DNA from: Escherichia coli
Lineage (GTDB): Bacteria > Pseudomonadota > Gammaproteobacteria > Enterobacterales > Enterobacteriaceae
Assembly: GCF_965641715.1 (NCBI RefSeq)
Contig: NZ_OZ282453.1
Length of the DNA: 64,000 nt
Direction: 5' to 3' (one strand)
Shown: positions 1 through 64,000 of the stretch, piece after piece
Numbering within the stretch: the first letter of the stretch is position 1
How the letters are laid out: each line of letters opens with the position of its first letter
The notes under the pieces: model-generated
The model's database searches: none
Seen by the model: the letters and a program-made list of their open reading frames with translations, nothing else
What the model was told of the DNA's origin: nothing
Position numbers and translations under genes: made by a program

Positions 1-1303
1 CAAACCAGCGAATAAACCAGGCGAAACTGGCGACCGATTCAATCATCAGCAGAATCATGGCGGGCAGCAGGATCCAGTACTCCACTGACAACGCAAAACC
101 GGCAGCAAACAGCGGGAATTTACTGAAGAAGCCGTTGAACGGCGGTACGCCGGTAATCGCCAGCGCTGCCACGCAGAAACCCACGCCTGGCAACGGCAGG
201 GTGTGCAATACGCCACGCAGACGCGGCAACAAGCGCGTGCCGCAGCTGTAACTCAGCGCACCTGCTACAAGGAAAAACAGGCTTTTAGCGAACGCGTGGT
301 TGACGATGTAGGCGATGCTACCCTCCAGCGCCAGCCGCGAGCCGAAGATGGAGAGCGACAAGCCGAAGAACATCCAGCCAAGTTGAGTGATGGTCGACCA
401 GGCCAGCAACCGCTTCATATCCTGCTGTGGCAAATACATCAGAAATCCATAAAGAATGGTGACCAGGGCCATGACCATGCCAACGCCGCCAATCACATGC
501 GGGATATTGCCGCCGTCGATAATGGCGCGGGCAAAAATGTAAACGCCCACTTTCACCATCGATGCGGCGTGGAGATAGGCGCTGATCGGTGTTGGCGCTT
601 CCATTGCGTCCGGTAGCCACGCTTGCATCGGTAGCTGGGCCGATTTCCCCCACGCGGCAAACAGGATGCCGCCATAAACCAGATAACGTGCGTCGCCGTG
701 TAACTCGCTCATCGCGCTAAGCGCAAACGTTCCGGTCTGCAAAAACAGCGTGGCGGCGGCAAGATACAACCCCAACGAGCCGATATGAGTGATAAGTAAC
801 GCTTTTAGTGCTGAACGCTGTGCTTTATCGCTCTGGTAATAACTGATCAACGCCCAGGAGCAGCCGCCCGTAATTTCAAAAAACAACAACTGACCGAGCA
901 GCGTCGAGGAGAGTACCAGTCCCGCCATCGCGCCGATAAACACCAGCAAAAATGCGTAATAACGATTCGTGCCGTTATGCGGGTGTTCGCGATTTTTATC
1001 CGTCAGATAACCCGTGGAGTAGATCGTGACCAGCAAACCGAGAAACACCACCACAAACAGAATCAGCGTACTCACGCGATCAATGACCAGGCCAAACAAT
1101 GCCACATCCCCCACGTTGACCAACGTCAACGTGACGGCAACTTTATCGGCCTGATAAAACGCGGAGATCAGTGACAACATGCACAGCGTGGTCAGCGCGG
1201 CGAACAAAACCCCCCATTCGGCGGCCCGACGTTGTGGCGAAAACGAAACGACCAGTGCGCCGATAAAAGGCAGCATTAACGTCGTCAGAGCAAGATTTTC
1301 CAT
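1..1303 (-). CDS. hyfD: Hydrogenase-4 membrane subunit HyfD, N-terminal part (C-terminus lies beyond the window start)
   Basis: Reverse translation from 1303 gives MENLALTTLMLPFIG..., the known HyfD N-terminus. No in-window stop, so absent from the ORF track. Fits hyfABCD gene order. Confidence 0.8.
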   Translation of the reverse strand, partial: MENLALTTLMLPFIGALVVSFSPQRRAAEWGVLFAALTTLCMLSLISAFYQADKVAVTLTLVNVGDVALFGLVIDRVSTLILFVVVFLGLLVTIYSTGYLTDKNREHPHNGTNRYYAFLLVFIGAMAGLVLSSTLLGQLLFFEITGGCSWALISYYQSDKAQRSALKALLITHIGSLGLYLAAATLFLQTGTFALSAMSELHGDARYLVYGGILFAAWGKSAQLPMQAWLPDAMEAPTPISAYLHAASMVKVGVYIFARAIIDGGNIPHVIGGVGMVMALVTILYGFLMYLPQQDMKRLLAWSTITQLGWMFFGLSLSIFGSRLALEGSIAYIVNHAFAKSLFFLVAGALSYSCGTRLLPRLRGVLHTLPLPGVGFCVAALAITGVPPFNGFFSKFPLFAAGFALSVEYWILLPAMILLMIESVASFAWFIRWF

Positions 1304-1319
1304 ATTCCGTCAGTGCTCC

Positions 1320-2267
1320 TTACAGACCGGTTAACCAGAAGACCCATGCAAGCGCAGCAAGGCTGAAGCCAAGCCAGGTCACATGGTGAATGAGTAAAAA
1401 ACGCCCGCGTGCCAGCGTGTTTTCTGCGATTGAGGCCAGTACAAAAATCAGCAACACCTTGAGCAGCGTAACGACAAGTGAAGTCAGCAGGCAGGCGAGA
1501 GAAAGTTCTTGCGCGCGCCCAAAGGGCAGAAACAGGGCCACAAACAGTGCTGCCATCACGACCTGTTTCAGCCCCAGCCCCCATTTCGCCAGCGCCAGCC
1601 CGGCACCGGAATATTCTGTCAGCGGGCCTTCCTGTAATTCCTGTTCTGCTTCAGCAACATCAAAGGGAATTTTTCCCATCTCAATGAAGCAGGCAAAACC
1701 ACAGGCCAGTAACGCCAGTACGGTGGTTAGCGGCGAGTTCCAGCCCATCGCCAGCGTATTGCTGATCATCTCGATATGCGTGGAATCCGCTATCAGCGCC
1801 AATACCAGCAGTGAGAGAATGAGCATGGGTTCGACCAGAATGCCGAGCGTCAACTCGCGACTGGCACCGACTCCCGCAAACGGGCTTCCGGTATCCAGCC
1901 CTGAAAGAGCAAAGAAAAAACGAAACAGGGCAAGAAGATAGATAAGGGTGATCAGATCGCCGCCGCCCGCAAAAGGGGAAACGGTAATAAATAGTGGTAG
2001 GGCCATCGCCAGCACCAGCATGCTGCTGATTAATACCCACGGCATCAGGCGGAACATCAGACCTGAAGATATAGGCGCAACTTCCTGCCGTTTAAACAGT
2101 TTGTGGATATCGCGATAATCCTGCCAGATCCCCGGCCCGCGGCGGGAGTGCATACGCGCGCGTATCTGCCGGGAAATACCCGTAAAAAGCGGGGTTAGCA
2201 TCAGCAGAATCACGGCCTGTGCTAACGCAAAAATGACCAGATATCCGTCGCAAAGAGTTTGTCTCAT
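1320..2267 (-). CDS. hyfC: Hydrogenase-4 membrane subunit HyfC (HycD-like)
   Basis: ORF 1320..2288 is a polytopic membrane protein. Internal start MRQTLCDGYLVIF gives a 315-aa product matching HyfC. Confidence 0.85.
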   Translation of the reverse strand: MRQTLCDGYLVIFALAQAVILLMLTPLFTGISRQIRARMHSRRGPGIWQDYRDIHKLFKRQEVAPISSGLMFRLMPWVLISSMLVLAMALPLFITVSPFAGGGDLITLIYLLALFRFFFALSGLDTGSPFAGVGASRELTLGILVEPMLILSLLVLALIADSTHIEMISNTLAMGWNSPLTTVLALLACGFACFIEMGKIPFDVAEAEQELQEGPLTEYSGAGLALAKWGLGLKQVVMAALFVALFLPFGRAQELSLACLLTSLVVTLLKVLLIFVLASIAENTLARGRFLLIHHVTWLGFSLAALAWVFWLTGL

Positions 2268-2277
2268 GGTGATTTCC

Positions 2278-4296
2278 TTAGACGGCAATAGCGATTAGCA
2301 GCACAACCAGTGCGGCAACCACATACAGGCAATAGAGACGAAAGTCGCCGCTTTGCAGATGCTGTATTTCTTTGGCCAGCCGTTGGGTGGCGCTCACGAT
2401 GGGGCGGATCACCCGCTCATCCCAGAAGGGTTCTGTGCTCTGAGCCCTGGCGGTGACGTGCGCAAGACCTTTATTTAGCCTCAGCGTAGGGTCGAGCTGT
2501 TGTCGTAGACGAAATAGCGCAGAGAAGACCACACGCAGCGGCTGCATCACGCCATTGCCTGACGGGGCCATCGCATTTTCCCAGCCGTAGCCGCATGCCC
2601 AGGCATCTCCTGTGCGACGAAACGCTGCGCGGCGCGAACGACACCACAGCCAGTAAAGGCCAGGCAGCAAAGGCATCGCCAGTAGTAACAGCAACAGTAA
2701 TGAGGGAGTGACCCGTGTATGAAACGTGCCGGGTACAAGTGCTATTCCGCTGGCGACAGTGACGGGAGGGGTATCGGTAAAGGCATGGGCAATATGCATT
2801 ATCTTCGGTGCCAGCCAACTGGCACTAAGCGCAATTAATACGCAGAGTGCCGCGAGCAGTAGCATGGCGACGATCATCGTATTTGGCACTTCCTGTGCCT
2901 CTTCAGCGTGTGTACTGCGCGGCGCACCACAGAAAGTAATACCGTACATTTTGACGAAGCACATTACTGCCAGCCCACCAGTGACTGCCAGCATCACCAT
3001 AGCAATAGGACCCGCAAGTTGTAGCGCTACGGCTTCCACACGACTTAGTGAGAACAGCGACTGCCAGGTGTACCATTCGCTGATAAAACCATTCAGCGGA
3101 GGAAGGGCTGATATCGCGAGGCAACCAATCAGGCATGCTGCGGCTGTCCACGGCATCCGTTTCGCCAGTGCCCCCATTTTTTCCATGTCGTGGGTATGCA
3201 AACGCGAAATAATCGCGCCCGCGCCGAGAAATAGCAGCCCTTTGAACAGCGCATGGTTGAGCAGATGAAACAGTGCGCCGAGCAGTCCAACCACGGTGAG
3301 CAGCGGGTCGTGCAGTGACAGACCGACCATCGCCACACCGACTGCCAGCAAAATAATGCCGACGTTTTCGACGGTACTCCAGGCCAGCAGCCGTTTGATA
3401 TCCTGTTCCGCCAGCGCATACAGCACGCCCAGGAGCGCGGAGATTGCGCCGATCGCCATCACCAGAATGCCCCACCACAGCGGCAAACCCGTTTGCGCCA
3501 GCAGATCCATCGCCACTTTCAGGATGCCGAAAATACCGATTTTGACCATTACGCCAGACATCAACGCCGAAGCGTGCGATGGTGCGGCAGGGTGAGCGCG
3601 CGGCAACCAGCTGTGCAACGGCATCATCCCGGCTTTCGCGCCAAAACCGAAAAAGGCCAGCAGGAACACCGCCGACGCCAGCCCCGGAGAAAGTGAAAGC
3701 GTGCGGAAACTGGCAAAATCGAGGCTGCCGCTTTCGCGCCCCATCAGCAAGAAGGCGATCATAATCAGCACCGATCCGGCGTGGGCGATAAAAAAGTAGA
3801 GCATGCCAGCGTTGATTGACGTTTTATCCTGCCTGGCAATGACCAGAAACCAGGAAGACAGCGACATCATTTCAAACAGCACGATGAACCAAAAAGCGTT
3901 GTCCATCACCAGCAGGGCAACCATCGATGCGATAAAAAGATTCATAAAGAAGCCCATCGCCGCCGCGCCTTTGCCCTCGTATTCGCGCATATAAGTCAAT
4001 GAATAGAGCGAACAAACCACCACAAGCAAGGAGATAACCAGCACCATAAATGCCGAGAGACTATCCATTCGCAGGGTTAAATCGGCAAAGTCAAAAGGGG
4101 TGGCAAAACGGGCGACTAAAGTTACGCCTGCATGTAATTGCGTAATTCCGCTGATGATGCCAATCACGCCGCCCACCAGCGATGTGATGGCGGAAAGCTT
4201 AATAGCCAGTCTGTCCAGACCGAGTAAAAACAGCGAAGCCAGACTGGCAAACAGATAGAGGATCAGCGACCAGGTTAATAATTGCAGGGCATCCAT
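2278..4296 (-). CDS. hyfB: Hydrogenase-4 subunit HyfB (NuoL/HycC-like antiporter-type membrane subunit)
   Basis: 672-aa polytopic ORF. Length and sequence match HyfB. Stop overlaps the hyfA start codon. Confidence 0.9.
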   Translation of the reverse strand: MDALQLLTWSLILYLFASLASLFLLGLDRLAIKLSAITSLVGGVIGIISGITQLHAGVTLVARFATPFDFADLTLRMDSLSAFMVLVISLLVVVCSLYSLTYMREYEGKGAAAMGFFMNLFIASMVALLVMDNAFWFIVLFEMMSLSSWFLVIARQDKTSINAGMLYFFIAHAGSVLIMIAFLLMGRESGSLDFASFRTLSLSPGLASAVFLLAFFGFGAKAGMMPLHSWLPRAHPAAPSHASALMSGVMVKIGIFGILKVAMDLLAQTGLPLWWGILVMAIGAISALLGVLYALAEQDIKRLLAWSTVENVGIILLAVGVAMVGLSLHDPLLTVVGLLGALFHLLNHALFKGLLFLGAGAIISRLHTHDMEKMGALAKRMPWTAAACLIGCLAISALPPLNGFISEWYTWQSLFSLSRVEAVALQLAGPIAMVMLAVTGGLAVMCFVKMYGITFCGAPRSTHAEEAQEVPNTMIVAMLLLAALCVLIALSASWLAPKIMHIAHAFTDTPPVTVASGIALVPGTFHTRVTPSLLLLLLLAMPLLPGLYWLWCRSRRAAFRRTGDAWACGYGWENAMAPSGNGVMQPLRVVFSALFRLRQQLDPTLRLNKGLAHVTARAQSTEPFWDERVIRPIVSATQRLAKEIQHLQSGDFRLYCLYVVAALVVLLIAIAV

Positions 4297-4913
4297 TAGC
4301 GTTGCTCCTGAGTGAGGGAAAGGGGATCCTCCCCGCCATTGGCAAACCAGCTTGCGGCAAGGCGCTGTTTTTCTTTCATCTGACGTTGCAGGCTATCGTC
4401 GGTGATCAGCCGTAACGCCTGATTCGGGCAAGCGCGAACGCAGGCCGGACCTTGTGGCAAGAAATCACACAGGTCGCATTTCACCGCGACGGTCTGGACA
4501 CCCGGTTCCCAGCGCAGCAAAGCATGTTGTGTTGGCGCGTTTTCTTCGCCGTCTTTGAGTGAGCCCTCAGCCTGAAAAACATATTGCGCAGGGGCATTCA
4601 CCGGACGGCTTCCTGAAGCGCTGATTGCGCCAAATGGGCAGACTACGGCGCAAAGCTTGCAGCCAATACAGAGGCTTTCGTTGAGTTGGATCGCATCATC
4701 CCTCGGGGAGATGGCATTGACCGGGCAGACCTGCAGGCAAGGGGCTTCCTCACAGTGATGACACACGACAGGGGCAGTGAGTGTTGACGTCTTCGCCAGG
4801 GCCAGGCGCGGGTGTTGCTGTAAACCTTGCGTTTTATGCACGTCCGAACAGGCAGCGAGACAGGTATTACATCCTGTACACCACAGTGGTTCGGCCACCA
4901 CAAAGCGGTTCAT
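4296..4913 (-). CDS. hyfA: Hydrogenase-4 ferredoxin-type 4Fe-4S subunit HyfA
   Basis: ORF 4296..4952 has four CxxCxxCxxxCP clusters. Internal start MNRFVVAEPLWCTGC gives 205 aa as in HyfA. Confidence 0.85.
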   Translation of the reverse strand: MNRFVVAEPLWCTGCNTCLAACSDVHKTQGLQQHPRLALAKTSTLTAPVVCHHCEEAPCLQVCPVNAISPRDDAIQLNESLCIGCKLCAVVCPFGAISASGSRPVNAPAQYVFQAEGSLKDGEENAPTQHALLRWEPGVQTVAVKCDLCDFLPQGPACVRACPNQALRLITDDSLQRQMKEKQRLAASWFANGGEDPLSLTQEQR

Positions 4914-4955
4914 GTCGGCTCCTTGAAAATGATATGAAACATTGCGTTTCATATT

Positions 4956-4972
4956 GCATAAAGGATGCCAGT
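4956..4972 (-). promoter_or_regulatory. Candidate sigma-54 (-24/-12) promoter of the hyf operon
   Basis: Minus-strand reading is CTGGCATCCTTTATGCA, i.e. GG-N10-GC with TGGCA and TGCA elements, about 45 nt upstream of the hyfA start. hyf is known to be sigma-54/HyfR dependent. Confidence 0.4.
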
Positions 4973-5165
4973 CTGATTAATTTAATATATTCAATAAGTT
5001 ATGAATTAACTGGATTCTGAACGGTACAAAAATGATGGTCATTAACGTTCAGCAAAAAATGGATTCGACACCCGTGTCGCAGGGGAAAGTGAGAATGTGA
5101 TCTTGGTCACGAGAAGTGAGGTGTGCTGACCACAAGCGCAGCCAGCACGGAATGGAGCAAAGTAA

Positions 5166-5636
5166 TCAGGCGTGTTCTTTCAACCAGTTCAGCACAACGT
5201 CGTGGTGATTGCTGGTTTTGAAATCGTCAAAGACATGTTCGATTTTGCCATCAGCGTCAATCAGGAAGCTGATGCGATGAATACCATCGTAGGTTTTGCC
5301 CATGAAGGACTTTTCACCCCAGACGCCGAATTGTTCGCACACCTGGTGGTCCTCATCAGACAGGAGCGTAAAGTTAAGCAGCTCTTTTTCCGCAAAACGG
5401 GAGAGTTTTTCGGGTTTATCGGTGCTGATACCCAGCACATCAACGCCCGCTTTTTTCAACTCATCCATGTTATCGCGTAAGCCGCAGGCCTGTACGGTAC
5501 AGCCGGGGGTCATGGCTTTCGGGTAGAAATAAACCAGAACACGCTGTCCCTGGAAGTCGGTCAAATTAACTTGTTCTCCGTCTTGATCCGGCAAGCTAAA
5601 TTTCGGTGCGATATCACCGGCTTTCAGTGGATTCAT
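5166..5636 (-). CDS. bcp: Thiol peroxidase / bacterioferritin comigratory protein (peroxiredoxin)
   Basis: 156-aa ORF with the peroxiredoxin motif (AMTPGCT). Length and sequence match Bcp. Confidence 0.9.
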   Translation of the reverse strand: MNPLKAGDIAPKFSLPDQDGEQVNLTDFQGQRVLVYFYPKAMTPGCTVQACGLRDNMDELKKAGVDVLGISTDKPEKLSRFAEKELLNFTLLSDEDHQVCEQFGVWGEKSFMGKTYDGIHRISFLIDADGKIEHVFDDFKTSNHHDVVLNWLKEHA

Positions 5637-6208
5637 TACTTAACTCCATCCTGTTCATCATGTTGGGAATAATTGACGACGTTAATACTGCCTTGTGCAT
5701 TGAGTTCTGTACATAGGGCTTTGAACGCTTGCTCAATATTTGCTGCGTCCGCAGATGCGGGGCTGTGGGCAGTAATCTGAATATGCAACTGCGCAGCCCG
5801 TTCATTTTCAGCAGGTTGTGTGCGCGACACCAGCTCCGCAATGTTCATATGATGCGTGTCGAAAAGTGCTGTGAAGCGTTCAATTAAATGCGGGGAGTCT
5901 GCCACATCGACCTGAACCCAGACAGATGCTGGCATTGGCGGACGCGGACGCGCCGTCGTGCGCTTCATCACGATTAAAAGATCCAGTTCGGCACCTTTCA
6001 ACGGTAACGTTGATTCAATCAGAGTAATGGCATTCCATGAACCGGAAAGCAGCATGATAAACGTGAACTCTTCTCCCAGCATCGCCAGGCGACTGTCTTC
6101 AATATTACAGCCGCAACTACTGACATGACGGGTGATGGTGTTCACAATTCCAGGGCGATCGGCACCCAACGCAGTGATCACCAGATAATGTTGCGATGAC
6201 AGTGTCAA
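5636..6208 (-). CDS. gcvR: Glycine cleavage system transcriptional repressor GcvR
   Basis: ORF 5636..6274. Known N-terminus (M)TLSSQHYLVITALGADRPG corresponds to a TTG start at 6208, giving 190 aa. Tandem ACT domains. Confidence 0.8.
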   Translation of the reverse strand: MTLSSQHYLVITALGADRPGIVNTITRHVSSCGCNIEDSRLAMLGEEFTFIMLLSGSWNAITLIESTLPLKGAELDLLIVMKRTTARPRPPMPASVWVQVDVADSPHLIERFTALFDTHHMNIAELVSRTQPAENERAAQLHIQITAHSPASADAANIEQAFKALCTELNAQGSINVVNYSQHDEQDGVK

Positions 6209-6353
6209 ACTGGTTATTCCTTTAAGGGGTGAGTTGTTCTTAAGGAAAGCATAAAAAAAACATGCATACAACAATCAGAACGGTTCTGTCTGCTTGCTTT
6301 TAATGCCATACCAAACGTACCATTGAGACACTTGTTTGCACAGAGGATGGCCC

Positions 6354-7232
6354 ATGTTCACGGGAAGTATTGTCGCGATTGTTACTCCGATGGATGAAAA
6401 AGGTAATGTCTGTCGGGCTAGCTTGAAAAAACTGATTGATTATCATGTCGCCAGCGGTACTTCGGCGATCGTTTCTGTTGGCACCACTGGCGAGTCCGCT
6501 ACCTTAAATCATGACGAACATGCTGATGTGGTGATGATGACGCTGGAGCTGGCTGACGGGCGCATTCCGGTGATTGCCGGGACCGGTGCTAACGCTACTG
6601 CGGAAGCCATTAGCCTGACGCAGCGCTTCAATGACAGTGGTATCGTCGGCTGCCTGACGGTAACCCCTTACTACAATCGTCCGTCGCAAGAAGGTTTGTA
6701 TCAGCATTTCAAAGCCATCGCTGAGCATACTGACCTGCCGCAAATTCTGTATAATGTGCCGTCCCGTACTGGCTGCGATCTGCTCCCGGAAACGGTGGGC
6801 CGTCTGGCGAAAGTAAAAAATATTATCGGAATCAAAGAGGCAACAGGGAACTTAACGCGTGTAAACCAGATCAAAGAGCTGGTTTCAGATGATTTTGTTC
6901 TGCTGAGCGGCGATGATGCGAGCGCGCTGGACTTCATGCAATTAGGCGGTCATGGGGTTATTTCCGTTACGGCTAACGTCGCAGCGCGTGATATGGCCCA
7001 GATGTGCAAACTGGCAGCAGAAGGGCATTTTGCCGAGGCACGCGTTATTAATCAGCGTCTGATGCCATTACACAACAAACTATTTGTCGAACCCAATCCA
7101 ATCCCGGTGAAATGGGCATGTAAGGAACTGGGTCTTGTGGCGACCGATACGCTGCGCCTGCCAATGACACCAATCACCGACAGTGGTCGTGAGACGGTCA
7201 GAGCGGCGCTTAAGCATGCCGGTTTGCTGTAA
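6354..7232 (+). CDS. dapA: 4-hydroxy-tetrahydrodipicolinate synthase
   Basis: ORF 6336..7232. Internal start [13 protein letters not shown] gives 292 aa. Matches DapA. Confidence 0.9.
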
Positions 7233-7248
7233 AGTTTAGGGAGATTTG

Positions 7249-8283
7249 ATGGCTTACTCTGTTCAAAAGTCGCGCCTGGCAAAGGTTGCGGGTGTTTCGC
7301 TTGTTTTATTACTCGCTGCCTGTAGTTCTGACTCACGCTATAAGCGTCAGGTCAGTGGTGATGAAGCCTACCTGGAAGCGGCACCGCTTGCGGAGCTTCA
7401 TGCCCCGGCTGGAATGATTTTGCCGGTGACCTCCGGTGATTATGCAATCCCGGTGACCAACGGTAGTGGTGCTGTCGGTAAGGCGCTGGACATTCGTCCA
7501 CCAGCCCAGCCGCTGGCACTGGTTTCTGGCGCGCGTACCCAGTTCACGGGCGATACCGCTTCATTGCTGGTGGAAAATGGTCGTGGCAATACTCTGTGGC
7601 CGCAGGTGGTTAGCGTGCTGCAGGCGAAAAACTACACCATCACCCAACGTGATGATGCTGGTCAGACACTGACCACCGATTGGGTACAATGGAACCGTCT
7701 GGACGAAGACGAGCAGTATCGTGGTCGTTATCAAATCTCTGTTAAGCCGCAGGGTTATCAGCAGGCGGTTACGGTTAAACTGCTGAACCTGGAACAGGCG
7801 GGCAAACCGGTTGCAGACGCGGCTTCCATGCAGCGTTACAGCACGGAGATGATGAACGTTATTTCCGCCGGTCTGGATAAATCTGCCACTGACGCCGCGA
7901 ACGCTGCGCAAAATCGTGCCTCCACCACTATGGACGTACAAAGTGCAGCTGATGACACCGGTTTACCAATGCTGGTCGTACGCGGGCCGTTCAATGTGGT
8001 TTGGCAACGTCTGCCAGCGGCGCTGGAAAAAGTGGGCATGAAAGTGACCGACAGCACCCGTTCGCAGGGCAACATGGCCGTAACTTATAAGCCGCTGTCT
8101 GACAGCGACTGGCAGGAACTGGGCGCGAGCGATCCAGGCCTGGCATCCGGTGACTATAAACTGCAGGTTGGCGATTTAGATAACCGCAGCAGCCTACAGT
8201 TCATCGATCCGAAAGGTCATACTCTGACTCAGAGTCAGAACGACGCGCTGGTAGCTGTCTTCCAGGCTGCGTTTAGCAAGTAA
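7249..8283 (+). CDS. bamC: Outer-membrane protein assembly lipoprotein BamC (NlpB)
   Basis: 344 aa from MAYSVQKS with a lipobox LLAAC. Sits 14 bp after dapA, as in the dapA-nlpB operon. Confidence 0.9.
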
Positions 8284-8378
8284 AAATACAGGGCTGGAAT
8301 CATCCGGCCCTTTTTTCTGATATGATACGCAAACGTGTGCGTCGGCAGGAAAACGCGATTTTAGCGGTAATTCGCACG

Positions 8379-8450
<72 letters not shown>

Positions 8451-8495
8451 AGCAAAAGATTTTAAAACGTTAATTCACACCCAGGAGTGATAAAG

Positions 8496-9209
8496 ATGCA
8501 AAAGCAAGCTGAGTTGTATCGTGGTAAAGCGAAAACCGTATACAGCACGGAAAACCCGGACCTGTTGGTGCTCGAATTCCGCAATGATACGTCAGCAGGG
8601 GATGGCGCGCGCATTGAGCAGTTTGATCGCAAAGGTATGGTGAACAACAAGTTCAACTACTTCATTATGAGCAAACTGGCTGAAGCGGGTATCCCGACTC
8701 AAATGGAGCGTCTGCTCTCCGATACCGAATGTCTGGTGAAAAAGCTGGATATGGTACCGGTTGAGTGTGTCGTGCGTAACCGTGCTGCGGGCTCTCTGGT
8801 GAAACGTCTTGGAATCGAAGAAGGTATTGAGCTGAACCCGCCGCTGTTCGATCTGTTCCTGAAAAACGACGCCATGCACGATCCGATGGTCAACGAATCT
8901 TACTGCGAAACCTTTGGCTGGGTGAGCAAAGAGAACCTGGCGCGTATGAAAGAGCTGACCTACAAAGCGAACGACGTGCTGAAAAAACTGTTCGATGATG
9001 CTGGTCTGATTCTGGTCGACTTCAAGCTGGAATTTGGTCTGTACAAAGGCGAAGTGGTACTGGGTGATGAGTTCTCCCCGGACGGTAGCCGCCTGTGGGA
9101 CAAAGAAACACTGGAGAAAATGGACAAAGACCGTTTCCGCCAGAGCCTCGGTGGCCTGATCGAGGCCTATGAAGCCGTCGCCCGCCGCCTGGGTGTACAG
9201 CTGGACTGA
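8496..9209 (+). CDS. purC: Phosphoribosylaminoimidazole-succinocarboxamide (SAICAR) synthase
   Basis: [16 protein letters not shown]..., 237 aa. Matches PurC. Confidence 0.9.
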
Positions 9210-9376
9210 TTTTTCTGTTCATCATCTTGCCGTGCTGCTGGCACGGCAAGACAACCATTCTCGTAAGATGTGCAATGAACGCTCATTCCTCCGCCATTTC
9301 ATCCCGCTTTCCTGTGGTAATCTTCCTCTGAACCACCTACGATCATTTCTATAATGAATATATTGTTGAGGTATCT

Positions 9377-10240
9377 ATGCGTTGGCAAGGGCGACGTGAA
9401 AGTGACAATGTTGAAGACAGGCGCAACAGCTCTGGTGGTCCGTCTATGGGCGGTCCCGGTTTTCGCCTGCCGAGCGGTAAAGGCGGGCTGATTTTACTGA
9501 TAGTCGTGCTGGTTGCAGGCTACTATGGCGTTGATTTAACCGGGTTGATGACCGGACAGCCGGTTTCCCAACAGCAATCAACGCGGTCAATTAGCCCAAA
9601 TGAAGACGAAGCCGCAAAATTCACCTCGGTGATTCTGGCAACTACGGAAGACACCTGGGGACAGCAGTTCGAGAAGATGGGTAAAACCTATCAGCAACCG
9701 AAGCTGGTCATGTACCGTGGAATGACGCGTACCGGCTGCGGGGCGGGCCAGTCCATAATGGGGCCATTCTATTGCCCGGCGGATGGCACGGTTTATATCG
9801 ATCTCTCCTTCTATGATGACATGAAAGACAAACTTGGCGCGGATGGCGATTTTGCCCAGGGGTACGTTATCGCCCATGAAGTCGGTCATCATGTGCAGAA
9901 ACTGTTAGGCATCGAGCCGAAAGTTCGTCAACTGCAACAAAACGCGACGCAGGCGGAAGTGAACCGCTTATCTGTGCGTATGGAACTCCAGGCCGACTGT
10001 TTTGCCGGTGTCTGGGGGCATAGTATGCAGCAGCAAGGCGTTCTGGAAACCGGCGATCTGGAAGAGGCGCTGAACGCGGCGCAGGCCATCGGCGATGACC
10101 GTTTACAACAGCAAAGTCAGGGGCGAGTAGTACCAGACAGTTTCACTCATGGCACTTCTCAGCAACGCTACAGCTGGTTTAAACGTGGTTTCGACAGCGG
10201 CGATCCGGCACAATGCAATACTTTTGGTAAAAGCATTTAA
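9377..10240 (+). CDS. ypfJ: Putative Zn-metalloprotease-like protein YpfJ
   Basis: 287-aa ORF with an N-terminal TM segment and a HEVGHH zinc-binding motif. Position and length match YpfJ. Confidence 0.85.
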
Positions 10241-10254
10241 CTTCCGGGGCAGGG

Positions 10255-12270
10255 ATGGCTGAACTGACTGCGCTTCACACATTAACAGCGCAAATGAAAC
10301 GTGAAGGGATCCGCCGCTTGCTGGTGTTGAGCGGGGAAGAGGGTTGGTGTTTTGATCATGCGCTTAAGTTACGTGATGCCTTACCTGGCGACTGGCTGTG
10401 GATTTCGCCGCAGCCAGATGCTGAAAACCACTGTTCTCCCTCGGCACTACAAACTTTACTTGGGCGCGAGTTCCGGCATGCGGTATTCGACGCCCGCCAC
10501 GGCTTTGATGCCGCTGCCTTTGCCGCACTTAGCGGAACGTTGAAAGCGGGAAGCTGGCTGGTTTTGTTACTCCCTGTATGGGAAGAGTGGGAAAACCAAC
10601 CTGATGCCGACTCGCTGCGCTGGAGTGATTGCCCTGACCCTATTGCGACGCCGCATTTTGTCCAGCATTTCAAACGCGTACTTACGGCGGATAACGACGC
10701 TATCCTCTGGCGGCAAAACCAGCCGTTCTCGTTGGCGCATTTTACTCCCCGTACTGACTGGCACCCCGCGACCGGCGCACCACAACCAGAACAACAGCAA
10801 CTCTTACAGCAGCTACTGACCATGCCGTCGGGCGTGGCAGCGGTAACTGCTGCGCGTGGGCGCGGTAAATCGGCGCTGGCAGGGCAACTCATTTCTCGTA
10901 TTGCGGGCAGTGCGATTGTCACTGCGCCCGCAAAAGCGGCAACGGATGTACTGGCACAATTTGCGGGCGAGAAGTTTCGCTTTATTGCGCCGGATGCCTT
11001 GTTAGCCAGCGATGAGCAAGCCGACTGGCTGGTGGTCGATGAAGCCGCAGCCATACCTGCGCCGTTGTTGCATCAACTGGTATCGCGTTTTCCTCGAACG
11101 TTGTTAACCACTACGGTGCAGGGCTACGAAGGCACCGGACGTGGTTTTTTGCTGAAATTTTGCGCTCGCTTTCCGCATTTACACCGTTTTGAACTGCAAC
11201 AGCCGATCCGCTGGGCACAGGGATGCCCGCTGGAAAAAATGGTTAGTGAGGCACTGGTTTTTGACGATGAAAACTTCACCCATACACCACAAGGCAATAT
11301 TGTCATTTCCGCATTTGAACAGACGTTATGGCGAATCGAGCCAGAAACGCCGTTAAAGGTTTATCAGTTATTGTCTGGTGCGCACTACCGGACTTCGCCA
11401 CTGGATTTACGCCGCATGATGGATGCACCAGGGCAACATTTTTTACAGGCGGCTGGCGAAAACGAGATTGCCGGAGCGCTGTGGCTGGTGGATGAGGGTG
11501 GATTATCTCAAGAACTCAGTCAGGCGGTATGGGCAGGTTTTCGTCGCCCGCGGGGTAATCTGGTGGCCCAGTCGCTGGCGGCGCACGGCAGCAATCCACT
11601 GGCGGCGACATTGCGTGGACGGCGGGTCAGCCGGATTGCAGTCCATCCGGCGCGTCAGCGCGAAGGCGTTGGGCAACAGCTCATTGCCAGCGCTTTGCAA
11701 TATAGGCCTGGCCTCGACTATCTTTCGGTGAGTTTTGGTTACACCGGGGAGTTATGGCGTTTCTGGCAACGCTGCGGTTTTGTGCTGGTGCGAATGGGTA
11801 ATCATCGTGAAGCCAGCAGCGGTTGCTATACGGCGATGGCGCTGTTACCGATGAGTGATGCGGGTAAACAGCTGGCTGAACGTGAGCATTACCGTTTACG
11901 TCGCGATGCGCAAGCTCTCGCGCAGTGGAATGGCGAAATGCTTCCTGTTGATCCACTAAACGATATCGTGCTTTCTGACGACGACTGGCTTGAACTGGCC
12001 GGTTTTGCTTTCGCTCATCGTCCGCTATTAACATCGTTAGGTTGCTTATTGCGTCTGCTACAAACCAGTGAACTGGCATTACCGGCGCTGCGTGGGCGTT
12101 TACAGAAAAACGCCAGTGACGCGCAGTTATGTACCACACTTAAACTTTCAGGCCGCAAGATGTTACTGGTCCGTCAGCGGGAAGAGGCCGCACAGGCGCT
12201 GTTCGCACTTAATGAGGTTCGCACTGAGCGTCTGCGCGATCGCATAACGCAATGGCAATTTTTTCACTGA
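10255..12270 (+). CDS. tmcA: tRNA(Met) cytidine acetyltransferase TmcA (YpfI)
   Basis: 671-aa ORF with a helicase-like P-loop (TAARGRGKSA) and a C-terminal GNAT region. Matches TmcA. Confidence 0.9.
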   Translation: MAELTALHTLTAQMKREGIRRLLVLSGEEGWCFDHALKLRDALPGDWLWISPQPDAENHCSPSALQTLLGREFRHAVFDARHGFDAAAFAALSGTLKAGSWLVLLLPVWEEWENQPDADSLRWSDCPDPIATPHFVQHFKRVLTADNDAILWRQNQPFSLAHFTPRTDWHPATGAPQPEQQQLLQQLLTMPSGVAAVTAARGRGKSALAGQLISRIAGSAIVTAPAKAATDVLAQFAGEKFRFIAPDALLASDEQADWLVVDEAAAIPAPLLHQLVSRFPRTLLTTTVQGYEGTGRGFLLKFCARFPHLHRFELQQPIRWAQGCPLEKMVSEALVFDDENFTHTPQGNIVISAFEQTLWRIEPETPLKVYQLLSGAHYRTSPLDLRRMMDAPGQHFLQAAGENEIAGALWLVDEGGLSQELSQAVWAGFRRPRGNLVAQSLAAHGSNPLAATLRGRRVSRIAVHPARQREGVGQQLIASALQYRPGLDYLSVSFGYTGELWRFWQRCGFVLVRMGNHREASSGCYTAMALLPMSDAGKQLAEREHYRLRRDAQALAQWNGEMLPVDPLNDIVLSDDDWLELAGFAFAHRPLLTSLGCLLRLLQTSELALPALRGRLQKNASDAQLCTTLKLSGRKMLLVRQREEAAQALFALNEVRTERLRDRITQWQFFH

Positions 12271-12343
12271 CTCCTTCAATTTTCTCCCATGGTCATTGTG
12301 AGTCAGCGGCGTAAAATTAATAACATCAGTTAAGGAGTTCGCC

Positions 12344-13042
12344 ATGAAACATGACCATTTTGTTGTTCAAAGCCCGGATAAACCTGCGCAACAGTTGTTA
12401 CTGCTTTTCCACGGTGTCGGGGATAACCCGGTGGCAATGGGGGAAATAGGCAGCTGGTTTGCGCCGCTATTTCCTGATGCGCTGGTGGTGAGTGTCGGAG
12501 GCGCGGAGCCGAGCGGTAATCCGGCGGGGCGTCAGTGGTTTTCGGTGCAGGGTATTACGGAAGATAATCGCCAGGCGCGTGTGGATGCGATCATGCCGAC
12601 GTTTATTGAAACGGTACGCTACTGGCAGAAACAGAGTGGAGTAGGGGCTAACGCCACGGCGCTAATTGGTTTCTCACAAGGCGCGATTATGGCGCTGGAG
12701 AGCATTAAAGCCGAACCGGGCCTTGCCTCACGCGTCATTGCCTTTAACGGACGCTATGCGAGCCTGCCGGAAACCGCGTCTACAGCCACGACAATTCACC
12801 TGATTCATGGCGGTGAAGATCCGGTTATCGATCTGGCGCATGCAGTTGCGGCGCAGGAAGCGTTAATCAGTGCCGGTGGTGACGTGACGCTGGATATCGT
12901 GGAGGATTTAGGCCATGCGATCGACAATCGCAGTATGCAATTTGCCCTGGATCACTTGCGTTATACCATTCCGAAACATTATTTCGACGAAGCGCTAAGT
13001 GGCGGTAAGCCTGGCGATGATGATGTGATTGAAATGATGTAA
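12344..13042 (+). CDS. ypfH: Esterase YpfH (alpha/beta hydrolase)
   Basis: 232-aa ORF with a GFSQG nucleophile elbow. Matches YpfH. Confidence 0.85.
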   Translation: MKHDHFVVQSPDKPAQQLLLLFHGVGDNPVAMGEIGSWFAPLFPDALVVSVGGAEPSGNPAGRQWFSVQGITEDNRQARVDAIMPTFIETVRYWQKQSGVGANATALIGFSQGAIMALESIKAEPGLASRVIAFNGRYASLPETASTATTIHLIHGGEDPVIDLAHAVAAQEALISAGGDVTLDIVEDLGHAIDNRSMQFALDHLRYTIPKHYFDEALSGGKPGDDDVIEMM

Positions 13043-13047
13043 TAATA

Positions 13048-13120
13048 GCCGGGTAGGGCTGATAAGACCGTATCAGACATCATGGCCGGATGCGGCGTGA
13101 ACGCCTTATCCGGCCACTCA
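13048..13120. repeat. REP elements in the ypfH-ypfN intergenic region
   Basis: gccgggtagggctgataagaccgtatcagacatcatggccggatgcggcgtgaacgccttatccggcc. Confidence 0.7.
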
Positions 13121-13122
13121 GC

Positions 13123-13323
13123 TTACTTCTTCGGTTGATCCTTTTTCGGCCAGTCGTCGTCATCGTCCCACTTATCGTTGAAATCACGATGCGGGGGAAG
13201 CTCCGGCTTGTTGGCGAGAAATTTCTTATGGTCGACGCGCTTGAGATCTTTAATCACGTTCAGCAGGACGCCTACCAAAAAGACAATCACCAGAATCCAC
13301 CAATATTTAGCCAGCCAGTCCAT
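13123..13323 (-). CDS. ypfN: Small membrane protein YpfN (UPF0370)
   Basis: [27 protein letters not shown]... is a 66-aa single-TM protein with an acidic tail, inside ORF 13123..13347. Confidence 0.8.
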
Positions 13324-13350
13324 GCTTATTTCCTCTTGCAGAACCACTCA

Positions 13351-14478
13351 TCACGCGACGAGCTGTTCCATGATACGTTGATACATACGGGCAAGTAGCT
13401 GCAGGTCGGCAGCGTTCACACATTCATTAATTTTATGAATAGTGGCATTGACCGGCCCGAGTTCCACCACCTGCGCCCCCATGCGGGCAATAAAGCGCCC
13501 GTCGGACGTTCCGCCTGTGGTCAGTAGCTGCGGTTTAATTTCATTATAGTGCTCAACCGCGTTAACGACCGCATCCACCAGTTTACCGCGCGCGGTCAAA
13601 AATGGCTGCCCGGAAAGCCACCAGTCCACCGTATAACGCAGTTGATGTTTTTCAAGCAGGGCAAGTACCTGCGCTTTGATCATCTCATCAGTCAGTTCGG
13701 TACTGAAGCGGAAGTTAAACTGCACAAACAGTTCACCCGGAATAACGTTGTTACTGCCCGTTCCCGCCTGAATATTGGCAATCTGCATACTGGTCGCCGG
13801 GAAGAATTCATTGCCTTGATCCCACTCAATAGCCACTAATTCATTAAGGAAAGGTGCTGCGCGATGTACCGGATTGTCAGCCAGATGTGGGTAGGCAACA
13901 TGCCCCTGAACGCCATGAATGGTTAGGTTGCAGGTTAACGATCCGCGACGACCATTTTTCACCACATCACCTACCACTTCGATACTCGACGGTTCGCCGA
14001 CCAGGCAGTAATCGAGACGCTCATTACGTGCCATTAACGCTTCGACGACTTTTACCGTACCATTGTGTGCACTGGCTTCTTCATCAGAGGTGATCAGAAA
14101 TGCCAGTCGCCCCGTATGGTTGGGATGTTGTGCGACAAAACGTTCTGCCGCTACCACCATCGCCGCCAGCGAGCCTTTCATATCTGCCGCACCGCGCCCG
14201 AATAACATGCCGTCACGAATGGTTGGTTCAAACGGCGGATTGATCCAACGGTCGGCGTCGCCAGGCGGCACCACGTCGGTATGCCCGGCAAAGGCTAACG
14301 TTTCACCTTGCCCACGCCATGCCCAAAAATTCTGCGTATCGGCAAAGTCCATGCGTTCAACGGTAAAACCGATCGCCTGCAAACGTTCAATCAACAAAGC
14401 CTGGCATCCTGCGTCATCAGGACTCAGGGAAGGGCGGCGAATAAGCTGTTGTGTCAGCTCAATAACCGGGCACGACAT
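13351..14478 (-). CDS. dapE: Succinyl-diaminopimelate desuccinylase
   Basis: 375-aa M20 peptidase-family ORF. Matches DapE. Confidence 0.9.
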
Positions 14479-14481
14479 AGA

Positions 14482-14856
<375 letters not shown>

Positions 14857-15218
14857 TTATGAGAATAAATACTCATTTAAGGGTGAAAACATTTTGCCTG
14901 CAAATGATTATCAGGAAATATAACATTATCGAAGTATTCAAATTAACAACTATTAAATAATATTAAACATTTTTAACGTAAACATTAAGAATATTCATCT
15001 TGTTATCTGTCTGTATTTTAACCAGAATTAAATCAGTATTAGATGCCGTATGAATATCTCGAAATGTTGCTGTGTATCACATACAAATTATCACCGCAGG
15101 ACCATAGTATTTACATAAGGTTTGTCCCCCGGAGGTAGTCATCGCAGCAATCGAGTAAATTAGCTTCACCACGGTATATTGTTTCCGTAGAATACCCATA
15201 ATTATAAGAGAGGTTGTT

Positions 15219-15278
15219 ATGATTGAACGTGAACTGGGGAACTGGAAAGACTTTATCGAAGTTATGCTTCGTAAGTAA
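15219..15278 (+). CDS. ypfM: 19-aa small protein YpfM (stress-induced micro-ORF)
   Basis: atgattgaacgtgaactggggaactggaaagactttatcgaagttatgcttcgtaagtaa encodes MIERELGNWKDFIEVMLRK, the exact known YpfM peptide. SD gagagg lies upstream. Below the 60-aa ORF-track cutoff. Confidence 0.75.
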   Translation: MIERELGNWKDFIEVMLRK

Positions 15279-15338
15279 TTCCTGAGACAAAGTATAAACA
15301 GCAAGAACCCGCTGAGCAGGTTCTTAATCGGAAAGTTG

Positions 15339-15372
15339 AAAAAGGCGACACATTGGCATGTCGCCTTTTTTA
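15339..15372. terminator. Rho-independent (bidirectional) terminator between ypfM and acrD
   Basis: aaaaaGGCGACAcattggcatGTCGCCtttttt is a perfect 7-bp stem flanked by A- and T-runs, a few bp from the acrD stop. Confidence 0.6.
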
Positions 15373-15376
15373 TTGC

Positions 15377-18300
15377 TTATTCCGGGCGCGGCTTCAGCGG
15401 GAAGCGGCGGCGCACCAGCACAAAGAACAGCGGCACGAAGTAAATAGCCAGAATAGTAGCCGAAATCATCCCGCCCATTACGCCAGTACCCACCGCATGC
15501 TGACCACCGGAACCGGCACCCGTGCTGGTTGCCATTGGCAATACGCCGAAGATAAATGCCAGCGAGGTCATCAGAATCGGGCGTAAACGCTGACGGCAGG
15601 CGTGGAGCGTCGCTTCAAACAGGTCGTGGCCTTTTTGGTTCATCTCGTTAGCAAACTCGACGATCAGGATGGCGTTTTTCGCCGATAAACCAATGACCGT
15701 TAACAGGCCCACCTGGAAGTAAACGTCGTTTTCCAGCCCGCGCATCCAGGTTGCCAGCAGCGCGCCGATTACCCCCAGCGGCACGACCAGCATTACCGAG
15801 AACGGTACCGACCAGCTTTCATACAATGCAGCCAGACACAGGAATACCACCAGCAAGGAAATGGCGTACAGCGCCGGAGCCTGCGCGCCGGAAAGCCGCT
15901 CCTGATACGACATCGCCGTCCACTCCAGACCAAAGCCGTTTGGTAGCTGCTTCACTAACGATTCCATAATATCCATCGCCGTACCGGTACTGACCCCCGG
16001 TGCGGCTTCCCCAACAATTTCAACCGCAGAATAACCGTTATAGCGTTCCAGACGCGGCGAGCCTGTCTCCCAGCGTGAGGTCGCGAAAGCAGAGAAGGGC
16101 ACCATGCCGCCATCTTTATTTCGGACATACCAGAGATTGATGTCATCTGGCAGCATGCGATACGGCGCAGCTGCCTGCACATAGACTTTCTTCACGCGAC
16201 CGCGATCCATAAAGTCATTCACATAGCTCGAACCCCAGGCGGTTTGCAGTGTGTCGTTAATATCGTCGATAGCAACGCCCAGCGCCTGAGCTTTACGCTG
16301 GTCGATATCAATCTGCAACTGCGGACTGTCGTCGAGGCCGTTATGGCGCACACGGGTTAGCTCCGGGTTTTCCGCCGCCAGCGCCAGCAACTGGTTACGT
16401 GCTGCCATCAGCGCATCGTGACCTGCTCCAGCGTGGTCCTGCAACTCCATATCAAAACCTGCAGAACTACCAAGACCGCTAATTGCTGGCGGGCTGCTGG
16501 CGATAACGCGAGCTTCTTTAATTTGGTTAAACGCCTTTGTTGCACGCTCGATAATGGCAAACGAGGTGCCGGTCTTACTGTCGCGTTCGCTCCAGTCTTT
16601 CAGGCGGATAAACATTCGCGCCACGTTTTGCCCGTTACCCCCAGGGCCAGAACCAACAGTGGCAAACACCGACATGATGTTGTCTTTTTCATGGGTGAAG
16701 TAATATTTCTCGATTTGCTCAACGACTTTCAGGGTCTGTTGTTGGGTTGAACCGCTGGGCAATTGTACCGAGGTAGTAAACATGCCACGGTCTTCCAGCG
16801 GTAAGAACGACGTCGGCAAACGCAGGAACAGGAACACCATGCCGCCAAGCAGCAGGACATAAATCACAATCCAGCGCAGGCTACGGTGGAGAATTTTCGC
16901 CACCCCTTTTTCGTAGCGTTCGGCGTTGCGGTTAAACATCTGGTTAAACCAGGCAAAAAAGCCTTTTTGCCCGTGATGCTCACCTTTTTTCAGTGGCTTA
17001 AGTAGCGTGGCACACAGAGCCGGAGTGAGGATCATCGCTACCAGTACTGACAGCACCATCGCCGCAACAATGGTAATAGAGAACTGGCGATAGATGGCAC
17101 CGGTGGTGCCGCCGAAGAAGGCCATTGGTACAAATACCGCCGAAAGCACCATCGCAATCCCGACCAGTGCCCCCTGGATCTGCCCCATCGATTTACGTGT
17201 GGCTTCGCGAGGAGTGAGTCCTTCCTCACTCATAATACGTTCGACGTTTTCCACCACCACGATGGCGTCATCCACCAGCAGACCGATCGCCAGTACCATC
17301 GCGAACATGGTTAAGGTGTTGACGCTGTAACCGAAGGCGTAAAGTACGGAGAAGGTTCCCATCAACACCACCGGCACGGCGATAGTGGGTATCAGCGTGG
17401 CGCGGAAGTTTTGCAGGAACAGATACATAACGAGGAAAACCAGAGCGATAGCTTCCAGCAGCGTTTTCACCACGTCTTCAATGGAGGCTTTAACAAACGA
17501 GGTGGTTTCATACGCCACCTTGTATTCCAGTCCGTGCGGGAAGTACTGCGCCAGCTCGTCGAGACGATTGAGCACCAGCTCCGCTGTCGCCATTTCGTTT
17601 GCGCCGGAGGCCAGTTTTACCCCCAACCCGGAGGCTGGCTTACCATTGAAGCGGCTAAGATAATCGTATTTCTCCGCCCCCATCTCGACGGTGGCGACAT
17701 CGCCCAGCCTTACCTCTGAGCCGTCCTGATTCACCCGCAAGGTGATATCGCGGAACTGTTCTGGTGTTTGCAGCAGTGACTGGGCGTTAATGGTGGCGTT
17801 GAGCGCCTGCTTATCGACGGAAGGTGTACCCCCAAGTTGCCCAACCGCAATCTGCGCGTTCTGTGACTCAATGGCATCAGTGACATCTTTAGCCGTCATC
17901 TGGAAACTGTTGAGTTTCGCCGGGTCCAGCCAGATACGCATGGAATATTGCGAACCATAGGCATCGATATCCCCGACGCCATTCACGCGGCTTAACGGGT
18001 CCTGAATATTACTGGCAACATAATCGGCAATATCCTGTTTATCCATCGAACCATCGGTAGAGACGAAGGCAATGGTCAGAATGTTGGTATCGCCGGTTTT
18101 ACGCACCGTCACGCCCTGATTTTGCACCGCCTGCGGTAACTTTCGCATGGCTGATTGCAGCTGGTTTTGTACTTGCTGCACGGCTTCGTCCGGATCGGTG
18201 CCTGCTTTAAAACTTAAAGTGACAGATGCCTGACCGGTGCCACTGCTCTGAGATGACATATACATGAGATTATCGAGGCCAGTCATATTTTGCTCGATAA

Positions 18301-18490
18301 CCTGGGTCACGGTGTTTTCCAGCGTCTGGGCCGATGCGCCGGGATAGTTAGCGGTCACTCGCACATTCGGTGGCGCGAGATCGGGGTATTGTTCAACGGG
18401 CAATGAAAAAATCGCCAGGGTACCTGTCAGACACAACAGGATTGCCAGCACCCAGGCAAAAATGGGGCGATCAATAAAGAAATTCGCCAT
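15377..18490 (-). CDS. acrD: RND aminoglycoside efflux pump AcrD
   Basis: 1037-aa 12-TM RND transporter, [18 protein letters not shown]... Matches AcrD. Confidence 0.9.
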
Positions 18491-18653
18491 TAAAAGAGGA
18501 CCTCGTGTTTCTGCGTATCGTTGTAGGCTTGACTTGCTTCACTGTAGCGGCAAGGTACGAGCCAATCGTGGAGAAAAAAAGGAGTTAATGTAAATTATCA
18601 TGCCCTTTTATACTGAACCTTAAGTGCAAGTATTCTTTGGTCAGTAGGAGGCA

Positions 18654-20354
18654 TTACATTAACTGACTTTCCTCACCCTCCGCAGAGCGAAAGCTAATAC
18701 TCACTAACGTGCCGCCGCCGGAAGGTTGTGAAAAAGTCAGCGTCCCACCCAGCCGTTCCGCGCGTTCGCGCATGATATTCAGACCATAATGACCTTCGGG
18801 TTCTTTCGGTTCACCGATACCAATCCCGTTATCACGGATATAAACCGTGTGATTGCCGTCCGGCGCGGTGACGCAACTGACGGCAATTTCGCTGGCGTTG
18901 GCGTGCTTCATCGCATTTAGCACCGCTTCGCGAATAATTTGCAACAAATGCACCTGCATTTGCGCATCCAGCGCCAGGGTTGGCAGACGGCAGTCGAGGG
19001 TCAGTTTGGCGCTGGTTTGATTTTGTAACGTATCCAGCATTTCCCTCAACGCGGAGGGGAGATCCGCCTGCTGCAGCGTCAGGCGGAAAGTAGTCAACAG
19101 CTCGCGTAACTGCCGATAAGCATCATTCAACGCCTGGGAAAAATCGGCCATGATACTTTGTGCGGTGTCGTTATCTTCCGGTATCGAACGCTTCAGTAAC
19201 GTCAACTGGATACGTAAGTAAGAAAGCACCTGAGCCAGCGAGTCGTGCAATTCGCGGGCGATGGTCGCACGTTCTTCCATCAACAATAACTGCTGAAAAT
19301 GCTTCTGCGCCTGATTAAAGTACAAACCGCGTCCCAGCATCGACGAAACGCTGTTAAGCAGCGGTTCTGATGATGAAACGTGACTATTTTGCCAGTGCAG
19401 TTCGCCGTAAACCGTCTCTTGCATTGTCACCGGTAAAATCTGCATCGGCAATTCCGGGTTTGGTTGCCCTTCGCTAATCCGCCAGTTTTCACCGACATTT
19501 AACTCCAGATATTCAGCCGCTTCATTGTCGCGAACAATCTGCAAAATATGGCGGAAACAATGCACATCAATCTGGCTGGTGTTCAGCGCCTGCGAACACT
19601 GATACAACACCTCCAGACGACGCTTGGCCTCGTGGAGATCGCGGGTCTTTTCTTCTACTGACGCCTCCAGCGAACGGTACAATTTATGTAGCTCGCTCGA
19701 CATCTGGTTAAAGGTTTTTGCAAGCAGGCCAAGCTCATTCGGCAGGCTGGTATCCAGCGGTGGCGAGTCGAACTGTCCGTGTTCAATACGCTGACTGGCG
19801 GTAACCAGCTGATTCAGCGGGGCAACCACCTGATGGCGTATGCGGCGCAAAGTAAAAAAGACCAGCGTGAAAATACCGATGCCGCCAGCCAGGGAAATCG
19901 CCACCACCAGCAGCATTTTGCGTTCAGCGTAGTGCTGTAAAGCCAGCACGAACAGGTCTATCTGATTAACATAATTATTAATATTGGCCTGATACCACGG
20001 CAAGTCGCCCTTGCTGAGACGATTATTCATCTCCAGCCAGTTGGCATTCAGATGCGCATAGCGAGTTTTTACTGCCTCTGGCACATACCAGACGTTGAGG
20101 TTGGTTAATACCGGTGAATGCAGTGCCTGCTGAAATAACTGGCGATGTGCATTGAGTTGTGGACTGCCACTTTGCAAGTCGTAGCCCAGGCGGTAACTCT
20201 GCATACGCAGCGATCCGGCAATATTGATAGCCTCAGCGTCGCGCAAACTGCTCGCCAGAGTTAGCAGAGCGATACCCGTGGAAAGAATCGACAGCAGCAC
20301 AATGTAAAAAAAGGCCCGGGCCAGACTGGCCGAGACGGGTCGTTTAACAATCAC
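18654..20354 (-). CDS. narQ: Nitrate/nitrite sensor histidine kinase NarQ
   Basis: ORF 18654..20369. Known N-terminus (M)IVKRPVSASLARAFFY corresponds to a GTG start at 20354 (566 aa). HAMP domain, H-box (ARELHDSLAQ) and ATPase domain present. Confidence 0.85.
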   Translation of the reverse strand: MIVKRPVSASLARAFFYIVLLSILSTGIALLTLASSLRDAEAINIAGSLRMQSYRLGYDLQSGSPQLNAHRQLFQQALHSPVLTNLNVWYVPEAVKTRYAHLNANWLEMNNRLSKGDLPWYQANINNYVNQIDLFVLALQHYAERKMLLVVAISLAGGIGIFTLVFFTLRRIRHQVVAPLNQLVTASQRIEHGQFDSPPLDTSLPNELGLLAKTFNQMSSELHKLYRSLEASVEEKTRDLHEAKRRLEVLYQCSQALNTSQIDVHCFRHILQIVRDNEAAEYLELNVGENWRISEGQPNPELPMQILPVTMQETVYGELHWQNSHVSSSEPLLNSVSSMLGRGLYFNQAQKHFQQLLLMEERATIARELHDSLAQVLSYLRIQLTLLKRSIPEDNDTAQSIMADFSQALNDAYRQLRELLTTFRLTLQQADLPSALREMLDTLQNQTSAKLTLDCRLPTLALDAQMQVHLLQIIREAVLNAMKHANASEIAVSCVTAPDGNHTVYIRDNGIGIGEPKEPEGHYGLNIMRERAERLGGTLTFSQPSGGGTLVSISFRSAEGEESQLM

Positions 20355-20559
20355 ACGCGTCTTCTCCACAAAAAATCATTAATGTTCCAGTTCGCTGAAA
20401 CGCAATTTAGTCAGTGATGGGATTATTTGATCTGCCACAGTTTATAGCGAAATAGTTACTTATTCTGGGCACATGAACATTGCCGATTCCCCTGTAAGTC
20501 GGGTAATAACAACACTCATATAAAGAATAAGGTTTTTACAACCAAAAAAGAAGGTCGTT

Positions 20560-22539
20560 ATGAATCGTTTTATTATGGCCAACAGTCAGCAATGTCTGGG
20601 TTGTCATGCTTGTGAAATCGCTTGTGTCATGGCTCACAATGATGAGCAACATGTCCTGAGCCAACATCATTTTCATCCCCGAATTACGGTTATCAAACAT
20701 CAGCAGCAACGTAGTGCAGTGACCTGTCACCATTGTGAAGATGCGCCCTGCGCCCGTAGCTGCCCTAATGGCGCAATCAGCCACGTTGATGACAGCATTC
20801 AGGTCAATCAGCAAAAGTGTATTGGCTGTAAATCCTGCGTGGTGGCCTGTCCGTTTGGTACGATGCAAATCGTCCTGACACCCGTCGCAGCGGGCAAAGT
20901 TAAAGCCACGGCGCATAAATGCGACCTTTGTGCAGGGCGCGAAAACGGTCCTGCCTGTGTCGAGAATTGCCCGGCGGACGCGCTGCAGCTGGTCACTGAC
21001 GCCGCACTCTCAGGCATGGCGAAATCCCGCCGCTTGCGTACCGCACGTCAGGAACATCAACCGTGGCATGCCAGTACCGCTGCACAAGAAATGCCGGTAA
21101 TGAGTAAAGTCGAACAAATGCAGGCAACGCCCGCGCGTGGCGAGCCGGATAAACTGGCGATTGAAGCGCGCAAAACCGGTTTTGATGAAATTTATCTGCC
21201 ATTCCGTGCCGATCAGGCACAACGGGAAGCCTCGCGCTGCCTTAAATGCGGCGAGCACAGCGTTTGTGAATGGACCTGCCCGCTGCATAACCATATACCG
21301 CAGTGGATTGAACTGGTGAAAGCCGGAAACATCGACGCCGCCGTCGAGCTTTCTCACCTGACCAACACCCTGCCGGAAATTACCGGACGCGTTTGTCCGC
21401 AAGACCGTTTGTGTGAAGGTGCCTGTACTATTCGCGATGAGCACGGTGCGGTAACTATCGGCAACATTGAACGCTACATTTCAGATCAGGCGTTGGCGAA
21501 AGGTTGGCGCCCTGACTTAAGCCATGTCACCAAAGTGGACAAGCGGGTGGCGATTATCGGTGCAGGTCCGGCAGGGCTGGCCTGTGCGGATGTTCTGACC
21601 CGCAATGGCGTGGCGGTGACGGTGTACGATCGCCATCCAGAAATCGGTGGCTTGCTCACTTTCGGCATTCCTTCTTTCAAACTGGATAAATCCCTGCTGG
21701 CACGCCGTCGGGAAATCTTCAGCGCGATGGGGATTCACTTCGAACTCAATTGTGAAGTGGGTAAAGATGTCTCTTTGGATTCGCTTTTGGAACAATACGA
21801 CGCGGTCTTCGTTGGCGTAGGCACTTACCGTTCCATGAAAGCGGGTTTACCCAATGAAGATGCGCCGGGCGTTTATGACGCGCTGCCGTTCCTCATCGCC
21901 AACACTAAACAGGTGATGGGGCTCGAAGAGCTACCGGAAGAGCCGTTTATCAATACCGCCGGACTTAACGTCGTGGTACTGGGCGGCGGCGACACCGCGA
22001 TGGACTGTGTGCGTACTGCGCTGCGCCACGGCGCGAGTAACGTCACCTGCGCTTATCGTCGTGATGAAGCTAACATGCCAGGCTCGAAGAAAGAGGTGAA
22101 GAACGCCCGCGAAGAGGGGGCCAACTTCGAATTTAACGTCCAGCCGGTGGCGCTTGAGCTGAATGAACAAGGTCACGTTTGCGGGATTCGTTTCCTGCGT
22201 ACGCGTCTTGGCGAGCCGGATGCCCAGGGGCGTCGGCGTCCAGTACCGGTGGAAGGCAGTGAATTTGTCATGCCAGCCGACGCGGTGATTATGGCGTTTG
22301 GCTTCAATCCGCACGGGATGCCGTGGCTGGAGTCGCACGGTGTAACGGTAGACAAATGGGGCCGCATCATCGCGGATGTGGAAAGCCAGTACCGTTACCA
22401 GACCACCAATCCGAAAATCTTCGCCGGTGGCGACGCCGTGCGTGGTGCGGATCTGGTGGTTACCGCAATGGCAGAAGGACGTCATGCGGCACAGGGGATT
22501 ATTGACTGGCTGGGGGTAAAATCAGTCAAATCTCACTGA
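20560..22539 (+). CDS. aegA: Fe-S/FAD oxidoreductase AegA (GltD-like with N-terminal ferredoxin domain)
   Basis: 659-aa ORF with multiple Cx2Cx2Cx3CP clusters and a GltD-like FAD/NAD domain (IIGAGPAGLA). Divergent from narQ as in K-12. Confidence 0.9.
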   Translation: MNRFIMANSQQCLGCHACEIACVMAHNDEQHVLSQHHFHPRITVIKHQQQRSAVTCHHCEDAPCARSCPNGAISHVDDSIQVNQQKCIGCKSCVVACPFGTMQIVLTPVAAGKVKATAHKCDLCAGRENGPACVENCPADALQLVTDAALSGMAKSRRLRTARQEHQPWHASTAAQEMPVMSKVEQMQATPARGEPDKLAIEARKTGFDEIYLPFRADQAQREASRCLKCGEHSVCEWTCPLHNHIPQWIELVKAGNIDAAVELSHLTNTLPEITGRVCPQDRLCEGACTIRDEHGAVTIGNIERYISDQALAKGWRPDLSHVTKVDKRVAIIGAGPAGLACADVLTRNGVAVTVYDRHPEIGGLLTFGIPSFKLDKSLLARRREIFSAMGIHFELNCEVGKDVSLDSLLEQYDAVFVGVGTYRSMKAGLPNEDAPGVYDALPFLIANTKQVMGLEELPEEPFINTAGLNVVVLGGGDTAMDCVRTALRHGASNVTCAYRRDEANMPGSKKEVKNAREEGANFEFNVQPVALELNEQGHVCGIRFLRTRLGEPDAQGRRRPVPVEGSEFVMPADAVIMAFGFNPHGMPWLESHGVTVDKWGRIIADVESQYRYQTTNPKIFAGGDAVRGADLVVTAMAEGRHAAQGIIDWLGVKSVKSH

Positions 22540-22606
22540 TAGCCTGCGCAGACAAACCCGACTTCACAGCGTAATATAATTGTTCATTTCGCGCTGTGGA
22601 GTCGGT

Positions 22607-23182
22607 ATGACGCAACAAATCACCCTCATTAAAGACAAAATTCTCTCCGATAACTATTTCACCCTGCACAACATTACTTACGATCTCACGCGCAAAGATG
22701 GCGAAGTTATCCGCCATAAACGTGAAGTTTACGATCGCGGTAATGGTGCGACGATCCTCCTGTACAACGCGAAGAAAAAGACCGTGGTTCTGATTCGTCA
22801 GTTCCGTGTCGCTACCTGGGTTAATGGCAATGAAAGCGGGCAGCTGATTGAAACCTGCGCCGGGCTGCTGGATAACGACGAACCGGAAGTGTGCATTCGC
22901 AAAGAAGCGATTGAAGAGACGGGCTATGAAGTGGGTGAAGTGCGCAAATTATTTGAACTGTATATGTCGCCAGGCGGTGTGACTGAGCTAATCCACTTTT
23001 TTATCGCCGAATACAGTGACAATCAGCGCGCTAACGCCGGTGGCGGTGTCGAAGATGAAGATATTGAAGTGCTCGAGCTGCCGTTCAGCCAGGCGCTGGA
23101 GATGATCAAAACCGGCGAGATACGTGACGGTAAGACGGTGTTATTGCTTAACTATTTGCAAATGTCACATTTAATGGACTGA
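22607..23182 (+). CDS. nudK: GDP-mannose pyrophosphatase NudK (Nudix)
   Basis: [18 protein letters not shown]..., 191 aa with a Nudix box ([22 protein letters not shown]). Confidence 0.85.
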
Positions 23183-23307
23183 AAAATAACAATAATATTT
23201 CGTTGTTTATTGTTGGCTCAATCCGACAAATCCGATTGAGCCGCGCTACCTGCGCAACGAAGATACGACTTGTGCTGTTTGTTTGAACTTCTGGGGTCGT
23301 ACCGTCC

Positions 23308-24351
23308 ATGCGCTATCGCATTTTCCTTCTCTTTTTTTTCGCTTTGTTGCCGACGTCTTTGGTGTGGGCGGCACCAGCGCAACGGGCGTTTTCCGACTGG
23401 CAGGTCACCTGTAATAACCAAAACTTCTGCGTGGCGCGTAATACGGGCGATCATAATGGACTGGTGATGACCCTGAGCCGCAGCGCCGGGGCGCATACCG
23501 ATGCCGTTTTACGTATTGAGCGCGGCGGGTTGAAATCGCCGGATGCGTCTGAAGGGGAGATAGCGCCACGGCTGCTGTTAGATGGTGAGCCGTTGGCGTT
23601 AAGTGGTGACAAGTGGCGGATTTCACCATGGTTATTAGTAACCGATGATACGGCAACCATCACCGCGTTTTTGCAGATGATTCAGGAAGGGAAGGCGATC
23701 ACCTTACGCGACGGCAATCAGACCATTTCTCTGAGTGGCTTAAAAGCGGCGTTGTTGTTTATTGATGCTCAGCAAAAGCGCGTTGGCAGTGAAACCGCGT
23801 GGATAAAGAAAGGGGACGAACCGCCGCTCAGCGTACCGCCCGCGCCTGCGCTGAAAGAGGTCGCGGTGGTTAACCCAACGCCGACGCCACTCTCACTCGA
23901 AGAACGCAACGATTTGCTGGATTATGGAAACTGGCGGATGAATGGTCTGCGCTGCTCGCTTGATCCATTGCGTCGTGAGGTGAATGTCACTGCGCTGACT
24001 GATGATAAAGCGCTGATGATGATTAGCTGTGAGGCAGGGGCCTATAACACCATTGATTTGGCATGGATTGTGTCGCGTAAAAAGCCGCTGGCCTCGCGCC
24101 CGGTTCGGTTGCGTTTGCCGTTCAACAACGGTCAGGAGACGAATGAACTGGAACTGATGAACGCAACATTTGATGAGAAATCGCGTGAGCTGGTGACCTT
24201 AGCAAAAGGGCGCGGATTAAGCGATTGTGGCATTCAGGCGCGCTGGCGCTTTGACGGTCAGCGTTTTCGCCTGGTGCGTTACGCCGCAGAACCCACCTGC
24301 GATAACTGGCATGGGCCAGACGCCTGGCCCACGTTGTGGATCACCCGTTAA
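23308..24351 (+). CDS. ypfG: DUF1176 periplasmic protein YpfG
   Basis: 347-aa ORF with a signal peptide (MRYRIFLLFFFALLPTSLVWA). Position matches ypfG. Confidence 0.8.
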   Translation: MRYRIFLLFFFALLPTSLVWAAPAQRAFSDWQVTCNNQNFCVARNTGDHNGLVMTLSRSAGAHTDAVLRIERGGLKSPDASEGEIAPRLLLDGEPLALSGDKWRISPWLLVTDDTATITAFLQMIQEGKAITLRDGNQTISLSGLKAALLFIDAQQKRVGSETAWIKKGDEPPLSVPPAPALKEVAVVNPTPTPLSLEERNDLLDYGNWRMNGLRCSLDPLRREVNVTALTDDKALMMISCEAGAYNTIDLAWIVSRKKPLASRPVRLRLPFNNGQETNELELMNATFDEKSRELVTLAKGRGLSDCGIQARWRFDGQRFRLVRYAAEPTCDNWHGPDAWPTLWITR

Positions 24352-24363
24352 ACAAAATAGCGG

Positions 24364-24473
24364 GACATGTAGGCCGGATAAGACGCTGTAGGCCGGATAA
24401 GACGCGTCAGCGTCGCATCCGGCAATCAGCATCCGGCAATCAGCGTCCGGCAATCAGCATCTGCCGGTCAGTA
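24364..24473. repeat. REP/BIME cluster (two taggccggataagacgc units plus three tandem 14-bp atccggcaatcagc units)
   Basis: Seen directly in the ypfG-tktB intergenic region. Sequence class matches E. coli REP elements. Confidence 0.7.
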
Positions 24474-26477
24474 TCAGGCACCTTTTACTCCCAGCACCTT
24501 ATGCGCTTTTGCCACAATATTCTCGGCGGTAAAGCCAAAGAACGGGAACAGCTTATCCGCCGGAGCAGATTCCCCGTAACCCGTCATCCCGACAATTGCC
24601 CCTTTCAGACCAACATACTTGTACCAGTAATCGGCAATACCTGCTTCCACCGCCACGCGAGCCGCAACGTTAGAAGGCAACACCGACTCCCGATATTCCT
24701 CATCCTGGGCGTCGAAAATATCGGTCGAGGGCAGGGAAACTACGCGAACATTGCGACCCTCTCCCGCTAATTTCTCTGCCGCTTGCAGGGTGATTTCCAT
24801 CTCTGAACCGGTGGCAATCAGAATAATATCTGGCTTACCGCCGCTGTCTTTCAGCACATAACCGCCACGAGCAATCTCTTTAACCTGATCCGGCGTACGT
24901 TCCACCTGGGCCAGATTCTGCCTGGAGAGAATCAGTGCCGTCGGTCCGTTGTGGCGCTCAACCGCCAGCTTCCAGCCCACCGCCGCTTCCACCTGATCGC
25001 ACGGTCGCCAGGTGCTGAAATTTGGCGTTAAGCGCAGGCTGGCCAGTTGCTCAACAGCCTGGTGCGTCGGACCATCTTCGCCCAGACCAATTGAGTCGTG
25101 GGTATAAACCATAATCTGCCGCGCTTTCATCAGTGCCGCCATCCGCGCGGCGTTACGGGCGTATTCAACAAACATCAGGAACGTTGCGGTATACGGCACA
25201 AAGCCGCCGTGGTGCGCAATGCCATTGGCGATAGCGGTCATGCCAAATTCACGCACCCCGTAGTGAATGTAGTTGCCCGCCGGATCTTCCTTCAGCGAAA
25301 CAGAACCTTTCCAGATGGTCAGGTTGCTGGGAGCCAGATCCGCCGAACCGCCGAGCAGCTCCGGTAGCATCGGCCCGTAAGCGTTAAGCGTATTTTGCGA
25401 AGCCTTACGGGTAGCGATTTTCGCCGGATTCGCCTGCAACTCATTGATATATTTCTGAGTCGTTTTCTCCCAGTCCTTCGGTAAACCACCGCTCATCCGA
25501 CGGGTAAACTCTTCTGCCAGTTGCGGATGAGCCTTTTTATAGGCGGCAAACTTCTCATTCCAGCTCTGCTGCGCTTTTTCGCCTTTTTCGCGGGCATCCC
25601 AGGCGTGATAAATATCTTTAGGGATCTCAAATGGCGGATGGTGCCAGCCCAGTTTTTGCCGTGCCAGCGCCACTTCTTCTTCCCCCAGTGGTGCGCCGTG
25701 CGCCTCTTCCTTACCTGCTTTATTCGGCGAACCAAAGCCAATCACCGTACGGCAGATAATCAGCGACGGCTTATCTTTCACGCTTTGCGCTTCAAGGATC
25801 GCTTCCTTCACCGCCTGCGGATCGTGACCGTCGATTTCATGGATTACATGCCAGTGATAGGCTTCAAAACGTTTTGCCGTATCGTCGGTAAACCAGCCTT
25901 CGGTTTCTCCATCAATCGAAATACCGTTGTGATCGTAAAAACCAATCAGCTTGCCCAGTCCCAGCGTGCCCGCCAGCGAACAGACTTCGTGGGAAATACC
26001 TTCCATCAGGCAGCCGTCGCCCATAAACACATAGGTGAAGTGATCGACAATTTCATGATCCGGCTGGTTAAACTGCGCCGCCAGTGTACGCTCTGCTATC
26101 GCCAGTCCGACGGCGTTCGCCAAACCTTGTCCAAGTGGACCGGTGGTGGTTTCAACACCGGGCGTATAGCCGATTTCCGGGTGGCCAGGGGTTTTCGAAT
26201 GCAACTGACGGAAGTTCTTCAGTTCTTCCAGCGGCAGGTCGTAACCGGTCAGATGTAGCAAACTGTAGAGCAGCATCGACGCGTGACCGTTGGAAAGAAT
26301 AAAGCGGTCGCGATCATACCAGGTTGGGTCGGTAGGGTTATGTTTAAGAAAATCGTTCCACAGCACTTCTGCAATATCAGCCATGCCCATCGGCGCGCCG
26401 GGATGACCAGAATTGGCTTTTTGTACCGCATCCATACTGAGTGCGCGAATCGCATTGGCAAGGTCTTTTCGGGACAT
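24474..26477 (-). CDS. tktB: Transketolase 2
   Basis: ORF 24474..26540. Start [27 protein letters not shown] gives 667 aa. TPP-binding motifs present. Confidence 0.9.
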
Positions 26478-26496
26478 ATAACACTCCGTGGCTGGT

Positions 26497-27447
26497 TTAT
26501 AGTTTGGCGGCAAGAAGATCTTCCAGTTTGCGTTGATCAACGGCGAACAGACGAATGCCTTCAGACAGTTTTTCTACCGCCATCGCATCCTGATTGTGCA
26601 CCCAACGGAACTCCGCTTCGCTCATGGGAGCTGGGCGTGGGAACGTCTGAGAAGGTGGGATTAATTTACGTACCACTGGCGAAACTTTTTCCTGCAGCTC
26701 CTTCAGCAAATTCGGTGCGATAGTCAGTCGATCGCAGCCGGTTAAGGCGAGGATTTGTTCGGTGCGACGGAAGCTCGCGCCCATCACAATGGTTTCATAG
26801 TGGTGTTGCTTATAGTAGTCGTAGATATTGCGCACCGATTTAACGCCCGGATCTTCTTCCACCACATACGGGTCCATCGGCTTGCGTGCCTGATACCAGT
26901 CATAAATACGCCCGACAAACGGCGAAATCAGAAAAACGCCTGCTTCTGCACAGGCCCGTGCCTGGGCAAAAGAAAACAGCAGCGTCAGGTTGCAGTTAAT
27001 ACCTTCTTTTTCCAGCTCTTCTGCCGCGCGAATTCCTTCCCAGGTCGAAGCCAGCTTGATCAGAATGCGTGATTTCTCAACGCCTTGTTGCTGATACAAG
27101 TCCACCAGATGGCGCGCCTTCTCAATACTCTTTTCTTTATCAAAAGAGAGGCGTGCATCAACTTCTGTTGACACGCGACCGGGTACGATTTTGAGGATTT
27201 CAGCACCGAAATTGACCGCCAGTTTGTCACACGCTGCGACCACCTGTTGTTCCTGGGTCTTGCCATTTTTTTTACCCCAGGCGATAGCATCGTCTATTAA
27301 ATGCTCATATTGTGATAATCCGGCAGCCTTGAGCAACAGCGAAGGATTGGTGGTGGCATCCTGGGGATGATAATGGCGAATGGACTCAATATCGCCGCTG
27401 TCTGCCACGACAGTGGTGAACTGTTTGATGCCGTCTAACTCGTTCAT
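26497..27447 (-). CDS. talA: Transaldolase A
   Basis: 316-aa [25 protein letters not shown]... Immediately upstream of tktB (talA-tktB operon). Confidence 0.9.
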
Positions 27448-27735
27448 AGGAAATACTCCTTGAAAAGTAAAGTGTTAGATGAGTGCGTTAATTCACACTT
27501 CTGAGAAATTTCGCTAAACGCATCAAAAAAGCATAGCAGACAGGCATGGTATTGCTGGATTAAGCAGGTAACATCAGTGTTATAGGATTATTACCAAAAC
27601 ATTATATTAATGGTGAGAGTTTGGACTTGCTCAAAGTCTGTAGACTCCGGCAAGGTAATAATGTGCGCCACGTTGTGGGCAGGGGCTGTTGCCCACACAC
27701 TTTATTTGTGAACGTTACGTGAAAGGAACAACCAA

Positions 27736-30015
27736 ATGGATGACCAGTTAAAACAAAGTGCACTTGATTTCCATGAATTTCCAGTTCCAGGGAAAATCCA
27801 GGTTTCTCCAACCAAGCCTCTGGCAACGCAGCGCGATCTGGCGCTGGCCTACTCACCAGGCGTTGCCGCACCTTGTCTTGAAATCGAAAAAGACCCGTTA
27901 AAAGCCTACAAATATACCGCGCGCGGTAACCTGGTGGCGGTGATCTCTAACGGTACGGCGGTGCTGGGGTTAGGCAACATTGGCGCGCTGGCAGGCAAAC
28001 CGGTGATGGAAGGCAAGGGCGTTCTGTTTAAGAAATTCGCCGGGATTGATGTATTTGACATTGAAGTTGACGAACTCGACCCGGACAAATTTATTGAAGT
28101 TGTCGCTGCGCTCGAACCGACCTTCGGCGGAATCAACCTCGAAGACATTAAAGCGCCAGAATGTTTCTATATTGAACAGAAACTGCGCGAGCGGATGAAT
28201 ATTCCGGTATTCCACGACGATCAGCACGGCACGGCAATCATCAGCACTGCCGCCATCCTCAACGGCTTGCGCGTGGTGGAGAAAAACATCTCCGACGTGC
28301 GGATGGTGGTTTCCGGCGCGGGTGCCGCAGCAATCGCCTGTATGAACCTGCTGGTAGCGCTGGGTCTGCAAAAACATAACATCGTGGTTTGCGATTCAAA
28401 AGGCGTTATCTATCAGGGCCGTGAGCTAAACATGGCGGAAACCAAAGCCGCATATGCGGTGGTGGATGACGGCAAACGTACCCTAGATGATGTGATTGAA
28501 GGCGCGGATATTTTCCTCGGCTGTTCCGGCCCGAAAGTGCTGACCCAGGAAATGGTGAAGAAAATGGCTCGTGCGCCAATGATCCTGGCGCTGGCGAACC
28601 CGGAACCGGAAATTCTGCCGCCGCTGGCGAAAGAAGTGCGTCCGGATGCCATCATTTGCACCGGTCGTTCTGACTACCCGAACCAGGTGAACAACGTCCT
28701 TTGCTTCCCGTTTATCTTCCGTGGCGCGCTGGACGTTGGCGCAACGGCTATCAATGAAGAGATGAAACTGGCGGCGGTACGCGCGATTGCAGAACTGGCC
28801 CATGCGGAACAGAGCGAAGTGGTGGCTTCAGCGTATGGCGATCAGGATCTGAGCTTTGGTCCGGAATACATCATTCCAAAACCGTTTGATCCGCGCTTGA
28901 TCGTTAAGATCGCTCCTGCGGTCGCGAAAGCGGCGATGGAGTCGGGCGTGGCGACGCGTCCGATTGCTGATTTCGACGTCTACATCGACAAGCTGACTGA
29001 GTTCGTTTACAAAACCAACCTGTTTATGAAGCCGATTTTCTCCCAGGCTCGCAAAGCGCCGAAGCGCGTAGTTCTGCCGGAAGGGGAAGAGGCGCGCGTT
29101 CTGCATGCCACTCAGGAACTGGTAACGCTGGGACTGGCGAAACCGATCCTTATCGGTCGTCCGAACGTGATCGAAATGCGCATTCAGAAACTGGGCTTGC
29201 AGATCAAATCGGGCGTTGATTTTGAGATCGTCAATAACGAATCCGATCCGCGCTTTAAAGAGTACTGGACCGAATACTTCCAGATCATGAAGCGTCGCGG
29301 TGTCACTCAGGAACAGGCGCAGCGTGCGCTGATCAGTAACCCGACAGTGATCGGCGCGATCATGGTTCAGCGTGGGGAAGCCGATGCAATGATCTGCGGT
29401 ACGGTGGGCGATTATCATGAACATTTTAGCGTGGTGAAAAATGTCTTTGGTTATCGCGATGGCGTTCACACCGCAGGTGCAATGAACGCGCTGCTGCTGC
29501 CGAGTGGTAACACCTTTATTGCCGATACATATGTTAATGATGAACCGGATGCAGAAGAGCTGGCGGAGATCACCTTGATGGCGGCAGAAACTGTCCGTCG
29601 TTTTGGTATTGAGCCGCGCGTTGCTCTGTTGTCGCACTCCAACTTTGGTTCTTCTGACTGCCCGTCGTCGAGCAAAATGCGTCAGGCGCTGGAACTGGTC
29701 AGGGAACGTGCGCCAGAACTGATGATTGATGGTGAAATGCACGGCGATGCAGCGCTGGTGGAAGCGATTCGCAACGACCGTATGCCGGACAGCCCTTTGA
29801 AAGGTTCCGCCAATATTCTGGTAATGCCAAACATGGAAGCTGCCCGCATTAGTTACAACTTACTGCGCGTTTCCAGCTCGGAAGGTGTGACTGTCGGTCC
29901 GGTGCTGATGGGCGTGGCGAAACCGGTTCACGTGTTAACGCCGATCGCATCGGTACGTCGTATCGTCAACATGGTGGCGCTGGCCGTGGTTGAAGCGCAA
30001 ACCCAACCGCTGTAA
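27736..30015 (+). CDS. maeB: NADP-dependent malic enzyme (malic enzyme domain fused to a PTA-like domain)
   Basis: 759-aa [32 protein letters not shown]... Matches MaeB. Confidence 0.9.
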
Positions 30016-30032
30016 TTCTTTTTTAACTCTCA

Positions 30033-30068
30033 CGCTTACCCTGAATATTCAGGGTAAGCGGTTTGGCT
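30033..30068 (+). terminator. maeB rho-independent terminator
   Basis: Perfect palindrome CGCTTACCCTGAATATTCAGGGTAAGCG followed by gtttgg, 18 bp after the maeB stop. Confidence 0.55.
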
Positions 30069-30308
30069 GCAATATATTAGTAAAGCTTATTACTGAGTTT
30101 GCGAATAATAAAAAAAAGCAGTCTATATAATATCTCGATATTATTTTATTTATATTCATGCGTTGCATATGAAAGTTTATGCACCACAGCGAATATCTCT
30201 CCATTCTTAGTGATCTACCTCACCTTTTAAACGCGCTTGCCGAATTTTGTTATTTACTCTGACGAAAAATTGTCACGATACACGAAAGTTTTTCACAGGC
30301 GGCGACTC

Positions 30309-30644
30309 ATGGATAAAGAACGCATCATTCAGGAATTTGTGCCCGGTAAACAAGTCACACTGGCGCATCTCATCGCGCATCCCGGCGAGGAACTGGCGAA
30401 GAAAATCGGCGTTCCGGATGCGGGCGCAATTGGCATTATGACGCTAACTCCTGGCGAAACGGCGATGATCGCCGGTGATTTAGCATTGAAAGCCGCTGAT
30501 GTGCATATCGGTTTTCTCGACCGTTTTAGCGGCGCGCTGGTGATTTATGGCTCGGTGGGTGCAGTAGAAGAAGCGTTATCACAAACCGTCAGTGGTTTAG
30601 GTCGCTTATTAAATTATACGCTTTGTGAAATGACCAAAAGTTAA
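30309..30644 (+). CDS. eutS: Ethanolamine-utilisation microcompartment shell protein EutS
   Basis: ORF 30237..30644. Start [14 protein letters not shown] gives 111 aa. BMC shell domain. First gene of the eut operon. Confidence 0.85.
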
Positions 30645-30656
30645 TACGAGGCATTC

Positions 30657-31136
30657 ATGAAACGAATTGCGTTTGTGGGTACCGTCGGGGCAGGGAAAAC
30701 AACGTTATTTAATGCGTTGCAGGGGAATTATACCCTCGCCAGAAAAACACAGGCCGTGGAATTTAATGATAAGGGCGATATTGATACGCCGGGTGAATAT
30801 TTTAGCCATCCCCGCTGGTATCACGCCTTAATTACCACGCTACAGGATGTGGACATGCTGATCTATGTCCACGGCGCGAATGACCCGGAAAGTCGGTTGC
30901 CTGCCGGGTTGCTGGATATTGGCGTCAGCAAACGGCAAATCGCCGTCATCAGTAAAACGGACATGCCAGATGCTGACGTCGCCGCAACGCGAAAGTTATT
31001 GCTTGAGACTGGCTTCGAAGAGCCAATTTTCGAGCTAAACAGCCACGACCCGCAAAGCGTGCAGCAACTGGTGGATTATCTGGCATCTCTCACCAAACAG
31101 GAGGAAGCAGGTGAAAAAACTCATCACAGCGAATGA
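30657..31136 (+). CDS. eutP: Ethanolamine-utilisation GTPase/acetate-kinase-like protein EutP
   Basis: 159-aa ORF with a P-loop (GTVGAGKTT). Confidence 0.9.
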   Translation: MKRIAFVGTVGAGKTTLFNALQGNYTLARKTQAVEFNDKGDIDTPGEYFSHPRWYHALITTLQDVDMLIYVHGANDPESRLPAGLLDIGVSKRQIAVISKTDMPDADVAATRKLLLETGFEEPIFELNSHDPQSVQQLVDYLASLTKQEEAGEKTHHSE

Positions 31137-31812
31137 TATTCGTGAAGCACACGCGCGCGGCGAACAGGCAATGTCCGTGGTTCTGCGCGCCAGCATTATT
31201 ACCCCGGAAGCCCGTGAAGTGGCGGATCTACTGGGTTTTACCATCACCGAATGTGATGAATCGATCCCGGTAACGGCGTCCGTGCCCGCCAGCGTGCCAG
31301 CCGATAAAACCGAAAGTCAGCGCATCCGCGAAACCATCATTGCCCAGCTGCCGGAAGGCCAGTTTACCGAAAGCCTGGTCGCGCAGTTGATGGAAAAAGT
31401 GATGAAGGAAAAACAGTCGCTGGAGCAGGGTGCAATGCAGCCGAGCTTCAAATCGGTGACCGGCAAAGGCGGCATCAAAGTGATTGATGGCAGCAGCGTC
31501 AAGTTTGGTCGTTTCGACGGCGCAGAGCCGCATTGCGTGGGCTTAACTGACCTTGTGACCGGAGACGACGGCAGCAGCATGGCCGCTGGTTTTATGCAGT
31601 GGGAGAACGCATTCTTCCCGTGGCCCCTGAACTACGACGAAATCGACATGGTGCTGGAAGGGGAGCTGCATGTTCGCCACGCAGGCGAAACCATGATCGC
31701 TAAAGCAGGCGACGTGATGTTTATCCCGAAAGGCTCCAGCATCGAATTTGGTACGACATCCAGCGTGAAATTCCTGTATGTCGCCTGGCCGGCTAACTGG
31801 CAATCCCTATGA
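31111..31812 (+). CDS. eutQ: Ethanolamine-utilisation cupin-domain protein EutQ
   Basis: 233-aa ORF overlapping the eutP end by 26 bp. Confidence 0.9.
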   Translation: MKKLITANDIREAHARGEQAMSVVLRASIITPEAREVADLLGFTITECDESIPVTASVPASVPADKTESQRIRETIIAQLPEGQFTESLVAQLMEKVMKEKQSLEQGAMQPSFKSVTGKGGIKVIDGSSVKFGRFDGAEPHCVGLTDLVTGDDGSSMAAGFMQWENAFFPWPLNYDEIDMVLEGELHVRHAGETMIAKAGDVMFIPKGSSIEFGTTSSVKFLYVAWPANWQSL

Positions 31813-32612
31813 AAGATTTCATCACCGAAGCATGGCTAAGAGCGAACCATACGCTCAGCGAAGGCGCAGAGATCCATCTCCCTGCGGACAGTCGCCTGAC
31901 GCCCTCTGCCCGGGAGTTGCTGGAAAGCCGCCATCTGCGCATCAAGTTTATTGACGAGCAGGGCCGCCTGTTTGTTGACGATGAACAGCAGCAGCCGCAG
32001 CCCGTTCATGGGCTGACCAGTAGCGATGAACATCCGCAGGCGTGCTGCGAACTGTGCCGCCAGCCGGTGGCAAAAAAGCCGGACACGCTGACTCACCTGT
32101 CGGCGGAAAAAATGGTCGCCAAAAGCGATCCGCGTCTGGGTTTTCGCGCGGTTCTCGACAGCACCATTGCGCTGGCAGTGTGGCTGCAAATTGAACTGGC
32201 GGAACCGTGGCAGCCGTGGCTTGCGGATATCCGTTCGCGTCTTGGCAACATTATGCGTGCCGATGCGCTGGGGGAACCGCTGGGCGATCAAGCGATTGTC
32301 GGGCTTTCTGACGAAGATCTGCATCGGCTTTCTCATCAGCCGCTGCGCTATCTCGGCCACGATCATCTGGTGCCGGAAGCCAGCCACGGGCGCGATGCTG
32401 CGTTGCTCAATCTGCTACGCACCAAAGTGCGGGAAACCGAAACCGTAGCGGCGCAGGTGTTTATCACCCGCAGCTTTGAAGTATTACGCCCGGACATCTT
32501 GCAGGCGCTGAACCGCCTTTCGAGCACGGTCTACGTGATGATGATCCTGAGCGTAACGAAGCCGCCGCTAACGGTGAAGCAGATCCAACAACGACTGGGG
32601 GAAACGCAATGA
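31809..32612 (+). CDS. eutT: Ethanolamine-utilisation cob(I)alamin adenosyltransferase EutT
   Basis: 267-aa ORF. 4-bp overlap with eutQ. Confidence 0.9.
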
Positions 32613-33625
32613 TTATTGAACGTTGTCGTGAACTGGCGTTGCGAGCGCCCGCCAGGGTGGTTTTTCCGGATGCGTTAGATCAACGTGTGCTGAAAGCTGC
32701 GCAATATTTACATCAACAAGGTCTGGCAACGCCCATTCTGGTCGCCAATCCGTTTGAACTTCGTCAGTTTGCGCTCAGTCACGGCGTGGCGATGGACGGG
32801 CTACAGGTGATTGATCCGCATGGCAACCTCGCAATGCGGGAAGAATTTGCTCATCGCTGGCTGGCCCGCGCGGGCGAAAAAACGCCGCCGGATGCGCTGG
32901 AAAAACTTACCGATCCGCTGATGTTCGCCGCCGCAATGGTCAGCGCCGGTAAAGCGGATGTCTGTATCGCGGGCAACCTCTCTTCCACGGCGAATGTGCT
33001 GCGTGCCGGATTACGCATTATCGGCTTGCAGCCAGGCTGTAAAACGCTCTCTTCCATTTTCCTGATGCTGCCACAGTACAGCGGTCCGGCGTTGGGTTTT
33101 GCGGATTGCAGCGTGGTGCCACAGCCGACGGCGGCGCAGCTGGCGGATATCGCACTTGCCAGCGCTGAAACCTGGCGCACCATCACCGGAGAAGAGCCGC
33201 GCGTGGCGATGTTGTCGTTTTCCAGCAACGGTAGCGCCCGTCACCCCTGCGTTGCCAATGTCCAGCAGGCGACAGAAATCGTCCGTGAGCGCGCACCAAA
33301 GCTGGTAGTCGATGGCGAGTTGCAGTTTGACGCCGCCTTCGTGCCGGAAGTGGCGGCGCAAAAAGCGCCTGCCAGCCCGCTACAGGGCAAGGCCAATGTG
33401 ATGGTTTTTCCGTCGCTGGAAGCCGGAAATATTGGCTACAAAATCGCACAACGACTCGGCGGATATCGTGCCGTCGGGCCATTGATACAAGGACTTGCCG
33501 CGCCGATGCACGATCTCTCTCGTGGTTGTAGCGTGCAGGAAATTATCGAGCTGGCGCTGGTGGCAGCTGTGCCGCGTCAGACAGAAATGAACCGCGAAAG
33601 CAGTTTACAAACACTGGTTGAATGA
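32609..33625 (+). CDS. eutD: Ethanolamine-utilisation phosphotransacetylase EutD (EutI)
   Basis: 338-aa PTA-family ORF. 4-bp overlap with eutT. Confidence 0.9.
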
Positions 33626-33663
33626 ACGGTCCCGTTCTGGACCCTGATAAAGAGGAAAGCACA

Positions 33664-33957
33664 ATGGAAGCATTAGGAATGATCGAAACCCGGGGCCTGG
33701 TTGCACTGATTGAGGCTTCTGACGCGATGGTGAAAGCTGCGCGCGTCAAGCTGGTTGGTGTTAAGCAGATTGGCGGCGGCCTGTGTACTGCCATGGTTCG
33801 TGGTGATGTTGCAGCCTGTAAAGCGGCGACCGATGCCGGTGCCGCAGCGGCACAGCGTATCGGCGAGCTGGTATCTGTACACGTTATCCCGCGTCCGCAC
33901 GGCGACCTGGAAGAAGTGTTCCCGATCGGCCTGAAAGGCGATAGCAGCAACCTGTAA
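33664..33957 (+). CDS. eutM: BMC-H shell protein EutM
   Basis: [28 protein letters not shown]..., 97 aa, canonical BMC hexamer domain. Confidence 0.9.
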
Positions 33958-34063
33958 TCACCCTGTGTGACGTCGATTCGGGCGTCACGCTCTCTCATTT
34001 TTCATTTTACCTTCCGCGGAGGGTAGGGGGAGCTTTTACCTGAAATACGCCACGGAGGCGGGT

Positions 34064-34351
34064 ATGAAACTGGCAGTCGTCACTGGACAAATTGTTTGTA
34101 CCGTACGCCATCACGGACTGGCGCATGACAAATTGCTGATGGTGGAAATGATTGATCCACAAGGTAATCCTGACGGGCAATGTGCCGTCGCCATCGACAA
34201 TATTGGCGCGGGAACCGGGGAGTGGGTGTTGCTGGTGAGTGGCAGTTCCGCCCGCCAGGCGCATAAAAGCGAAACGTCACCGGTCGATCTGTGCGTGATT
34301 GGCATCGTCGATGAGGTGGTGTCTGGCGGTCAGGTAATTTTCCACAAATAA
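34064..34351 (+). CDS. eutN: BMC vertex (pentamer) protein EutN
   Basis: 95-aa ORF, MKLAVVTGQIVCTVRHHGLAHDKLLMVEMI..., EutN/CcmL family. Confidence 0.9.
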   Translation: MKLAVVTGQIVCTVRHHGLAHDKLLMVEMIDPQGNPDGQCAVAIDNIGAGTGEWVLLVSGSSARQAHKSETSPVDLCVIGIVDEVVSGGQVIFHK

Positions 34352-34362
34352 GGCAGAACATC

Positions 34363-35766
34363 ATGAATCAACAGGATATTGAACAGGTGGTGAAAGCGGT
34401 ACTGCTGAAAATGCAAAGCAGTGACACGCCGCCCGCCGCCGTTCATGAGATGGGCGTTTTCGCGTCCCTGGATGACGCTGTTGCGGCAGCCAAAATTGCC
34501 CAGCAAGGGTTAAAGAGCGTGGCAATGCGCCAGTTAGCCATTGCTGCCATTCGTGAAGCAGGCGAAAAACACGCCAGAGATTTAGCGGAACTTGCCGTCA
34601 GTGAAACCGGCATGGGTCGCGTTGAAGATAAATTTGCCAAAAACGTCGCTCAGGCACGCGGCACGCCAGGCGTTGAGTGTCTCTCTCCGCAAGTGCTGAC
34701 GGGCGACAACGGCCTGACTTTAATTGAAAACGCGCCCTGGGGCGTGGTGGCTTCGGTGACGCCGTCCACTAACCCGGCGGCAACCGTAATTAATAACGCC
34801 ATCAGCCTGATTGCCGCGGGCAACAGCGTCATTTTTGCCCCGCATCCGGCGGCGAAAAAAGTCTCCCAGCGGGCGATCACGCTGCTCAACCAGGCGATTG
34901 TTGCCGCAGGCGGGCCGGAAAACTTACTGGTTACTGTGGCAAATCCGGATATCGAAACCGCGCAACGCTTGTTCAAGTTTCCGGGTATCGGCCTGCTGGT
35001 GGTGACCGGCGGCGAAGCGGTAGTAGAAGCGGCGCGTAAACACACCAATAAACGTCTGATTGCCGCAGGCGCTGGCAACCCGCCGGTAGTGGTGGATGAA
35101 ACCGCTGACCTCGCCCGTGCTGCTCAGTCCATCGTCAAAGGCGCGTCTTTCGATAACAACATCATTTGTGCCGACGAAAAGGTACTGATTGTTGTTGATA
35201 GCGTAGCCGATGAACTGATGCGTCTGATGGAAGGCCAGCACGCGGTGAAACTGACCGCAGAACAGGCGCAGCAGCTGCAACCGGTGTTGCTGAAAAATAT
35301 CGACGAGCGCGGAAAAGGCACCGTCAGCCGTGACTGGGTTGGTCGCGACGCAGGCAAAATCGCGGCGGCAATCGGCCTTAAAGTTCCGCAAGAAACGCGC
35401 CTGCTGTTTGTGGAAACCACCGCAGAACATCCGTTTGCCGTGACTGAACTGATGATGCCGGTGTTGCCCGTCGTGCGCGTCGCCAACGTGGCGGATGCCA
35501 TTGCGCTAGCGGTGAAACTGGAAGGCGGTTGCCACCACACGGCGGCAATGCACTCGCGCAACATCGAAAACATGAACCAGATGGCGAATGCTATTGATAC
35601 CAGCATTTTCGTTAAGAACGGACCGTGCATTGCCGGGCTGGGGCTGGGCGGGGAAGGCTGGACCACCATGACCATCACCACGCCAACCGGTGAAGGGGTA
35701 ACCAGCGCGCGTACGTTTGTCCGTCTGCGTCGCTGTGTATTAGTCGATGCGTTTCGCATTGTTTAA
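34363..35766 (+). CDS. eutE: CoA-acylating acetaldehyde dehydrogenase EutE
   Basis: 467-aa aldehyde dehydrogenase-family ORF. Confidence 0.9.
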   Translation: MNQQDIEQVVKAVLLKMQSSDTPPAAVHEMGVFASLDDAVAAAKIAQQGLKSVAMRQLAIAAIREAGEKHARDLAELAVSETGMGRVEDKFAKNVAQARGTPGVECLSPQVLTGDNGLTLIENAPWGVVASVTPSTNPAATVINNAISLIAAGNSVIFAPHPAAKKVSQRAITLLNQAIVAAGGPENLLVTVANPDIETAQRLFKFPGIGLLVVTGGEAVVEAARKHTNKRLIAAGAGNPPVVVDETADLARAAQSIVKGASFDNNIICADEKVLIVVDSVADELMRLMEGQHAVKLTAEQAQQLQPVLLKNIDERGKGTVSRDWVGRDAGKIAAAIGLKVPQETRLLFVETTAEHPFAVTELMMPVLPVVRVANVADAIALAVKLEGGCHHTAAMHSRNIENMNQMANAIDTSIFVKNGPCIAGLGLGGEGWTTMTITTPTGEGVTSARTFVRLRRCVLVDAFRIV

Positions 35767-35776
35767 GGAGTAACAG

Positions 35777-36613
35777 ATGGCGCACGACGAACAATGGCTC
35801 ACCCCACGTCTGCAAACGGCGGCAACGCTGTGTAACCAGACGCCCGCCGCGACGGAATCTCCGCTGTGGCTGGGGGTGGATCTGGGCACCTGCGATGTGG
35901 TGTCGATGGTTGTCGACCGCGACGGTCAGCCAGTGGCGGTATGCCTCGACTGGGCCGATGTGGTTCGCGACGGCATCGTCTGGGATTTCTTCGGCGCTGT
36001 CACCATTGTTCGTCGCCATCTCGACACGCTCGAGCAGCAATTCGGTCGTCGTTTTAGCCATGCGGCGACTTCATTTCCTCCAGGTACGGACCCGCGTATT
36101 TCCATCAACGTGCTGGAATCTGCCGGACTGGAAGTGAGCCATGTGCTGGATGAGCCAACCGCAGTTGCGGATCTGCTGCAACTGGACAACGCCGGTGTAG
36201 TGGATATCGGCGGCGGCACTACCGGCATTGCCATCGTGAAAAAGGGCAAGGTGACGTACTCGGCGGATGAAGCCACCGGCGGACATCACATCTCTCTGAC
36301 TCTCGCCGGAAATCGCCGTATTTCGCTGGAAGAGGCGGAGCAGTACAAGCGCGGTCACGGTGAAGAGATTTGGCCTGCGGTGAAACCGGTGTACGAAAAA
36401 ATGGCGGACATTGTCGCCCGGCATATTGAAGGGCAGGGCATTACTGATTTATGGCTGGCGGGCGGCTCTTGTATGCAACCGGGCGTGGCGGAACTGTTTC
36501 GCAAACAATTCCCGGCGTTACAGGTGCATTTACCGCAGCACAGTTTGTTTATGACCCCGCTGGCGATCGCCAGTAGTGGGCGAGAGAAAGCGGAGGGGCT
36601 ATATGCAAAATGA
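35777..36613 (+). CDS. eutJ: Ethanolamine-utilisation chaperone-like protein EutJ (Hsp70/actin fold)
   Basis: 278-aa ORF with a DLGTCDV ATPase motif. Confidence 0.9.
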   Translation: MAHDEQWLTPRLQTAATLCNQTPAATESPLWLGVDLGTCDVVSMVVDRDGQPVAVCLDWADVVRDGIVWDFFGAVTIVRRHLDTLEQQFGRRFSHAATSFPPGTDPRISINVLESAGLEVSHVLDEPTAVADLLQLDNAGVVDIGGGTTGIAIVKKGKVTYSADEATGGHHISLTLAGNRRISLEEAEQYKRGHGEEIWPAVKPVYEKMADIVARHIEGQGITDLWLAGGSCMQPGVAELFRKQFPALQVHLPQHSLFMTPLAIASSGREKAEGLYAK

Positions 36614-37790
36614 ATTGCAGACCGCGCTCTTTCAGGCGTTCGATACCCTGAATCTGCAACGGGTAAAAACATTTAGCGTTCCACCGGTGACGCTTTGCGG
36701 TCCGGGCTCGGTGAGCAGTTGCGGACAGCAAGCGCAAACGCGTGGGCTGAAACATCTGTTCGTGATGGCAGACAGCTTTTTGCATCAGGCAGGGATGACC
36801 GCCGGGCTGACGCGTAGCCTGACCGTTAAAGGTATCGCCATGACGCTCTGGCCATGTCCGGTGGGCGAACCGTGCATTACCGACGTGTGTGCAGCCGTGG
36901 CGCAGTTGCGTGAGTCAGGCTGTGATGGGGTGATCGCGTTTGGCGGCGGCTCGGTGCTGGATGCGGCGAAAGCCGTGACGTTGCTGGTGACGAACCCGGA
37001 TAGCACGCTGGCAGAGATGTCAGAAACCAGCGTTCTGCAACCGCGCTTGCCGCTGATTGCCATTCCAACTACCGCCGGAACCGGCTCTGAAACCACCAAT
37101 GTAACGGTGATTATCGACGCGGTGAGCGGGCGCAAGCAGGTGTTAGCCCATGCCTCGCTGATGCCGGATGTGGCGATCCTCGACGCCGCATTGACCGAAG
37201 GTGTGCCGTCGCATGTCACGGCGATGACCGGCATTGATGCGTTAACCCATGCCATTGAAGCATACAGCGCCCTGAACGCTACACCGTTTACCGACAGTCT
37301 GGCGATTGGTGCCATTGCGATGATTGGCAAATCGCTGCCGAAAGCGGTGGGCTACGGTCACGACCTTGCCGCGCGCGAGAGCATGTTGCTGGCTTCATGT
37401 ATGGCGGGAATGGCGTTTTCCAGTGCGGGTCTTGGGTTGTGCCACGCGATGGCGCATCAGCCGGGCGCGGCGCTGCATATTCCGCACGGTCTCGCGAACG
37501 CTATGTTGCTGCCAACGGTGATGGAGTTTAACCGGATGGTTTGTCGTGAACGCTTTAGTCAGATTGGTCGGGCACTGCGAACTAAAAAATCCGACGATCG
37601 TGACGCTATTAACGCGGTAAGTGAGCTGATTGCGGAAGTTGGGATTGGTAAACGACTGGGCGATGTTGGCGCGACATCTGCGCATTACGGTGCATGGGCG
37701 CAGGCCGCGCAGGAAGATATTTGTCTGCGCAGCAACCCGCGTACCGCCAGCCTGGAACAGATTGTCGGACTGTACGCAGCGGCGCAATAA
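36603..37790 (+). CDS. eutG: Fe-dependent alcohol dehydrogenase EutG
   Basis: ORF 36576..37790. Start MQNELQTALFQAF gives 395 aa. Overlaps the eutJ end. Confidence 0.85.
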   Translation: MQNELQTALFQAFDTLNLQRVKTFSVPPVTLCGPGSVSSCGQQAQTRGLKHLFVMADSFLHQAGMTAGLTRSLTVKGIAMTLWPCPVGEPCITDVCAAVAQLRESGCDGVIAFGGGSVLDAAKAVTLLVTNPDSTLAEMSETSVLQPRLPLIAIPTTAGTGSETTNVTVIIDAVSGRKQVLAHASLMPDVAILDAALTEGVPSHVTAMTGIDALTHAIEAYSALNATPFTDSLAIGAIAMIGKSLPKAVGYGHDLAARESMLLASCMAGMAFSSAGLGLCHAMAHQPGAALHIPHGLANAMLLPTVMEFNRMVCRERFSQIGRALRTKKSDDRDAINAVSELIAEVGIGKRLGDVGATSAHYGAWAQAAQEDICLRSNPRTASLEQIVGLYAAAQ

Positions 37791-37796
37791 ATGCCG

Positions 37797-37880
37797 GATG
37801 CGACGCTTGCCGCGTCTTATCCGGCCTACGGGATTGCACATGTAGGGCGGATAAGGCTTCACGCAGCATCCGCTAATAAA
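37797..37880. repeat. REP element pair in the eutG-eutH intergenic region
   Basis: gccggatgcgacgcttgccgcgtcttatccggcctacg ... tagggcggataaggcttcacgcagcatccg, canonical REP sequences. Confidence 0.7.
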
Positions 37881-37905
37881 TAACAACTAACAGGGAGTAA
37901 AGGCG

Positions 37906-39132
37906 ATGGGAATTAACGAAATCATCATGTACATCATGATGTTCTTTATGCTGATAGCTGCCGTAGACAGGATCCTGTCGCAGTTCGGCGGTTCTGCTCG
38001 TTTCCTCGGTAAGTTCGGTAAAAGTATCGAAGGATCAGGCGGTCAGTTCGAAGAAGGCTTTATGGCAATGGGCGCACTGGGCCTGGCGATGGTCGGTATG
38101 ACCGCGCTGGCACCGGTACTGGCTCACGTTCTCGGGCCGGTAATTATTCCGGTTTACGAAATGCTCGGCGCTAACCCATCGATGTTCGCCGGAACACTGC
38201 TGGCGTGCGATATGGGCGGCTTCTTCCTCGCCAAAGAGCTGGCGGGCGGCGACGTAGCCGCGTGGCTATACTCTGGGTTAATTCTCGGGTCGATGATGGG
38301 GCCAACGATTGTGTTTTCCATTCCGGTGGCGCTCGGCATTATCGAACCTTCTGACCGTCGTTATCTGGCGCTCGGCGTGCTGGCGGGCATTGTGACCATT
38401 CCGATTGGTTGTATCGCTGGTGGTCTGGTTGCTATGTACTCCGGTGTTCAGATCAACGGCCAGCCGGTGGAATTCACTTTCGCCCTGATCCTGATGAACA
38501 TGATCCCGGTGATCATTGTTGCGATTCTGGTGGCGCTGGGGCTGAAATTCATCCCAGAAAAAATGATCAACGGCTTCCAGATCTTCGCCAAATTCCTCGT
38601 TGCATTGATCACCCTCGGTCTTGCCGCTGCGGTAGTGAAATTCCTGCTTGGCTGGGAACTGATCCCCGGTCTGGATCCTATCTTTATGGCCCCTGGCGAT
38701 AAACCCGGTGAGGTGATGCGCGCCATTGAAGTTATCGGTTCTATCTCCTGCGTTCTGTTAGGGGCGTATCCGATGGTGCTGCTGCTGACCCGCTGGTTTG
38801 AAAAACCGCTGATGAGCGTCGGTAAAGTGCTGAATATGAACAACATCGCGGCAGCCGGCATGGTGGCAACGCTTGCCAACAACATCCCGATGTTCGGCAT
38901 GATGAAGCAGATGGATACCCGCGGCAAAGTCATCAACTGCGCCTTCGCCGTTTCCGCTGCTTTCGCCCTGGGCGACCACTTAGGCTTCGCCGCTGCCAAC
39001 ATGAATGCCATGATCTTCCCGATGATTGTCGGCAAGTTGATCGGCGGCGTAACGGCGATTGGCGTGGCGATGATGCTGGTGCCAAAAGACGACGCGACCG
39101 CGGCTAAAACCGAAGCGGAGGCACAATCGTGA
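37906..39132 (+). CDS. eutH: Ethanolamine permease EutH
   Basis: 408-aa polytopic membrane ORF. Confidence 0.9.
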   Translation: MGINEIIMYIMMFFMLIAAVDRILSQFGGSARFLGKFGKSIEGSGGQFEEGFMAMGALGLAMVGMTALAPVLAHVLGPVIIPVYEMLGANPSMFAGTLLACDMGGFFLAKELAGGDVAAWLYSGLILGSMMGPTIVFSIPVALGIIEPSDRRYLALGVLAGIVTIPIGCIAGGLVAMYSGVQINGQPVEFTFALILMNMIPVIIVAILVALGLKFIPEKMINGFQIFAKFLVALITLGLAAAVVKFLLGWELIPGLDPIFMAPGDKPGEVMRAIEVIGSISCVLLGAYPMVLLLTRWFEKPLMSVGKVLNMNNIAAAGMVATLANNIPMFGMMKQMDTRGKVINCAFAVSAAFALGDHLGFAAANMNAMIFPMIVGKLIGGVTAIGVAMMLVPKDDATAAKTEAEAQS

Positions 39133-40532
39133 ACACTCGCCAGCTACTGAGCGTCGGTATCGATATCGGCACCACCACCACCCAGGTGATTTTCTCCCAC
39201 CTGGAACTGGTTAACCGTGCGGCGGTGTCGCAGGTGCCGCGCTACGAATTCATCAAACGCGAAATTAGCTGGCAAAGCCCGGTGTTCTTTACCCCTGTCG
39301 ATAAACAGGGTGGTTTAAAAGAAGCGGAACTGAAATCGCTGATTTTAGAGCAATATCAGGCTGCGGGCATTGCGCCGGAAAGCGTTGATTCTGGTGCCAT
39401 CATCATCACCGGTGAAAGCGCGAAAACCCGCAATGCTCGCCCGGCGGTGATGGCGCTCTCTCAGTCGCTGGGCGATTTTGTCGTCGCCAGCGCCGGGCCG
39501 CACCTCGAATCCGTGATCGCCGGTCACGGTGCCGGGGCGCAAACCCTTTCTGAACAACGGCTGTGTCGGGTACTGAATATCGACATCGGCGGTGGCACCG
39601 CGAACTACGCCCTGTTCGATGCCGGAAAAATCAGCGGCACTGCCTGCCTCAACGTCGGTGGTCGCCTGCTGGAAACCGACAGCCAGGGGCGCGTGGTTTA
39701 CGCTCATAAACCGGGGCAGATGATTGTGGATGAGTGCTTCGGCGCAGGCACCGATGCCCGTTCGCTGACCGGCGCGCAGCTGGTGCAGGTTACCCGGCGG
39801 ATGGCAGAGCTGATTGTCGAAGTGATTGACGGAACGCTTTCGCCGCTCGCGCAGGCATTAATGCAAACCGGTTTGCTGCCCGCAGGTGTTACGCCCGAAA
39901 TCATTACGCTTTCTGGCGGCGTGGGCGAATGTTATCGCCACCAGCCCGCCGACCCGTTCTGTTTTGCCGATATTGGCCCGCTTCTGGCAACGGCGCTGCA
40001 TGACCATCCGCGCCTGCGTGAGATGAACGTGCAGTTTCCGGCGCAAACCGTGCGCGCCACGGTGATTGGTGCGGGTGCACATACCCTTTCGCTCTCTGGC
40101 AGCACAATCTGGCTGGAGGGCGTACAACTGCCGCTGCGCAATTTGCCGGTGGCGATCCCAATTGATGAAACGGATCTGGTGGGTGCCTGGCAACAGGCGC
40201 TGATTCAGCTGGATCTTGATCCCAAAACTGACGCGTACGTGCTGGCGCTTCCCGCCTCGCTGCCTGTGCGTTACGCCGCGGTACTGACGGTCATCAACGC
40301 GTTGGTCGATTTCGTCGCGCGTTTTCCGAATCCGAATCCCCTGCTGGTGGTGGCCGGGCAGGACTTTGGTAAAGCTCTGGGCATGTTGTTGCGCCCACAG
40401 CTACAACAACTCCCGTTGGCAGTCATTGACGAAGTGATTGTCCGCGCGGGGGACTATATCGACATTGGTACGCCTCTTTTTGGCGGATCGGTTGTGCCGG
40501 TGACGGTGAAATCACTCGCATTTCCTTCCTGA
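39129..40532 (+). CDS. eutA: Ethanolamine ammonia-lyase reactivase EutA
   Basis: 467-aa ORF. 4-bp overlap with eutH. Its last 19 bp (40514..40532) coincide with the attL repeat of the inserted element. Confidence 0.9.
   Translation: MNTRQLLSVGIDIGTTTTQVIFSHLELVNRAAVSQVPRYEFIKREISWQSPVFFTPVDKQGGLKEAELKSLILEQYQAAGIAPESVDSGAIIITGESAKTRNARPAVMALSQSLGDFVVASAGPHLESVIAGHGAGAQTLSEQRLCRVLNIDIGGGTANYALFDAGKISGTACLNVGGRLLETDSQGRVVYAHKPGQMIVDECFGAGTDARSLTGAQLVQVTRRMAELIVEVIDGTLSPLAQALMQTGLLPAGVTPEIITLSGGVGECYRHQPADPFCFADIGPLLATALHDHPRLREMNVQFPAQTVRATVIGAGAHTLSLSGSTIWLEGVQLPLRNLPVAIPIDETDLVGAWQQALIQLDLDPKTDAYVLALPASLPVRYAAVLTVINALVDFVARFPNPNPLLVVAGQDFGKALGMLLRPQLQQLPLAVIDEVIVRAGDYIDIGTPLFGGSVVPVTVKSLAFPS
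40514..40532. repeat. attL-like direct repeat (ACTCGCATTTCCTTCCTGA), forming the present 3' end of eutA
   Basis: 13/19 identity, including the identical core CTTCCTGA, with attR at 51714..51732. Confidence 0.6.
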
Positions 40533-40627
40533 ATACTGTAGTTATCAGGCGTGGCGCTGGGTGGCTGGGTGTTAGTGGGATTATATCCGGCTGTGTATCC
40601 GGTCGGGGTGATTGGTCTGTATAGCAG

Positions 40628-40652
40628 AAAACCCGGCGCGGGGCCGGGTGAA
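40628..40652 (-). terminator. Rho-independent terminator after the element's 186-aa cargo gene
   Basis: Minus-strand RNA ACCCGGCcccgcGCCGGGTtttctg. The same hairpin recurs at 42316..42340. Confidence 0.6.
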
Positions 40653-40655
40653 CTA

Positions 40656-41216
40656 TCACTCAGGGAACAAGTTGATTTGAAGCAAACTGCCAATGTATTT
40701 ACCAGTGCTTTTAATTTTTCGCTTTGATGGCTTACACGAATTCAGGTTGACACCAGCCTGGCTAGATATTGGCTTGTATTGCCGCTCCGCCAGTACGATC
40801 AGGTCTGCCGCGTCTTTTAGCTTTCCATCGTTAGCCAGTTCCAATGCTCGATCCGCCATTTGCCCGCATTGTTGAATCAGCTTAAGTTGCGATACCTCCA
40901 GTCGCAATTGCTGGATTCGTTCTACCACTTTCGCCCTAATGCGCTTAGTTTCACGCATTCCCATTCTTAATGCCTGGTTGCCAGTAAGTGAGTAAACCTC
41001 TTTTTCTTTCCTGAAGTTTGCGGCTTTACCGTCAGCTTGGACGCGCATTTTATGCGCTTCCAAGAATTCGCCCTCCAATTCATCCCTGATCTTCGCGTTG
41101 AATCTGTCGTTCTTGAGTTCATTTAACCCTTCCGCCTTGCGGATCTGGTTGATTAACTCCAACAATTCATCACTGCGGATACGCCACTCGCTATCAACCT
41201 GTACCAAGTCAAACAT
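40656..41216 (-). CDS. Hypothetical coiled-coil protein (cargo gene A of the element)
   Basis: ORF 40656..41309. The internal start MFDLVQVDSEWRIRSDELLELINQ at 41216 has a GGGAG SD 5 nt upstream and is used here. No recognisable catalytic motif. Its 3' end abuts the attL side. Confidence 0.5.
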   Translation of the reverse strand: MFDLVQVDSEWRIRSDELLELINQIRKAEGLNELKNDRFNAKIRDELEGEFLEAHKMRVQADGKAANFRKEKEVYSLTGNQALRMGMRETKRIRAKVVERIQQLRLEVSQLKLIQQCGQMADRALELANDGKLKDAADLIVLAERQYKPISSQAGVNLNSCKPSKRKIKSTGKYIGSLLQINLFPE

Positions 41217-41380
41217 GTTGTTGCTCCCGTTTTGCTGCCATAGGGCAACGGCTCGCCAGCCTTTATCACCTCCTTTAGTTGTTGCGATTCTTAACTGAAT
41301 GGTTATCAAAACGCTGCGTTAATATCATTGATATGTATCAAATTTGTTTTGTGACGCGACAATGCCTTGTGAATATCAAT

Positions 41381-41410
41381 AAAAAACCCAGCGCTATGGC
41401 TGGGCTTCGT
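41381..41410 (-). terminator. Rho-independent terminator after the HTH regulator gene
   Basis: Minus-strand RNA GCCCAGCcataGCGCTGGGtttttt. Stop codon at 41438. Confidence 0.65.
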
Positions 41411-41413
41411 TTA

Positions 41414-41451
41414 ATGAGATGGGATTGAAAGCGGGTTTTATTTATCTCCCA
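41414..41451. promoter_or_regulatory. Operator-like site O1 (ATGAGATGGGA ... ATCTCCCA) upstream of cargo gene A
   Basis: Contains the reverse complement of the 11-mer TCCCATCTCAT found in O2, plus an ATCTCCCA half-site. Confidence 0.4.
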
Positions 41452-42220
41452 GATTGTATTCCCAGTTGGGAAGTAAAGTTATCAGCTTGTCACCTTTCTT
41501 GCCTTTGCCGATCTGGTTGCCGTTCTCGTCTTTCTTGTGTGTGATTTCCTGGTCAACCTTAATCAATCCTCTCTCTTTGGCTTGCTCAATCAGTCGGTAG
41601 AATGCGCCGTTACTAATCGGCTTCCGGTTACCGTCGTTATCCATCGCAGTGATTTTCTGTTGCAGTCCGGCGTTATTGCCCAGGTATTCGCCACCTAACG
41701 CCGCCAGTACCTGACACAACATGCCGACACTGTATTTTTTCGGATTTGGGTTAATCCATTCTTTAGCTCCCATCTCTTTTTTGTCGTTGGGCGCTTGTTC
41801 TGCTGCTACTGCGTTCACCTTTTCATCTCCCATCTTGTTACCGCTTGCTGTGCGCTTAATTTCTTCCAGTTCTCTCTCAAGCTCACCTATACGTAATTCA
41901 CGCTCGATAATTACCCCGCGCAGCACATCATCATCACCGTGAGGGCTTGCCTGAATCCAGTTACCATTGGCGAGCGGTAGGAGGGCATAAATTCCGAACA
42001 GGTCACAAAGCGCGGCAAGTGTATTAAAATCAGGTTCCCGGCGTCCCTCCATCCAGTGGCTAACAGCGCCTTTTGTGACTGGTTCGCCTTTCTTGCTTTT
42101 AACACCCATGCGATCCAGTGCGGCGGCTATCTCTTCGCATTTAATGCCACGACCGCCAGCATAGCCCGCCGCTTTCGCGGCCCCTTTGAGGATGTCGTGA
42201 ATTTTCATTTCGTAACTCAT
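41438..42220 (-). CDS. XRE-family helix-turn-helix transcriptional regulator with a ~190-aa C-terminal domain of unknown function (cargo gene B)
   Basis: ORF 41438..42235. Probable start MSYEMKIHDILKGAAKAAGYAGGRGIKCEEIAAALD... with GGAGA 7 nt upstream. The N-terminal 70 aa have the Cro/C1 HTH pattern. Confidence 0.6.
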   Translation of the reverse strand: MSYEMKIHDILKGAAKAAGYAGGRGIKCEEIAAALDRMGVKSKKGEPVTKGAVSHWMEGRREPDFNTLAALCDLFGIYALLPLANGNWIQASPHGDDDVLRGVIIERELRIGELERELEEIKRTASGNKMGDEKVNAVAAEQAPNDKKEMGAKEWINPNPKKYSVGMLCQVLAALGGEYLGNNAGLQQKITAMDNDGNRKPISNGAFYRLIEQAKERGLIKVDQEITHKKDENGNQIGKGKKGDKLITLLPNWEYNLGDK

Positions 42221-42226
42221 AATTTT

Positions 42227-42257
42227 ATCTCCCATCTCATGAACTATGGTGGGAGAT
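42227..42257. promoter_or_regulatory. Operator O2: perfect inverted repeat ATCTCCCA-N15-TGGGAGAT overlapping the SD and start of the HTH regulator gene
   Basis: Seen directly. A near-identical IR sits at 42935..42965 and a related site at 41414..41451. Probable autoregulatory site. Confidence 0.5.
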
Positions 42258-42315
42258 TAACACGGCGGGCCTGTGGCGGGTAAGTGTAACGGGAGAGAAT
42301 GTTGATTCAGGTCAC

Positions 42316-42340
42316 AAAAACCCGGCGCGGGGCCGGGCTG
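42316..42340 (-). terminator. Rho-independent terminator after the membrane-anchored cargo gene C
   Basis: Minus-strand RNA AGCCCGGCcccgcGCCGGGtttttgtg. Near-identical to the hairpin at 40628. Confidence 0.6.
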
Positions 42341-42359
42341 TGTTAGTACGTCGTTGCTC

Positions 42360-42836
42360 TTAGTTCATGAGGAGATCTTTAAATTCGACGCCGTATTCAT
42401 GGGCAATGTCGCCTCTATAGTAGATGTTATCTTTCAGGATATATCCGACGTTTCTCAGGACGTGAGAACACTCTCTTACTGCTGCCTCTTTACCCCTTAA
42501 AACATCCTCCCCGCTAACTTCTTCGCCGCTGTACTTCACTGCGATGTTGTCTGCTGCACGCTCTGCTGCTTCCAGGCAATTAATCTTCACTTTTCCCCGA
42601 TTCTCCCAGGCAAAATCGCGGCCATAAATCCCCATTGCATCAACCATCTTTTGCGCAGTAGTGCGCTCATCCACCCATTCAGTGCGTTCGAACTTCTCGC
42701 CAGCAGCTACCCTTGCCGCCAGTTGTTCGTGTTGAGTCTGTACGGCCGCAGCCTCTTCTTCCCATTTGCCTTGCTCGTTGTATACGATGAAGCCAGTGAT
42801 GACTGCAGCGATTAGTAACTTGTCCAGAAAATTCAT
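42360..42836 (-). CDS. Hypothetical protein with a single N-terminal transmembrane helix (cargo gene C)
   Basis: 158 aa, MNFLDKLLIAAVITGFIVYNEQ then a soluble Glu/Ala-rich domain. SD-like sequence upstream. No family recognised. Confidence 0.5.
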   Translation of the reverse strand: MNFLDKLLIAAVITGFIVYNEQGKWEEEAAAVQTQHEQLAARVAAGEKFERTEWVDERTTAQKMVDAMGIYGRDFAWENRGKVKINCLEAAERAADNIAVKYSGEEVSGEDVLRGKEAAVRECSHVLRNVGYILKDNIYYRGDIAHEYGVEFKDLLMN

Positions 42837-42934
42837 AGCTTCCTCCTATCTGTTCAATTACCCGGCATCTCTTGCCGTTGAACGTATTAAACAAAATGCC
42901 AGTCAGGGATAAAGCGATCTGCGTCATAAAGTCC

Positions 42935-42965
42935 ATCCCCCATCTCATTGATATTGATGGGAGAT
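42935..42965. promoter_or_regulatory. Operator O3: inverted repeat ATCCCCCA-N15-TGGGAGAT about 100 bp upstream of cargo gene C
   Basis: Same half-sites and same spacer start (TCTCAT) as O2. Confidence 0.45.
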
Positions 42966-43056
42966 TGTTTAATTGGTCAGAAATTAAGCGTTTATGTGCG
43001 CTGCCGGGTATCCACCTCCTATCTGAAGATGGAAAGATGGGTGATATAATGTGATG

Positions 43057-43120
43057 GCAATTGGTGGATTGCGTGGTTTTTACAATGATAAGGGGCTGGC
43101 GTAATGCTGGCCCCTTTGTT
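43057..43120 (+). ncRNA. Candidate small RNA (extended -10 promoter to plus-strand-specific terminator)
   Basis: TGaTATAAT at 43042..43050. Hairpin GGGGCUGGC-guaau-GCUGGCCCC + UUUGUUU at 43091..43120 pairs, with two G-U wobbles, only in the plus-strand transcript. No convincing ORF. Confidence 0.25.
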
Positions 43121-43170
43121 TATCCGGTATCCGGTATCCGGTATAAGCGGGCGTGTATCCGGTAGCGGGG
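43121..43170. repeat. Tandem heptamer repeat (CCGGTAT x3.5) followed by GTGTATCCGGTAGCGGGG
   Basis: Seen directly. A related GTGTATCCGGTCGGGG lies at 40593..40608 near attL. Confidence 0.6.
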
Positions 43171-43356
43171 ATATGGGCGCGTGTACGTGAAATCTGGCAA
43201 ATTAGCAGGGTAATTGTGAGGGAATTTTTGCGTAGGAGCGTTTGTGGCTGGTAGCTCAAAATTGAGCTTTGCTTTTCATTCAATGACTTAGGTTAATTCT
43301 AGCAAAACGCTAGGATTGAATGTCCGCCAGTCTGCTTCCCCTAGCGTGGGATTTGG

Positions 43357-45723
43357 TCAACGTCTGCGCGGCTGCAAAATTCCTCCGGGTCGTTGTGATT
43401 CACGCTGCATCAGTCGCATCGCTGTGTTTTCTATGGTCTGCTGCAGCGCTTTTGAGTCTTCCTCTGTCCAGCCGTTGTTAGCCTGGATGTTGAACGTATT
43501 GTTCATCGTGATTCCGCCACCGCCTACCAGATCGCGGCCCGGTGTAACTCGTCCACCTTCACCCGGGATCATGTACTGTTTCCCGCCAGTGGATGTAAAT
43601 AGCTCCGGTACTCCGTGCTCCCCGACCCTATAAAGATTGCCACCGTTAACAGCCCCGCCGTTGTAACGAGCGCCAGCCAGTCCAAGCGTTTTGGCGGCAG
43701 CTACGCCAGTAGTAAGCCCGGTAAGTCCAGTGGCCCCAGCGCCGCCCATCGTGGCTACGTTAGCCAGGTATGCAGGAGTGGCCCACGCCGATCCTAATGC
43801 TGTAGCCTCTGCTAGTGCTTTAGCTGTTGCGGCTGCGTTTGCGGCTTCACCAATTAGCTGCTGTTTAACCCACTCAGCACCCATCTGGACAATGCCACCG
43901 ACCACAGAAGACAGGATCGTACTGCCAACGTTGGCAAGTGACTCTTGCAGCGATTGAGTACCGTTTATCAGTCCGGTAAATGCGCTGCCAGCGCCAGACG
44001 ATAACCCATCGACCATATTCCCGATGAGGCCATTTATATCGCTTTGTTTCTTCCACTGCTGCCACTGGAGATCCAGAACCCTTTGTTCATGTGCGATCTC
44101 TTCCTGGCGCAACTGCTCTTCGGTAGCCCCAAGATCTAGAAGCATTTGCTTGCGAACAGCCCATTCATTTTGGATCTTCTGTATTGGGTCAATCTGAGCT
44201 TTCTGCTTATCCTGCTCACTGACAAGACTGTCCCATTTCGCTTTCTGCTTGCGGATGGCTTCAGCTTCATCAATTGCTGCGAGTGTACTTGCTCGCTGTT
44301 TCGCGCTGATCAACCGTTTCTGCTCAGCCGCTTCCAGGTCTTCTACTGCTTTTTTCCGTTTATTGAGCGCCGCTAGTTCGGGATCGTATTTTTCCACCAA
44401 TGAAAGGCCGCTTGCTTCCTTACGTTCGCGTTCTCTTTGTGCCTGTTTGGCTGCCTGCTTAGCGGCGTTTTCTGCTTGTTTGGCTGCTCTTTCTTTCGCC
44501 CTGGTGTTCTCTTCTTCCTTGCGCTTATTCTCTTCTAACTCCTTGTTTTGTTCGCGTAATTTAACGATTTCCTCATGATGCGCCTTTGTCAGCTGGCCTT
44601 CTTTCAGTGCCCGATCTATATCAGCGTTTGCGTTGCCTTTTAGCTGTTCCTGTTTAACTTGCAGATGTTTAATCATCATTTCGCCAGTGGCAATCGCTGC
44701 CGCAGACGCTCCAGCATTCAGAGCTTCATTTAACGCTCTCTGACGTTCTTCTGCTGTTAATGCCTCGTTGCTGTATCGAAGTAGCGCATCAACGTATTTC
44801 TCCAGTTCTGCGCGGCCTGCCGCAGTTGCTGGTTCCATTGCTTTTAGGATGCTCAGAAGGCTTTGCGCTTCATAGGAAGACGGGTTTTTGCGGAACTGCG
44901 CCATAGCGTTATAAAGCGCCATAGCTTCACCCTCTGTGATTCTGTACTTAGCTCCCAGCCCTTCAATGACCGCTGATAACTGTTTGCCAAGCGCTGCACC
45001 GAATGCGCCTTCCTTGCTTAATTTGTTGAGCACTTCACTCAGTGAATTTCCTGACACGCCCAGCGCGTCGAGTTCTCTTGCTACCGTTCCCAGGTCGCCG
45101 CCTTTCATCCATCCTGCATTAGAAAATTCAGTGATAGCCCGGCCCGCTTCCCGCGTTTCTTCCTGGAGTGTTTTTAGCGCCCGCACGGCCTGCTCTTTCA
45201 TTACGGCGGCGGCAATGGCGTTGTTCTGTGTGGCTTCGTAATATGAATCACTGAAAGCGTTAACGCCCTGGGTGGATTTGCCGATCACGGCGTCGATTGA
45301 TGCTAATGCCTCCTTCATCCTTTCAGCGCTATCCGTTGCGTCGTCCATGCTGTCCGTTAGGCTGTTGGCAATCGCCCCGCCAATAGCCATCACCGCCCCC
45401 ATGACCGCACCGCCAGTACCGAAGGCAGCGGCAAGTTGTGCACCCTGCACAGCGAACGCCTGGAGCGCATTACCGCCCATCTGCAATTGAGTGGCAAGGT
45501 CTGCGATCTGGTATGATGCGTTACGGATTGCCGGGGAAAGGTTGGTTTTGACTGCGGCAGACGTTTTGGTCATCTGCGTGTTCAGTTTTTTGACGCCACT
45601 GTCAGCGCGTTTTGCGCCGCGTTCTATACTGTCAAAAGCCTGGTCCGCTTCTTGTTGTGCTGCCAGGAGTTTACCAGTACGGGCGTCGACCTCATAGTAT
45701 ATGGTCCCAAGATTCCCACTCAT
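43357..45723 (-). CDS. Tape-measure-like large coiled-coil protein (lambda-H-type C-terminal region), orphan
   Basis: 788 aa with an Ala/Glu/Lys/Gln-rich heptad-like central region (EENKRKEEENTRAKERAAKQAENAAKQ...). Gly-rich C-terminus with LYRVGEHGVPELF, the 'VGExGPELF' signature recalled for lambda-family tape-measure C-terminal domains. No neighbouring tail genes. Confidence 0.6.
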   Translation of the reverse strand: MSGNLGTIYYEVDARTGKLLAAQQEADQAFDSIERGAKRADSGVKKLNTQMTKTSAAVKTNLSPAIRNASYQIADLATQLQMGGNALQAFAVQGAQLAAAFGTGGAVMGAVMAIGGAIANSLTDSMDDATDSAERMKEALASIDAVIGKSTQGVNAFSDSYYEATQNNAIAAAVMKEQAVRALKTLQEETREAGRAITEFSNAGWMKGGDLGTVARELDALGVSGNSLSEVLNKLSKEGAFGAALGKQLSAVIEGLGAKYRITEGEAMALYNAMAQFRKNPSSYEAQSLLSILKAMEPATAAGRAELEKYVDALLRYSNEALTAEERQRALNEALNAGASAAAIATGEMMIKHLQVKQEQLKGNANADIDRALKEGQLTKAHHEEIVKLREQNKELEENKRKEEENTRAKERAAKQAENAAKQAAKQAQRERERKEASGLSLVEKYDPELAALNKRKKAVEDLEAAEQKRLISAKQRASTLAAIDEAEAIRKQKAKWDSLVSEQDKQKAQIDPIQKIQNEWAVRKQMLLDLGATEEQLRQEEIAHEQRVLDLQWQQWKKQSDINGLIGNMVDGLSSGAGSAFTGLINGTQSLQESLANVGSTILSSVVGGIVQMGAEWVKQQLIGEAANAAATAKALAEATALGSAWATPAYLANVATMGGAGATGLTGLTTGVAAAKTLGLAGARYNGGAVNGGNLYRVGEHGVPELFTSTGGKQYMIPGEGGRVTPGRDLVGGGGITMNNTFNIQANNGWTEEDSKALQQTIENTAMRLMQRESQRPGGILQPRRR

Positions 45724-46012
45724 AATATCTTTATCCGCGTTGTGCGGACACCTCCGATTATTCTTTACTCTAATAATTTCACAATGAAACAGTTTATTGC
45801 CGCTTCAGTGGCTTCGTGTTCCGGTTTGCTTCGATCAATCACAAAAAATACAGCTTAATAGAATCAATGGCTTATAAAGTTGTATTAGCTATGTTTCTTC
45901 GTCCGTGCCACTGAAAACCCAGTTTTTCCAATGGAATCAATACTGATATGTATCCATACTGTTTTTCACATAATGTACGTTATGCGCACTACGGGAAACG
46001 TACTGAATTTAT

Positions 46013-46243
46013 TTACTGGTCGCCGTTCAGTTCATGCAGAGTCTGTTCTGGCAATGAATCCAGCCAGTTTTCTGCATCCTCCCTGTAACACTCCAGGATG
46101 CAACGGTTTGTGAAGTTGATGAAAGCGGTCAGTGATTCTGCTTCGTCGTTCCTGTGCGTTCTCCTGGCGTGCTTGCGTAGTCGTTTCGCGTCTGCCAGTT
46201 GGTCATTGAGTATCTTCAGTCTGTCGGCAATATCATCGTTCAT
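46013..46243 (-). CDS. Hypothetical small protein (76 aa)
   Basis: ORF co-oriented with the element's genes. 290-bp non-coding gap before the tape-measure-like gene. No motif recognised. Confidence 0.35.
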   Translation of the reverse strand: MNDDIADRLKILNDQLADAKRLRKHARRTHRNDEAESLTAFINFTNRCILECYREDAENWLDSLPEQTLHELNGDQ

Positions 46244-46430
46244 GTCGTCTCTCCCTCGCGCGCGCGTCGTACTTGTCCGAAAATTACCCCCATAAAAGCG
46301 CCCCTCATATAGTGCAAAATCCCGGCTGACGCGGATCTCAGTGGGTTTTAGCAGTGAAAACTGACATCAAAAACGGCTCGCTAAGGTCCGCTAAGTATCC
46401 GCTATCGTTCGCTAACCCCCCGCTAACCTA

Positions 46431-46796
46431 TTAGATATCGCATCCAACGCTATTGAGCTGGCTATGTATATCGGCGCGAATTAACTTCAGGCGTTTACAA
46501 AATTCGCGTTCTTCCGAATTAAGCTCGCGGCCACCTTGTTTCGAGGCAATGAGCTTGTTGATGGTGGAAAGCGAATATTCACTCCATATACGAAGCATTT
46601 GTCGCTTCATTGGTTGCTCGCTCAATGGTGAGTTTTTCAGGTCTGACACGCGCTCTGCGACGGTTCTTGCGATGCCTTGTACCACTCGTAGTGCCAACAT
46701 GATGATTTTCTCCGGACTTGTGCTAATATAGTTCCCGAACATTGTTTCGAGACTGCTTATCCTGTTTGTCTTGTCCGATTTGTTCATTGGTCGCAT
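46431..46796 (-). CDS. Hypothetical protein (121 aa)
   Basis: Co-oriented ORF in the compact gene array 46431..47993. No family recognised. Confidence 0.45.
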   Translation of the reverse strand: MRPMNKSDKTNRISSLETMFGNYISTSPEKIIMLALRVVQGIARTVAERVSDLKNSPLSEQPMKRQMLRIWSEYSLSTINKLIASKQGGRELNSEEREFCKRLKLIRADIHSQLNSVGCDI

Positions 46797-46838
46797 TGTT
46801 AAGTCAGCCGGGGTAATTCCCGGCTTTCTTTTATCCGA

Positions 46839-47381
46839 TCAGTACCGAATCCCTATCGCATTGAATACGCGTTTCCGTTGCTCAGCTTCAGGATCGGCGG
46901 CCATTTCTGGTTCTGGCTCCGGCATAGACGGGGCGGCATCAAAATGCTCAATTTCACGACCGAAATACGAGTTCAGGTCAATACCTGCCGAACTATCCAC
47001 TCCATCAAAATAGCGACGCTGTTCCTCGGTGAGACAGCTACCCAGACGTTCCTCAACCTGCGCCATAAACTCAGCATCCGGTGAGAAGTACTCATCCGGA
47101 GTCGGAGCACCGCTCTGTTTGTGCATCTCCATTTTCTCTGCGTTCGTTTTCAGCCCGGCAATGCGTTTCTCCAGTCCGGCGGCTTTAATAGCGTCAGCAA
47201 CGATTTGTGGGATCTGCGGTTTAATTATTTCGATAACTTCATTGCTGATTAATTTAAACTGGGCCATACGGATCGCTTTAATCTGCTTATTTAACAGTGC
47301 GCGTTCCCCTTCGTTGGCGGTTTTATCACGCTGTGCTACCAGTTCATCGCCTTTGTTTGTCAGTACATCAAATGCGTCCAT
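46839..47381 (-). CDS. Hypothetical phage-like protein (180 aa, acidic C-terminus)
   Basis: Co-oriented ORF. C-terminus PEPEPEMAADPEAEQ. Possible packaging or scaffold-type function, assigned by position only. Confidence 0.45.
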   Translation of the reverse strand: MDAFDVLTNKGDELVAQRDKTANEGERALLNKQIKAIRMAQFKLISNEVIEIIKPQIPQIVADAIKAAGLEKRIAGLKTNAEKMEMHKQSGAPTPDEYFSPDAEFMAQVEERLGSCLTEEQRRYFDGVDSSAGIDLNSYFGREIEHFDAAPSMPEPEPEMAADPEAEQRKRVFNAIGIRY

Positions 47382-47398
47382 TGTCTTTCCTCCTCCGA

Positions 47399-47725
47399 TT
47401 ATTTAAAAGTGCTTATTGACACGCCGAAACGACGACTTAATTCAAAAAGGAGTCGCGCCTTTGCAGTGCCTTCCATGTCTTCCGGCATTTCAGACTGAAG
47501 TTTATCAGCTACTTCATCAACAAGTGGCCGAACCGTTTCCACGAACTTGTCCGCAATATAATCAGCAGAACGCATCACTTTTTCCTGGAATTCCTCACGG
47601 CGTACCTGGGCGGCTGATTTAGGGGCTGTCGTGCGCTGAAAATAACTGTCTAATGAATGCATGGCATCTGCTCCTTTTACTTTGATTGCTGTTATTTCTT
47701 TAATTGTGTTTGCTTTGATTTTCAT
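47399..47725 (-). CDS. Hypothetical protein with a C-terminal HTH-like segment (108 aa)
   Basis: C-terminal ...AKARLLFELSRRFGVSISTFK resembles a DNA-binding helix-turn-helix. Confidence 0.4.
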   Translation of the reverse strand: MKIKANTIKEITAIKVKGADAMHSLDSYFQRTTAPKSAAQVRREEFQEKVMRSADYIADKFVETVRPLVDEVADKLQSEMPEDMEGTAKARLLFELSRRFGVSISTFK

Positions 47726-47801
47726 GCTGCCTATTCCTTCAGAAATTGCGGTAGTTTGCTTTTTAAATCAATAAGTTATTTGATAATCTCAGTAGCTGTT
47801 T

Positions 47802-47993
47802 TCATTGGTGGCGAGCGCCTTTGTTTTTATAGAATTCCAAAATCTCAGATCGGATAAACTTAATTCTTGAGCCAATCGGACTGACCGGGACGGGCCAGCC
47901 TTTAATCTTGTTCATCCACCGGAATATTGTCCGACGGGTAACGCCGAATAAAGCTGCTACCTCGTTAACCGTCATTAATTCGCTATCATTCAT
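47802..47993 (-). CDS. alpA: AlpA-family prophage transcriptional regulator / excisionase-like protein
   Basis: 63 aa, MTVNEVAALFGVTRRTIFRWMNKIKGWPVPVSPIGSRIKFIRSEILEF, the classic AlpA (MerR-type wHTH) pattern found next to P4-type integrases. Confidence 0.75.
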   Translation of the reverse strand: MNDSELMTVNEVAALFGVTRRTIFRWMNKIKGWPVPVSPIGSRIKFIRSEILEFYKNKGARHQ

Positions 47994-49116
47994 GTTCTCA
48001 CCTCAAAAAGTAGCGGTGAGGAAAATATGGAGAAAACCCTCACCGCGCCCTGAATGAAATTAAAGACCAACATTACTGTTGATACTTATTATTATATTCC
48101 TCCTGTCCCTGTTTCACATCTTTTACCATATAGTGAAAGGGGATATTCTGTAATGTTTACAAAACTTTTAATTAGCAAAAAATAATTGCGCATCTCACGT
48201 AATGCAGGGATAATATTACTCAAGGGCTGGTTGCCCTTACTCAAAATGTGATCTATAACTACAACGATCTATTTCACTTCCCCGCTTTCTCCGGCGGGAT
48301 TTTTTTGCCTGCAATCTGGCACCATTGCGCACATTAAAATTAGATGCCATTTAAAAGCGATATAACGCGTTCTGCCGGGCTTAATTTTGGCTATCCACTT
48401 GGAAGGGTAAGCCTGTTTTGATTCGTCTGGCGTGGAATGGTGCGGCGGTAATATCAGATCTCAGCGTTCTGCGTGGTGGGATGAAATAGCCTGGCAGGAT
48501 TTGCGTGTGGTTTGCTCTCCCAAAAAATGGGGTAATGGCGCTGGCTGGATGGCAGGACTCCGCGCTGATTACTGGATGGCTGAAAATTTAATGAAATCGC
48601 ATCAATTTTAATGCGTCTAAATCGCTCTGTGGCGACGTGAAGTTTTCAGGTAAGCAAGTGTAGCTGTGTGGTGTGTTCATCGCGTTACTGGCACCATTCC
48701 GTTCGAATTTGGCGCTATCAGGATGGTTTGCGGTGGTCGGCGGCGGGGATAAACTTGCTTGAGTGGTCACCTCAGCCTGCTGTGCGTCGTGTGATGGTAC
48801 TGTCTGCACCTGGCTATACGCTGCTTTGCTGCTGTTTCCTGTCTGGTCTGTATACGCGATAAAACCCATCGGCTTTACAGTGAGTGAGTTTTTTGCGCTT
48901 TGCTTTCCATTCGGTTTGCTTACTGCTGCTGTGTGTCTGTGCGGTAGCTCAGAAAGCTGTCGATGATAACCATCACTGCCAGACCGTCTTTTGAGCTGGC
49001 GATTGCTCGAAGTCTTCCGAAGGTCCGCTGGGCTTGTTGCTTGTTTGTGTTCTTTTAAAATGCGCGCCTCTTACTTTCTCTTAAAAAGAAAAAAGGAATA
49101 TACAGATCTCATACTA

Positions 49117-49274
49117 TGTGTGTCCCAAATGTCACACGTCATGGCCTGACCTGTATCCCAAATGTCACACGTCACCCTCTGACCTGTATCCCAAATGTCA
49201 CACGTACCTGTGTCCCAAATGTCACACGTCTATTGTTAATTAATTGTTGACCTGTGTCTCAAATGTCACACGTC
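49117..49274. repeat. Iteron array: 5 direct copies of ~22-bp CTGT(G/A)TCCCAAATGTCACACGTC with an AT-rich tract (49231..49250) before the last copy; putative replication origin
   Basis: Copies start near 49119, 49151, 49186, 49208 and 49252. Directly downstream of the Rep-like gene. Confidence 0.75.
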
Positions 49275-49338
49275 TGTTGATGGTTTAAGTAATAAAAAGG
49301 GCCACCATTTTAGGTGACCCATTGATGCGTTTTAGTCG

Positions 49339-50103
49339 TTATCTTGCGTTCTCGACCTGAAAAAGCATTCTGTATTTTCTTGCGTGCTGACCAATAACAT
49401 ATTCCCCGTATGGCTCAATGAGTCCTAACTCAACCAGGATTTTCATCTGGCGAATTACGGTGCGGCGATTCATGCCCCATTCATCAGCTATTTTTGCCTG
49501 GCAAACTTCAGATACATAAGATCCATCATTCTGCTTTCTTGCTGCTGATGCAATGCTGGATAATACGCTCCAGGCTGTAGCTTTAGCTTTATTCTCGCAA
49601 CCACTTCTGACAAATGCCTTACGTGCCGCACCCAAACAGACATAACTGCAATAAATTCCTTTTTCTTCCGTTTGGTATTGTGTCTCTTTATCCTGCATGG
49701 CTTCCGGTTCTTCCGGCGCTTCCTGCTGTGGTGCTGTCTGCGAAGTTTTAGCGGCCATACTGCGTAGCTCGTTCACGATATCAGTAGCTGATTTCTTCTC
49801 GCTTTTAGTTTCCTGCGTGACTGATAAATACTCACCTTGTAACGCCAGGAAGTCAGCGCGGGCGTTTGCCTGGCTTTGTTCTGGTGATTCAGGTTCTGCA
49901 TCGGCAGGTGATGAAATCGGTGATACACGCGCCCAGCCTGTTTTGGCGTTGCATTCCCAGCGATAACCATTAAAGCGGATATCATTCAGGCCATCATCAA
50001 TGGCGCTCCGTACTTCTTCCGGGATCGCGTCGATTTTCTGAAGGCTGTGTTTACCGAGTGATTCGCCTTGCCGTGGGGCGTAGGCGGTTGGTAAAATATT
50101 CAT
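49339..50103 (-). CDS. Putative replication initiator / iteron-binding protein with a C-terminal winged-HTH
   Basis: 254 aa. C-terminal ...KIADEWGMNRRTVIRQMKILVELGLIEPYGEYV is a wHTH. Adjacent to the iterons. Acidic low-complexity middle region. Confidence 0.55.
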   Translation of the reverse strand: MNILPTAYAPRQGESLGKHSLQKIDAIPEEVRSAIDDGLNDIRFNGYRWECNAKTGWARVSPISSPADAEPESPEQSQANARADFLALQGEYLSVTQETKSEKKSATDIVNELRSMAAKTSQTAPQQEAPEEPEAMQDKETQYQTEEKGIYCSYVCLGAARKAFVRSGCENKAKATAWSVLSSIASAARKQNDGSYVSEVCQAKIADEWGMNRRTVIRQMKILVELGLIEPYGEYVIGQHARKYRMLFQVENAR

Positions 50104-50349
50104 GTGGGATTTCTCCTTTTTACTTGTTTCCCATATCGCCCGGATTGGTTAGCGGCCTTCCGGGCTTTTTGTTGCGTTGATCCTATTTTCGATCCCCGGA
50201 TTTTTTATTACAAACTTGGCTTAATCATTGATTTTATTGGTATAGCTGTATAAAAGGATAACAGGATAAAAGGGTGATAGATTGTGTAACCTGTTAACCT
50301 TTTATACCAGTAAGGCGAAAGAAAAGCCGGACGAATCCGGCCTTATAGT

Positions 50350-51555
50350 TCACGGCTCCAGCGGATTACCGCCACCAGCCAATATCTGGTCGATGGCGTC
50401 GCTGTAGTCCTGCATCATGGCCCGCCGTTGCTTCAGATAGGCCGCCTGGTTATAAACGCCGCGCACACCTTTCGGAACGTGGGCCAGTTGGATTTCGATC
50501 CAGTCTGGTGAGTATCTGCCGTACTCGTTAAGTGCGGTTGAAAAGGTGGTTCGCCAGCCGTGACCAGTGGCTATCGACTTGTATCCGATACGCTCCAGGG
50601 CTTTAAGGATGGCACTGGCTGAAAGTGGCTTATCCATGAATCGACCAGGGAACACAAAAGCACTGTATCCGCTGCGGGTAAACTGGTCCTGTAATAGCTC
50701 GACCGCCTGCCGGGATAGCGGGACCACATGCGGGCGGCGGGCCTTCATGACTTCAGCGGGTAGGGTGATGGTTGCCGATTCCAGATCTACCCACTCCCAG
50801 CGCATTAAACGCAGTTCTGCGGTCCTTAGGGCGCTTAATATAAGCAAACGTATTGCCGTCTGAATCTGAACGCTCCCGGCTCTCTCAAGGGCTTTGTAGA
50901 AGGCCGGGATTTCGTTAATTTGTATCCATGCGTTATGGCCTGGGCGTCGGGCTTTCAATGCCGTGTCCAGATCTGCAACCGGATTTCGGTTAACCAGTTC
51001 AGTGATAACGGCAAATTTGAAGATTTCCCCTATACGCTGCCGTAATTTTCGGGCCTGTTCCGGCGCGGTGCGCTCTTTCTTCTGAAGCAATGCCAGCACG
51101 TCACGGGCCGTTATATCGACAATCGACCGCTTGCCAAGTACCGGATAAACATCTTTCTCCAGTGCCGATCTAACTTGTTTCGTGTAAGACTCAGACCAAC
51201 CGCTCACTCTGGTAGCAAACCAGTCTTCCGCTACCGTCTTAAAACTTGCCGCCATGTTGAGCGCATCAATGGCTTTCTCCTTGCGCGCTTCTTCCATTGG
51301 GTCAATTCCCTGGGCGATGAGTAAACGGCTCTCTGTGGCGCGTTTACGTGCTTCCTTCAAGGTAATCAGCGGATATACCCCAATAGCCTGTAACCGCTCT
51401 TTCTTGTCTATCCAGTACCGGAATCGCCAGTATTTGCTGCCATTGGGATGTACCAGCAAGAACAGGCCAGGTGTCTGTGAATCGGTGAGTTTGTAGGGCT
51501 TGTCCTTCGGCTGGGCGGCCTCTATGCCCTTTGCTGTCAGTGGTGTCTTGCTCAA
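50350..51555 (-). CDS. intZ: Tyrosine recombinase/integrase, P4 family (IntZ-like)
   Basis: 401 aa. N-terminal arm-binding region MSKTPLTAKGIEAAQPKDKPYKLTDSQTPGLFLLVHPNGSKYWRFRY and C-terminal catalytic region with ...HGWRTTFSTALNE...LAHV...Y. Adjacent to eutB as intZ is in K-12. Confidence 0.85.
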   Translation of the reverse strand: MSKTPLTAKGIEAAQPKDKPYKLTDSQTPGLFLLVHPNGSKYWRFRYWIDKKERLQAIGVYPLITLKEARKRATESRLLIAQGIDPMEEARKEKAIDALNMAASFKTVAEDWFATRVSGWSESYTKQVRSALEKDVYPVLGKRSIVDITARDVLALLQKKERTAPEQARKLRQRIGEIFKFAVITELVNRNPVADLDTALKARRPGHNAWIQINEIPAFYKALERAGSVQIQTAIRLLILSALRTAELRLMRWEWVDLESATITLPAEVMKARRPHVVPLSRQAVELLQDQFTRSGYSAFVFPGRFMDKPLSASAILKALERIGYKSIATGHGWRTTFSTALNEYGRYSPDWIEIQLAHVPKGVRGVYNQAAYLKQRRAMMQDYSDAIDQILAGGGNPLEP

Positions 51556-51713
51556 AACCGGATACCTCGATCTAACGACTCGATAACCCCGCTCATGTAT
51601 CCGTCGCGTTCGGTTGCGTTCGGCAGGATAAGTAACGGGCGTATTAAGTGGAACACCTTACAGGACAAGGGATAACGATGAAATAGAATTGTTCGAATGC
51701 TGTGAAAAATGTT

Positions 51714-51732
51714 ACTCATCACTTCTTCCTGA
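51714..51732. repeat. attR-like direct repeat (ACTCATCACTTCTTCCTGA), remnant of the ancestral eutA 3' end directly upstream of the eutB RBS
   Basis: Partner of 40514..40532. 130 bp downstream of the integrase gene. Confidence 0.6.
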
Positions 51733-51743
51733 GGGAACGACTT

Positions 51744-53105
51744 ATGAAACTAAAGACCACATTGTTCGGCAATGTATATCAGTTTAAGGATGTAAAAGAG
51801 GTGCTGGCTAAAGCCAACGAACTGCGTTCGGGGGATGTGCTGGCGGGCGTCGCAGCGGCAAGCTCACAGGAGCGCGTGGCGGCAAAGCAGGTGTTGTCGG
51901 AAATGACCGTAGCGGACATCCGCAATAATCCGGTGATTGCCTATGAAGATGACTGCGTGACGCGGCTGATTCAGGACGATGTTAACGAAACGGCCTACAA
52001 CCAGATTAAAAACTGGAGCATCAGCGAACTGCGTGAGTATGTGCTGAGCGATGAAACCAGCGTGGACGACATTGCCTTTACCCGCAAAGGGCTGACCTCG
52101 GAAGTGGTCGCGGCGGTAGCGAAGATTTGCTCCAACGCGGACCTGATCTACGGCGCGAAGAAAATGCCGGTAATCAAAAAGGCCAATACCACCATCGGTA
52201 TTCCGGGCACCTTTAGCGCCCGTTTGCAGCCAAATGACACCCGTGACGACGTGCAAAGTATCGCCGCGCAAATCTACGAAGGGCTTTCCTTCGGGGTGGG
52301 CGATGCGGTGATCGGCGTCAACCCGGTAACTGACGATGTGGAAAACTTAAGCCGCGTGCTGGATACCATTTATGGCGTGATCGACAAATTCAACATCCCA
52401 ACTCAGGGCTGCGTACTGGCGCACGTCACCACCCAGATCGAAGCGATTCGTCGCGGCGCGCCTGGCGGACTGATTTTCCAGAGTATCTGTGGCAGCGAAA
52501 AAGGGCTGAAAGAGTTTGGCGTGGAACTGGCGATGCTCGACGAAGCGCGCGCAGTGGGCGCAGAGTTCAACCGTATCGCCGGGGAAAACTGCCTCTACTT
52601 CGAAACCGGACAAGGCTCTGCGCTATCCGCTGGCGCTAACTTCGGCGCTGACCAGGTGACGATGGAAGCACGTAACTATGGGCTGGCGCGTCATTACGAT
52701 CCGTTTATCGTCAACACCGTGGTCGGTTTTATTGGGCCGGAGTATCTCTACAACGACCGCCAGATTATCCGTGCTGGCTTAGAAGATCACTTTATGGGCA
52801 AGCTGAGCGGCATCTCTATGGGCTGTGACTGCTGTTACACCAACCACGCTGACGCTGACCAGAACCTCAACGAAAACCTGATGATCCTGCTCGCCACCGC
52901 AGGCTGCAACTACATCATGGGGATGCCGTTGGGCGATGACATCATGCTCAACTACCAGACCACCGCCTTCCACGACACTGCCACTGTGCGTCAGTTACTC
53001 AACCTGCGCCCGTCACCGGAGTTTGAACGCTGGCTGGAAAGCATGGGCATTATGGCAAACGGTCGCCTGACCAAACGGGCGGGCGATCCGTCACTGTTCT
53101 TCTGA
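51744..53105 (+). CDS. eutB: Ethanolamine ammonia-lyase large subunit EutB
   Basis: ORF 51702..53105 (GTG-initiated frame). Start MKLKTTLFGNVYQFKDV with SD GAGGGAA gives 453 aa. Confidence 0.9.
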   Translation: MKLKTTLFGNVYQFKDVKEVLAKANELRSGDVLAGVAAASSQERVAAKQVLSEMTVADIRNNPVIAYEDDCVTRLIQDDVNETAYNQIKNWSISELREYVLSDETSVDDIAFTRKGLTSEVVAAVAKICSNADLIYGAKKMPVIKKANTTIGIPGTFSARLQPNDTRDDVQSIAAQIYEGLSFGVGDAVIGVNPVTDDVENLSRVLDTIYGVIDKFNIPTQGCVLAHVTTQIEAIRRGAPGGLIFQSICGSEKGLKEFGVELAMLDEARAVGAEFNRIAGENCLYFETGQGSALSAGANFGADQVTMEARNYGLARHYDPFIVNTVVGFIGPEYLYNDRQIIRAGLEDHFMGKLSGISMGCDCCYTNHADADQNLNENLMILLATAGCNYIMGMPLGDDIMLNYQTTAFHDTATVRQLLNLRPSPEFERWLESMGIMANGRLTKRAGDPSLFF

Positions 53106-53125
53106 TGACGCGGAGATAACACATC

Positions 53126-54013
53126 ATGGATCAAAAACAGATTGAAGAAATTGTACGCAGCGTGATGGCGTCAATGGGACAAGTGGCCCCCGCGCCGTCA
53201 GAAGCAAAGTGCGCCACCACCAACTGTGCGGCACCGGTGACCTCGGAAAGCTGCGCGCTGGATTTAGGTTCTGCGGAAGCAAAAGCGTGGATTGGTGTTG
53301 AAAACCCACATCGTGCGGATGTGTTAACAGAACTGCGTCGCAGCACCGTGGCCCGCGTTTGTACCGGTCGTGCCGGTCCGCGTCCGCGTACCCAGGCGCT
53401 GCTGCGTTTCCTGGCCGATCACTCTCGTTCGAAAGATACCGTACTTAAAGAAGTGCCGGAAGAGTGGGTGAAAGCGCAGGGCTTGCTGGAAGTACGCTCT
53501 GAAATTAGCGACAAAAATCTCTACCTGACTCGCCCGGATATGGGCCGCCGCCTGTGTGCAGAAGCTGTTGAAGCGCTGAAAGCGCAGTGTGTTGCCAATC
53601 CGGACGTGCAGGTCGTTATTTCTGATGGCCTGTCAACTGATGCCATCACTGTGAACTACGAAGAGATCCTGCCACCGCTGATGGCGGGCCTGAAACAGGC
53701 CGGGCTGAAAGTCGGTACACCATTCTTTGTTCGTTATGGTCGCGTGAAGATTGAAGATCAGATCGGTGAGATCCTCGGCGCGAAAGTGGTGATCCTGCTG
53801 GTGGGGGAACGTCCGGGGTTAGGGCAGTCAGAAAGCCTCTCCTGCTACGCCGTTTACTCGCCGCGTATGGCGACCACCGTTGAGGCCGATCGCACCTGCA
53901 TCTCTAACATTCACCAGGGCGGCACGCCGCCGGTTGAAGCCGCAGCCGTCATTGTGGATTTGGCGAAACGTATGCTGGAGCAGAAAGCATCCGGCATCAA
54001 CATGACCCGATAA
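53126..54013 (+). CDS. eutC: Ethanolamine ammonia-lyase small subunit EutC
   Basis: 295-aa ORF. Matches EutC. Confidence 0.9.
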
Positions 54014-54022
54014 GGAGGCATC

Positions 54023-54682
54023 ATGCCAGCTTTAGATTTGATTCGACCGTCGGTAACCGCCATGCGGGTGATTGCCTCCGTTAACGCCGAATTTGCGCGT
54101 GAACTGAAATTGCCGCCGCATATTCGTAGCCTCGGGCTGATTTCTGCTGATTCCGATGACGTCACCTACATTGCCGCTGATGAAGCGACCAAGCAGGCGA
54201 TGGTGGAAGTTGTGTATGGCCGCTCGCTGTATGCGGGCGCTGCACACGGCCCGTCACCGACTGCCGGTGAAGTGCTGATTATGCTTGGTGGGCCAAACCC
54301 GGCGGAAGTGCGTGCAGGTCTGGATGCAATGGTTGCGCATATTGAAAATGGCGCTGCTTTCCAGTGGGCTAATGATGCGCAAGATACGGCATTCCTGGCA
54401 CATGTAGTTTCGCGTACCGGTTCTTATCTCTCATCAACCGCCGGGATCACGCTTGGCGATCCGATGGCGTATCTGGTGGCACCGCCGCTGGAAGCGACCT
54501 ACGGCATTGATGCAGCGTTGAAATCTGCCGACGTACAGCTGGTGACCTATGTCCCGCCACCGTCTGAAACTAACTACTCGGCAGCATTTTTAACCGGTAG
54601 CCAGGCAGCGTGTAAAGCGGCCTGTAACGCCTTTACCGATGCAGTGCTGGAAATCGCGCGTAATCCAATCCAGCGTGCGTAA
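54023..54682 (+). CDS. eutL: BMC-T shell protein EutL
   Basis: 219-aa tandem-BMC-domain ORF. Confidence 0.9.
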
Positions 54683-54694
54683 TGGAGGTTGCCG

Positions 54695-55195
54695 ATGATC
54701 AATGCACTGGGATTGCTGGAAGTGGACGGCATGGTCGCTGCGATAGATGCAGCGGATGCCATGCTCAAAGCAGCTAACGTTCGTCTGCTCAGTCACGAAG
54801 TGCTTGACCCTGGTCGCTTAACGCTGGTGGTGGAAGGCGATCTGGCGGCGTGTCGTGCTGCGCTGGACGCAGGTTGTGCTGCCGCGATGCGTACCGGGCG
54901 TGTCATCAGCCGTAAGGAGATCGGTCGGCCAGACGATGACACCCAGTGGCTGGTTACTGGCTTTAACCGCCAGCCGAAGCAACCCGTAAAGGAACCCGAC
55001 GCGCCAGTTATCGTCGTGGAATCTGCTGACGAGTTGTTGGCGCTGTTAACATCAGTACGTCAGGGAATGACGGCAGGAGAAGTGGCTGCCCACTTTGGCT
55101 GGCCGCTGGAAAAAGCCAGAAATGCGCTCGAACAGCTCTTTTCTGCCGGGACGTTACGTAAACGCAGTAGTCGTTACCGTCTCAAGCCCCATTAA
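54695..55195 (+). CDS. eutK: BMC shell protein EutK (BMC domain plus C-terminal HTH-like extension)
   Basis: MINALGLLEVDGMVAAIDAADAMLKAANV..., 166 aa. Confidence 0.9.
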   Translation: MINALGLLEVDGMVAAIDAADAMLKAANVRLLSHEVLDPGRLTLVVEGDLAACRAALDAGCAAAMRTGRVISRKEIGRPDDDTQWLVTGFNRQPKQPVKEPDAPVIVVESADELLALLTSVRQGMTAGEVAAHFGWPLEKARNALEQLFSAGTLRKRSSRYRLKPH

Positions 55196-55240
55196 CCTGT
55201 CGGAGGTGCCGGGTGTCCTACAACACCCGGCATTAACATC

Positions 55241-56293
55241 ATGAAAAAGACCCGTACAGCCAATTTGCACCATCTTTATCATGAACCCTTACCCGAAAAC
55301 CTGAAGCTCACGCCGAAGGTCGAAGTGGATAATGTTCATCAACGACAGACAACGGATGTCTATGAACATGCTTTGACAATTACCGCCTGGCAGCAGATTT
55401 ACGATCAGCTGCATCCGGGCAAGTTTCATGGTGAATTTACGGAAATTCTACTCGATGATATTCAGGTTTTTCGTGAATACACCGGTCTGGCGCTGCGTCA
55501 GTCGTGCCTGGTCTGGCCGAACTCGTTCTGGTTTGGCATTCCGGCGACGCGCGGTGAGCAGGGATTTATCGGTTCGCAATGTCTGGGAAGCGCAGAAATT
55601 GCGACGCGCCCGGGTGGAACCGAGTTTGAATTAAGTACGCCGGACGATTACACGATCCTGGGCGTAGTGCTTTCTGAAGATGTCATCACTCGTCAGGCTA
55701 ACTTTTTGCATAATCCGGATCGGGTATTACATATGCTGCGTAGCCAGTCGGCGCTGGAAGTGAAAGAGCAGCATAAAGCCGCTCTGTGGGGCTTTGTCCA
55801 ACAGGCGCTGGCGACATTTTGCGAGAACCCGGAAAATCTTCATCAGCCTGCTGTGCGTAAAGTGCTGGGGGATAATTTGCTCATGGCGATGGGGGCGATG
55901 CTGGAAGAAGCGCAGCCAATGGTGACGGCGGAAAGCATCAGTCATCAGAGTTACCGTCGATTGCTTTCCCGCGCCCGTGAATATGTGCTGGAAAACATGT
56001 CCGAACCAGTGACGGTGCTGGAGTTGTGCAATCAATTGCACGTCAGCCGCCGCACGCTACAAAACGCATTTCACGCCATTTTGGGCATTGGTCCGAACGC
56101 GTGGCTGAAACGTATTCGCCTGAACGCCGTGCGCCGCGAATTGATAAGTCCGTGGTCACAAAGCACAACGGTAAAAGACGCCGCCATGCAGTGGGGATTC
56201 TGGCATCTTGGGCAATTTGCCACGGATTATCAGCAACTGTTTGCCGAGAAGCCGTCACTGACGCTGCATCAGCGGATGCGGGAGTGGGGGTGA
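55241..56293 (+). CDS. eutR: AraC-family activator of the eut operon EutR
   Basis: 350-aa ORF with a C-terminal AraC HTH (…[20 protein letters not shown]…). Confidence 0.9.
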
Positions 56294-56298
56294 GGGAG

Positions 56299-57201
<903 letters not shown>

Positions 57202-58071
57202 TTACCGCTTTCTCGAGTGTGCTTTCTGGTTGTCAAACCAGTGGAAATAACTGATCACGCCTTCGGCAATCGCTGTGGCGATTTTCTGGCGAAACGCCGC
57301 CGTGCCTAACAGCCGCTCTTCTTCCGGGTTGGTGATAAACGAGGTTTCCACCAGCACCGACGGAACCGACGGCGATTTCAACACCACAAACGCGGCTTGT
57401 TCGGTGTTGCGGCTGTGCAGTTTATGCACCGGCTTAATCTTTTTCAGAATATGCGAGCCGAGCGTCAGGCTGTTTTTAATAGTATCGGTTTGCACCAGAT
57501 CAAACAGCACTTGCTGCAATAGGTGATCCTTGTCAGTCGCCTTTTTACCGGCAACTTCATCGGCGCGGTTTTCGCGTTCAGACAGGTATTTCGCCATTGC
57601 GCTACTTGCCCCACGGTTAGAGAGGGCAAATACCGAAGCACCGGCAGCTTTCGGGTTGGTAAAGCCATCGGCATGAATTGACATAAACAGATCTGCGCCA
57701 TGTTTATGGGCGATTTCAACGCGATCGTAAAGTGGGATAAACGTATCGCCAGAACGCGTTAAACGCGCATCAATCCCATGATTACGCAAAATGGAACGGA
57801 CGTTTTTAGCAATCGCCAGCACCACATGTTTTTCTTTCGAACCGTTGCGTCCGATCGCTCCGGTATCAATTCCGCCGTGGCCTGGATCGAGAACAACGAC
57901 ACGTTTGCCGCCAGATTTTTTGGCTTTCGGCTTGCTGTGTCCGTTGCTGGTTTTTAAAGGTTCGTCTTTGGCGATGGCTTGCGACATTCCTGACAACGTC
58001 AGGGCAGCCAAACCGGCTTTCAGCACCTGGCGGCGCGAAGTGAGTGTTTTTAGTGGTTTAAAAGTGCTCAT
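57202..58071 (-). CDS. amiA: N-acetylmuramoyl-L-alanine amidase AmiA (Tat signal)
   Basis: 289 aa with a twin-arginine signal (SRRQVLKAGLA) and an amidase_3 domain. Starts 4 bp after the hemF start (amiA-hemF operon). Confidence 0.9.
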   Translation of the reverse strand: MSTFKPLKTLTSRRQVLKAGLAALTLSGMSQAIAKDEPLKTSNGHSKPKAKKSGGKRVVVLDPGHGGIDTGAIGRNGSKEKHVVLAIAKNVRSILRNHGIDARLTRSGDTFIPLYDRVEIAHKHGADLFMSIHADGFTNPKAAGASVFALSNRGASSAMAKYLSERENRADEVAGKKATDKDHLLQQVLFDLVQTDTIKNSLTLGSHILKKIKPVHKLHSRNTEQAAFVVLKSPSVPSVLVETSFITNPEEERLLGTAAFRQKIATAIAEGVISYFHWFDNQKAHSRKR

Positions 58072-58284
58072 ACGGCCTGAGTTGTAATAATAAAGTTCCA
58101 GATGTTATATCGTATCGCGTAATCCGTTACGACGGTTTGATGTTGAGAATTGTTTTACTTTTCATTTCAATAGTTGACAACTCCCCATTATGCCACTTTT
58201 TCAACCGATTTTCGTCAGATATTGGCTAATTCGACCGTTCACGCCATAATCAGCCTTTTAACCCGCAAAAAGGTAACGAATACC

Positions 58285-58710
58285 ATGGAGATACGCGTAT
58301 TTCGCCAGGAAGATTTCGAAGAGGTCATCACCCTTTGGGAGCGTTGCGACTTGCTGCGTCCGTGGAACGATCCGGAAATGGACATCGAGCGTAAGATGAA
58401 CCATGACGTCAGTTTGTTTTTGGTCGCTGAGGTAAACGGTGAAGTGGTCGGAACGGTGATGGGCGGTTATGACGGGCATCGCGGGTCTGCTTATTATCTT
58501 GGCGTGCATCCAGAGTTTCGTGGGCGTGGGATTGCCAATGCGTTGCTTAATCGGCTGGAGAAAAAGCTGATTGCTCGTGGCTGCCCGAAAATTCAGATCA
58601 ATGTGCCGGAAGATAACGACATGGTGCTCGGAATGTATGAACGCCTGGGATATGAACACGCCGACGTGCTGAGTCTGGGTAAGCGTTTGATTGAAGATGA
58701 AGAGTACTGA
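58285..58710 (+). CDS. ypeA: GNAT acetyltransferase YpeA
   Basis: [21 protein letters not shown]..., 141 aa, inside ORF 58174..58710. Confidence 0.85.
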
Positions 58711-59146
58711 GTTCCATCCTGTCCATTATGATGCGCACGGACGCCTGCGTTTACCCTTGCTCTTCTGGCTTGTGCTATTGCTTCAGGCGCGAACCTGGGT
58801 GCTGTTTGTCATTGCCGGTGCGTCGCGCGAGCAGGGTACTGCGCTGCTAAATCTGTTTTATCCCGATCACGATAATTTCTGGCTGGGGCTGATTCCAGGC
58901 ATTCCGGCGGTGCTGGCGTTTTTGTTGAGCGGTCGGCGGGCTACATTTCCTCGCACTTGGCATGTGCTCTATTTTCTGTTGCTGTTGGCGCAGGTGGTTT
59001 TACTTTGCTGGCAACCGTGGCTGTGGCTGAACGGTGAATCCGTTAGCGGTATCGGTCTGGCGCTGGTAGTGGCGGATATTGTGGCGTTAATCTGGCTGCT
59101 GACCAATCGACGTTTACGCGCTTGTTTTAATGAAGAAAAAGAATAA
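58697..59146 (+). CDS. yfeZ: Inner-membrane protein YfeZ (DUF2919)
   Basis: 149 aa from [29 protein letters not shown]. Overlaps the ypeA end. Confidence 0.85.
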
Positions 59147-59164
59147 CGCAGAGGTGCGCTTTGT

Positions 59165-59270
59165 TTATGCCGGATGCGGCGTGAACGCCTTATCCGGCCT
59201 ACAAAACATCGAAAATTCAATATATTGCAGGAGAAAGTAGGCCTGATAAGCGTAGCGCATCAGGCAATTT
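59165..59270. repeat. REP elements in the yfeZ-yfeY intergenic region
   Basis: gccggatgcggcgtgaacgccttatccggcctac ... aggcctgataagcgtagcgcatcaggc. Confidence 0.7.
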
Positions 59271-59352
59271 TGTGTTTGTCATCAACCTTTAACGGCACTT
59301 TTTGGTGAATTTGCACTCCAAGCAACGTTATTGAATAACCAAAGGAAGTGAC

Positions 59353-59928
59353 ATGAAATCGCTGCGTTTAATGTTATGCGCTATGCCGTTGATGCTGACC
59401 GGCTGTTCCACGATGTCGTCAGTTAACTGGTCGGCCGCTAACCCGTGGAACTGGTTTGGGTCGTCCACCAAAGTGAGCGAGCAGGGCGTGGGTGAATTAA
59501 CGGCGTCCACACCACTGCAAGAACAAGCCATTGCTGATGCGCTTGATGGCGATTATCGCCTGCGCAGCGGAATGAAAACCGCGAACGGCAACGTGGTGCG
59601 CTTTTTTGAAGTGATGAAAGGCGACAACGTGGCGATGGTGATTAACGGTGATCAGGGCACGATCAGCCGCATTGATGTGCTGGATAGCGATATTCCAGCT
59701 GACACCGGTGTTAAAATCGGTACACCGTTTAGCGGCCTTTACAGCAAAGCATTTGGCAATTGCCAAAAAGCCGACGGTGATGATAATCGTGCTGTCGAAT
59801 GTAAAGCCGAAGGCAGTCAACATATTAGCTACCAGTTCAGCGGGGAATGGAGTGGCCCTGAAGGGTTAATGCCTTCGGACGATACCCTGAAAAACTGGAA
59901 AGTCAGTAAAATTATCTGGCGGCGTTAA
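59353..59928 (+). CDS. yfeY: Lipoprotein YfeY (RpoE-regulated)
   Basis: 191 aa with a lipobox (LMLTGCS). Confidence 0.85.
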   Translation: MKSLRLMLCAMPLMLTGCSTMSSVNWSAANPWNWFGSSTKVSEQGVGELTASTPLQEQAIADALDGDYRLRSGMKTANGNVVRFFEVMKGDNVAMVINGDQGTISRIDVLDSDIPADTGVKIGTPFSGLYSKAFGNCQKADGDDNRAVECKAEGSQHISYQFSGEWSGPEGLMPSDDTLKNWKVSKIIWRR

Positions 59929-59939
59929 TTTGCGTCTGA

Positions 59940-60923
<984 letters not shown>

Positions 60924-60943
60924 GCGTTTCTGATTCATTGATT

Positions 60944-60979
60944 AAAGGCCAGCCAGTAACACAACTGACTGGCCTTTTT
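60944..60979. terminator. Bidirectional rho-independent terminator between convergent yfeX and yfeW
   Basis: aaaGGCCAGcCAGTaacacaACTGaCTGGCCttttt. Confidence 0.5.
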
Positions 60980-60980
60980 A

Positions 60981-62285
60981 TTACTGCTTTAACGCCGCAT
61001 ACACTTGATCAACTACCCAACCATAAGTTGCAATCGGCAACTGACCGCTTTCGAACATATTGGGATTTTTGTGTGGATCGGCAACTGGCGAATGTGGCTT
61101 GTTGCTTAACATCACAATCGCCATATGATTCACCGGATCGATAACGGTCACCGTCCCGGTCCAGCCAGTGTGACCGTAGGTTTGCGGGCTTGCCAGCGTG
61201 CCAAACGTCGGCGTCATGGTGGCATTACCATTCACGCGCCAGCCAAGGCCAAAAGTGGCATCTTCCTTAGAGCTGGTGGTGAACATCTTCACCGTTTCCG
61301 CACTGAACAGCTGCACATCACCATAGCCACCGCCGTTCAGCATCGTTTGCATTAACACCGCAATATCGCCGGTATTGGAAAACAAACCTGCGTGCCCGGA
61401 AACACCGCCCATCGAATAAAAGGCTTTTTCATCGTGCACCTGACCCCAGAGAGTGGAGGTGCGGATATTCGGGAAATGGATCACGCCATCGCGGGTATTG
61501 CCGTTCAGTTCCGTGGCGGCAATTTGCTGTGGTTTAAAGCCTTTCAGCAGCGGATTAAATACCGTGTGCGTCAGGCCGAGCGGGCGATAAATCGACTCTT
61601 CAACATAGCGGTCAAGTGGCTGACCGGTAACCGACTCGACGATAAATCCAAGCAGCATATAATCGACATCGCTGTAGATATGCTTGCTGCCGGGCTGATA
61701 CTCCAGCGGCGTGCGCTTGATCATCTCCAGCGTCTGGCCTTTATCCTGGGAATATAACGCGCCCGCGACCGCTTTATTCGGATATTGTGGGTCCGCCGGG
61801 AAACCGCCGCTGTGATGCAGCAGATCAGAAATCCGCAACGTGTTTTTGCCTTTAATGGTGTCATTTGGGTTATCGGCAAATCCCGGAATATATTTCGCAA
61901 TCCGATCGTCAGGATGCAGCTTGCCTTCGCTCATTAGCTTTTGCAGAGCAAAGTTAGTGGCGTACATTTTGGTGTTTGAGGCCAGATCATACAGCGTCCC
62001 GGTGGTGGCTTTTACAGGCTGCGCCATTAACGTGCTGCCATCGTACTTTTTCGCCGCGCCCCAGGCTTTGCGATAAACAATCTGATTATCTTTTATAATC
62101 AGCAGGTTTACGCCGGGATAACCGGCGTCCACTTGCTGGCTTATCCAGCGATCCATCTGATTAAGCCGTTCGACGTTAAACCCTGCTTTCTCTGGCGAAC
62201 TTTCTGTCAGAACAGGGTATTTTGCGGCGCTGACGCTACAGCTGACAGCCAGCAGAGAAAGATAGAGCATTGTCCGTTTCATATT
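60981..62285 (-). CDS. yfeW: Penicillin-binding protein 4B / class C beta-lactamase-like protein YfeW
   Basis: ORF 60981..62369. Start MKRTMLYLSLLAVSCSVSA gives 434 aa. Start overlaps the murP stop. Confidence 0.85.
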   Translation of the reverse strand, partial: NMKRTMLYLSLLAVSCSVSAAKYPVLTESSPEKAGFNVERLNQMDRWISQQVDAGYPGVNLLIIKDNQIVYRKAWGAAKKYDGSTLMAQPVKATTGTLYDLASNTKMYATNFALQKLMSEGKLHPDDRIAKYIPGFADNPNDTIKGKNTLRISDLLHHSGGFPADPQYPNKAVAGALYSQDKGQTLEMIKRTPLEYQPGSKHIYSDVDYMLLGFIVESVTGQPLDRYVEESIYRPLGLTHTVFNPLLKGFKPQQIAATELNGNTRDGVIHFPNIRTSTLWGQVHDEKAFYSMGGVSGHAGLFSNTGDIAVLMQTMLNGGGYGDVQLFSAETVKMFTTSSKEDATFGLGWRVNGNATMTPTFGTLASPQTYGHTGWTGTVTVIDPVNHMAIVMLSNKPHSPVADPHKNPNMFESGQLPIATYGWVVDQVYAALKQ

Positions 62286-62286
62286 A

Positions 62287-63711
<1,425 letters not shown>

Positions 63712-63714
63712 GGG

Positions 63715-64000
63715 TTATTCCTTGTCTAAAACCTGACGAATAAAGCCGCCGTGTTGATCCAGGCGTTTTTTAGCTTCTGCGGCATCGAGATTTTTCAGCA
63801 CCATCACAATGGCCGTTTTACAGTTGCGCTCGCAGGCAATTAACGCTGTTTCCGCTTGTTCGGCATTACATCCGGTGGCGTTTTTAACGATATTGACCTG
63901 GCGCACATGCAGTTTTTCGTTGGTGGCGACCACATCGACCATCAGGTTGCCGAACACTTTGCCGGATTTAATCATCAGCCCGGTGGAGAGCATATTGAGC
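63715..64000 (-). CDS. murQ: N-acetylmuramic acid 6-phosphate etherase MurQ, C-terminal part (start beyond window end)
   Basis: SIS-domain C-terminus. Immediately upstream of murP in the murQP operon. Confidence 0.8.

Follow-up and report, generated by a model that had tools for sequence, protein, structure and literature searches.

The junction between eutA and eutB of Escherichia coli has been named a 'prophage insertion hot spot' (PMC6652756), so that this status of the site is already published. In K-12, the site is occupied by CPZ-55, which is annotated with 6,790 bp and nine genes (intZ, yffL to yffS), a tape-measure gene being absent. Its insertion site, its 8-bp duplication, an occupancy of about 8% and a loss of function of the eut genes downstream have all been described; the duplicated core was published as TCAGGAAG (PMC6379469). 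Excision of CPZ-55 from K-12 occurs at less than 1e-5 (PMC3105296), and mobilome sequencing revealed no activity of the element. Among small elements with tail genes, the PLE satellites of Vibrio cholerae carry their own tape measure, which replaces that of the helper and generates chimeric tails (PMC12987554).

We analysed a stretch of 64,000 nucleotides from E. coli contig NZ_OZ282453.1 (the window), in which an insert of exactly 11,200 bp (40533–51732) separates the eutA stop codon from eutB (Table 1). The original prediction had placed a site-specific integrative element here, at the site used by CPZ-55, bounded by 19-bp imperfect direct repeats, and had asked for a boundary test against an uninterrupted eutA–eutB junction. 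E. coli C provides this comparison. Its empty-site junction reads ...ACTCGCATTTCCTTCCTGA|GGGAACGACTTATG, or ...CCTTCCTGA|GGGAACG around the core, and therefore defines the insert as 40533–51732 with a single core copy at either end. This confirmed the element and its boundaries; the repeats needed refinement, as the two 19-mers agree at 13 of 19 positions and only the final 8, the core CTTCCTGA, form an exact repeat. Both the integration site and the 8-bp core are identical to those of CPZ-55; the shared site had been proposed. The eutA and eutB flanks are adjacent in 4,965 of 5,423 genomes. As a site-specific integrative element belonging to the CPZ-55 family, the insert was placed by an IntZ-type tyrosine integrase through a crossover in CTTCCTGA, a core that overlaps with the stop codon of eutA. 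Because of this position, eutA and the ribosome-binding region of eutB are left intact, although 11.2 kb of antisense sequence splits the operon. The core keeps the 11-nt leader with its Shine-Dalgarno region, and the eutB ATG follows 11 nt past the right repeat.

Table 1. Features of the insert and its eut flanks (window coordinates).
Feature	Position	Strand	Basis or remarks
eutA flank	39129..40532	+	ORF list; stop TGA 40530–40532, part of crossover core; 98% identical to EK2009 eutA
Left junction (attL)	40514..40532	.	19-nt imperfect repeat, native eutA 3' end; core at 40525–40532
Variable left-end gene, 186 aa from RefSeq ATG (identical sequence)	40656..41216	-	Weak phage anti-repressor similarity
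Two-way hairpin terminator	41383..41408	.	Between left-end and yffS-like genes; plus-strand fold -12.7 kcal/mol, z -2.5
YffS-like protein, 265 aa	41438..42235	-	N-terminal Xre-type HTH; family core gene
YffR-like protein, 158 aa	42360..42836	-	Hydrophobic N-terminus; 34% aa identity to K-12 YffR
Strong hairpin, 12-bp stem	43090..43116	+	Downstream of tape-measure gene, faces incoming eut transcription; -20 kcal/mol, z -2.3
Tail tape-measure protein homolog, 788 aa	43357..45723	-	phrog_1538, E 8e-112, full length
76-aa protein (p76)	46013..46243	-	Immediately upstream of tape-measure gene; conserved in window's sub-type
121-aa protein, C-terminal half YffM-like	46431..46796	-	Family core gene; 45% to K-12 YffM
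180-aa backbone protein (p180)	46839..47381	-	Orphan confined to E. coli and Shigella
108-aa backbone protein (p108)	47399..47725	-	98–99% identical in L001, L002
HTH_17 protein (excisionase/AlpA-like), 63 aa	47802..47993	-	First gene of long leftward gene run
Gene-poor, partly decayed region	47994..49118	.	tblastn and translation
Five 21-bp iterons, AT-rich DNA adjoining	49119..49273	.	Putative replication origin
254-aa protein (p254), C-terminal winged helix	49339..50103	-	Putative replication initiator; profile matches, iteron neighbourhood, AF2 model
IntZ-type tyrosine integrase, 401 aa, arm-binding domain	50350..51555	-	Three Pfam domains, E 1e-21 to 1e-30
Right junction (attR)	51714..51732	.	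19-nt imperfect repeat, element DNA plus shared core at 51725–51732
eutB flank	51744..53105	+	Intact, 453 aa, ATG at 51744

The ORF list bears out the predicted antisense orientation of every gene and the integrase at the eutB end: all convincing ORFs (the integrase and ten others), together with one doubtful 93-aa ORF, lie on the minus strand. The integrase combines Arm-DNA-bind_3, Phage_int_M and Phage_integrase domains as in P4/CP4-57-type integrases and is 92% identical to K-12 IntZ and 95% to that of family locus L002. The original prediction described CPZ-55 as an element of about 7 kb with nine genes and no tape measure, in agreement with its annotation, and the window element is indeed larger and different (11,200 versus 6,790 bp). 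The two elements share their site, core, orientation antisense to eut and a layout running from integrase to winged-helix gene to iteron array. However, DNA similarity is confined to int, yffS and short patches, the winged-helix protein and iteron cassette differ, and the only shared proteins besides the integrase are YffS (70%) and weak matches to YffR (34%), YffM (45%, partial) and YffL. The alpA-like, p108, p180, p76 and tape-measure genes occur in the window element only, whereas YffN, YffO (small terminase), YffP and YffQ are found only in K-12. By its sequence, the element is a new mosaic relative of CPZ-55 within the same family. An unrelated occupant of the site was also considered and rejected, as the identities to IntZ, YffS, YffR and YffM place the element in the CPZ-55 family. 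The whole element was absent from 5,426 complete E. coli genomes; its structure is mosaic, and the component modules circulate among E. coli strains.

The left-end gene belongs to a module that is identical in 24 or more E. coli genomes (561 bp annotated in H9Ecoli); its ORF stays open up to a TTG at 41309 (217 aa) and matches PHROG anti-repressor families with E values of 1e-5 to 2e-4. The YffS-like protein, 99% identical to its counterpart in AP023286, has HTH_31/HTH_3 matches under the Pfam cutoff and is likely a regulator. Profile searches gave no family matches for the YffR-like protein, none were found for p108, and p76 matched no PHROG or PADLOC family; p76 is 84–99% identical in L001 and L002, and L017, L018 and L028 each have an annotated copy of it. 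The YffM-like protein shares 40% identity with an ORF of plasmid NZ_CP062859 and 44–55% with relatives in L024–L027. For p180, 28 homologs were found, essentially all from E. coli/Shigella, and two ORFs of an 8-kb plasmid are 35–44% identical. The 63-aa protein scores 36.2 bits against PF12728 (cutoff 27 bits) and matches phrog_66, 'excisionase and transcriptional regulator' (1.7e-9). Within the gene-poor region lie a pseudogene, corresponding to an 89-aa protein and interrupted in frame by a stop codon (48104–48367), and the doubtful 93-aa ORF (48588–48869); RefSeq marks the homologous stretch in L002 and L018 as a frameshifted pseudogene.

The tape-measure homolog also matches PDB entry 9occ_M, 'tail tape measure protein gp18' (E 1e-41). 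Its N- and C-termini are conserved and its centre is hypervariable, with no close match to the centre of the window gene in 5,426 genomes. Intact alleles of 725–791 aa are present in the window and in nine further loci (L001, L002, L017, L018, L020, L024–L027). Their reading frame is open despite 38–45% identity between alleles, and dN/dS values of 0.05–0.17 were obtained; the gene was found to be under purifying selection. The best phage matches are the mEpimmI coliphages, and one element allele and that of mEp013 align over their full lengths at 50%, exceeding the closeness of mEp013 to mEp021. K-12 YffO and its relatives belong to the small terminases of the Sf6 type (PF20901 above cutoff; phrog_1482, E 5.5e-13). 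A YffO-like terminase is present in mEp013 and, by record counts, only in the mEpimmI group among coliphages. L024–L027 hold terminase and tape-measure genes together; the window element has no terminase-like gene. Judged by sequence similarity, both genes are closest to mEpimmI coliphages, which use other integration sites (ydaM, abgT or mppA; PMC11893012) and whose integrases are unrelated to that of the element (25% identity).

The p254 protein matches HTH_36 at 23.9 bits, slightly under the 25-bit cutoff, and gives weak PHROG replication-initiator matches; in the AF2 model, its C-terminal domain has a generic winged-helix fold (pLDDT 75–91). The iteron, TGTRTCYCAAATGTCACACGT, has five exact matches compared with 0 in 100 shuffles. 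It is kept together with a p254-type gene in L001, L018 and L019, other initiator types in the family come with other iterons, and altogether five distinct pairs of winged-helix protein and iterons occupy the same position among the family loci. Such cassettes are interchangeable and probably comprise initiator and origin. The p254 protein is thus a putative replication initiator, the alternative being an iteron-binding regulator; with its generic fold, it could also bind the repeats as a repressor or as a partition protein. A replicon of 8 kb, extrachromosomal in E. coli and typed as non-mobilizable, has the same backbone genes as the family and a serine recombinase, and its p254 homolog (42–43%) likewise adjoins iterons. 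The original prediction could not have seen three of these features: the replication cassette, the selection acting on the tape measure and the mEpimmI connection.

We propose, with a probability of about 0.5–0.55, that the CPZ-55 family is an unrecognised lineage of phage satellites and not a decayed prophage. If so, its members parasitise a group of gut phages and are not dead phages themselves. A satellite of this kind would excise using its integrase and HTH_17 protein, replicate from the iteron origin via its own winged-helix initiator, and exploit mEpimmI-type siphophages for particles, with both phage-derived genes serving this exploitation. The small terminase subunit (in the relatives, and YffO in K-12) would redirect packaging, and the element's tape measure would replace that of the helper, yielding chimeric tails or poisoning helper tail assembly, as in PLE.

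Like PLE, the window element is small, integrative and equipped with a tape-measure gene of its own. This gene is related to that of one phage group but has diverged from it, which suggests that its product would take the place of the helper's tape measure. Unlike PLE, to which it is unrelated in sequence, the element has no recognised tail chaperone or baseplate hub gene, and its presumed helpers are temperate siphophages rather than a lytic myovirus. Gram-negative PICIs resemble it in size (~7–15 kb), the integrase at one end, unidirectional genes, a small AlpA-type HTH gene, a replication module, a slot for defence cargo and the lack of capsid or lysis genes, and its relatives share their small-terminase-type packaging gene. 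It differs from PICIs in having a winged-helix protein and iterons instead of a primase-replicase, a tape-measure gene but, in the window copy, no terminase gene, and a position inside an operon instead of a neutral site. Satellite phage P4 and P4-like elements have the same integrase domains (arm-binding, SAM-like and catalytic) and likewise an integrated or plasmid state, presumably that of the element too, as in its 8-kb relative. However, no PHROG or Pfam match to the P4 alpha primase, sid, psu, delta or epsilon was found, nor a P2-type cos.

Several observations count against a satellite. Neither a primase, a helicase nor a tail chaperone was detected in the element, and the fold of the supposed initiator is a generic winged helix. 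The window copy combines a pseudogene and a decayed stretch with the lack of a terminase-like gene, the similarity between element and phage terminases is confined to the N-terminal HTH domain, and no cos- or pac-like DNA common with phages was found outside the tape-measure gene. The predicted circular junction did not occur in metagenome or viral contigs, nor the backbone proteins in IMG/VR, and the rare excision and silent mobilome of the K-12 element point the same way. The window copy has a decayed segment and, of the two phage-derived genes, only the tape measure; it may be transfer-defective or dependent on another packaging route.

The standard annotation, 'cryptic prophage CPZ-55', implies the remnant of a complete temperate phage at eutA/eutB, whose tape-measure and terminase genes are roleless fragments. 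The pseudogene and decayed 1.1-kb stretch of the window, the IS elements and deletions present in several family variants, the near absence of excision and activity in K-12, and the phage derivation of both recognisable morphogenesis genes all fit a decayed prophage. Yet none of the approximately 12 loci examined contains capsid, portal, large terminase, tail tube or lysis genes, and their sizes stay within 6.8–15 kb. We consider decay unlikely, given this lack of structural genes, the intact and selected tape measures with their diverged but open frames, the five cognate winged-helix/iteron cassettes swapped as units, the backbone common to the free 8-kb replicon, and the recurrence of the family architecture, with another integrase, at a second site in the chromosome (L024). 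The nearest phages, moreover, have other integrases and att sites.

A resident island that protects its host is somewhat less likely still. Its mismatched tape measure and, in the relatives, a small terminase would co-assemble with the tails or packaging machinery of infecting mEpimmI-like phages and spoil them, and genes for an AIPR abortive-infection protein (L002, H9Ecoli) or a YafO toxin (L026) do occupy a slot between the 76-aa and tape-measure genes. Interference with tail assembly is established for Tai (PMC11364771) and Rta (PMC12987554), and an arms race would be consistent with the hypervariable centre of the tape measure. However, no PADLOC model matches any protein of the window element, and a purely resident defence locus would have no use for an integrase, an excisionase-like gene and a replication cassette. 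Interference is also compatible with a satellite lifestyle, since satellites typically interfere with their helpers. Least probable, and indeed improbable, is a phage-independent, plasmid-like integrative element that alternates between chromosome and episome and spreads by transformation, conjugative mobilisation or generalised transduction. The plasmid-like protein and iteron cassettes and the 8-kb relative with its serine recombinase suggest it, but no relaxase, oriT or mobilisation gene was found, the plasmid relative is itself non-mobilizable, and the conserved, selected tape-measure and small-terminase genes would be left unexplained.

The element may also affect the genes downstream. 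In BW25113, which carries the K-12 element, eutB is uninduced (PMC7617246), and scarless removal of the insert from K-12 restored growth on ethanolamine (PMC11334477). By analogy, we infer a polar effect of the window element. Transcription from the eutS promoter, which fails to cross the insert in K-12, would also fail to cross this one, and eutBCLK would lose induction; likely obstacles are hairpin terminators, convergent transcription and the action of Rho on RNA that is not translated. Polarity is supported by the plus-strand hairpin terminators present in the window element and by the later deletion of eutB or eutB–eutR in two further strains whose site is occupied.

The convincing open reading frames between eutA and eutB all lie on the minus strand. 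With the joined flanks as query, the two flanks proved contiguous in 4,965 of 5,423 complete E. coli genomes. The sequence of the empty E. coli C junction, ...ACTCGCATTTCCTTCCTGA|GGGAACGACTTATG, places the insert at 40533-51732. The original prediction had proposed an integrative element at the CPZ-55 site, bounded by two imperfect 19-bp direct repeats. This interpretation is supported overall: the 19-mers lie where they were predicted, with 13 of 19 positions in common, and the E. coli C junction confirms that they mark the true boundaries. On the left, the 19-mer is the gene's own native end (eutA); on the right, it is element DNA up to a shared core, the last 8 nt (CTTCCTGA), which are identical in both copies. 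This core overlaps the eutA stop codon and is duplicated at both ends of the element. A crossover within the core leaves the stop codon of eutA and the 11-nt eutB leader in place. The same 8-bp duplication, written TCAGGAAG, has been published for CPZ-55, together with a prevalence of about 8% (PMC6379469). One study describes the site as a hot spot of prophage insertion and saw a 'novel prophage' there in a uropathogenic strain (PMC6652756).

At the otherwise empty junction of strain EK2009 (NZ_CP040663.1; ...CCTTCCTGACTTCCTGAGGGAACG), the 8-bp core occurs twice in tandem with nothing between. Conservative excision by a tyrosine recombinase should leave one core copy. The tandem core may be a slippage event or the scar of an imprecise loss.

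In K-12, whose laboratory strains have harboured it as a 'cryptic prophage' for decades, CPZ-55 is annotated as 6,790 bp carrying intZ and yffL-yffS. It is present in some K-12 lines and missing from W3110 (PMC13449921), and it excises in fewer than 1 per 100,000 cells (PMC3105296). The integrase of the window element adjoins eutB, is transcribed away from it and is 92% identical to K-12 IntZ over 401 aa. Amino acid identity to the other K-12 proteins is 70% for YffS, 34% for YffR, 45% for YffM (partial) and about 27% for YffL (partial), and the protein comparison with K-12 CPZ-55 gave no match beyond these five. DNA alignment is limited to int (84% nt identity), yffS (75%) and short patches. 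The element thus differs from CPZ-55 in gene content and lacks full-length identity to it, as had been suspected. Coverage reaches 80% in no complete E. coli genome; the highest is 63%, at 94% identity, and separate blocks have separate closest relatives (see table). Occupied sites fall into two groups, a K-12 type (at least 99% identical) in 213 genomes, mostly laboratory derivatives, and a second type in 217 genomes with the alpA-p108-p180 backbone seen in the window. The element is a new mosaic relative of CPZ-55; both its family and its insertion hot spot were already known. In an integrase scan of one genome per species, which reaches close relatives only and hence says little, the K-12-type element was the only close match, and the rest were integrases of 31-49% identity in unrelated bacteria.

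Features of the window element and of the loci compared with it (gene order runs from the eutB side)
Feature	Locus	Coordinates	Description
eutA	window	39129-40532	stop TGA
Element	window	40533-51732	11,200-bp eutA-eutB gap
eutB	window	from 51744 (ATG)	453 aa
Gene 1 (eutB side)	window		integrase
Gene 2	window	49339-50103 (-)	p254, 254-aa winged-helix protein
Feature 3	window		five exact 21-bp iterons at 49119-49273 (0 expected by chance)
Feature 4	window	47994-49118	about 1.1 kb decayed DNA with 89-aa pseudogene
Gene 5	window		63-aa HTH_17 protein, excisionase/AlpA-like
Genes 6	window		four orphan proteins (108, 180, 121, 76 aa)
Gene 7	window		788-aa tape-measure homolog
Gene 8	window		158-aa YffR-like protein
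Gene 9	window	41438-42235	265-aa YffS-like HTH protein
Gene 10 (eutA side)	window		variable end gene, weak anti-repressor similarity
Mosaic block	window	40640-41300	identical in at least 24 genomes
Mosaic block	window	41264-43675	99% to AP023286
Mosaic block	window	43676-45576	tape-measure centre; no close match, best 85% over 61% of segment
Mosaic block	window	45577-51493	98.5% to CP104123
Sigma-70-like site	window	51662-51689 (+)	AGGACA, 16 nt, TAGAAT
Intergenic repeat	window	59149-59289	about 135 bp, yfeZ-yfeY
Cassette, p254 type	window, L001, L018, L019		
Cassette, yffL type	K-12, L002		
Cassette, 193-aa type	L025-L027		
Cassette, p254 relative	L024		55% identical to p254
Cassette, plasmid type	L021		
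Element, second site	L024 (JACDQF010000001.1)	8456-19726	
Tandem core	L005 (EK2009)	~505-525	
cI repressor HTH	L022 (mEp013)	9000-9086	
Variable cargo	L002	6638-9145	
Variable cargo	L028 (H9Ecoli)	15057-17564	
Variable cargo	L026	11135-11614	
Variable cargo	L019	957-4810	
HNH gene	L017 (ATCC 8739)	7302-7697	
HNH gene	L025	12140-12535	
HNH gene	L027	12681-13076	
Deletion	L001 (USMARC-49610)	11440-11450	truncated intZ joined to truncated eutB
Deletion	L028 (H9Ecoli)	18928-19793	IS1-bounded, element interior to eutR

The 63-aa protein scored above the HTH_17 cutoff and matched the PHROG 'excisionase and transcriptional regulator'; Pfam Phage_AlpA was matched by the plasmid relative only. A six-frame reading of the decayed DNA showed decay too far advanced to name the larger gene. 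Rfam gave no family at gathering score across the whole window, PADLOC no match for ten element proteins, and NCBIfam integrase and HTH matches only. The HTH of the YffS-like protein (residues 53-81) is 45% identical over 29 residues to the cI repressor of mEp013, a temperate coliphage of the mEpimmI group, and K-12 YffS reaches 59% over the same 29 residues. So short a match may reflect generic HTH similarity, but it stands out beside the other links to this phage group.

Sequence comparisons firmly identify the 788-aa protein as a tape-measure homolog. It matched phrog_1538 over its full length (E 8e-112, residues 1-774) and the tape-measure protein of a solved tail structure (PDB 9occ_M; E 1e-41, residues 72-746), with Pfam TMP_2 below cutoff (25.7 vs 30.2 bits). 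Its gene stands outside any tail cluster, among orphan genes without PHROG matches; the phage homolog has an ordinary tail cluster around it. Besides the window, nine loci carry intact alleles, 725-791 aa long, with conserved N- and C-termini and almost unalignable centres. The gene is under selection, with dN/dS of 0.05-0.17 among the alleles close enough to measure. The best phage matches of the window protein are in mEp013, mEp010, mEp515, mEp044, mEp554, mEp021 and MagusPhagus. The CP104123 allele (733 aa) aligns end to end with the mEp013 tape measure (735 aa) at 50% identity; between the mEp013 and mEp021 proteins, identity is only 45%.

The mEpimmI phages are a recently defined group of temperate gut coliphages whose tape measure is a confirmed virion protein and which integrate at ydaM, abgT or mppA (PMC11893012). 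K-12 YffO is an Sf6-type small terminase subunit (Pfam 37.5 bits vs a 27-bit cutoff; PHROG E 5.5e-13). Its N-terminal domain is 43% identical to mEp013 gp71, encoded directly upstream of the likely large terminase, and the similarity is confined to the HTH domain. Among coliphages, YffO-like terminases occur in the mEpimmI group only, as judged from record counts with direct checking of mEp013 alone. The window element holds no terminase-like sequence; terminase and tape-measure genes occur together in L025-L027, at the eut site, and in L024, at a second site. YffQ and YffR of L025 are 100% identical to those of K-12, and K-12 DNA homology to L025 restarts 7 bp past the tape-measure stop codon, so K-12 is cleanly without the tape-measure gene.

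The element's integrase is 25% identical to that of mEp013, and mEpimmI integrases are unrelated to IntZ. Compared with 50,697 phage records, the right 6 kb of the element had no match, the left 5.2 kb matched only inside the tape-measure gene, and no shared cos or pac candidate was found. An mEpimmI prophage decayed in place was rejected because integrase and att site differ and DNA is shared only at the tape-measure gene. A P4-like satellite was also rejected, as Pfam, PHROGs and NCBIfam revealed no alpha primase, sid, psu, delta, epsilon or P2-type cos. Three loci have an HNH endonuclease gene where others have the AlpA-like gene (see table). HNH proteins help terminases in HK97-type cos packaging, and the family protein is 26% identical (E 1.7e-4) to an mEp013 HNH protein encoded near the packaging genes.

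The gene beside the integrase occurs in at least four chromosomal types and a fifth on a plasmid. A short distance downstream, each comes with an array of 21-23-bp direct repeats peculiar to that type. DNA-binding proteins that change together with neighbouring iterons are typical of an initiator with its origin, the putative role of these cassettes. A p254 homolog is plasmid-borne. Searching PDB sequences with p254 returned nothing, and its AF2 model has a confident C-terminal winged helix with generic Foldseek matches only (E > 1e-3); the modelled fold does not separate an initiator from a regulator. The window element carries no primase or helicase.

Two E. coli assemblies hold an 8,009-bp extrachromosomal replicon (L021, NZ_CP062859.1; also NZ_CP062904.1), an untyped, non-mobilizable 'plasmid'. 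It encodes AlpA-type, p180-like, YffM-like, small-terminase-like and p254-like proteins and an XRE regulator, has 22-bp iterons, and carries a serine recombinase in place of IntZ. Its make-up suggests an episomal relative of the CPZ-55 family. The second-site element (L024, GCA_013449585.1) has the same architecture, with an integrase 29% identical, a winged-helix gene with six iterons, HTH_17, small terminase and a 725-aa tape measure, and lies next to genes for LysR, an amino-acid permease and a TonB receptor. Variable cargo occupies fixed slots in four loci: an AIPR abortive-infection protein with its partner in the interval separating the 76-aa gene from the tape-measure position, a YafO toxin adjoining the origin, and a gadC/murI/decarboxylase block with IS1 in place of the tape-measure end. 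These slots look like defence or accessory hot spots. Intact alleles, cassettes, the free replicon, the second site and the lack of other phage genes together suggest that the family is a working mobile element.

The most economical reading of the CPZ-55 family is that it is a small phage satellite, to which we assign a probability of about one half. The integrase and excisionase-like protein would provide movement, the iteron replicon would provide amplification, and a small terminase and tape measure borrowed from the helper lineage would divert packaging and tail assembly. A more specific version, in which the elements are unrecognised satellites of mEpimmI gut coliphages with their own iteron replicon, small terminase and tape measure, falls just short of even odds. 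Precedents exist: in Vibrio cholerae, tape measures encoded by PLE satellites take the place of the helper's own, giving chimeric tails (PMC12987554), and a mycobacterial satellite class also carries one (PMC12822802). The searchable literature held nothing joining CPZ-55 or yff genes to satellites. The predicted circular junction (attP) pattern CATCACTTCTTCCTGAATACTGTAG was absent from metagenome and viral contigs, and none of the tape measure, p180 and p254 led to a related small element in IMG/VR. These negative results weaken the satellite reading, as do the generic winged-helix fold of the putative initiator and the restriction of the terminase similarity to the HTH domain.

Three rivals were weighed against the satellite reading. 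The family could be a decayed prophage, in line with the decayed DNA of the window copy; against this stand selection on the tape-measure gene, the recurrence of the architecture at a second site, and the fact that genes for capsid, portal, large terminase, tail tube and lysis are missing from the window element and from about 12 related loci. A phage-independent integrative plasmid would account for the iterons and the free replicon, and would leave the terminase and tape-measure genes to be explained. The same packaging and tail genes might instead serve a resident interference or defence island, a reading that has to be squared with the signs of mobility and the empty PADLOC result. For the window element itself, there is no packaging-redirecting gene (small terminase, Rpp or Ppi) and no helper-type cos/pac site; a packaging gene is present in its relatives (K-12 YffO, L024-L027). 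Lacking a terminase gene and containing decayed DNA, the window copy may therefore be defective.

The family-wide picture, which we infer, is of more interest than the window element. If the elements are satellites of the mEpimmI phages, K-12 would already hold a tractable model, with helper phages isolated on K-12, and two uncharacterised y-genes would gain functions, yffL as an initiator and yffO as a small terminase. Tape measures encoded by satellites would then be known beyond Vibrio, and the chimeric-tail strategy, known only from Vibrio PLEs, would extend to siphophages of E. coli. In that case the hypervariable centre of the tape measure would mark an ongoing arms race with helpers. 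The satellite would also be a reversible off-switch for ethanolamine use, its excision restoring a gut-relevant metabolic pathway.

Ethanolamine plus B12 fails to induce eutB in BW25113 (PMC7617246), and scarless removal of the insert restored growth on ethanolamine (PMC11334477). The predicted polarity on downstream eut genes is thus established for the K-12 element; for the window element it is argued by analogy, with support from plus-strand hairpins and from downstream gene damage in other occupied strains. T-rich tracts follow several plus-strand hairpins (22 terminator-like sites vs 13.7 ± 3.5 in shuffles). Deletions have removed downstream eut genes in USMARC-49610 and H9Ecoli (see table), a physical loss consistent with their silence after insertion; in the window, the genes from eutB to eutR are intact. 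A Eut-negative phenotype is expected of carriers, as predictable from K-12; this is unsurprising but helps strain phenotype prediction. At the right end of the element, 55 nt upstream of the eutB start, a sigma-70-like site matches at 9 of 12 positions and might allow weak element-driven transcription of eutBCLK; this region is not the same in K-12. The intergenic repeat between yfeZ and yfeY is probably of the ERIC or BIME type: EK2009 lacks it there and has copies at two further intergenic positions.

Follow-up and report, generated by a model that had tools for sequence, protein, structure and literature searches.

The interval 40533-43060 of the window (the whole 64,000-nucleotide stretch of Escherichia coli DNA analyzed here) is the int-distal end of an approximately 11.2 kb CPZ-55-family integrative element located in the E. 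coli eut operon, and its three genes, A, B and C, are three independent cassettes and not one fixed module. Gene B encodes YffS, a conserved and hitherto uncharacterised protein; it is a core gene of the family and not a member of a cargo module, as the earlier note on this DNA had it. Genes A and C are interchangeable cargo in two variable slots on either side of B. Six or seven dyads (YTCCCA-N15/16-TGGGAG) in the region form a set that relatives share. Judging from the sequence, we propose, with a probability of about one half, that the C-terminal winged helix of YffS reads these dyads, and would thereby repress its own, putatively CRP-activated promoter and damp the adjacent cargo slot.

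The element is inserted at the eutA/eutB junction, with eutH and eutA to its left and eutB to its right. Both copies of the att core CTTCCTGA can be read directly from the sequence, one at the eutA stop (40525..40532, plus strand) and the other adjoining int and eutB (51725-51732). All element genes are transcribed in one direction and include an IntZ-type integrase (Arm-DNA-bind_3, Phage_int_M, and Phage_integrase domains), a Xis/AlpA-like gene, and a tape-measure-like gene (phrog_1538, 8e-112). A 63 amino acid HTH_17 protein (E 7e-9) matches PHROG excisionases (1.7e-9), with the Phage_AlpA model itself below threshold. As in phage satellites (PICI, P4-like, or PICMI), an integrase and an AlpA/Xis-like regulator are found together in a small (under 20 kb), co-oriented element. 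Profile searches of the element proteins identified no recognisable primase or TerS within the window; relatives encode Sf6-type small-terminase-like proteins (among them K-12 YffO, E 2.6e-9) and HNH proteins. A pair of CCGGATA motifs 12 bp apart (40580..40612, minus strand) probably represents IntZ arm-type sites; all eut-site elements have it at their eutA end, it recurs near int, and it is missing from the end of the yeiH-site element L015. Four further CCGGATA motifs form an internal cluster that resembles the terminal arm and lies with a hairpin (43090-43116) in 43088..43175 (minus strand); both are also found in L008 and in L015, which uses another att site. The region is the accessory end of an integrative element, as had been proposed.

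Gene B (41438..42235, minus strand) encodes a 265 amino acid protein; its RefSeq relatives begin at the second ATG (42220), giving 260 amino acids. The AlphaFold2 model and the sequence place an HTH domain at residues 10-96, a coiled coil at 102-132, a disordered segment at 131-163, and a winged helix at 165-265. An N-terminal HTH in B is supported by structure, as the modeled N-terminal domain (pLDDT about 90) superposes on the DNA-binding domain of ImmR (TM 0.81, rmsd 1.2); in Pfam, HTH_31 (20.7 bits) and HTH_3 (18.6 bits) both fall below their gathering cut-offs. The C-terminal domain, an orphan without a Pfam match, folds in the model as a winged helix whose beta wing is long, and its closest structural matches are PadR, Pex, and F93 (E 3.5e-3 or weaker). 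We take YffS to be a dimer with two DNA-binding domains. Within the family, which is essentially restricted to Escherichia, the C-terminal domain is nearly invariant and the N-terminal domain is variable.

DNA encoding the YffS C-terminal domain is present in 248 of 5,426 complete E. coli genomes. The yffS cassette is conserved over its full length, both terminators included, whether the element sits at eut, ychJ, or yeiH in the chromosome, and has the order terminator, CRP site, weak -35 and extended -10, dyad O2 with the ribosome-binding site, yffS, 3' motif, and terminator. B is the last or next-to-last gene of the element, about 9 kb from int. As to a CI/Cro-type lysogeny switch, which the earlier note held this layout not to be, there is no divergent cro-like partner sharing operators with B beside integration or early genes, and neither Pfam nor the AlphaFold2 model revealed an S24 peptidase or CI-type oligomerisation domain in B.

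The predicted promoter of B (42254..42283, minus strand) comprises an extended -10, TGTTAATCT (42254-42262), and a -35, TTACCC (42278-42283), which would place the transcription start near 42247. Upstream lies a CRP-type site, TGTGA-CCTGAA-TCAAC (42301..42316, minus strand), centered at about -61.5 from this putative start, and the motif TGTTAAYNT is kept 49-50 nt from the center of the CRP site in 12 distinct relatives. The orthologous K-12 site at yffS, ttTGTGAtctgcgTCAATatt, is bound by CRP in vitro with a Kd of 1.4 nM (PMC12871828), and RpoD holoenzyme binds the K-12 yffR-yffS spacer (PMC3946193). This predicted arrangement resembles class I CRP promoters of the lac type, with TGTGA-N6-TCAAY 49-50 nt upstream of an extended -10 and a weak -35, although the downstream half-site of B is imperfect and its start is one that we infer. 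For C, a candidate promoter (42886..42928, minus strand) combines a -10, TTTAAT (42886-42891), with a degenerate CRP-like sequence, TATGA-CGCAGA-TCGCT (42913-42928), centered at about -41.5; the orthologous K-12 site, ttTGTGAtgcagaTCGCTttt, binds CRP with a Kd of 2.3 nM (PMC12871828), and both features may function likewise in the window. No convincing promoter was found for A.

Two of the dyads, O2 and O3, are real and far above chance. O2 is a perfect dyad, ATCTCCCA-N15-TGGGAGAT (42227..42257, minus strand), with its 5' arm on the predicted -10 and its 3' arm forming the Shine-Dalgarno sequence of B. O3, which corresponds to family site b (42935..42965, minus strand), reads ATCCCCCA-N15-TGGGAGAT, or ATCTCCCA-N15-TGGGGGAT on the gene strand, and is followed by a Shine-Dalgarno sequence and an ATG whose reading frame is not kept among relatives. 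All five exact copies of ATCTCCCA in the window lie within 41444-42965, and three of the four exact copies of CCCATCTCAT lie inside the module. A relaxed scan of the window returned eight sites, six of them within 41444-43045, compared with 0-5 in shuffled windows.

The earlier list of three operators proved incomplete, as further dyads lie at 43014-43045, 41765-41795, 41825-41856, and 41444-41474, all on the minus strand. The first, site a (ATCACCCA-N16-TAGGAGGT, 43014 to about 43046), overlaps the -10 TATCAC of the promoter heading a conserved regulatory region; the K-12 promoter at this site, CTCACA-16-TATCAC, was assigned by RpoD genomic SELEX (PMC3946193). The second, int2 (AGCGCCCA-N15-TGGGAGCT), lies in the linker-coding part of B, and its counterpart is a perfect AGCTCCCA/TGGGAGCT in L004 and L017 and AACGCCCA/TGGGAGTT in L001. 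The third, int1 (AGCGCACA...TGGGAGAT, N16), is weak and degenerate in the window and better kept in K-12, L015, and L017. The last, ACTTCCCA-N15-TGGGAGAT, covers the C-terminal codons of B. The dyads are found upstream of C, at the promoter and ribosome-binding site of B, inside the coding sequence of B, and at its 3' end. They extend over about 1.6 kb in the window and over about 2 kb in K-12, and K-12, L015, L008, L017, and the window have them at the same positions.

An operator copy had been assigned to each of the three genes. O2 lies at the start of B and O3 upstream of C, but O1 (41414-41451) is not an operator of A. On the gene strand O1 is everted, TGGGAGAT-N18-ATCCCATCTCAT; it spans the stop codon of B, lies upstream of the B terminator, and is kept in K-12, L008, and L015, all of which lack A. 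This geometry, position, and conservation in relatives without A indicate that O1 does not precede A as an operator. Part of O1 is a conserved 3'-UTR motif, ATCCCATCTCAT (41414..41425, minus strand), which could pair with its complement ATGAGATGGGA, found where O2 and O3 contain ribosome-binding sites.

The link between the dyads and YffS comes from one divergent lineage, L027 (YffS protein P0045), in which sites and C-terminal domain have changed in concert. Here, the set of seven dyads reads CTCCA-N15-TGGAG, and GATGGAG occurs exactly seven times on the gene strand, solely at the seven homologous positions. At a, b, c, and int2 the 5' arm matches (C/T)TCCA exactly and the N15 spacing is kept, and by reading of the sequences the int1 and C-terminal arms contain one mismatch or wobble. 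At the coding sites, both amino acids and codon frame differ (EMGA to AMER; LGDK* to ADGE*), the counterpart of the C-terminal dyad sitting in another codon frame, which indicates that the nucleotide motif is what is conserved. Moreover, the N-terminal domain of P0045 is close to that of P0025, which has TGGGAG-type sites, whereas its C-terminal domain has diverged, so that site type tracks the winged helix. On these sequence comparisons, the dyad very probably acts in cis as a functional element tied to B, as the earlier note supposed in having one HTH protein read all repeats; the likely reader, however, is the C-terminal winged helix and not the XRE HTH.

Several observations count against binding by YffS. 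The 3' arm is always SD-like, GGGAG(G), and lies 5-8 nt before the start codon at b, c, and O2, as it would in an RNA hairpin of SD and anti-SD; the spacing of N15 (about 21 bp from center to center) is wide for a simple winged-helix dimer; the 5' arm of O2 in L027 (CTTTCA) misfits the new half-site; and a promoter scan of the window found no sigma-70 consensus promoter on the gene strand. A rival reading, which we consider rather doubtful, is that the dyads are RNA elements in which an anti-SD mimic, ACCUCCCA, pairs with a strong Shine-Dalgarno sequence, UGGGAGGU, and throttles downstream translation, with YffS binding other DNA. In agreement with this, 3' arms of the form GGGAG(G/A)T also lie 5-8 nt before the start codons of further genes in L005, and the hairpin always forms in minimum-free-energy folds. 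T.G outnumbers C.A by 13 to 1 at arm position 3, varied Watson-Crick pairs occur at positions 1/8 and 2/7, and the mismatch in O3 can form a G.U pair, but solely on the sense strand. The T.G excess and the arm complementarity, which exceeds shuffles weakly (p about 0.03, from non-independent sites), favour base pairing on the sense strand. However, the hairpins are of modest stability (z -0.4 to -2.4), two K-12 sites being no better than shuffles, and three sites lie in the B coding sequence or at its end, where there is no gene to regulate. At O2 and site a, the promoters that CRP geometry and RpoD SELEX support would have their start within the loop, which would leave the 5' arm out of the mRNA. 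Furthermore, independent hairpins give no reason for seven sites losing one G/C together, as in L027.

Under the model of YffS binding, the C-terminal winged helix would occupy site a (on the promoter at the head of the regulatory region that precedes slot 1), O3, O2, the linker-coding DNA, and the 3' end. Binding at O2, from the -10 to the Shine-Dalgarno sequence, would repress the candidate CRP-activated promoter of yffS, and the small autoregulated repressor complex may also damp the adjacent cargo slot. C (slot 1) and A (slot 2) would be moron-like cargo that can be exchanged, with copies of a single terminator hairpin at the borders. Autoregulated repressors with multiple dispersed operators include ImmR of ICEBs1, CI of coliphage 186 (with flanking sites), and C1 of P1. 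YffS has in common with this group a modeled N-terminal XRE-type HTH, which superposes on that of ImmR, a dyad on its own -10 and ribosome-binding site, and extra sites hundreds of bp away, which could support cooperative binding. Unlike them, its second domain is an orphan winged helix and not a protease-sensitive or oligomerisation domain, yffS has no divergent partner and lies at the element end far from int, and candidate sites are found inside its own coding sequence.

Sites within a coding sequence are known from lambda O, a protein that binds palindromes located in that stretch of its gene which encodes the flexible linker between its two domains. The dyads in the DNA encoding the disordered interdomain linker of YffS recall this arrangement at ori-lambda, and YffS and its sites, others of which flank the gene, are inherited as a single unit. 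The element also has no recognisable primase or helicase replication gene, and among the weak fold matches are a viral replication initiator and the N-terminal domain of DnaD. Even so, it is very unlikely that YffS and the dyads form a lambda-O-like replication origin or maintenance locus. Unlike in lambda, there are two internal sites only, 60 bp apart, with no adjoining AT-rich unwinding region or tight iteron cluster. Most dyads coincide with promoters or ribosome-binding sites, YffS has no sequence similarity to O, its fold matches are generic winged helices (E above 1e-3), and a 254 amino acid HTH_36 protein next to int is another candidate initiator.

We tentatively suggest that YffS and its dyads may make up a self-contained core for control (immunity or maintenance) in a so far unrecognised phage satellite family of Escherichia, to which the K-12 "cryptic prophage" CPZ-55 would belong. 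If so, these satellites would combine an integrase, an AlpA-like gene, small-terminase-like, HNH, or tape-measure genes, and two cargo hotspots, and the YffS winged helix would co-evolve with binding sites written into its own coding sequence.

Each of the three genes is followed by a minus-strand terminator (-16 to -20.6 kcal/mol, z -2.8 to -3.4), as claimed earlier, and the genes are insulated from one another. The terminator after A (40631..40649; -16.2 kcal/mol, z -3.1) has the family-typical hairpin CCCGGCCCCGCGCCGGG and a T run, and that after C (42320..42337; -16.9 kcal/mol, z -2.8) marks the upstream boundary of the conserved yffS cassette; their hairpins (40631-40647 and 42321-42337), described before as near-identical, are in fact identical. 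The terminator after B (41383..41408; -20.6 kcal/mol for the 3' UTR segment, z -3.4) is a diverged copy, and L004 has the undiverged family hairpin at this position.

Gene C (42360..42836, minus strand), the slot-1 cargo, encodes a 158 amino acid orphan protein present in 12 of 5,426 complete E. coli genomes and represented by only three clusters, all from E. coli. No match was found in Pfam, PHROG, PADLOC, PDB, or the phage collection, and the AlphaFold2 model is unusable (pLDDT 44). The single transmembrane helix previously assigned to C corresponds to an N-terminal hydrophobic stretch of only about 15 residues (Kyte-Doolittle 2.08), which makes such a helix plausible. In strain H9Ecoli, the slot of C is occupied by an AbiU/AIPR-like abortive-infection gene (PADLOC E 3.6e-32), and in L008 the equivalent slot encodes a protein with a weak similarity to the exclusion protein Cor (E 6e-4).

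These slot occupants, the accessory-end position, the insulating terminators, and the hydrophobic anchor of C are what speaks for the earlier model, in which A, B, and C together make up a cargo module for defence, exclusion, or toxicity that a regulator gates. We consider this unlikely. None of the three proteins matches PADLOC-DB 2.0 up to E 0.1, whereas a positive control, the L001 AIPR protein, was recovered as AbiU (3.6e-32). A single genome of the 5,426 has the whole A-B-C trio (each at no less than 80% coverage), versus 248 for B alone. B is kept beside quite different neighbours, such as yffQ/yffR or a resolvase, the leader of A (41217..41382) has no YffS-type dyad, and A is Ant-like. 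As independent cargo, A and C resemble the morons of lambdoid prophages and the accessory or defence hotspots of P4-like and PICI satellites: each is a single gene with its own terminator, present or absent among related elements, in a fixed slot near the element end, with an Abi gene in one relative. Unlike in those systems, the slots flank a conserved regulator cassette and are delimited by copies of one terminator hairpin, and the promoters of A and C are at most candidates.

Gene A (40656..41216, minus strand), the slot-2 cargo, encodes 186 amino acids from its ATG (the ORF extends to 41309 from a TTG) and is present in 24 of 5,426 complete E. coli genomes. None of the three proteins had been assigned a motif, but A has a relative in phage P1 Ant1: it is 37% identical over 117 amino acids to the central region of Ant1 (residues 116-227; E 2e-15 pairwise, 3e-9 to 6e-9 by tblastn) and matches PHROG anti-repressor families (E 1e-5). 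It consists of an Ant1-like N-terminal region and a helical C-terminus, and Pfam identified no KilAC/ANT domain (PF03374), which P1 Ant1 has at 234-336. The likeness to P1 immI (c4 antisense RNA, icd, ant1/ant2) is limited to this similarity, as there is no icd and no c4-like RNA (no Rfam match at E 1 or below). A role for A in regulation or as an antirepressor is more probable than one as an effector of defence. Its AT-rich leader (minus strand) has its own palindromes (ATATCATTGATAT and TTGATA-CA-TATCAA) and ends in AAGGAGGTGATA. A is a cassette inserted between duplicated terminators: the slot-2 leader is identical in the window, L001, L004, and L017, and in ATCC 8739 it is common up to AAGGAGGTGATA, after which a different gene follows.

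An integrative element of ~11.2 kb lies between eutA and eutB in the E. coli chromosome, with all of its genes on the minus strand. eutH (37906-39132) and eutA (39129-40532) are located to its left and eutB to its right (start near 51745), and the 8-bp repeat CTTCCTGA is present at both junctions. In K-12 the cryptic prophage CPZ-55, with yffS as its last gene, occupies this insertion site. In order, the element encodes an IntZ-type tyrosine integrase (50350-51555), a 254-aa HTH_36 protein, a 63-aa Xis/AlpA-like HTH_17 protein, several small ORFs and a 788-aa tail tape-measure-like protein (43357-45723; phrog_1538, E 8e-112; Pfam TMP_2 below threshold), followed by the three genes termed C, B and A; relatives of B are named "protein YffS" in RefSeq. 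The tape-measure-like gene stands alone, the 11-kb element having no further genes for tail, head or lysis functions, and versions of 726-729 aa are found at the same position in strains ATCC 8739 and OW1E2 and in the related loci L008 and L017.

The AF2 model of B has a confident N-terminal HTH domain (pLDDT about 90) that superposes on the DNA-binding domain of ICEBs1 ImmR (TM 0.81). It continues through a long helix (102-132) and a disordered linker (131-163) to a C-terminal winged helix that bears a long beta wing. PadR, Pex and F93 came closest to this winged helix in fold (E 3.5e-3 or weaker), and fold searches of the PDB and BFVD libraries with B returned generic HTH and winged-helix matches alone (E above 1e-3). 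Across 18 family members the C-terminal domain is almost invariant and the N-terminal domain variable. The former is an orphan: among 1.84 billion representative proteins it matched only its own family and one 48%-identical relative (P0045, from locus L027), among GTDB species representatives it was found in E. coli only, and no match was obtained in IMG/VR or in a phage collection. PDB sequence searches gave no solved-structure match for A, B or C, NCBIfam profiles gave nothing useful, and a literature search retrieved nothing functional published on yffS. The region is not a CI/Cro switch; unlike the regulators of such switches, B has neither a divergent partner gene nor an S24 or CI C-terminal domain.

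The earlier note had described three inverted repeats, O1, O2 and O3, as operators of this module. O2 (42227-42257) and O3 (42935-42965) were recovered exactly as reported and are not due to chance. All five exact copies of ATCTCCCA in the 64 kb fall within 41444-42965, three of the four exact copies of CCCATCTCAT lie in the module, and a relaxed dyad scan of the 64 kb returned eight sites, six of them inside 1.6 kb, with 0-5 sites over the whole 64 kb in shuffled windows. O1 (41414-41451) had been assigned to A, which did not hold: on the gene strand it is an everted pair, TGGGAGAT-N18-ATCCCATCTCAT, that spans the B stop codon upstream of the B terminator, and the same sequence follows yffS in K-12, L008 and L015, where gene A is missing, so that O1 is part of the 3' end of B. 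The set was also incomplete, as the window contains six dyads: site a (43014-43045), site b (O3), O2, two in the DNA encoding the disordered linker (41825-41856, which is weak, and 41765-41795) and one at the last B codons (41444-41474). The same ordered set, of the form YTCCCA-N15/16-TGGGAG, is present in the relatives scanned, with dyads a, b and c in a conserved regulatory region upstream of slot 1, the cargo position preceding yffS; in the window, c is displaced by the C cassette.

Two small ORFs were noted among these sites. One, located after O3, was rejected as a conserved peptide, its reading frame being broken in relatives. The other is a conserved small hydrophobic ORF behind dyad c (K-12 L003 8499-8561, MKRWEVALLVMVMLVCCIEL, 20 aa; 40 aa in L005) that ends about 10 nt before the gene at the yffQ position, and is found at homologous positions in L015, L008, L005 and L027. 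It carries no annotation in the K-12 record and is missing from the window, where the C cassette takes its place; its product could be a small membrane or toxin-like peptide.

Directly 3' of the upstream terminator, the yffS cassette harbors a TGTGA-N6-TCAAY site. The exact K-12 site was bound by CRP in vitro with a Kd of 1.4 nM, and a second K-12 site, upstream of yffQ, with a Kd of 2.3 nM (Footprint-seq preprint, PMC12871828). In 12 of 12 distinct relatives the centre of the CRP site lies 49-50 nt upstream of a conserved extended -10 element, TGTTAAYNT, with a weak -35 (TTACCC), a spacing that would place CRP near -61.5, a class I position, and the yffS transcription start inside the O2 spacer. 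The predicted starts are at about 42247 for B, some 25 nt ahead of the ATG at 42220, and at about 42879 for C. Peaks from RpoD holoenzyme SELEX in K-12 fall in both the yffR-yffS and the yffP-yffQ spacer, and the yffP-yffQ promoter was assigned CTCACA-16-TATCAC (PMC3946193); the window counterpart of its TATCAC (43041-43046) overlaps the 5' arm of dyad a. Upstream of B, an activator site of the P2 Ogr type (TGT-N12-ACA) was discarded, as inspection by eye showed it not to be conserved.

The divergent related locus L027 gives the most telling evidence on what reads the dyads, and it favours a protein. It keeps all seven dyad positions, with the 3'-arm motif changed together from GATGGGAG to GATGGAG, which occurs seven times on the L027 gene strand in 9.8 kb, at dyad positions only. 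Sites a, b, c and int2 (the last in linker-coding DNA) have exact (C/T)TCCA 5' arms and keep N15; by our reading two more 5' arms fit with one mismatch or wobble, and that of O2 does not fit. At the coding dyads neither the amino acids nor even the codon frame is kept (EMGA to AMER; LGDK* to ADGE*). The YffS relative of this locus, P0045, is close in its N-terminal domain to P0025 of L008, which has TGGGAG-type dyads, and its C-terminal domain is only about 45-48% identical, so that dyad type tracks the YffS winged helix in this contrast. Since this is a single evolutionary contrast, drawn from sequence comparison rather than from a binding assay, we place the probability that YffS binds the dyads at about 0.5.

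The dyads might also act as RNA hairpins, a reading that is compatible with binding by YffS and that we consider less likely. Every 3' arm is a strong SD-like GGGAG(G), with a start codon behind it at b, c and O2, and the 5' arm resembles the 16S anti-SD, but three dyads lie in coding DNA with no gene there to regulate. Pairing between the arms has some signature, with T.G at arm position 3 in 13 cases vs C.A in one, and complementarity slightly above that of permuted arms (p about 0.03, the sites being non-independent). However, two dyads overlap -10 elements, so that their 5' arms would not be transcribed, and independent hairpins give no reason for the concerted change in L027, whereas one trans-acting reader common to all would account for it. 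The shift of seven sites, of which three are in coding sequence, together with a single protein domain represents a clean natural experiment in protein/operator co-evolution. The analysis also shows the disordered linker of YffS to be shaped by DNA-level constraints.

In the mechanism proposed for binding by YffS, CRP would activate P_yffS, and YffS would dimerise via its coiled coil and bind the dyads through the winged helix. At O2 it would occlude its own -10 to SD region, and at site a the promoter located there, with the internal and 3' dyads favouring cooperative assembly. The outcome would be negative autoregulation together with damping of the neighbouring slot-1 cargo (C in the window), and the variable N-terminal HTH may recognise DNA of other, lineage-specific kinds or serve as a sensor. 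On this model YffS would work like the autoregulated mobile-element repressors with dispersed operators, such as ImmR, 186 CI and P1 C1, and, like lambda O with ori-lambda, it has putative sites in its own linker-coding DNA. The uncharacterised K-12 gene yffS thereby gains a testable function, that of a proposed DNA-binding regulator with two domains, for which a site consensus, about seven mapped sites and a predicted CRP-dependent promoter are now defined; the practical importance is moderate and the YffS family narrow.

The idea of a regulator-gated accessory cassette stood in part: a regulator with shared cis elements is located at the accessory end of the element, but A, B and C do not form a unit. 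Among 5,426 complete E. coli genomes, DNA for the yffS C-terminal domain is present in 248, A in 24 and C in 12, and the whole interval at a coverage of at least 80% in one only (OW1E2, 88% identity). The terminators reported after the three genes were confirmed, folding at -16 to -20.6 kcal/mol (z -2.8 to -3.4), with two of the three identical. Upstream of yffS, K-12 carries yffQ and yffR, strain H9Ecoli an abortive-infection gene of the AIPR/AbiU type (L001 8664-10370; PADLOC AbiU, E 3.6e-32) next to IS remnants, and further relatives a resolvase with small genes. Downstream, in slot 2, the terminator of K-12, L008 and L015 is followed directly by the element end; the window, L001, L004 and L017 carry gene A with a common leader between two copies of the terminator hairpin, and ATCC 8739 has another gene behind the same leader. 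The yffS cassette itself is conserved from terminator to terminator at three chromosomal sites (eut, ychJ and yeiH). Because the slot contents vary around yffS and A lies between two hairpin copies, the near-identical hairpins pointed out in the note are conserved cassette boundaries, and may double as recombination junctions. The slot-2 leader (41217-41382), common to elements with different genes in this slot, has its own palindromes, ATATCATTGATAT and TTGATA-CA-TATCAA, and no YffS-type dyad; its ATTGATAT motif is also present in the O3 spacer.

Gene A matches residues 116-227 of phage P1 Ant1 (37% identical over 117 residues, E 2e-15), a segment just N-terminal to the KilAC/ANT domain, which A lacks. 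Given this Ant-like sequence, A might tentatively be viewed as a regulator or antirepressor, perhaps aimed at a resident helper prophage; P4 epsilon acts against such a prophage. The locus is not a P1 immI region, as it has no c4-like RNA, no icd and no KilAC domain, and a search of RNA families, including c4/CI-type antisense RNAs, gave none in 40400-51800 at E 1 or below. C is an orphan that forms three clusters; it matched no family, no structure and nothing from phages, and an AF2 single-sequence model of it was unusable (pLDDT 44); a role as a membrane-anchored exclusion-type protein is possible but unsupported. The defence role suggested for the module was likewise unsupported, as A, B and C matched none of the defence profiles of the systems catalogued in PADLOC.

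An Sf6-type small-terminase-like protein is common in the family, as in K-12 YffO (L003 yffO, 7112-7528; PF20901, E 2.6e-9), L005, L014, L015, L017 and L027, and HNH endonucleases, a peptidyl-prolyl isomerase-like protein or a resolvase are encoded by some members as well, which suggests that the CPZ-55-type "cryptic prophages" are phage-satellite-like elements. The window element resembles satellites in its integrase, AlpA-like gene and lone tape-measure-like gene, and its relatives in their small-terminase-like and HNH genes; no primase/replicase was recognisable in it. A literature search found no paper tying CPZ-55 to satellites. The analysis recasts these elements as modular and possibly satellite-like, with an end that carries two exchangeable cargo slots, one of them occupied in a relative by an Abi gene.

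The TATCCGG/CCGGATA pair at the element termini was rejected as a set of YffS sites. As it is found at both ends of the eut-site elements and is missing from the end of L015, at the yeiH site, it probably represents integrase arm sites. An internal CCGGATA cluster is located at 43117-43175, with 77% identity to the terminal arm region (40582-40612), and also in L008 (6233-6433) and L015 (about 4670-4720), the latter an element with no such motifs at its end; fusion of tandem elements could have left the cluster as a relic, or it could be an additional binding site. In the ychJ/purU-narG region of L008-L010 (about 8700-9411), a block made up of the YffS cassette, terminator, arm sites and the att-core-like TATTCAGGAAGG runs straight into the middle of a homologue of the gene for the 254-aa HTH_36 protein. 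The arrangement resembles a deleted tandem or circular-junction form of the element that has come to lie at a secondary site.

Finally, a 3'-UTR motif just upstream of the B terminator, AUCCCAUCUCAU (41414-41425), is complementary over 10-11 nt to AUGAGAUGGG(A) in the ribosome-binding regions at O2 and O3 (42229-42240 and 42937-42948), a pairing that has the layout of a putative 3'-UTR-derived small RNA seed. Most E. coli relatives conserve the motif, but it has changed in L004, L017 and L015 and is absent in L027 and the L005 group.

Follow-up and report, generated by a model that had tools for sequence, protein, structure and literature searches.

An intact tape measure protein cassette in an IntZ island of Escherichia coli, with a probable role in manipulating or borrowing the tail of a helper phage

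A tape measure protein (TMP) gene that is intact and under strong purifying selection forms, together with a conserved non-coding leader, a swappable cassette in an integrative island between eutA and eutB of Escherichia coli. Because the gene is intact, selected and exchanged as a cassette in satellite-like elements, its product probably serves the element in manipulating or borrowing the tail of a helper phage and is probably not prophage debris. The explanation considered best, with a probability of roughly 0.5, is that a working TMP is carried as a self-contained cassette by a satellite-type element and would build chimeric tails from helper parts. This would correspond to the PLE satellites, which encode their own TMP and have it incorporated into chimeric tails (PMC12987554); mycobacterial EPIP satellites carry a TMP as well (PMC12822802). 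The window referred to below is the whole stretch of 64,000 nt that was analysed, and all positions are numbered along it.

The IntZ island comprises 11,200 bp (40533-51732) and is bounded by the direct repeat TTCCTGA at both ends. All integrated relatives examined occupy the same eutA/eutB site, and in the K-12 annotation CPZ-55 begins immediately behind the eutA stop codon and ends 12 nt before the start of eutB. The features of the island are as follows:

40526..40532, no strand: left attachment core TTCCTGA, overlapping the eutA stop codon; the island begins at 40533
40656..41309, minus strand: 217-aa protein, weakly anti-repressor-like (PHROG 8235, 1726, 10324 and 63; E 1e-5 to 2e-4)
41438..42235, minus strand: 265-aa HTH protein, YffS homologue (Pfam HTH_31 and HTH_3, both below threshold)
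42360..42836, minus strand: 158-aa protein with a hydrophobic N-terminus, distant YffR homologue (34% identical to the yffR region)
43090..43185, no strand: conserved non-coding segment downstream of the TMP gene (hairpin and repeat array)
43357..45723, minus strand: gene of the 788-aa TMP, a mosaic of phage-like ends and an element-specific middle
45724..45990, minus strand: conserved non-coding leader ('UCR') of 267 bp
46013..46243, minus strand: 76-aa ORF, no family match (Pfam, PHROGs)
46431..46796, minus strand: 121-aa ORF, YffM homologue, also homologous to the ORF preceding the small terminase gene of sister elements
46839..47725, minus strand: 180-aa and 108-aa ORFs with no assigned function (ORF list)
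47802..47993, minus strand: 63-aa AlpA/excisionase-type HTH regulator (Pfam HTH_17, E 7e-9, 36.2 bits, threshold 27)
49119..49285, no strand: five iteron-like repeats TGTRTCYCAAATGTCACACGT, adjoining the rep-like gene
49339..50103, minus strand: 254-aa HTH_36 protein (Pfam HTH_36, 23.9 bits, threshold 25)
50350..51555, minus strand: IntZ tyrosine integrase, 401 aa (NCBIfam PRK09692, E 1e-74)
51726..51732, no strand: right attachment core TTCCTGA, located 12 nt before the ATG of eutB (51744)

Besides the TMP, scans of the island ORFs against Pfam, NCBIfam and PADLOC returned only the integrase, the alpA gene and weak HTH matches. The integrase gene, alpA, the rep-like gene and the iterons are intact. 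The 63-aa regulator also matches PHROG 66 'excisionase and transcriptional regulator' (E 1.7e-9) and is a candidate AlpA-type activator. The 254-aa HTH_36 protein showed weak PHROG replication-initiation matches (E 6e-4 to 6e-3) and no primase or helicase domain (Pfam, PHROGs), its homologues hold the equivalent position in the sister loci L007 and L009, and it is a candidate replication initiator; the neighbouring iterons are probably a replication origin. The 217-aa protein has a 71% identical homologue in L009, the 265-aa HTH protein shares 70% identity with the yffS region of CPZ-55 in K-12, and the 121-aa ORF shares 45% identity over 64 aa with yffM, while the 158-aa protein gave no family match (Pfam, PHROGs, NCBIfam, PADLOC). 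In the circular elements, two separate genes are the counterpart of the 180-aa ORF. The place of the 76-aa ORF is taken in sister elements by a small terminase gene and a 128-133-aa ORF; no terS, rpp or other packaging-redirecting gene was detected in the window island with Pfam, PHROGs, NCBIfam and BLAST against the TerS set of the family. An assignment to P4-like satellites was rejected because family scans of the window ORFs yielded no head protein, whether for capsid size determination or otherwise, and the resemblance to P4 functions is limited to the alpA-type and integrase genes.

The 788-aa ORF is uninterrupted, starts with ATG and matches the profile phrog_1538 'tail length tape measure protein' with an E value of 8.1e-112, residues 1-774 being aligned to positions 1-799 of 811; this near full-length match bears out the tape-measure-like character that an earlier note on this DNA had proposed from the letters alone. 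Five more TMP PHROGs match the protein. Pfam TMP_2 (PF06791) reached 25.7 bits on residues 53-203 only, below its gathering threshold of 30.2, and precomputed Pfam assigns PF06791 to several close homologues. The sole real PDB match was chain 9occ_M, 'Tail tape measure protein gp18' (E 1.1e-41, densely aligned over aa 545-746), which is the virion TMP of the Shigella siphophage Sf11 (PDB 9OCC; PMC12724387), and the same PDB search gave no match to a lambda gpH chain at E <= 1. At the sequence level this evidence is decisive for the family assignment, and the protein is a genuine full-length TMP homologue. Its composition agrees with what the earlier note had described: residues A/E/K/Q/R/L make up 71% of aa 351-560 (40% charged), aa 561-788 contain 17-18% Gly, and family scans revealed no lysozyme or peptidase domain. 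Hydrophobic stretches are located at aa 94-124 and 594-614. The motif LYRVGEHGVPELF at aa 697-709 (43597-43635) is kept in every island allele and in the TMPs of mEp021, mEp013 and a third mEp021-group phage (contig L008), and its counterpart in Sf11 gp18 reads YRVGENNLPEIF. Neither the TMP nor nine other island ORFs matched PADLOC-DB 2.0 at E <= 0.01.

The protein is mosaic with respect to phage TMPs. Its parts resembling the mEp021 group are aa 1-50 (45574-45723) and aa 501-788 (43360-44223), and aa 51-500 (44224-45573) are element-specific. The first 50 aa are 72-75% identical to mEp021-group TMPs, and aa 431-788 share 43-59% identity with the TMPs of mEp021, mEp013 and the L008 phage, rising to 84-94% to mEp013 and the L008 phage over aa 601-700 (94% is the maximum over 50-aa windows); at the nucleotide level, 81% identity to mEp515 was found over 363 bp. 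The middle 450 aa have no BLAST-level relation to mEp021-group TMPs (10-20% aligned identity) and at most 31% identity to any viral contig in IMG/VR. A nucleotide search of the whole island against phage genomes gave matches confined to the 3' part of the TMP gene. The nearest phage relatives of the island TMP, as judged by these comparisons, are the non-lambdoid mEp021 (mEpimmI) group and not lambda, and the lambdoid origin suggested in the earlier note is not borne out. The mEp021 TMP has been found in virions by mass spectrometry (PMC11893012).

The gene was also described in the earlier note as isolated in a small integrase element, with spacers of its own and no tail genes nearby, and this picture holds. 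The gene is separated from its neighbours by 289 bp upstream (45724-46012) and 520 bp downstream (42837-43356), and none of the ten other island ORFs matches tail tube, chaperone, baseplate or fibre families (Pfam, PHROGs, NCBIfam). Tail chaperones, which the note had considered for the flanking small ORFs, were not recognised among them by family scans at the sequence level.

Most of the upstream spacer is occupied by the leader, which is 78-100% identical in nucleotides across elements whose TMPs share just 34-85% identity. It precedes the TMP allele in all TMP-carrying loci examined but one, which retains only the last ~70 nt, and it was found in 79 of 5,426 complete E. coli genomes, in one copy each and never annotated. 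At its 3' end GGAGG is followed by a hairpin with a 5-bp stem (TCCGC-ACAAC-GCGGA), 10 nt and the ATG. Nucleotide searches gave no match for the leader in 50,697 phage records and none for the non-coding region between alpA and rep in phage genomes; therefore, neither region is a phage cos, pac or late-promoter sequence copied at detectable identity. An Rfam scan of the whole island including the leader (E <= 1) was likewise negative. Consensus RNA folding showed compensatory changes in just 2 of 78 predicted pairs, and a sigma-70 promoter scan gave fewer matches than in shuffles, none of them convincingly conserved upstream of the TMP gene. Since the leader lacks a phage counterpart, a convincing promoter and informative covariation, helper-dependent expression of the TMP is something that we purely infer.

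The downstream spacer contains TATCCGG repeated 3.4 times, a 28-nt repeat present 2.1 times and a hairpin with a 12-bp stem (43090-43116). The GTATCCGGT repeat array at 43120-43163 lies inside the 28-nt tandem repeat, which reaches 43185, and positions 43176-43240 are 84-94% conserved in the other family members examined, including TMP-less K-12 and plasmid CP057337. Reverse-strand ORFs of 74-83 aa downstream of the TMP gene in sister loci were set aside as probably spurious, because they are similar only across this conserved repeat DNA.

Selection on the TMP gene was estimated between lineages. Across five loci dN/dS was 0.10-0.19 at dS values of 0.26-2.3, with zero stop codons. Among the 61 closest protein clusters (E. 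coli, 69-100% identity), the length is 784-791 aa in 57 and exactly 787 or 788 aa in 50. Three intact allele classes of 788 aa (window), 733 aa (L001) and 726 aa (L002) share 31-46% identity with each other; the backbone of the window island is 98.5% identical in nucleotides to that of L001 over 45577-51493, and 85-94% identical to that of L002. Because three different intact alleles are found on this terminase-less backbone, TMP cassettes must have been exchanged and kept intact after it arose. The length classes parallel those of phage TMPs (726/733 versus 735 aa and 784-791 versus 776-781 aa), and the 733-aa allele is similar to mEp013 over aa 1-350.

The ~11-kb E. coli elements with the TMP cassette appear, from their gene content, to be a family related to K-12 CPZ-55 and bearing hallmarks of phage satellites. 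Islands of the CPZ-55 type are present, at least partially, in 488 of 5,426 complete E. coli genomes, and the cassette is found in sister eut islands, too, as well as in circular contigs of ~11 kb that have no integrase. Circularity was indicated for three of the four integrase-less contigs tested, where the terminal overlap equals the likely k-mer size of the assembler. Most sister elements encode a small terminase (Sf6_terminase/PHROG 1482) that is 33% identical to mEp021 TerS (E 3e-16). Moreover, a gpI-type tail assembly protein (PHROG 32, E 4e-32) was found in one sister element, a tail completion protein (PHROG 5, E 4e-10) in another and a DUF5906 protein in one circular relative. No link of CPZ-55 to satellites or PICIs was found in the literature searched.

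For the identity of the helper, the incorporation of the TMP into tails and the resulting benefit, we infer the following course. The phage growing in the cell would be a siphophage that belongs to the mEp021/mEpimmI type or is closely related to it and has a lambda-like tail tip; the island would be excised by IntZ and AlpA and replicated by the Rep-like protein from the iterons, and the TMP gene would be turned on through the conserved leader. The phage-like ends of the protein, 50 aa at the N-terminus and ~290 aa at the C-terminus, may then dock onto the tail-tip and tube-assembly machinery of the helper, with the element-specific middle of ~450 aa as the ruler, so that chimeric tails would have about the length of helper tails (788 aa versus 776-781 aa). 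TMP-directed blocks could thereby be evaded by particles with the replaced TMP, whether the block is superinfection exclusion from resident prophages or the element's own interference (compare Rta of PLE11); alternatively, tail assembly could be biased to satellite particles.

Several observations count against this explanation, which the earlier note had not considered. The window island has no small terminase, unlike most sister elements; it also has no tail assembly chaperone, whereas PLE has TMP, chaperone and hub together. The leader is without a phage counterpart, and mEp021-like prophages are few: they occur in 35 of 5,426 complete genomes, none of which is among the ~60 island-bearing accessions listed (~0.4 expected by chance, so that the absence says little and is certainly no support). 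In IMG/VR, no satellite-sized contig with the island TMP was found, only complete phages with at most 57% identity.

The usual view of CPZ-55-type 'cryptic prophages', and one suggestion of the earlier note, is that such a gene is a functionless leftover of a decaying lambdoid tail module. Cryptic prophage is indeed the conventional annotation of the island, no second tail gene is present in it, and degradation is plain in some relatives, for instance as truncated eutB and intZ in L001 and L012. Nevertheless, this view is very improbable, the data on selection and distribution having largely refuted it already: the gene keeps its length and a fixed place behind a dedicated conserved leader, dN/dS remains at 0.10-0.19 at saturated dS, and neither a frameshift nor a stop is found in 2.4 kb across many diverged copies, whose identity spread of 69-100% contradicts an all-recent clonal descent. 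The gene moreover recurs in circular 11-kb elements, which at no time were prophages of 40-50 kb, and its nearest phages are non-lambdoid. An unlikely alternative is that the satellite family is real and the cassette functional in terminase-bearing and episomal members, the window lineage having lost its packaging module, with the 76-aa ORF in place of the small terminase and the 128-aa ORF, and retaining a TMP that recombined recently and is still undecayed. The missing terminase homologue is in line with such a loss, terminase-bearing islands harbour those TMP alleles that come closest among the ones examined (90% and 87% identity), the purifying selection was measured between lineages and not within that of the window, and family members do decay, as K-12 CPZ-55 did. 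This is opposed by the three different intact alleles on the terminase-less backbone, by the intact int, alpA, rep-like gene and iterons, and by a TMP variant scored as 100% identical that is present without disruption on at least 24 contigs (53 index blocks).

Rather unlikely, too, is a defensive role, a form of the earlier note's second option of a TMP-derived protein that does something else, in which the TMP would be a decoy that poisons the tails of infecting siphophages and builds no transmissible particles. Its phage-like ends would engage the tail-tip and chaperone machinery of the invader, and its foreign middle would lead to dead-end or non-ejecting tails, so that the host population is protected by a gene in an accessory (hotspot) position. 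K-12 CPZ-55 lacks the cassette, as do plasmids CP057168 and CP057337, which retain the flanking segment, and since it is dispensable there, accessory or defence cargo fits as well. In related plasmids, which have no TMP gene there, a recombinase gene follows the conserved flanking segment, and an AIPR abortive-infection gene (L002) and an acyltransferase gene with an IS fragment (L017) are inserted at the same point. Phage-like ends around a divergent middle suit a dominant-negative design, tail assembly is a known target of defence by Tai, Tab and Rta (PMC11364771, PMC10884400, PMC12987554), and the window island retains its TMP despite the absent terminase. However, the TMP has no PADLOC match, a full-length TMP homologue is not known from any defence system, and the tight length together with the phage-parallel length classes is expected of a ruler and unnecessary for a decoy. 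In sister elements, moreover, the TMP is accompanied by a terminase and further tail components, which points to particle building.

If the helper-tail reading is true, tail hijacking by TMP replacement extends to E. coli, with genetically tractable islands and candidate helpers at hand; mEp phages grow on K-12. CPZ-55-type islands would change from "prophage debris" into a satellite-like family with integrated and plasmid-like forms, and the three natural alleles on near-identical backbones could be used to study which TMP parts must match the tail machinery and which may vary. In its widest form, held tentatively and at somewhat less than even odds, the proposal is that an unrecognised ~11-kb E. 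coli satellite family, IntZ-integrated or circular without integrase and with CPZ-55 as a degenerate member, parasitises gut siphophages of the mEp021 type. It would do so through its own small terminase and an exchangeable TMP cassette under a dedicated 267-nt control region, the swapped middle and the phage-compatible ends allowing assembly on stolen tail parts and evasion of TMP-directed exclusion or of the element's own interference with the helper. If instead the TMP acts as a decoy, it would represent a new type of tail-assembly defence made from a structural protein homologue. Satellite-encoded TMPs have been demonstrated only recently, first in Vibrio PLEs, and the paper in question states that a TMP had not been reported from any other satellite (PMC12987554).

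Like the island, the helper-dependent PLEs of Vibrio cholerae (PLE11 and others, with the helper ICP1; PMC12987554) are small integrative elements that carry their own full-length TMP homologue and no tube, sheath or fibre genes; in both, the TMP has diverged from that of the helper (a candidate helper for the island) and its alleles form sequence groups across variants. PLE has a chaperone and a baseplate hub beside the TMP, whereas no homologue of either was found in the window (Pfam, PHROGs) and sister elements have a gpI-like or tail-completion gene in their place. The PLE helper is a lytic myovirus, and the candidate helpers of the island are temperate siphophages. The PLE TMP is ~20% identical to that of its helper throughout, while the island TMP is a mosaic whose ends reach up to 94%, and incorporation has been demonstrated experimentally for PLE, the island TMP being known here from sequence alone.

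The mEp021/mEpimmI TMPs (mEp021, mEp013, mEp515; PMC11893012) and Sf11 gp18 share with the island TMP the family, a near-equal length, the N-terminal 50 aa and the C-terminal ~290 aa with the YRVGE..PELF...QYMIPGE.GR block and the terminal RPGG..QPRR tail. In the mEp021 group the TMP gene is likewise a unit of its own, flanked by reverse-strand morons, but it lies within a complete tail module (tube, DUF6246 protein, M, L, K, I, J) and is not preceded by the 267-bp leader. K-12 CPZ-55 (intZ, yffL-yffS) has in common with the island the eutA/eutB site, IntZ (92% identical), the YffM, YffR and YffS homologues and the downstream segment containing GTATCCGGT (92% identical). It is without the TMP, the leader and a detected homologue of the window alpA, and it keeps YffO (46% identical to sister-island TerS) and YffP, both of which are absent from the window island. 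Gram-negative PICIs (EcCICFT073; PMC6092414), in whose description the eutA/eutB site and a TMP gene are not mentioned, resemble the island in size (~11 kb), in the integrase at one end, in the AlpA-type regulator, in the rep-like gene with adjacent iterons and in having no capsid or lysis genes. The packaging gene, a small terminase, is a PICI-like trait of the sister elements, the window island being without terS and rpp. Unlike PICIs, the island has no detectable primase domain, and its family includes integrase-less circular, plasmid-like members.

The tape measure protein (TMP) gene is located in an island of 11,200 bp (40533-51732), which is inserted exactly between eutA and eutB and carries TTCCTGA repeats at both flanks. 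The island is related to CPZ-55, the cryptic prophage of K-12 (IntZ 92% identical); 488 of 5,426 complete E. coli genomes contain parts of it. The genes of the island all lie on the minus strand.

Genes of the island in order of transcription
Gene 1, minus strand, IntZ
Gene 2, minus strand, 254-aa HTH_36 protein, with five iterons after it (49119-49285)
Gene 3, minus strand, AlpA-type regulator
Genes 4-7, minus strand, small ORFs of 108, 180, 121 and 76 aa
Gene 8, 43357-45723, minus strand, TMP, uninterrupted ORF of 788 aa
Gene 9, minus strand, 158-aa membrane-anchored protein, YffR-like
Gene 10, minus strand, 265-aa HTH protein, YffS-like
Gene 11, minus strand, 217-aa protein, weakly similar to anti-repressors

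A GC-rich hairpin element of 21 nt (AAAACCCGGCGCGGGGCCGGG) occurs in two identical copies, one after the 217-aa gene (40628-40648) and one after the 158-aa gene (42317-42337); a 71% copy is present at 41383. A terminator-like call on the minus strand was made for the hairpin at 40628-40648, with the identical copy at 42317-42337 not listed; these hairpins may represent a small extragenic repeat.

The earlier note had described a tape-measure-like protein, and this was borne out by a profile search against PHROGs, in which residues 1-774 matched positions 1-799 of the 811 in PHROG 1538 ("tail length tape measure protein") with an E-value of 8.1e-112. Five further TMP PHROGs matched as well, while the Pfam model TMP_2 scored 25.7 bits, below its cut-off of 30.2. 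Among solved structures the only real match was PDB 9OCC chain M (E 1.1e-41), which is gp18, the 780-aa TMP of the Shigella siphophage Sf11 (PMC12724387). The composition agreed with the proposed coiled-coil-type region and Gly-rich C-terminus (aa 351-560 charged and of helical character, aa 561-788 rich in Gly); two hydrophobic stretches are located at aa 94-124 and aa 594-614. The motif LYRVGEHGVPELF at aa 697-709 is shared by every related TMP of islands and phages as well as by Sf11 gp18; in the search of solved structures no lambda gpH chain matched at E <= 1. The isolation of the gene was likewise confirmed, as none of the other ten island ORFs matched any tail family in Pfam, PHROGs or NCBIfam, and the intergenic spacers measure 289 bp upstream and 520 bp, repeat-bearing, downstream, as described.

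Close homologues of the protein form more than 60 clusters in the protein database (69-100% identical), and all clusters with a named source are from E. coli. In the first 61 clusters the length is 784-791 aa in 57 cases and 787 or 788 aa in 50. A codon-level comparison of the gene with four diverged loci yielded dN/dS values of 0.10-0.13, and all ten pairs among the five loci gave 0.10-0.19, at dS values of 0.26-2.3 with most pairs at or past saturation. No stop codons or frameshifts were present in the 2.4-kb gene in any of these five loci. Low dN/dS, conserved length and open reading frames are not expected of a pseudogene left by a lost tail module; the decayed lambdoid remnant that had been proposed is therefore not supported, and plain decay of a former tail module is highly improbable.

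Among phage proteins, the closest relatives are TMPs from temperate coliphages of the non-lambdoid mEp021/mEpimmI group (PMC11893012), whose TMP gene belongs to a complete tail module that has a lambda-like tip (M, L, K, I, J). In the phages mEp021 and mEp013 and in a related phage contig (L008), blocks of small reverse-strand moron genes on both sides, including a ParE-like and an anti-repressor-like gene, cut the TMP gene off from the tail operon, and it has its own terminator; this unusual layout may ease exchange of the gene as a unit. Identity to the phage proteins differs strongly by region.

Identity of the island TMP to phage TMPs by region
aa 1-50, 72-75%
aa 51-500, 10-20%; no more than 31% to any viral contig in IMG/VR
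aa 501-600, 50-62%
aa 601-700, 84-94% (mEp013 and phage contig L008)
aa 701-788, 47-72%

Moreover, a tract of 363 bp in the window shares 81% DNA identity with mEp515, and the 733-aa allele of a related eut island (L001) and of O157:H7 resembles mEp013 over aa 1-350. The lengths run in parallel, with 726/733 aa in islands and 735 aa in phages for the shorter forms and 784-791 and 776-781 aa for the longer ones. The regional identities and the shared DNA tract indicate that the elements and the mEp021-group phages exchange TMP sequence. The phage-derived parts kept in the window TMP are its two ends; in siphophage tails with a solved structure, it is the C-terminal end that sits inside the tip, as seen for the C-terminal helix of Sf11 gp18 (PMC12724387).

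Sister islands in eut have the order int, rep, alpA, (HNH), small ORFs, Sf6-type small terminase, an ORF of 128-133 aa, a conserved leader, TMP and further small ORFs. Their central block also occurs on four contigs of about 11 kb without an integrase, which carry alpA, HNH, small terminase, the leader-TMP cassette and, as Rep gene, one of the HTH_36 or DUF5906 type.

Contigs of about 11 kb without integrase
L003, ENA ERZ19652126, 11,006 bp
L004, Logan SRR13871237, 11,218 bp
L015, ENA ERZ27318220, 11,214 bp
L013, GCA_035950855.1 contig 49, 11,061 bp

Three of the four have terminal overlaps (119, 141 and 30 nt), and since these equal k or k-1 of the likely assembler k-mer, the three contigs are circular molecules of about 10.9-11.2 kb. 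Contigs of 10.3-12.8 kb also hold many other TMP homologues, which suggests that part of the family lives like a plasmid or episome. Upstream of alpA, the non-coding window segment 48240-48503 shares 74-90% identity with the circularisation-junction region of L003 and L004, and phage genomes yielded no match to it; the segment may have a regulatory, origin or packaging-site role common to these elements.

The small terminase of the family is 33% identical to that of mEp021 (E 3e-16). YffO of K-12 MG1655 (NC_000913.3 2562111-2563117, yffO/yffP) belongs to the same terminase family, being 46% identical to the protein of the related eut island L007 (E 1.5e-30), so that CPZ-55 keeps a packaging-type gene and has lost the TMP cassette or never had it. 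YffP matches the ORF 3′ of the terminase in some relatives. In one sister island a gpI-type tail assembly protein directly follows TMP (PHROG 32, E 4e-32), and in one circular element a tail completion protein directly precedes it (PHROG 5, E 4e-10). The window island has no small terminase, gpI-type or tail completion gene, and its 76-aa ORF sits at the position of the terminase and 128-aa ORF of the sister elements. The family looks like a family of phage satellites.

The cassette is exchanged on a shared backbone. Three allele classes of TMP (726, 733 and 788 aa) are only 31-46% identical to one another, and the window backbone is 98.5% identical to that of L001 over 45577-51493. To the related island L002 it is 85-94% identical across the same arm and 99% over 41264-43675. 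Crossovers between alleles fall within the first ~50 and the last ~100 codons of the gene. CPZ-55 is a family member without the cassette, and the complete small plasmids CP057168 (9,003 bp) and CP057337 (9,653 bp) also have no TMP gene and carry a serine recombinase gene after the conserved segment downstream. Where the 76-aa ORF and the TMP leader adjoin, the island behaves like a hotspot for insertions: between these two, L002 (NZ_AP023286.1) contains an AIPR-family abortive-infection gene and a 232-aa ORF (7038-9545), and the related island L017 an acyltransferase and an IS fragment (1740-3356). The eut island of O157:H7 PV15-279 (NZ_AP018488.1 3342886-3353523) carries a 732-aa, mEp013-like TMP allele whose protein cluster occurs on 396 contigs; a YafO-family toxin pair beside the integrase occupies the position of the window's rep-like gene, and eutB is truncated.

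The 267-bp leader (45724-45990) is 78-100% identical in the TMP-carrying loci examined, with the exception of L015, where only the last ~70 nt are kept, and this holds though the TMP alleles are only 34-85% identical at the protein level and the gene 5′ of the leader varies between elements. A single copy, never annotated, was found in each of 79 genomes among the 5,426 complete ones, and the leader was absent from 50,697 phage records and from Rfam. Its 3′ end consists of GGAGG, a hairpin with a 5-bp stem, 10 nt and the ATG, an arrangement kept in all seven loci aligned; in the window (45724-45770, minus strand) GGAGG is 27 nt 5′ of the ATG and the hairpin reads TCCGC-ACAAC-GCGGA. The Shine-Dalgarno sequence would be brought near the ATG only once the hairpin forms, and the arrangement may be a split ribosome-binding site or translational switch. 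A second conserved segment just 3′ of the TMP gene, present in all family members examined including those without TMP, holds an array of GTATCCGGT. The 64-kb window has five perfect copies, all inside the island.

Perfect copies of GTATCCGGT
40595-40603, plus strand, about 60 bp from the left island end
43127-43163, plus strand, array of three just downstream of the TMP gene
51557-51565, minus strand, inverted copy some 170 bp before the right end, just beyond the start codon of int

With one mismatch allowed, 21 matches were counted compared to 9.0 +/- 3.4 in shuffles. The copies are candidate binding sites and may serve Int, AlpA, a packaging or a partition protein.

What is observed is homology, selection, a cassette structure, the family context and mosaicism with phages, and the reading best supported by these sequence data is that the island would encode a functional satellite TMP, built into tails that otherwise consist of helper proteins. 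The helpers would be mEp021-type phages, whose tails the island TMP would enter, and the benefit would probably be escape from TMP-directed exclusion or interference. Against this reading, the window island lacks both a terminase and a chaperone, the leader sequence yields no clue to its regulator, mEp021-like prophages were found in 35 of 5,426 complete genomes and in none of the roughly 60 island-bearing genomes listed, against a chance expectation of about 0.4, and the cassette is optional, at a site used for cargo. These points keep two alternatives alive. The protein could be a dominant-negative decoy of tail assembly, which is unlikely and is favored by the optional cassette sharing its site with the AIPR gene and the acyltransferase. 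A stranded island that merely retains a cassette functional elsewhere is quite unlikely, and is favored by the missing terminase.

CPZ-55-type islands are treated as cryptic prophages in the literature examined, and no publication was found that links them to satellites, PICIs or TMP. Satellite TMPs themselves have become known very recently. In Vibrio, the TMP, chaperone and hub of PLE replace those of phage ICP1 and the tails are shorter; with the chimeric tails the satellite evades Rta, an anti-TMP protein of its own (PMC12987554). A TMP is likewise encoded by EPIP satellites of mycobacteria, whose tails are altered (PMC12822802). Whereas PLE supplies TMP together with chaperone and hub, the window island carries TMP without a chaperone, and what appears to be new here is a family of E. 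coli elements with an exchangeable TMP cassette.

Follow-up and report, generated by a model that had tools for sequence, protein, structure and literature searches.

The initiators of the iteron plasmids pSC101 (RepA), R6K (pi), F (RepE) and pPS10 (RepA) work on copy-number-variable arrays of direct repeats of about 22 bp, set in helical phase and accompanied by an AT-rich unwinding region and DnaA boxes. These proteins contain two winged helices (WH1-WH2) and usually repress their own synthesis through an inverted half-iteron. The lambda O protein is a two-part initiator, in which a variable winged helix binds the iterons and a conserved part recruits the helicase loader; its DNA-binding domain is N-terminal, the iterons lie inside the O gene, and specificity cassettes are swapped by recombination among relatives. 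Among integrated elements, SGI1 is an integrative mobilizable island whose rep-oriV constitutes an iteron replicon that fires only after excision and activation by a helper (PMC7433901). Origins located immediately 3' of rep have been proven experimentally in SGI1 (PMC7433901), in the phage-inducible chromosomal islands (PICIs) of E. coli (PMC6092414) and for the RepA of PLE (PMC7145576).

The window considered here, by which we mean the whole 64,000-nucleotide stretch of Escherichia coli DNA that was analysed, contains a CPZ-55-type integrative island in which the gene for a 254-aa protein is followed by five direct repeats. Comparison with related loci makes it quite likely, in our judgement, that gene and repeats together form the replication module of the island, the one as initiator and the other as origin. 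Since a predicted binding protein is accompanied by its own array of five repeats, the island would probably be able to replicate after excision.

The island measures 11.2 kb (40533-51724) and is inserted in the ethanolamine operon between eutA and eutB. It is bordered by two plus-strand 8-bp direct repeats, CTTCCTGA, of which the left (40525..40532) overlaps the eutA stop codon and the right (51725..51732) lies just upstream of the eutB start. The same 8 bp (TCAGGAAG on the other strand) have been described as the target duplication of CPZ-55, an element regarded as a cryptic, grounded prophage (PMC6379469). All of the ORFs taken as island genes are on the minus strand, with the integrase at one end. 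This 401-aa IntZ-type tyrosine integrase (50350..51555, minus strand), annotated as intZ in related E. coli genomes, matches the Pfam families Arm-DNA-bind_3 (1.5e-24), Phage_int_M (1.2e-29) and Phage_integrase (5.3e-21). A 63-aa protein (47802..47993, minus strand) resembles HTH_17 and excisionase/AlpA-like proteins (Pfam HTH_17, 7e-9; phrog_66 excisionase/regulator, 1.7e-9), and its gene, here called alpA, is found about 1.1 kb downstream of the repeat array, with a variable cargo slot in between. The 788-aa ORF at 43357-45723 encodes a full-length tape-measure homologue (phrog_1538, 8e-112) that is 52-60% identical to tape measures of mEp021-group phages. Small terminases of the Sf6 type are encoded by relatives; none is recognisable in the island of the window. 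A 93-aa ORF (48588-48869) was considered as a possible leftover of a 206-aa cargo gene found in the related locus L003; this was rejected, as the two have no similarity.

The initial annotation had likened this combination of integrase, AlpA and Rep/ori to that of the PICIs and had proposed comparison with their pri-rep-ori modules. The general layout is similar. Akin to EcCICFT073 (PMC6092414), an island of roughly 10 kb, the element has int at one end, a single direction of transcription and an AlpA-like HTH protein, and its length and 8-bp repeats agree with the 8-20 kb and the specific attachment site expected of PICIs. In both, moreover, the initiator gene is followed directly on its 3' side by the origin, where iterons flank an AT-rich stretch, and several allelic rep/ori specificities occur within E. 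coli (PMC6092414). The likeness is nevertheless one of analogy only. The PICI initiator Pri-Rep is of the primase/helicase type, whereas neither domain is present in the 254-aa protein or, according to Pfam, in any of the 11 island proteins, nor in the subsets scanned with PHROGs and NCBIfam. The match of the 63-aa protein to Phage_AlpA (PF05930) is weak (E=0.029) and below the cut-off, the gene order differs in placing rep before alpA, and a tape-measure homologue is at odds with PICIs, which are without structural tail or lysis genes. Because it lacks a primase-helicase and possesses a tape-measure gene, the island is not a canonical PICI.

The 254-aa protein (49339..50103, minus strand; ATG start, AAGGAG ribosome-binding site) is made up of a family-conserved N-terminal part with an acidic, Gln-rich linker (residues 1 to about 145) and a winged-helix domain (about 150-250), whose recognition helix, RRTVIRQMKILVE, spans residues 213-225. 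The AlphaFold model has a mean pLDDT of 58: the winged helix at residues 150-250 reaches 74-90, while the N-terminal half is modelled at low confidence and has no known relatives. Within the domain, residues 180-235 match HTH_36 and HTH_Crp_2 of Pfam, both below their cut-offs, and sequence and profile searches against the PDB return only CRP/MarR-type helices at E 0.09 or worse. Foldseek searches of the PDB are headed by generic winged-helix regulators (E about 0.02), with TubR and a RepA N-terminal domain at E about 0.02-0.1, the latter (4pql) appearing only at rank 46 (E=0.11). These matches do not discriminate.

No curated Rep family is matched at threshold; NCBIfam gives no hit, PF06970 none at E<=0.1 and PF04492 none, and the PHROG 'replication initiation protein' matches are weak (E about 1e-3). 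The 254-aa protein stands outside every described Rep family. Remote homology is suggestive of replication: 119 of 121 distant relatives are HTH_36 proteins, and co-matches among the 121 comprise DnaD_N (51), RP-C (42), RepL (15) and Phage_rep_O (10). The last of these recalls lambda O, as does the two-part layout, but the island encodes no P-like partner and its protein lacks PF04492. The frequent DnaD_N co-matches recall the RepA of the Vibrio cholerae satellite PLE, a RepA_N protein without helicase or primase that must borrow helicase and replisome and whose winged helix, of a DnaD-N-like kind, recognises semi-palindromic iterons that have A-rich centres (PMC7145576). The present protein differs from RepA_N in lacking PF06970 and in having its DNA-binding domain at the C-terminus instead of the N-terminus, and host and island backbone are not those of PLE.

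The repeats lie just beyond the terminator of this gene. The pattern CTGTRTCCCAAATGTCACACGT occurs exactly five times in the 64-kb window, each time on the same strand (49118-49139, 49151-49172, 49184-49205, 49208-49229 and 49252-49273), where 100 dinucleotide-preserving shuffles give an expectation of 0; the five direct repeats beside an ORF with a C-terminal winged helix, as first annotated, are thus not random. Their spacing had been described as regular at about 22-35 bp and is in fact 33, 33, 24 and 44 bp from start to start, or roughly 3, 3, 2 and 4 helical turns. Read in gene orientation, the unit is 25 nt long, GACGTGTGACATTTGGGAYACAGGT, and the whole array covers 49116-49274. All copies are on the minus strand: gene-proximal iteron 1 (GACGTGTGACATTTGAGACACAGGT, 49250..49274), which is absent from 4-copy alleles; iteron 2 (GACGTGTGACATTTGGGACACAGGT, 49206..49230); iteron 3 (TACGTGTGACATTTGGGATACAGGT, 49182..49206), which abuts iteron 2 at a 24-bp spacing; iteron 4 (GACGTGTGACATTTGGGATACAGGT, 49149..49173); and the distal iteron 5 (GACGTGTGACATTTGGGACACACAT, 49116..49140). 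The array accordingly has the three or more direct repeats, in the same orientation and in helical phase, that define an iteron-type theta replicon. Copy number is polymorphic among strains (4, 5 or 6). The units are semi-palindromic, with arms ACGTGT and ACAGGT around GACATTTGGGAT; in the iteron of L011 a perfect inverted repeat of 7 bp flanks ACACCAGAAA, and that of L004 reads CCAAATTTGG. In this respect they resemble the direct-repeat iterons of RepA_N systems, which converge on an A-rich centre.

An intrinsic terminator of the 254-aa gene (GGGTCACC and GGTGGCCC, then TTTTTATT; 49299..49320, minus strand) separates the stop codon from the repeats, and a hairpin with a T-run occupies the equivalent place in all related loci laid out. 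Two AT-rich segments accompany the array. The one noticed initially, the spacer TATTGTTAATTAATTGTTGA (about 49231-49250, ~85% AT), does lie between iteron 1 and iterons 2-5 and is kept in 5- and 6-copy alleles and in L011, but is missing, together with the fifth iteron copy, from the three 4-copy alleles examined. The segment common to every allele is instead the tract at 49060..49117, a candidate DNA-unwinding element next to a short GC-rich GGCGCGC. Among 60-bp stretches it ranks fourth from the bottom in stability, lying about 2.8 sd above the mean, and its 49068-49117 portion, at 74% AT, is in the top 0.9% of the island's 50-nt windows, in keeping with the AT-rich unwinding region of iteron-type theta replicons. 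A tract of 70-78% AT follows the iterons at the same position in L003, L004, L009, L011 and L013, and in all loci compared the order is stop codon, intrinsic terminator, iterons, 70-78% AT tract, GC-rich piece. This anatomy is close to that of SGI1, which is likewise integrated, with int at one end and rep followed directly by a terminator and an origin of four direct iterons flanked by AT-rich sequence; both also encode an HTH_17 protein nearby. The differences are that SGI1 has a RepA_C-type plasmid initiator and a conjugative plasmid as helper, while the window has a single C-terminal winged helix of an undescribed family, no DnaA box at its origin and no known helper.

Further downstream, a conserved non-coding block (GGACCTTCGGAAGAC..GCCAGC..GGTCTGGCAG; 48972..49026, minus strand) is shared by all specificity types, including that of YffL, and may mark the downstream edge of an exchangeable cassette. 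As a structured RNA it was rejected: RNAalifold gives -8 kcal/mol with an unfavourable covariation term of +1.5, and there is no Rfam match.

Compared with classical iteron plasmids, the locus shares the repeats and the adjacent AT tract and departs from them in three respects, all of which count against an origin. The AlphaFold model has one confident winged helix and no WH1-WH2 pair. The 740 nt that follow the gene contain no DnaA box, even when one mismatch to TTATCCACA is allowed, and TTWTNCACA has no match near the array; one-mismatch boxes are present in L004 and L011 at the position of the DnaA box in a plasmid relative described below. Finally, an autoregulatory half-iteron at the promoter was sought and rejected, as no 10-of-12 iteron match is found there other than a weak one at the ribosome-binding site. 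What does lie upstream, between int and the 254-aa gene, is a 21-nt inverted repeat (50248..50307, 90% complementary), kept in L009 and L011 whatever their iteron type and replaced by another inverted repeat in L003 and L004. Being common to islands with different iterons, it is not the operator of the Rep-like protein itself and is a candidate operator for some other regulator.

These observations bear on the possibility that the protein regulates transcription in the island, in the manner of a PICI master repressor or immunity protein, and that the array is a multi-site operator which stops or controls transcription entering the alpA-led operon from the direction of int. Its fold and profile matches are indeed mostly to winged-helix regulators (CodY, ArsR, MarR, CRP), and a weak promoter-like site (49126-49097, minus strand) overlaps the last repeat and the AT-rich tract. 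Such sites, however, occur at the frequency seen in shuffled sequence (6 found, 5.4 expected), the array lies beyond the gene's own terminator and is separated from alpA by about 1.1 kb with the variable cargo slot, and regulation seems to be provided for separately, by the upstream inverted repeat here and, in the plasmid relative, by an XRE protein accompanied by GATGTAAC repeats. On these grounds and those given by the plasmid itself, we regard a purely regulatory role as unlikely.

The relation between repeats and protein becomes apparent when related islands are compared across seven specificity classes, those of the window and of YffL included. Where the C-terminal domain is 98% or 76% identical to that of the window and the recognition helix is nearly unchanged, the iteron is the same; L015, an island whose aligned segments are about 81-91% identical to the window, has iterons that differ by one base in one copy. 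(Its 12,008-bp contig was considered as an excised circle and rejected, since short eutB and eutA flanks are present at its ends and there is no terminal overlap.) In L011/L012 the domain is 70% identical, five of 13 recognition-helix residues and three wing residues are changed, and the iteron is a different one, GACCCCTGACACCAGAAACAGGGGT, in an array of kept geometry (45/24/33/33 against 44/24/33/33 in the window); that helix and iteron have both changed while the geometry was kept implies selection for their interaction. Domains less than 25% identical go with unrelated iterons, namely AACTCGTTATCATTCTGAGCAC (six copies), CACCCCCACCAAATTTGGGCTAC (four) and AGACCCCCACCAAAAATTGGCTAC (two). 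The N-terminal part is 85-86% identical in L009 and L003, with different iterons, and P0010, in which a window-like N-terminus is joined to a C-terminus of the P0030 type, has iterons of the P0030 type. Repeat sequence, in these comparisons, tracks the type of the C-terminal winged helix and not the integrase, the insertion site or the N-terminal part. The gene beside the array would then encode its cognate initiator, of iteron-matched specificity, with binding itself presumed. A regulatory protein would leave the same mark, inasmuch as co-variation argues for cognate binding and not for replication.

The same comparisons speak against a role in recombination or packaging, with the repeats serving as arm-type integrase sites of the attachment region or as a pac/cos-like array for a small terminase. 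The integrase does have an arm-binding domain (Arm-DNA-bind_3), and relatives have Sf6-type small terminases. The repeats, however, are separated by about 2.4 kb from the end of the island near int, they are wholly different among islands of five iteron types that have 94-96% identical integrases and the same insertion site, they follow the C-terminal domain of the 254-aa protein instead of terminase or integrase, and no small terminase is recognisable in the island of the window. We consider this explanation extremely improbable.

One relative is a free E. coli plasmid (L013). NZ_CP062859.1 and NZ_CP062904.1 are the same 8,009-bp circular sequence with rotated starts and 0 mismatches, and neither of the two genomes has a chromosomal copy. 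The plasmid has genes in common with the island, in the same order, and encodes a homologue of the 254-aa protein that is 42% identical over the winged-helix domain. Downstream of this gene come a terminator and a perfect DnaA box (TTATCCACA), then six iterons of 22 bp, an AT-rich tract and a second perfect DnaA box in inverted orientation, so that the DnaA boxes of classical theta replicons, lacking in the window, are found in relatives. No other replication protein is recognisable in the plasmid, which makes the homologue, from its gene content, the sole candidate initiator; plasmid typing assigns the circle a mobility class and no replicon type. The homologue differs in its N-terminal part, so its competence for replication need not transfer to the protein of the window.

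For the regulatory alternative this plasmid is awkward: its array has perfect DnaA boxes on either side, together with an AT-rich tract, and the plasmid needs a replicon for which it contains no other candidate. It is equally so for the idea that the repeats are a partition site (parC/tubC-like) and the protein a ParR/TubR-like adaptor stabilising the excised circle. Phased direct repeats beside a small DNA-binding protein are also typical of type II/III partition loci, and TubR is among the top Foldseek matches (3m8f and 3m8e, E about 0.02-0.03). Yet neither the island nor the plasmid encodes a ParA, ParM or TubZ-type NTPase, flanking DnaA boxes and an AT-rich tract are features of origins and not of centromeres, and here too the plasmid would be left without any replicon. 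A centromere is therefore very improbable. Co-variation, conserved anatomy and the plasmid relative, taken together, favour the Rep-like protein and iteron-type origin that the initial annotation had proposed.

Whether the module is a relic is a separate matter. The window allele has matches in 102 of 5,426 complete E. coli genomes (about 2%), 68 of which carry at least 80% of the module, and in all 102 it is chromosomal, which counts against an origin in use. A phage origin was rejected: a search of 50,697 phage records gave no match to the 254-aa protein and no nucleotide match to 45724-51700, and no relatives were found in IMG/VR viral contigs or GTDB species-representative genomes. The origin anatomy could be the inactive remnant of a plasmid- or satellite-like ancestor, in line with the cryptic, grounded status accorded to CPZ-55 (PMC6379469). 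The absence of a DnaA box would fit, as would the ~1.1 kb beside the origin that lacks a convincing ORF and whose equivalent in strain J3 is a frameshifted pseudogene, and the K-12-type YffL allele, which is down to two repeats. Against decay, the reading frame is intact and relatives with 98% identity exist (130 member sequences in one cluster), the iterons of L015 are nearly unchanged despite the divergence of the surrounding island, and L011 bears the signs of selection noted above. A grounded island thus appears unlikely to us, and a working replication module remains the preferred reading.

In a simplified view, what we infer of binding, unwinding, recruitment and timing, and of the activity of this copy, would proceed as follows. 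The C-terminal winged helix would bind each 25-bp semi-palindromic iteron, probably as a dimer, and because the iterons are spaced by about two to four helical turns the bound proteins would come to lie on roughly one face of the DNA. The resulting nucleoprotein array would destabilise the adjacent AT-rich tract (49060-49117). The conserved N-terminal part and linker would then recruit a helicase and a replisome, supplied either by the host (DnaB/DnaC) or by a helper phage, as the protein, having no helicase or primase domain of its own, would need to borrow both; DnaA would join in this recruitment in relatives that keep DnaA boxes. In the integrated state the gene is presumably held low through the separate operator-like inverted repeat upstream, and replication from the origin would start once the island has been excised, as happens in SGI1, the PICIs and PLE.

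The mechanistic class, a Rep protein with iterons, is already well known, and the present system extends it without introducing a new principle. Searches of the literature on CPZ-55 and satellites, on yffL, and on satellites with tape measures found no prior description of the module. As a wider and more tentative hypothesis, which we hold to be possible though doubtful, CPZ-55-type elements, the K-12 CPZ-55 with yffL included, would be an unrecognised family of small E. coli hitchhikers that exist integrated, at eut or other sites, or as free plasmids, with a new helicase-less initiator composed of a conserved recruiting module and an exchangeable winged-helix/iteron cassette, and with transfer by mEp021-group siphophages. 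The elements would then be satellites, a status that the initial annotation suggested for the island and that is a hypothesis here too; they would contribute a tape measure themselves and, in the case of relatives, a small terminase as well.

If confirmed, the replication module would give a function to a family of proteins annotated as 'hypothetical' or 'HTH domain-containing', probably together with K-12 YffL, which is probably a diverged allele of the 254-aa protein, and the schemes used for typing plasmids and islands would gain a replicon family so far untyped. The allele series would offer a natural system for the evolution of initiator-origin specificity, in which geometry stays the same while recognition helix and iteron change, and could yield several compatible origins for engineering. 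The CPZ-55-type 'grounded prophages' of the eut operon would, in turn, have to be seen as potentially excisable, self-replicating elements.

The gene for the 254-aa Rep-like protein (49339-50103, minus strand) and the direct repeats beyond it are likely to constitute a replication origin module. The iteron-type origin proposed by the initial annotation is supported in this sense by the co-variation of the repeats with the protein's C-terminal domain and by the origin anatomy of a plasmid relative. The motif CTGTRTCCCAAATGTCACACGT matches five times in the 64-kb window, on one strand only (49118 to 49273), against none expected from dinucleotide-preserving shuffles, which confirms the five repeats reported downstream of this winged-helix ORF. 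Read in the direction of the neighbouring gene, the iteron unit is 25 nt long, GACGTGTGACATTTGGGAYACAGGT, and semi-palindromic, with an A/T-rich centre between the arms ACGTGT and ACAGGT; its copies occupy 49274-49250, 49230-49206, 49206-49182, 49173-49149 and 49140-49116 (minus strand). Rather than the regular spacing of about 22-35 bp described earlier, the start-to-start distances measure 44, 24, 33 and 33 bp, near whole numbers of helical turns. About 65 bp lie between the ORF's stop codon and the array, including a clear intrinsic terminator (49320-49299, minus strand).

The AT-rich tract previously placed before the last copy is present (49231-49250, 85% AT), separating iteron 1 from iterons 2-5, but it is not a core element, because it is missing, together with the gene-proximal iteron, from all three 4-copy alleles examined; copy number differs among strains (4, 5 or 6). 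A second, longer AT-rich tract spans 49060-49117, beyond the last iteron, and within it 49068-49117 is 74% AT, ranking in the top 0.9% of the island's 50-nt windows and as the fourth least stable 60-bp stretch. A scan allowing one mismatch found no DnaA box in the window's origin region. Short-read contigs of three relatives (L007, L008 and L010) end inside the array, within about 110-140 bp of the gene's stop codon; repeats commonly break short-read assemblies.

In the alignment of the protein family, the N-terminal part and the linker are conserved (motifs MNILPTAYAxxQGE and KSEKKSAxDIVNELRSKAAAKTSQ); the C-terminal winged-helix domains attached to them fall into several types of unrelated sequence. 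Loci were fetched for each C-terminal type and the region downstream of the gene was inspected; every fetched locus type has its own direct-repeat array at the equivalent place. Where the C-terminal domain is 98% (L015) or 76% (L017) identical to that of the window, the window iteron recurs in five and four copies, respectively. At 70% identity (L011, L012) the repeat is GACCCCTGACACCAGAAACAGGGGT, in five copies; 5 of 13 recognition-helix residues and three wing residues differ from the window, while the spacing stays 45/24/33/33. More distant domains accompany AACTCGTTATCATTCTGAGCAC in six copies followed by three AT-rich 14-15-mers (L003, 18% identity), CACCCCCACCAAATTTGGGCTAC (L004-L008, 24% in L004; four copies in L004-L006 and three visible in L007 before the contig ends), AGACCCCCACCAAAAATTGGCTAC in two copies (L009 and L010, 22% in L009) and AGGTGGGTCAAAAGTTGCCG in two copies (L002, the YffL type, 24%). 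Integrase identity stays at 94-96% over five of the compared iteron types, and that of the Rep N-terminal part at 85-86% in L009 and L003 despite their differing iterons; the homologue P0010, which joins a window-like N-terminus to a C-terminus of the type of another homologue, P0030, has repeats of the P0030 type. Because the arrays follow the C-terminal type, and not the integrase or the N-terminal part, the repeats appear to be the cognate sites that this domain would bind. The same co-variation contradicts a reading of the array as integrase arm sites or a pac site. That the window copy is an inactive fossil origin is conceivable, but its ORF is intact, L015, whose aligned island DNA is about 81-91% identical, retains the iterons with a single base changed in one copy, and L011 is altered in both recognition helix and iteron.

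The exchangeable unit of this putative origin comprises the winged-helix coding part, terminator, repeats and AT tract. Upstream it borders on the conserved coding region for the N-terminal part. On the other side, some 90 nt beyond the AT-rich tract, comes a non-coding block of about 45-55 nt that is also conserved, GGACCTTCGGAAGAC..GCCAGC..GGTCTGGCAG (48972-49026, minus strand), found in every specificity type including that of YffL (also L002, L003, L009, L011, L015 and L017). Its consensus RNA fold is weak and an Rfam search gave no match; it could serve as a promoter element, as a site for priming or for a host factor, or as an anchor for recombination when cassettes are exchanged.

Searched by tblastn, a set of 72,556 plasmids gave two records with the domain, NZ_CP062859.1 and NZ_CP062904.1, which are a single 8,009-bp sequence opened at different points and without a mismatch; the molecule is therefore circular. 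Neither of the two complete genomes contains a chromosomal copy. This E. coli relative of the island, without integrase or tape measure, encodes AlpA, a small serine recombinase, an XRE regulator, a small-terminase-like fragment (phrog_1482, 7e-15) and small ORFs homologous to island ORFs in conserved order. Typing shown with the plasmid record gives a mobility class and no replicon type, and we recognized no replication gene in the circle apart from a 195-aa homologue; over the winged-helix domain its identity to the window's protein is 42%, the IYCSYVCLGA motif included. Past one small overlapping ORF downstream of the 195-aa gene, a terminator is followed by a perfect DnaA box (TTATCCACA) and by six iterons at a period of 22 bp; next come a tract of 78% AT carrying a GC-rich tail and a second perfect DnaA box in inverted orientation. 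This layout reads as textbook iteron plasmid origin anatomy. In L004 and L011, one-mismatch DnaA boxes sit where the plasmid has its first box, after the terminator and before the first iteron. Tandem 12-bp units containing GATGTAAC occur within and just past the plasmid's XRE gene, with single GATGTAAC copies upstream.

These features bear on two further alternatives. That the protein is a regulator and the array its operator is conceivable from sequence but a poor fit: the array follows a terminator and is distant from the next gene, promoter-like sites show no enrichment, and the plasmid relative carries DnaA boxes and requires a replicon. Were the array instead a centromere, a partner motor NTPase might be sought, and none was found in the island or the 8,009-bp plasmid.

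Recognizable signals in the 254-aa protein come from its C-terminus only, where HTH_36 and HTH_Crp_2 match residues 180-235 below Pfam cut-offs; among PHROG families, those for 'replication initiation protein' are matched at about 1e-3, and NCBIfam gave no match. With an alignment of 24 sequences as input, AlphaFold builds a winged helix from residues 150-250 (pLDDT 74-90; recognition helix 213-225, RRTVIRQMKILVE) and yields no confident model for the N-terminal 148 residues. Foldseek matches in the PDB comprise generic winged-helix proteins (CodY, ArsR/CadC, MarR, CRP), TubR and, lower, a plasmid RepA N-terminal domain, all at E about 0.02-0.1, so the fold cannot tell functions apart. Close homologues are restricted to Escherichia, nearly all E. 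coli. When 1.84 billion representative proteins were searched with a profile, 552 matches came back, mainly via the winged helix; of 121 distant matches scanned, 119 are HTH_36, with initiator-type co-matches to DnaD_N (51), RP-C (42), RepL (15) and Phage_rep_O (10), and with matches to general regulator families as well. This pattern leans, not decisively, towards the replication class. The protein has a single, C-terminal winged helix, no at-threshold match to RepA_N, Rep_3, RepA_C or Phage_rep_O, and no detected helicase or primase domain.

In the mechanism we envisage, the winged helix would bind each semi-palindromic iteron, probably as a dimer, the phased array would distort the DNA so that the neighbouring AT-rich tract opens, and the conserved N-terminal part and acidic linker would recruit helicase and replisome, from the host or a helper phage since the protein lacks helicase and primase domains. 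Lambda O likewise combines a conserved recruiting part with a variable iteron-binding part. Together with PLE RepA, a satellite initiator that lacks a helicase, binds semi-palindromic iterons and needs helper functions (PMC7145576), it is the closest functional precedent. For SGI1, experiments have shown four iterons and a DnaA box, with AT-rich sequence on the flanks, directly downstream of rep (PMC7433901), the layout of the 8,009-bp plasmid origin. By analogy, the window module would work like an iteron theta replicon and the rep-ori modules of PICI, SGI1 and PLE, although its protein lies outside their protein families.

The 11.2-kb island (40533-51724) is bounded by an 8-bp direct repeat, CTTCCTGA, and its insertion point lies between the stop of eutA and the start of eutB; the identical site and target duplication are described for the K-12 cryptic prophage CPZ-55 (PMC6379469). 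All ORFs taken as island genes lie on the minus strand. An IntZ-type tyrosine integrase (50350-51555) comes first, followed by the 254-aa ORF, with a good Shine-Dalgarno sequence, and the repeats; a stretch of about 1.1 kb in which no ORF is convincing (47994-49060); a gene for a 63-aa HTH_17/excisionase-like protein (47802-47993); a number of small, unmatched ORFs; a full-length tape-measure homologue of 788 aa (43357-45723; phrog_1538 E=8e-112; Pfam TMP_2 weak); and three further ORFs. Annotations of related islands name only hypothetical or helix-turn-helix proteins, YffL occupying the equivalent place in K-12-type elements. A 21-nt inverted repeat, 90% complementary (50248-50268/50287-50307), separates the integrase terminator from the 254-aa gene, for which no iteron-like auto-operator was found. 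It is kept in islands of differing iterons (another inverted repeat replaces it in L003 and L004), is followed by two conserved GATC sites and, being invariant across iteron types, is probably an operator bound by some other regulator, from which expression would be controlled while the element is integrated.

The stretch from origin to alpA-like gene is a variable cargo slot (window 47994-49060; L003 7826-8446, L004 6888-7325, L005 7135-7614, L006 7654-8109), containing a YafO-type toxin or unrelated 145-206 aa ORFs in other strains and a frameshifted pseudogene in strain J3; HNH endonuclease genes adjoin the alpA-like gene in several relatives. Among complete genomes, the island's closest relative, L001 (E. 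coli USDA-ARS-USMARC-49610, 99.3% identity), has lost the N-termini of both integrase and eutB (10203-12123); a right-junction deletion has fixed the island in place and inactivated eutB.

The 788-aa protein is 52-60% identical, over aligned parts, to tape measures of the mEp021/mEpimmI coliphage group, and the int-to-alpA half (45724-51700) has no nucleotide match among 50,697 phage records; helper phages or a captured tail gene are both possible. The proposed comparison with PICI pri-rep-ori modules holds for the manner in which a rep-ori module would work, but not for gene content. Pri-Rep belongs to the defining PICI gene set and is absent here, so the island is not a PICI by that set, and its tape-measure gene breaks the rule of 'no structural genes'. 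The PICI-like satellite is an analogy that fails on membership, yet it is still a live hypothesis.

The exact window allele occurs in 68 of 5,426 complete E. coli genomes (coverage at least 80%), chromosomal every time. At the position of the 254-aa protein, the K-12-type CPZ-55 of E. coli J3 encodes YffL (L002 10955-11596, minus strand), whose linker is homologous (E=4e-7) and whose winged-helix register gives a weak profile match (hhalign E=5e-4, probability 32%); two 23-bp direct repeats lie downstream (L002 10858-10903). YffL, an uncharacterized y-gene product of K-12, probably represents an allele of this initiator-origin module that has diverged or is decaying. Our literature search found no paper describing this module, which would represent an initiator family not described before, whose specificity cassette can be exchanged, in a family of small E. 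coli elements found integrated as well as in free plasmid form.
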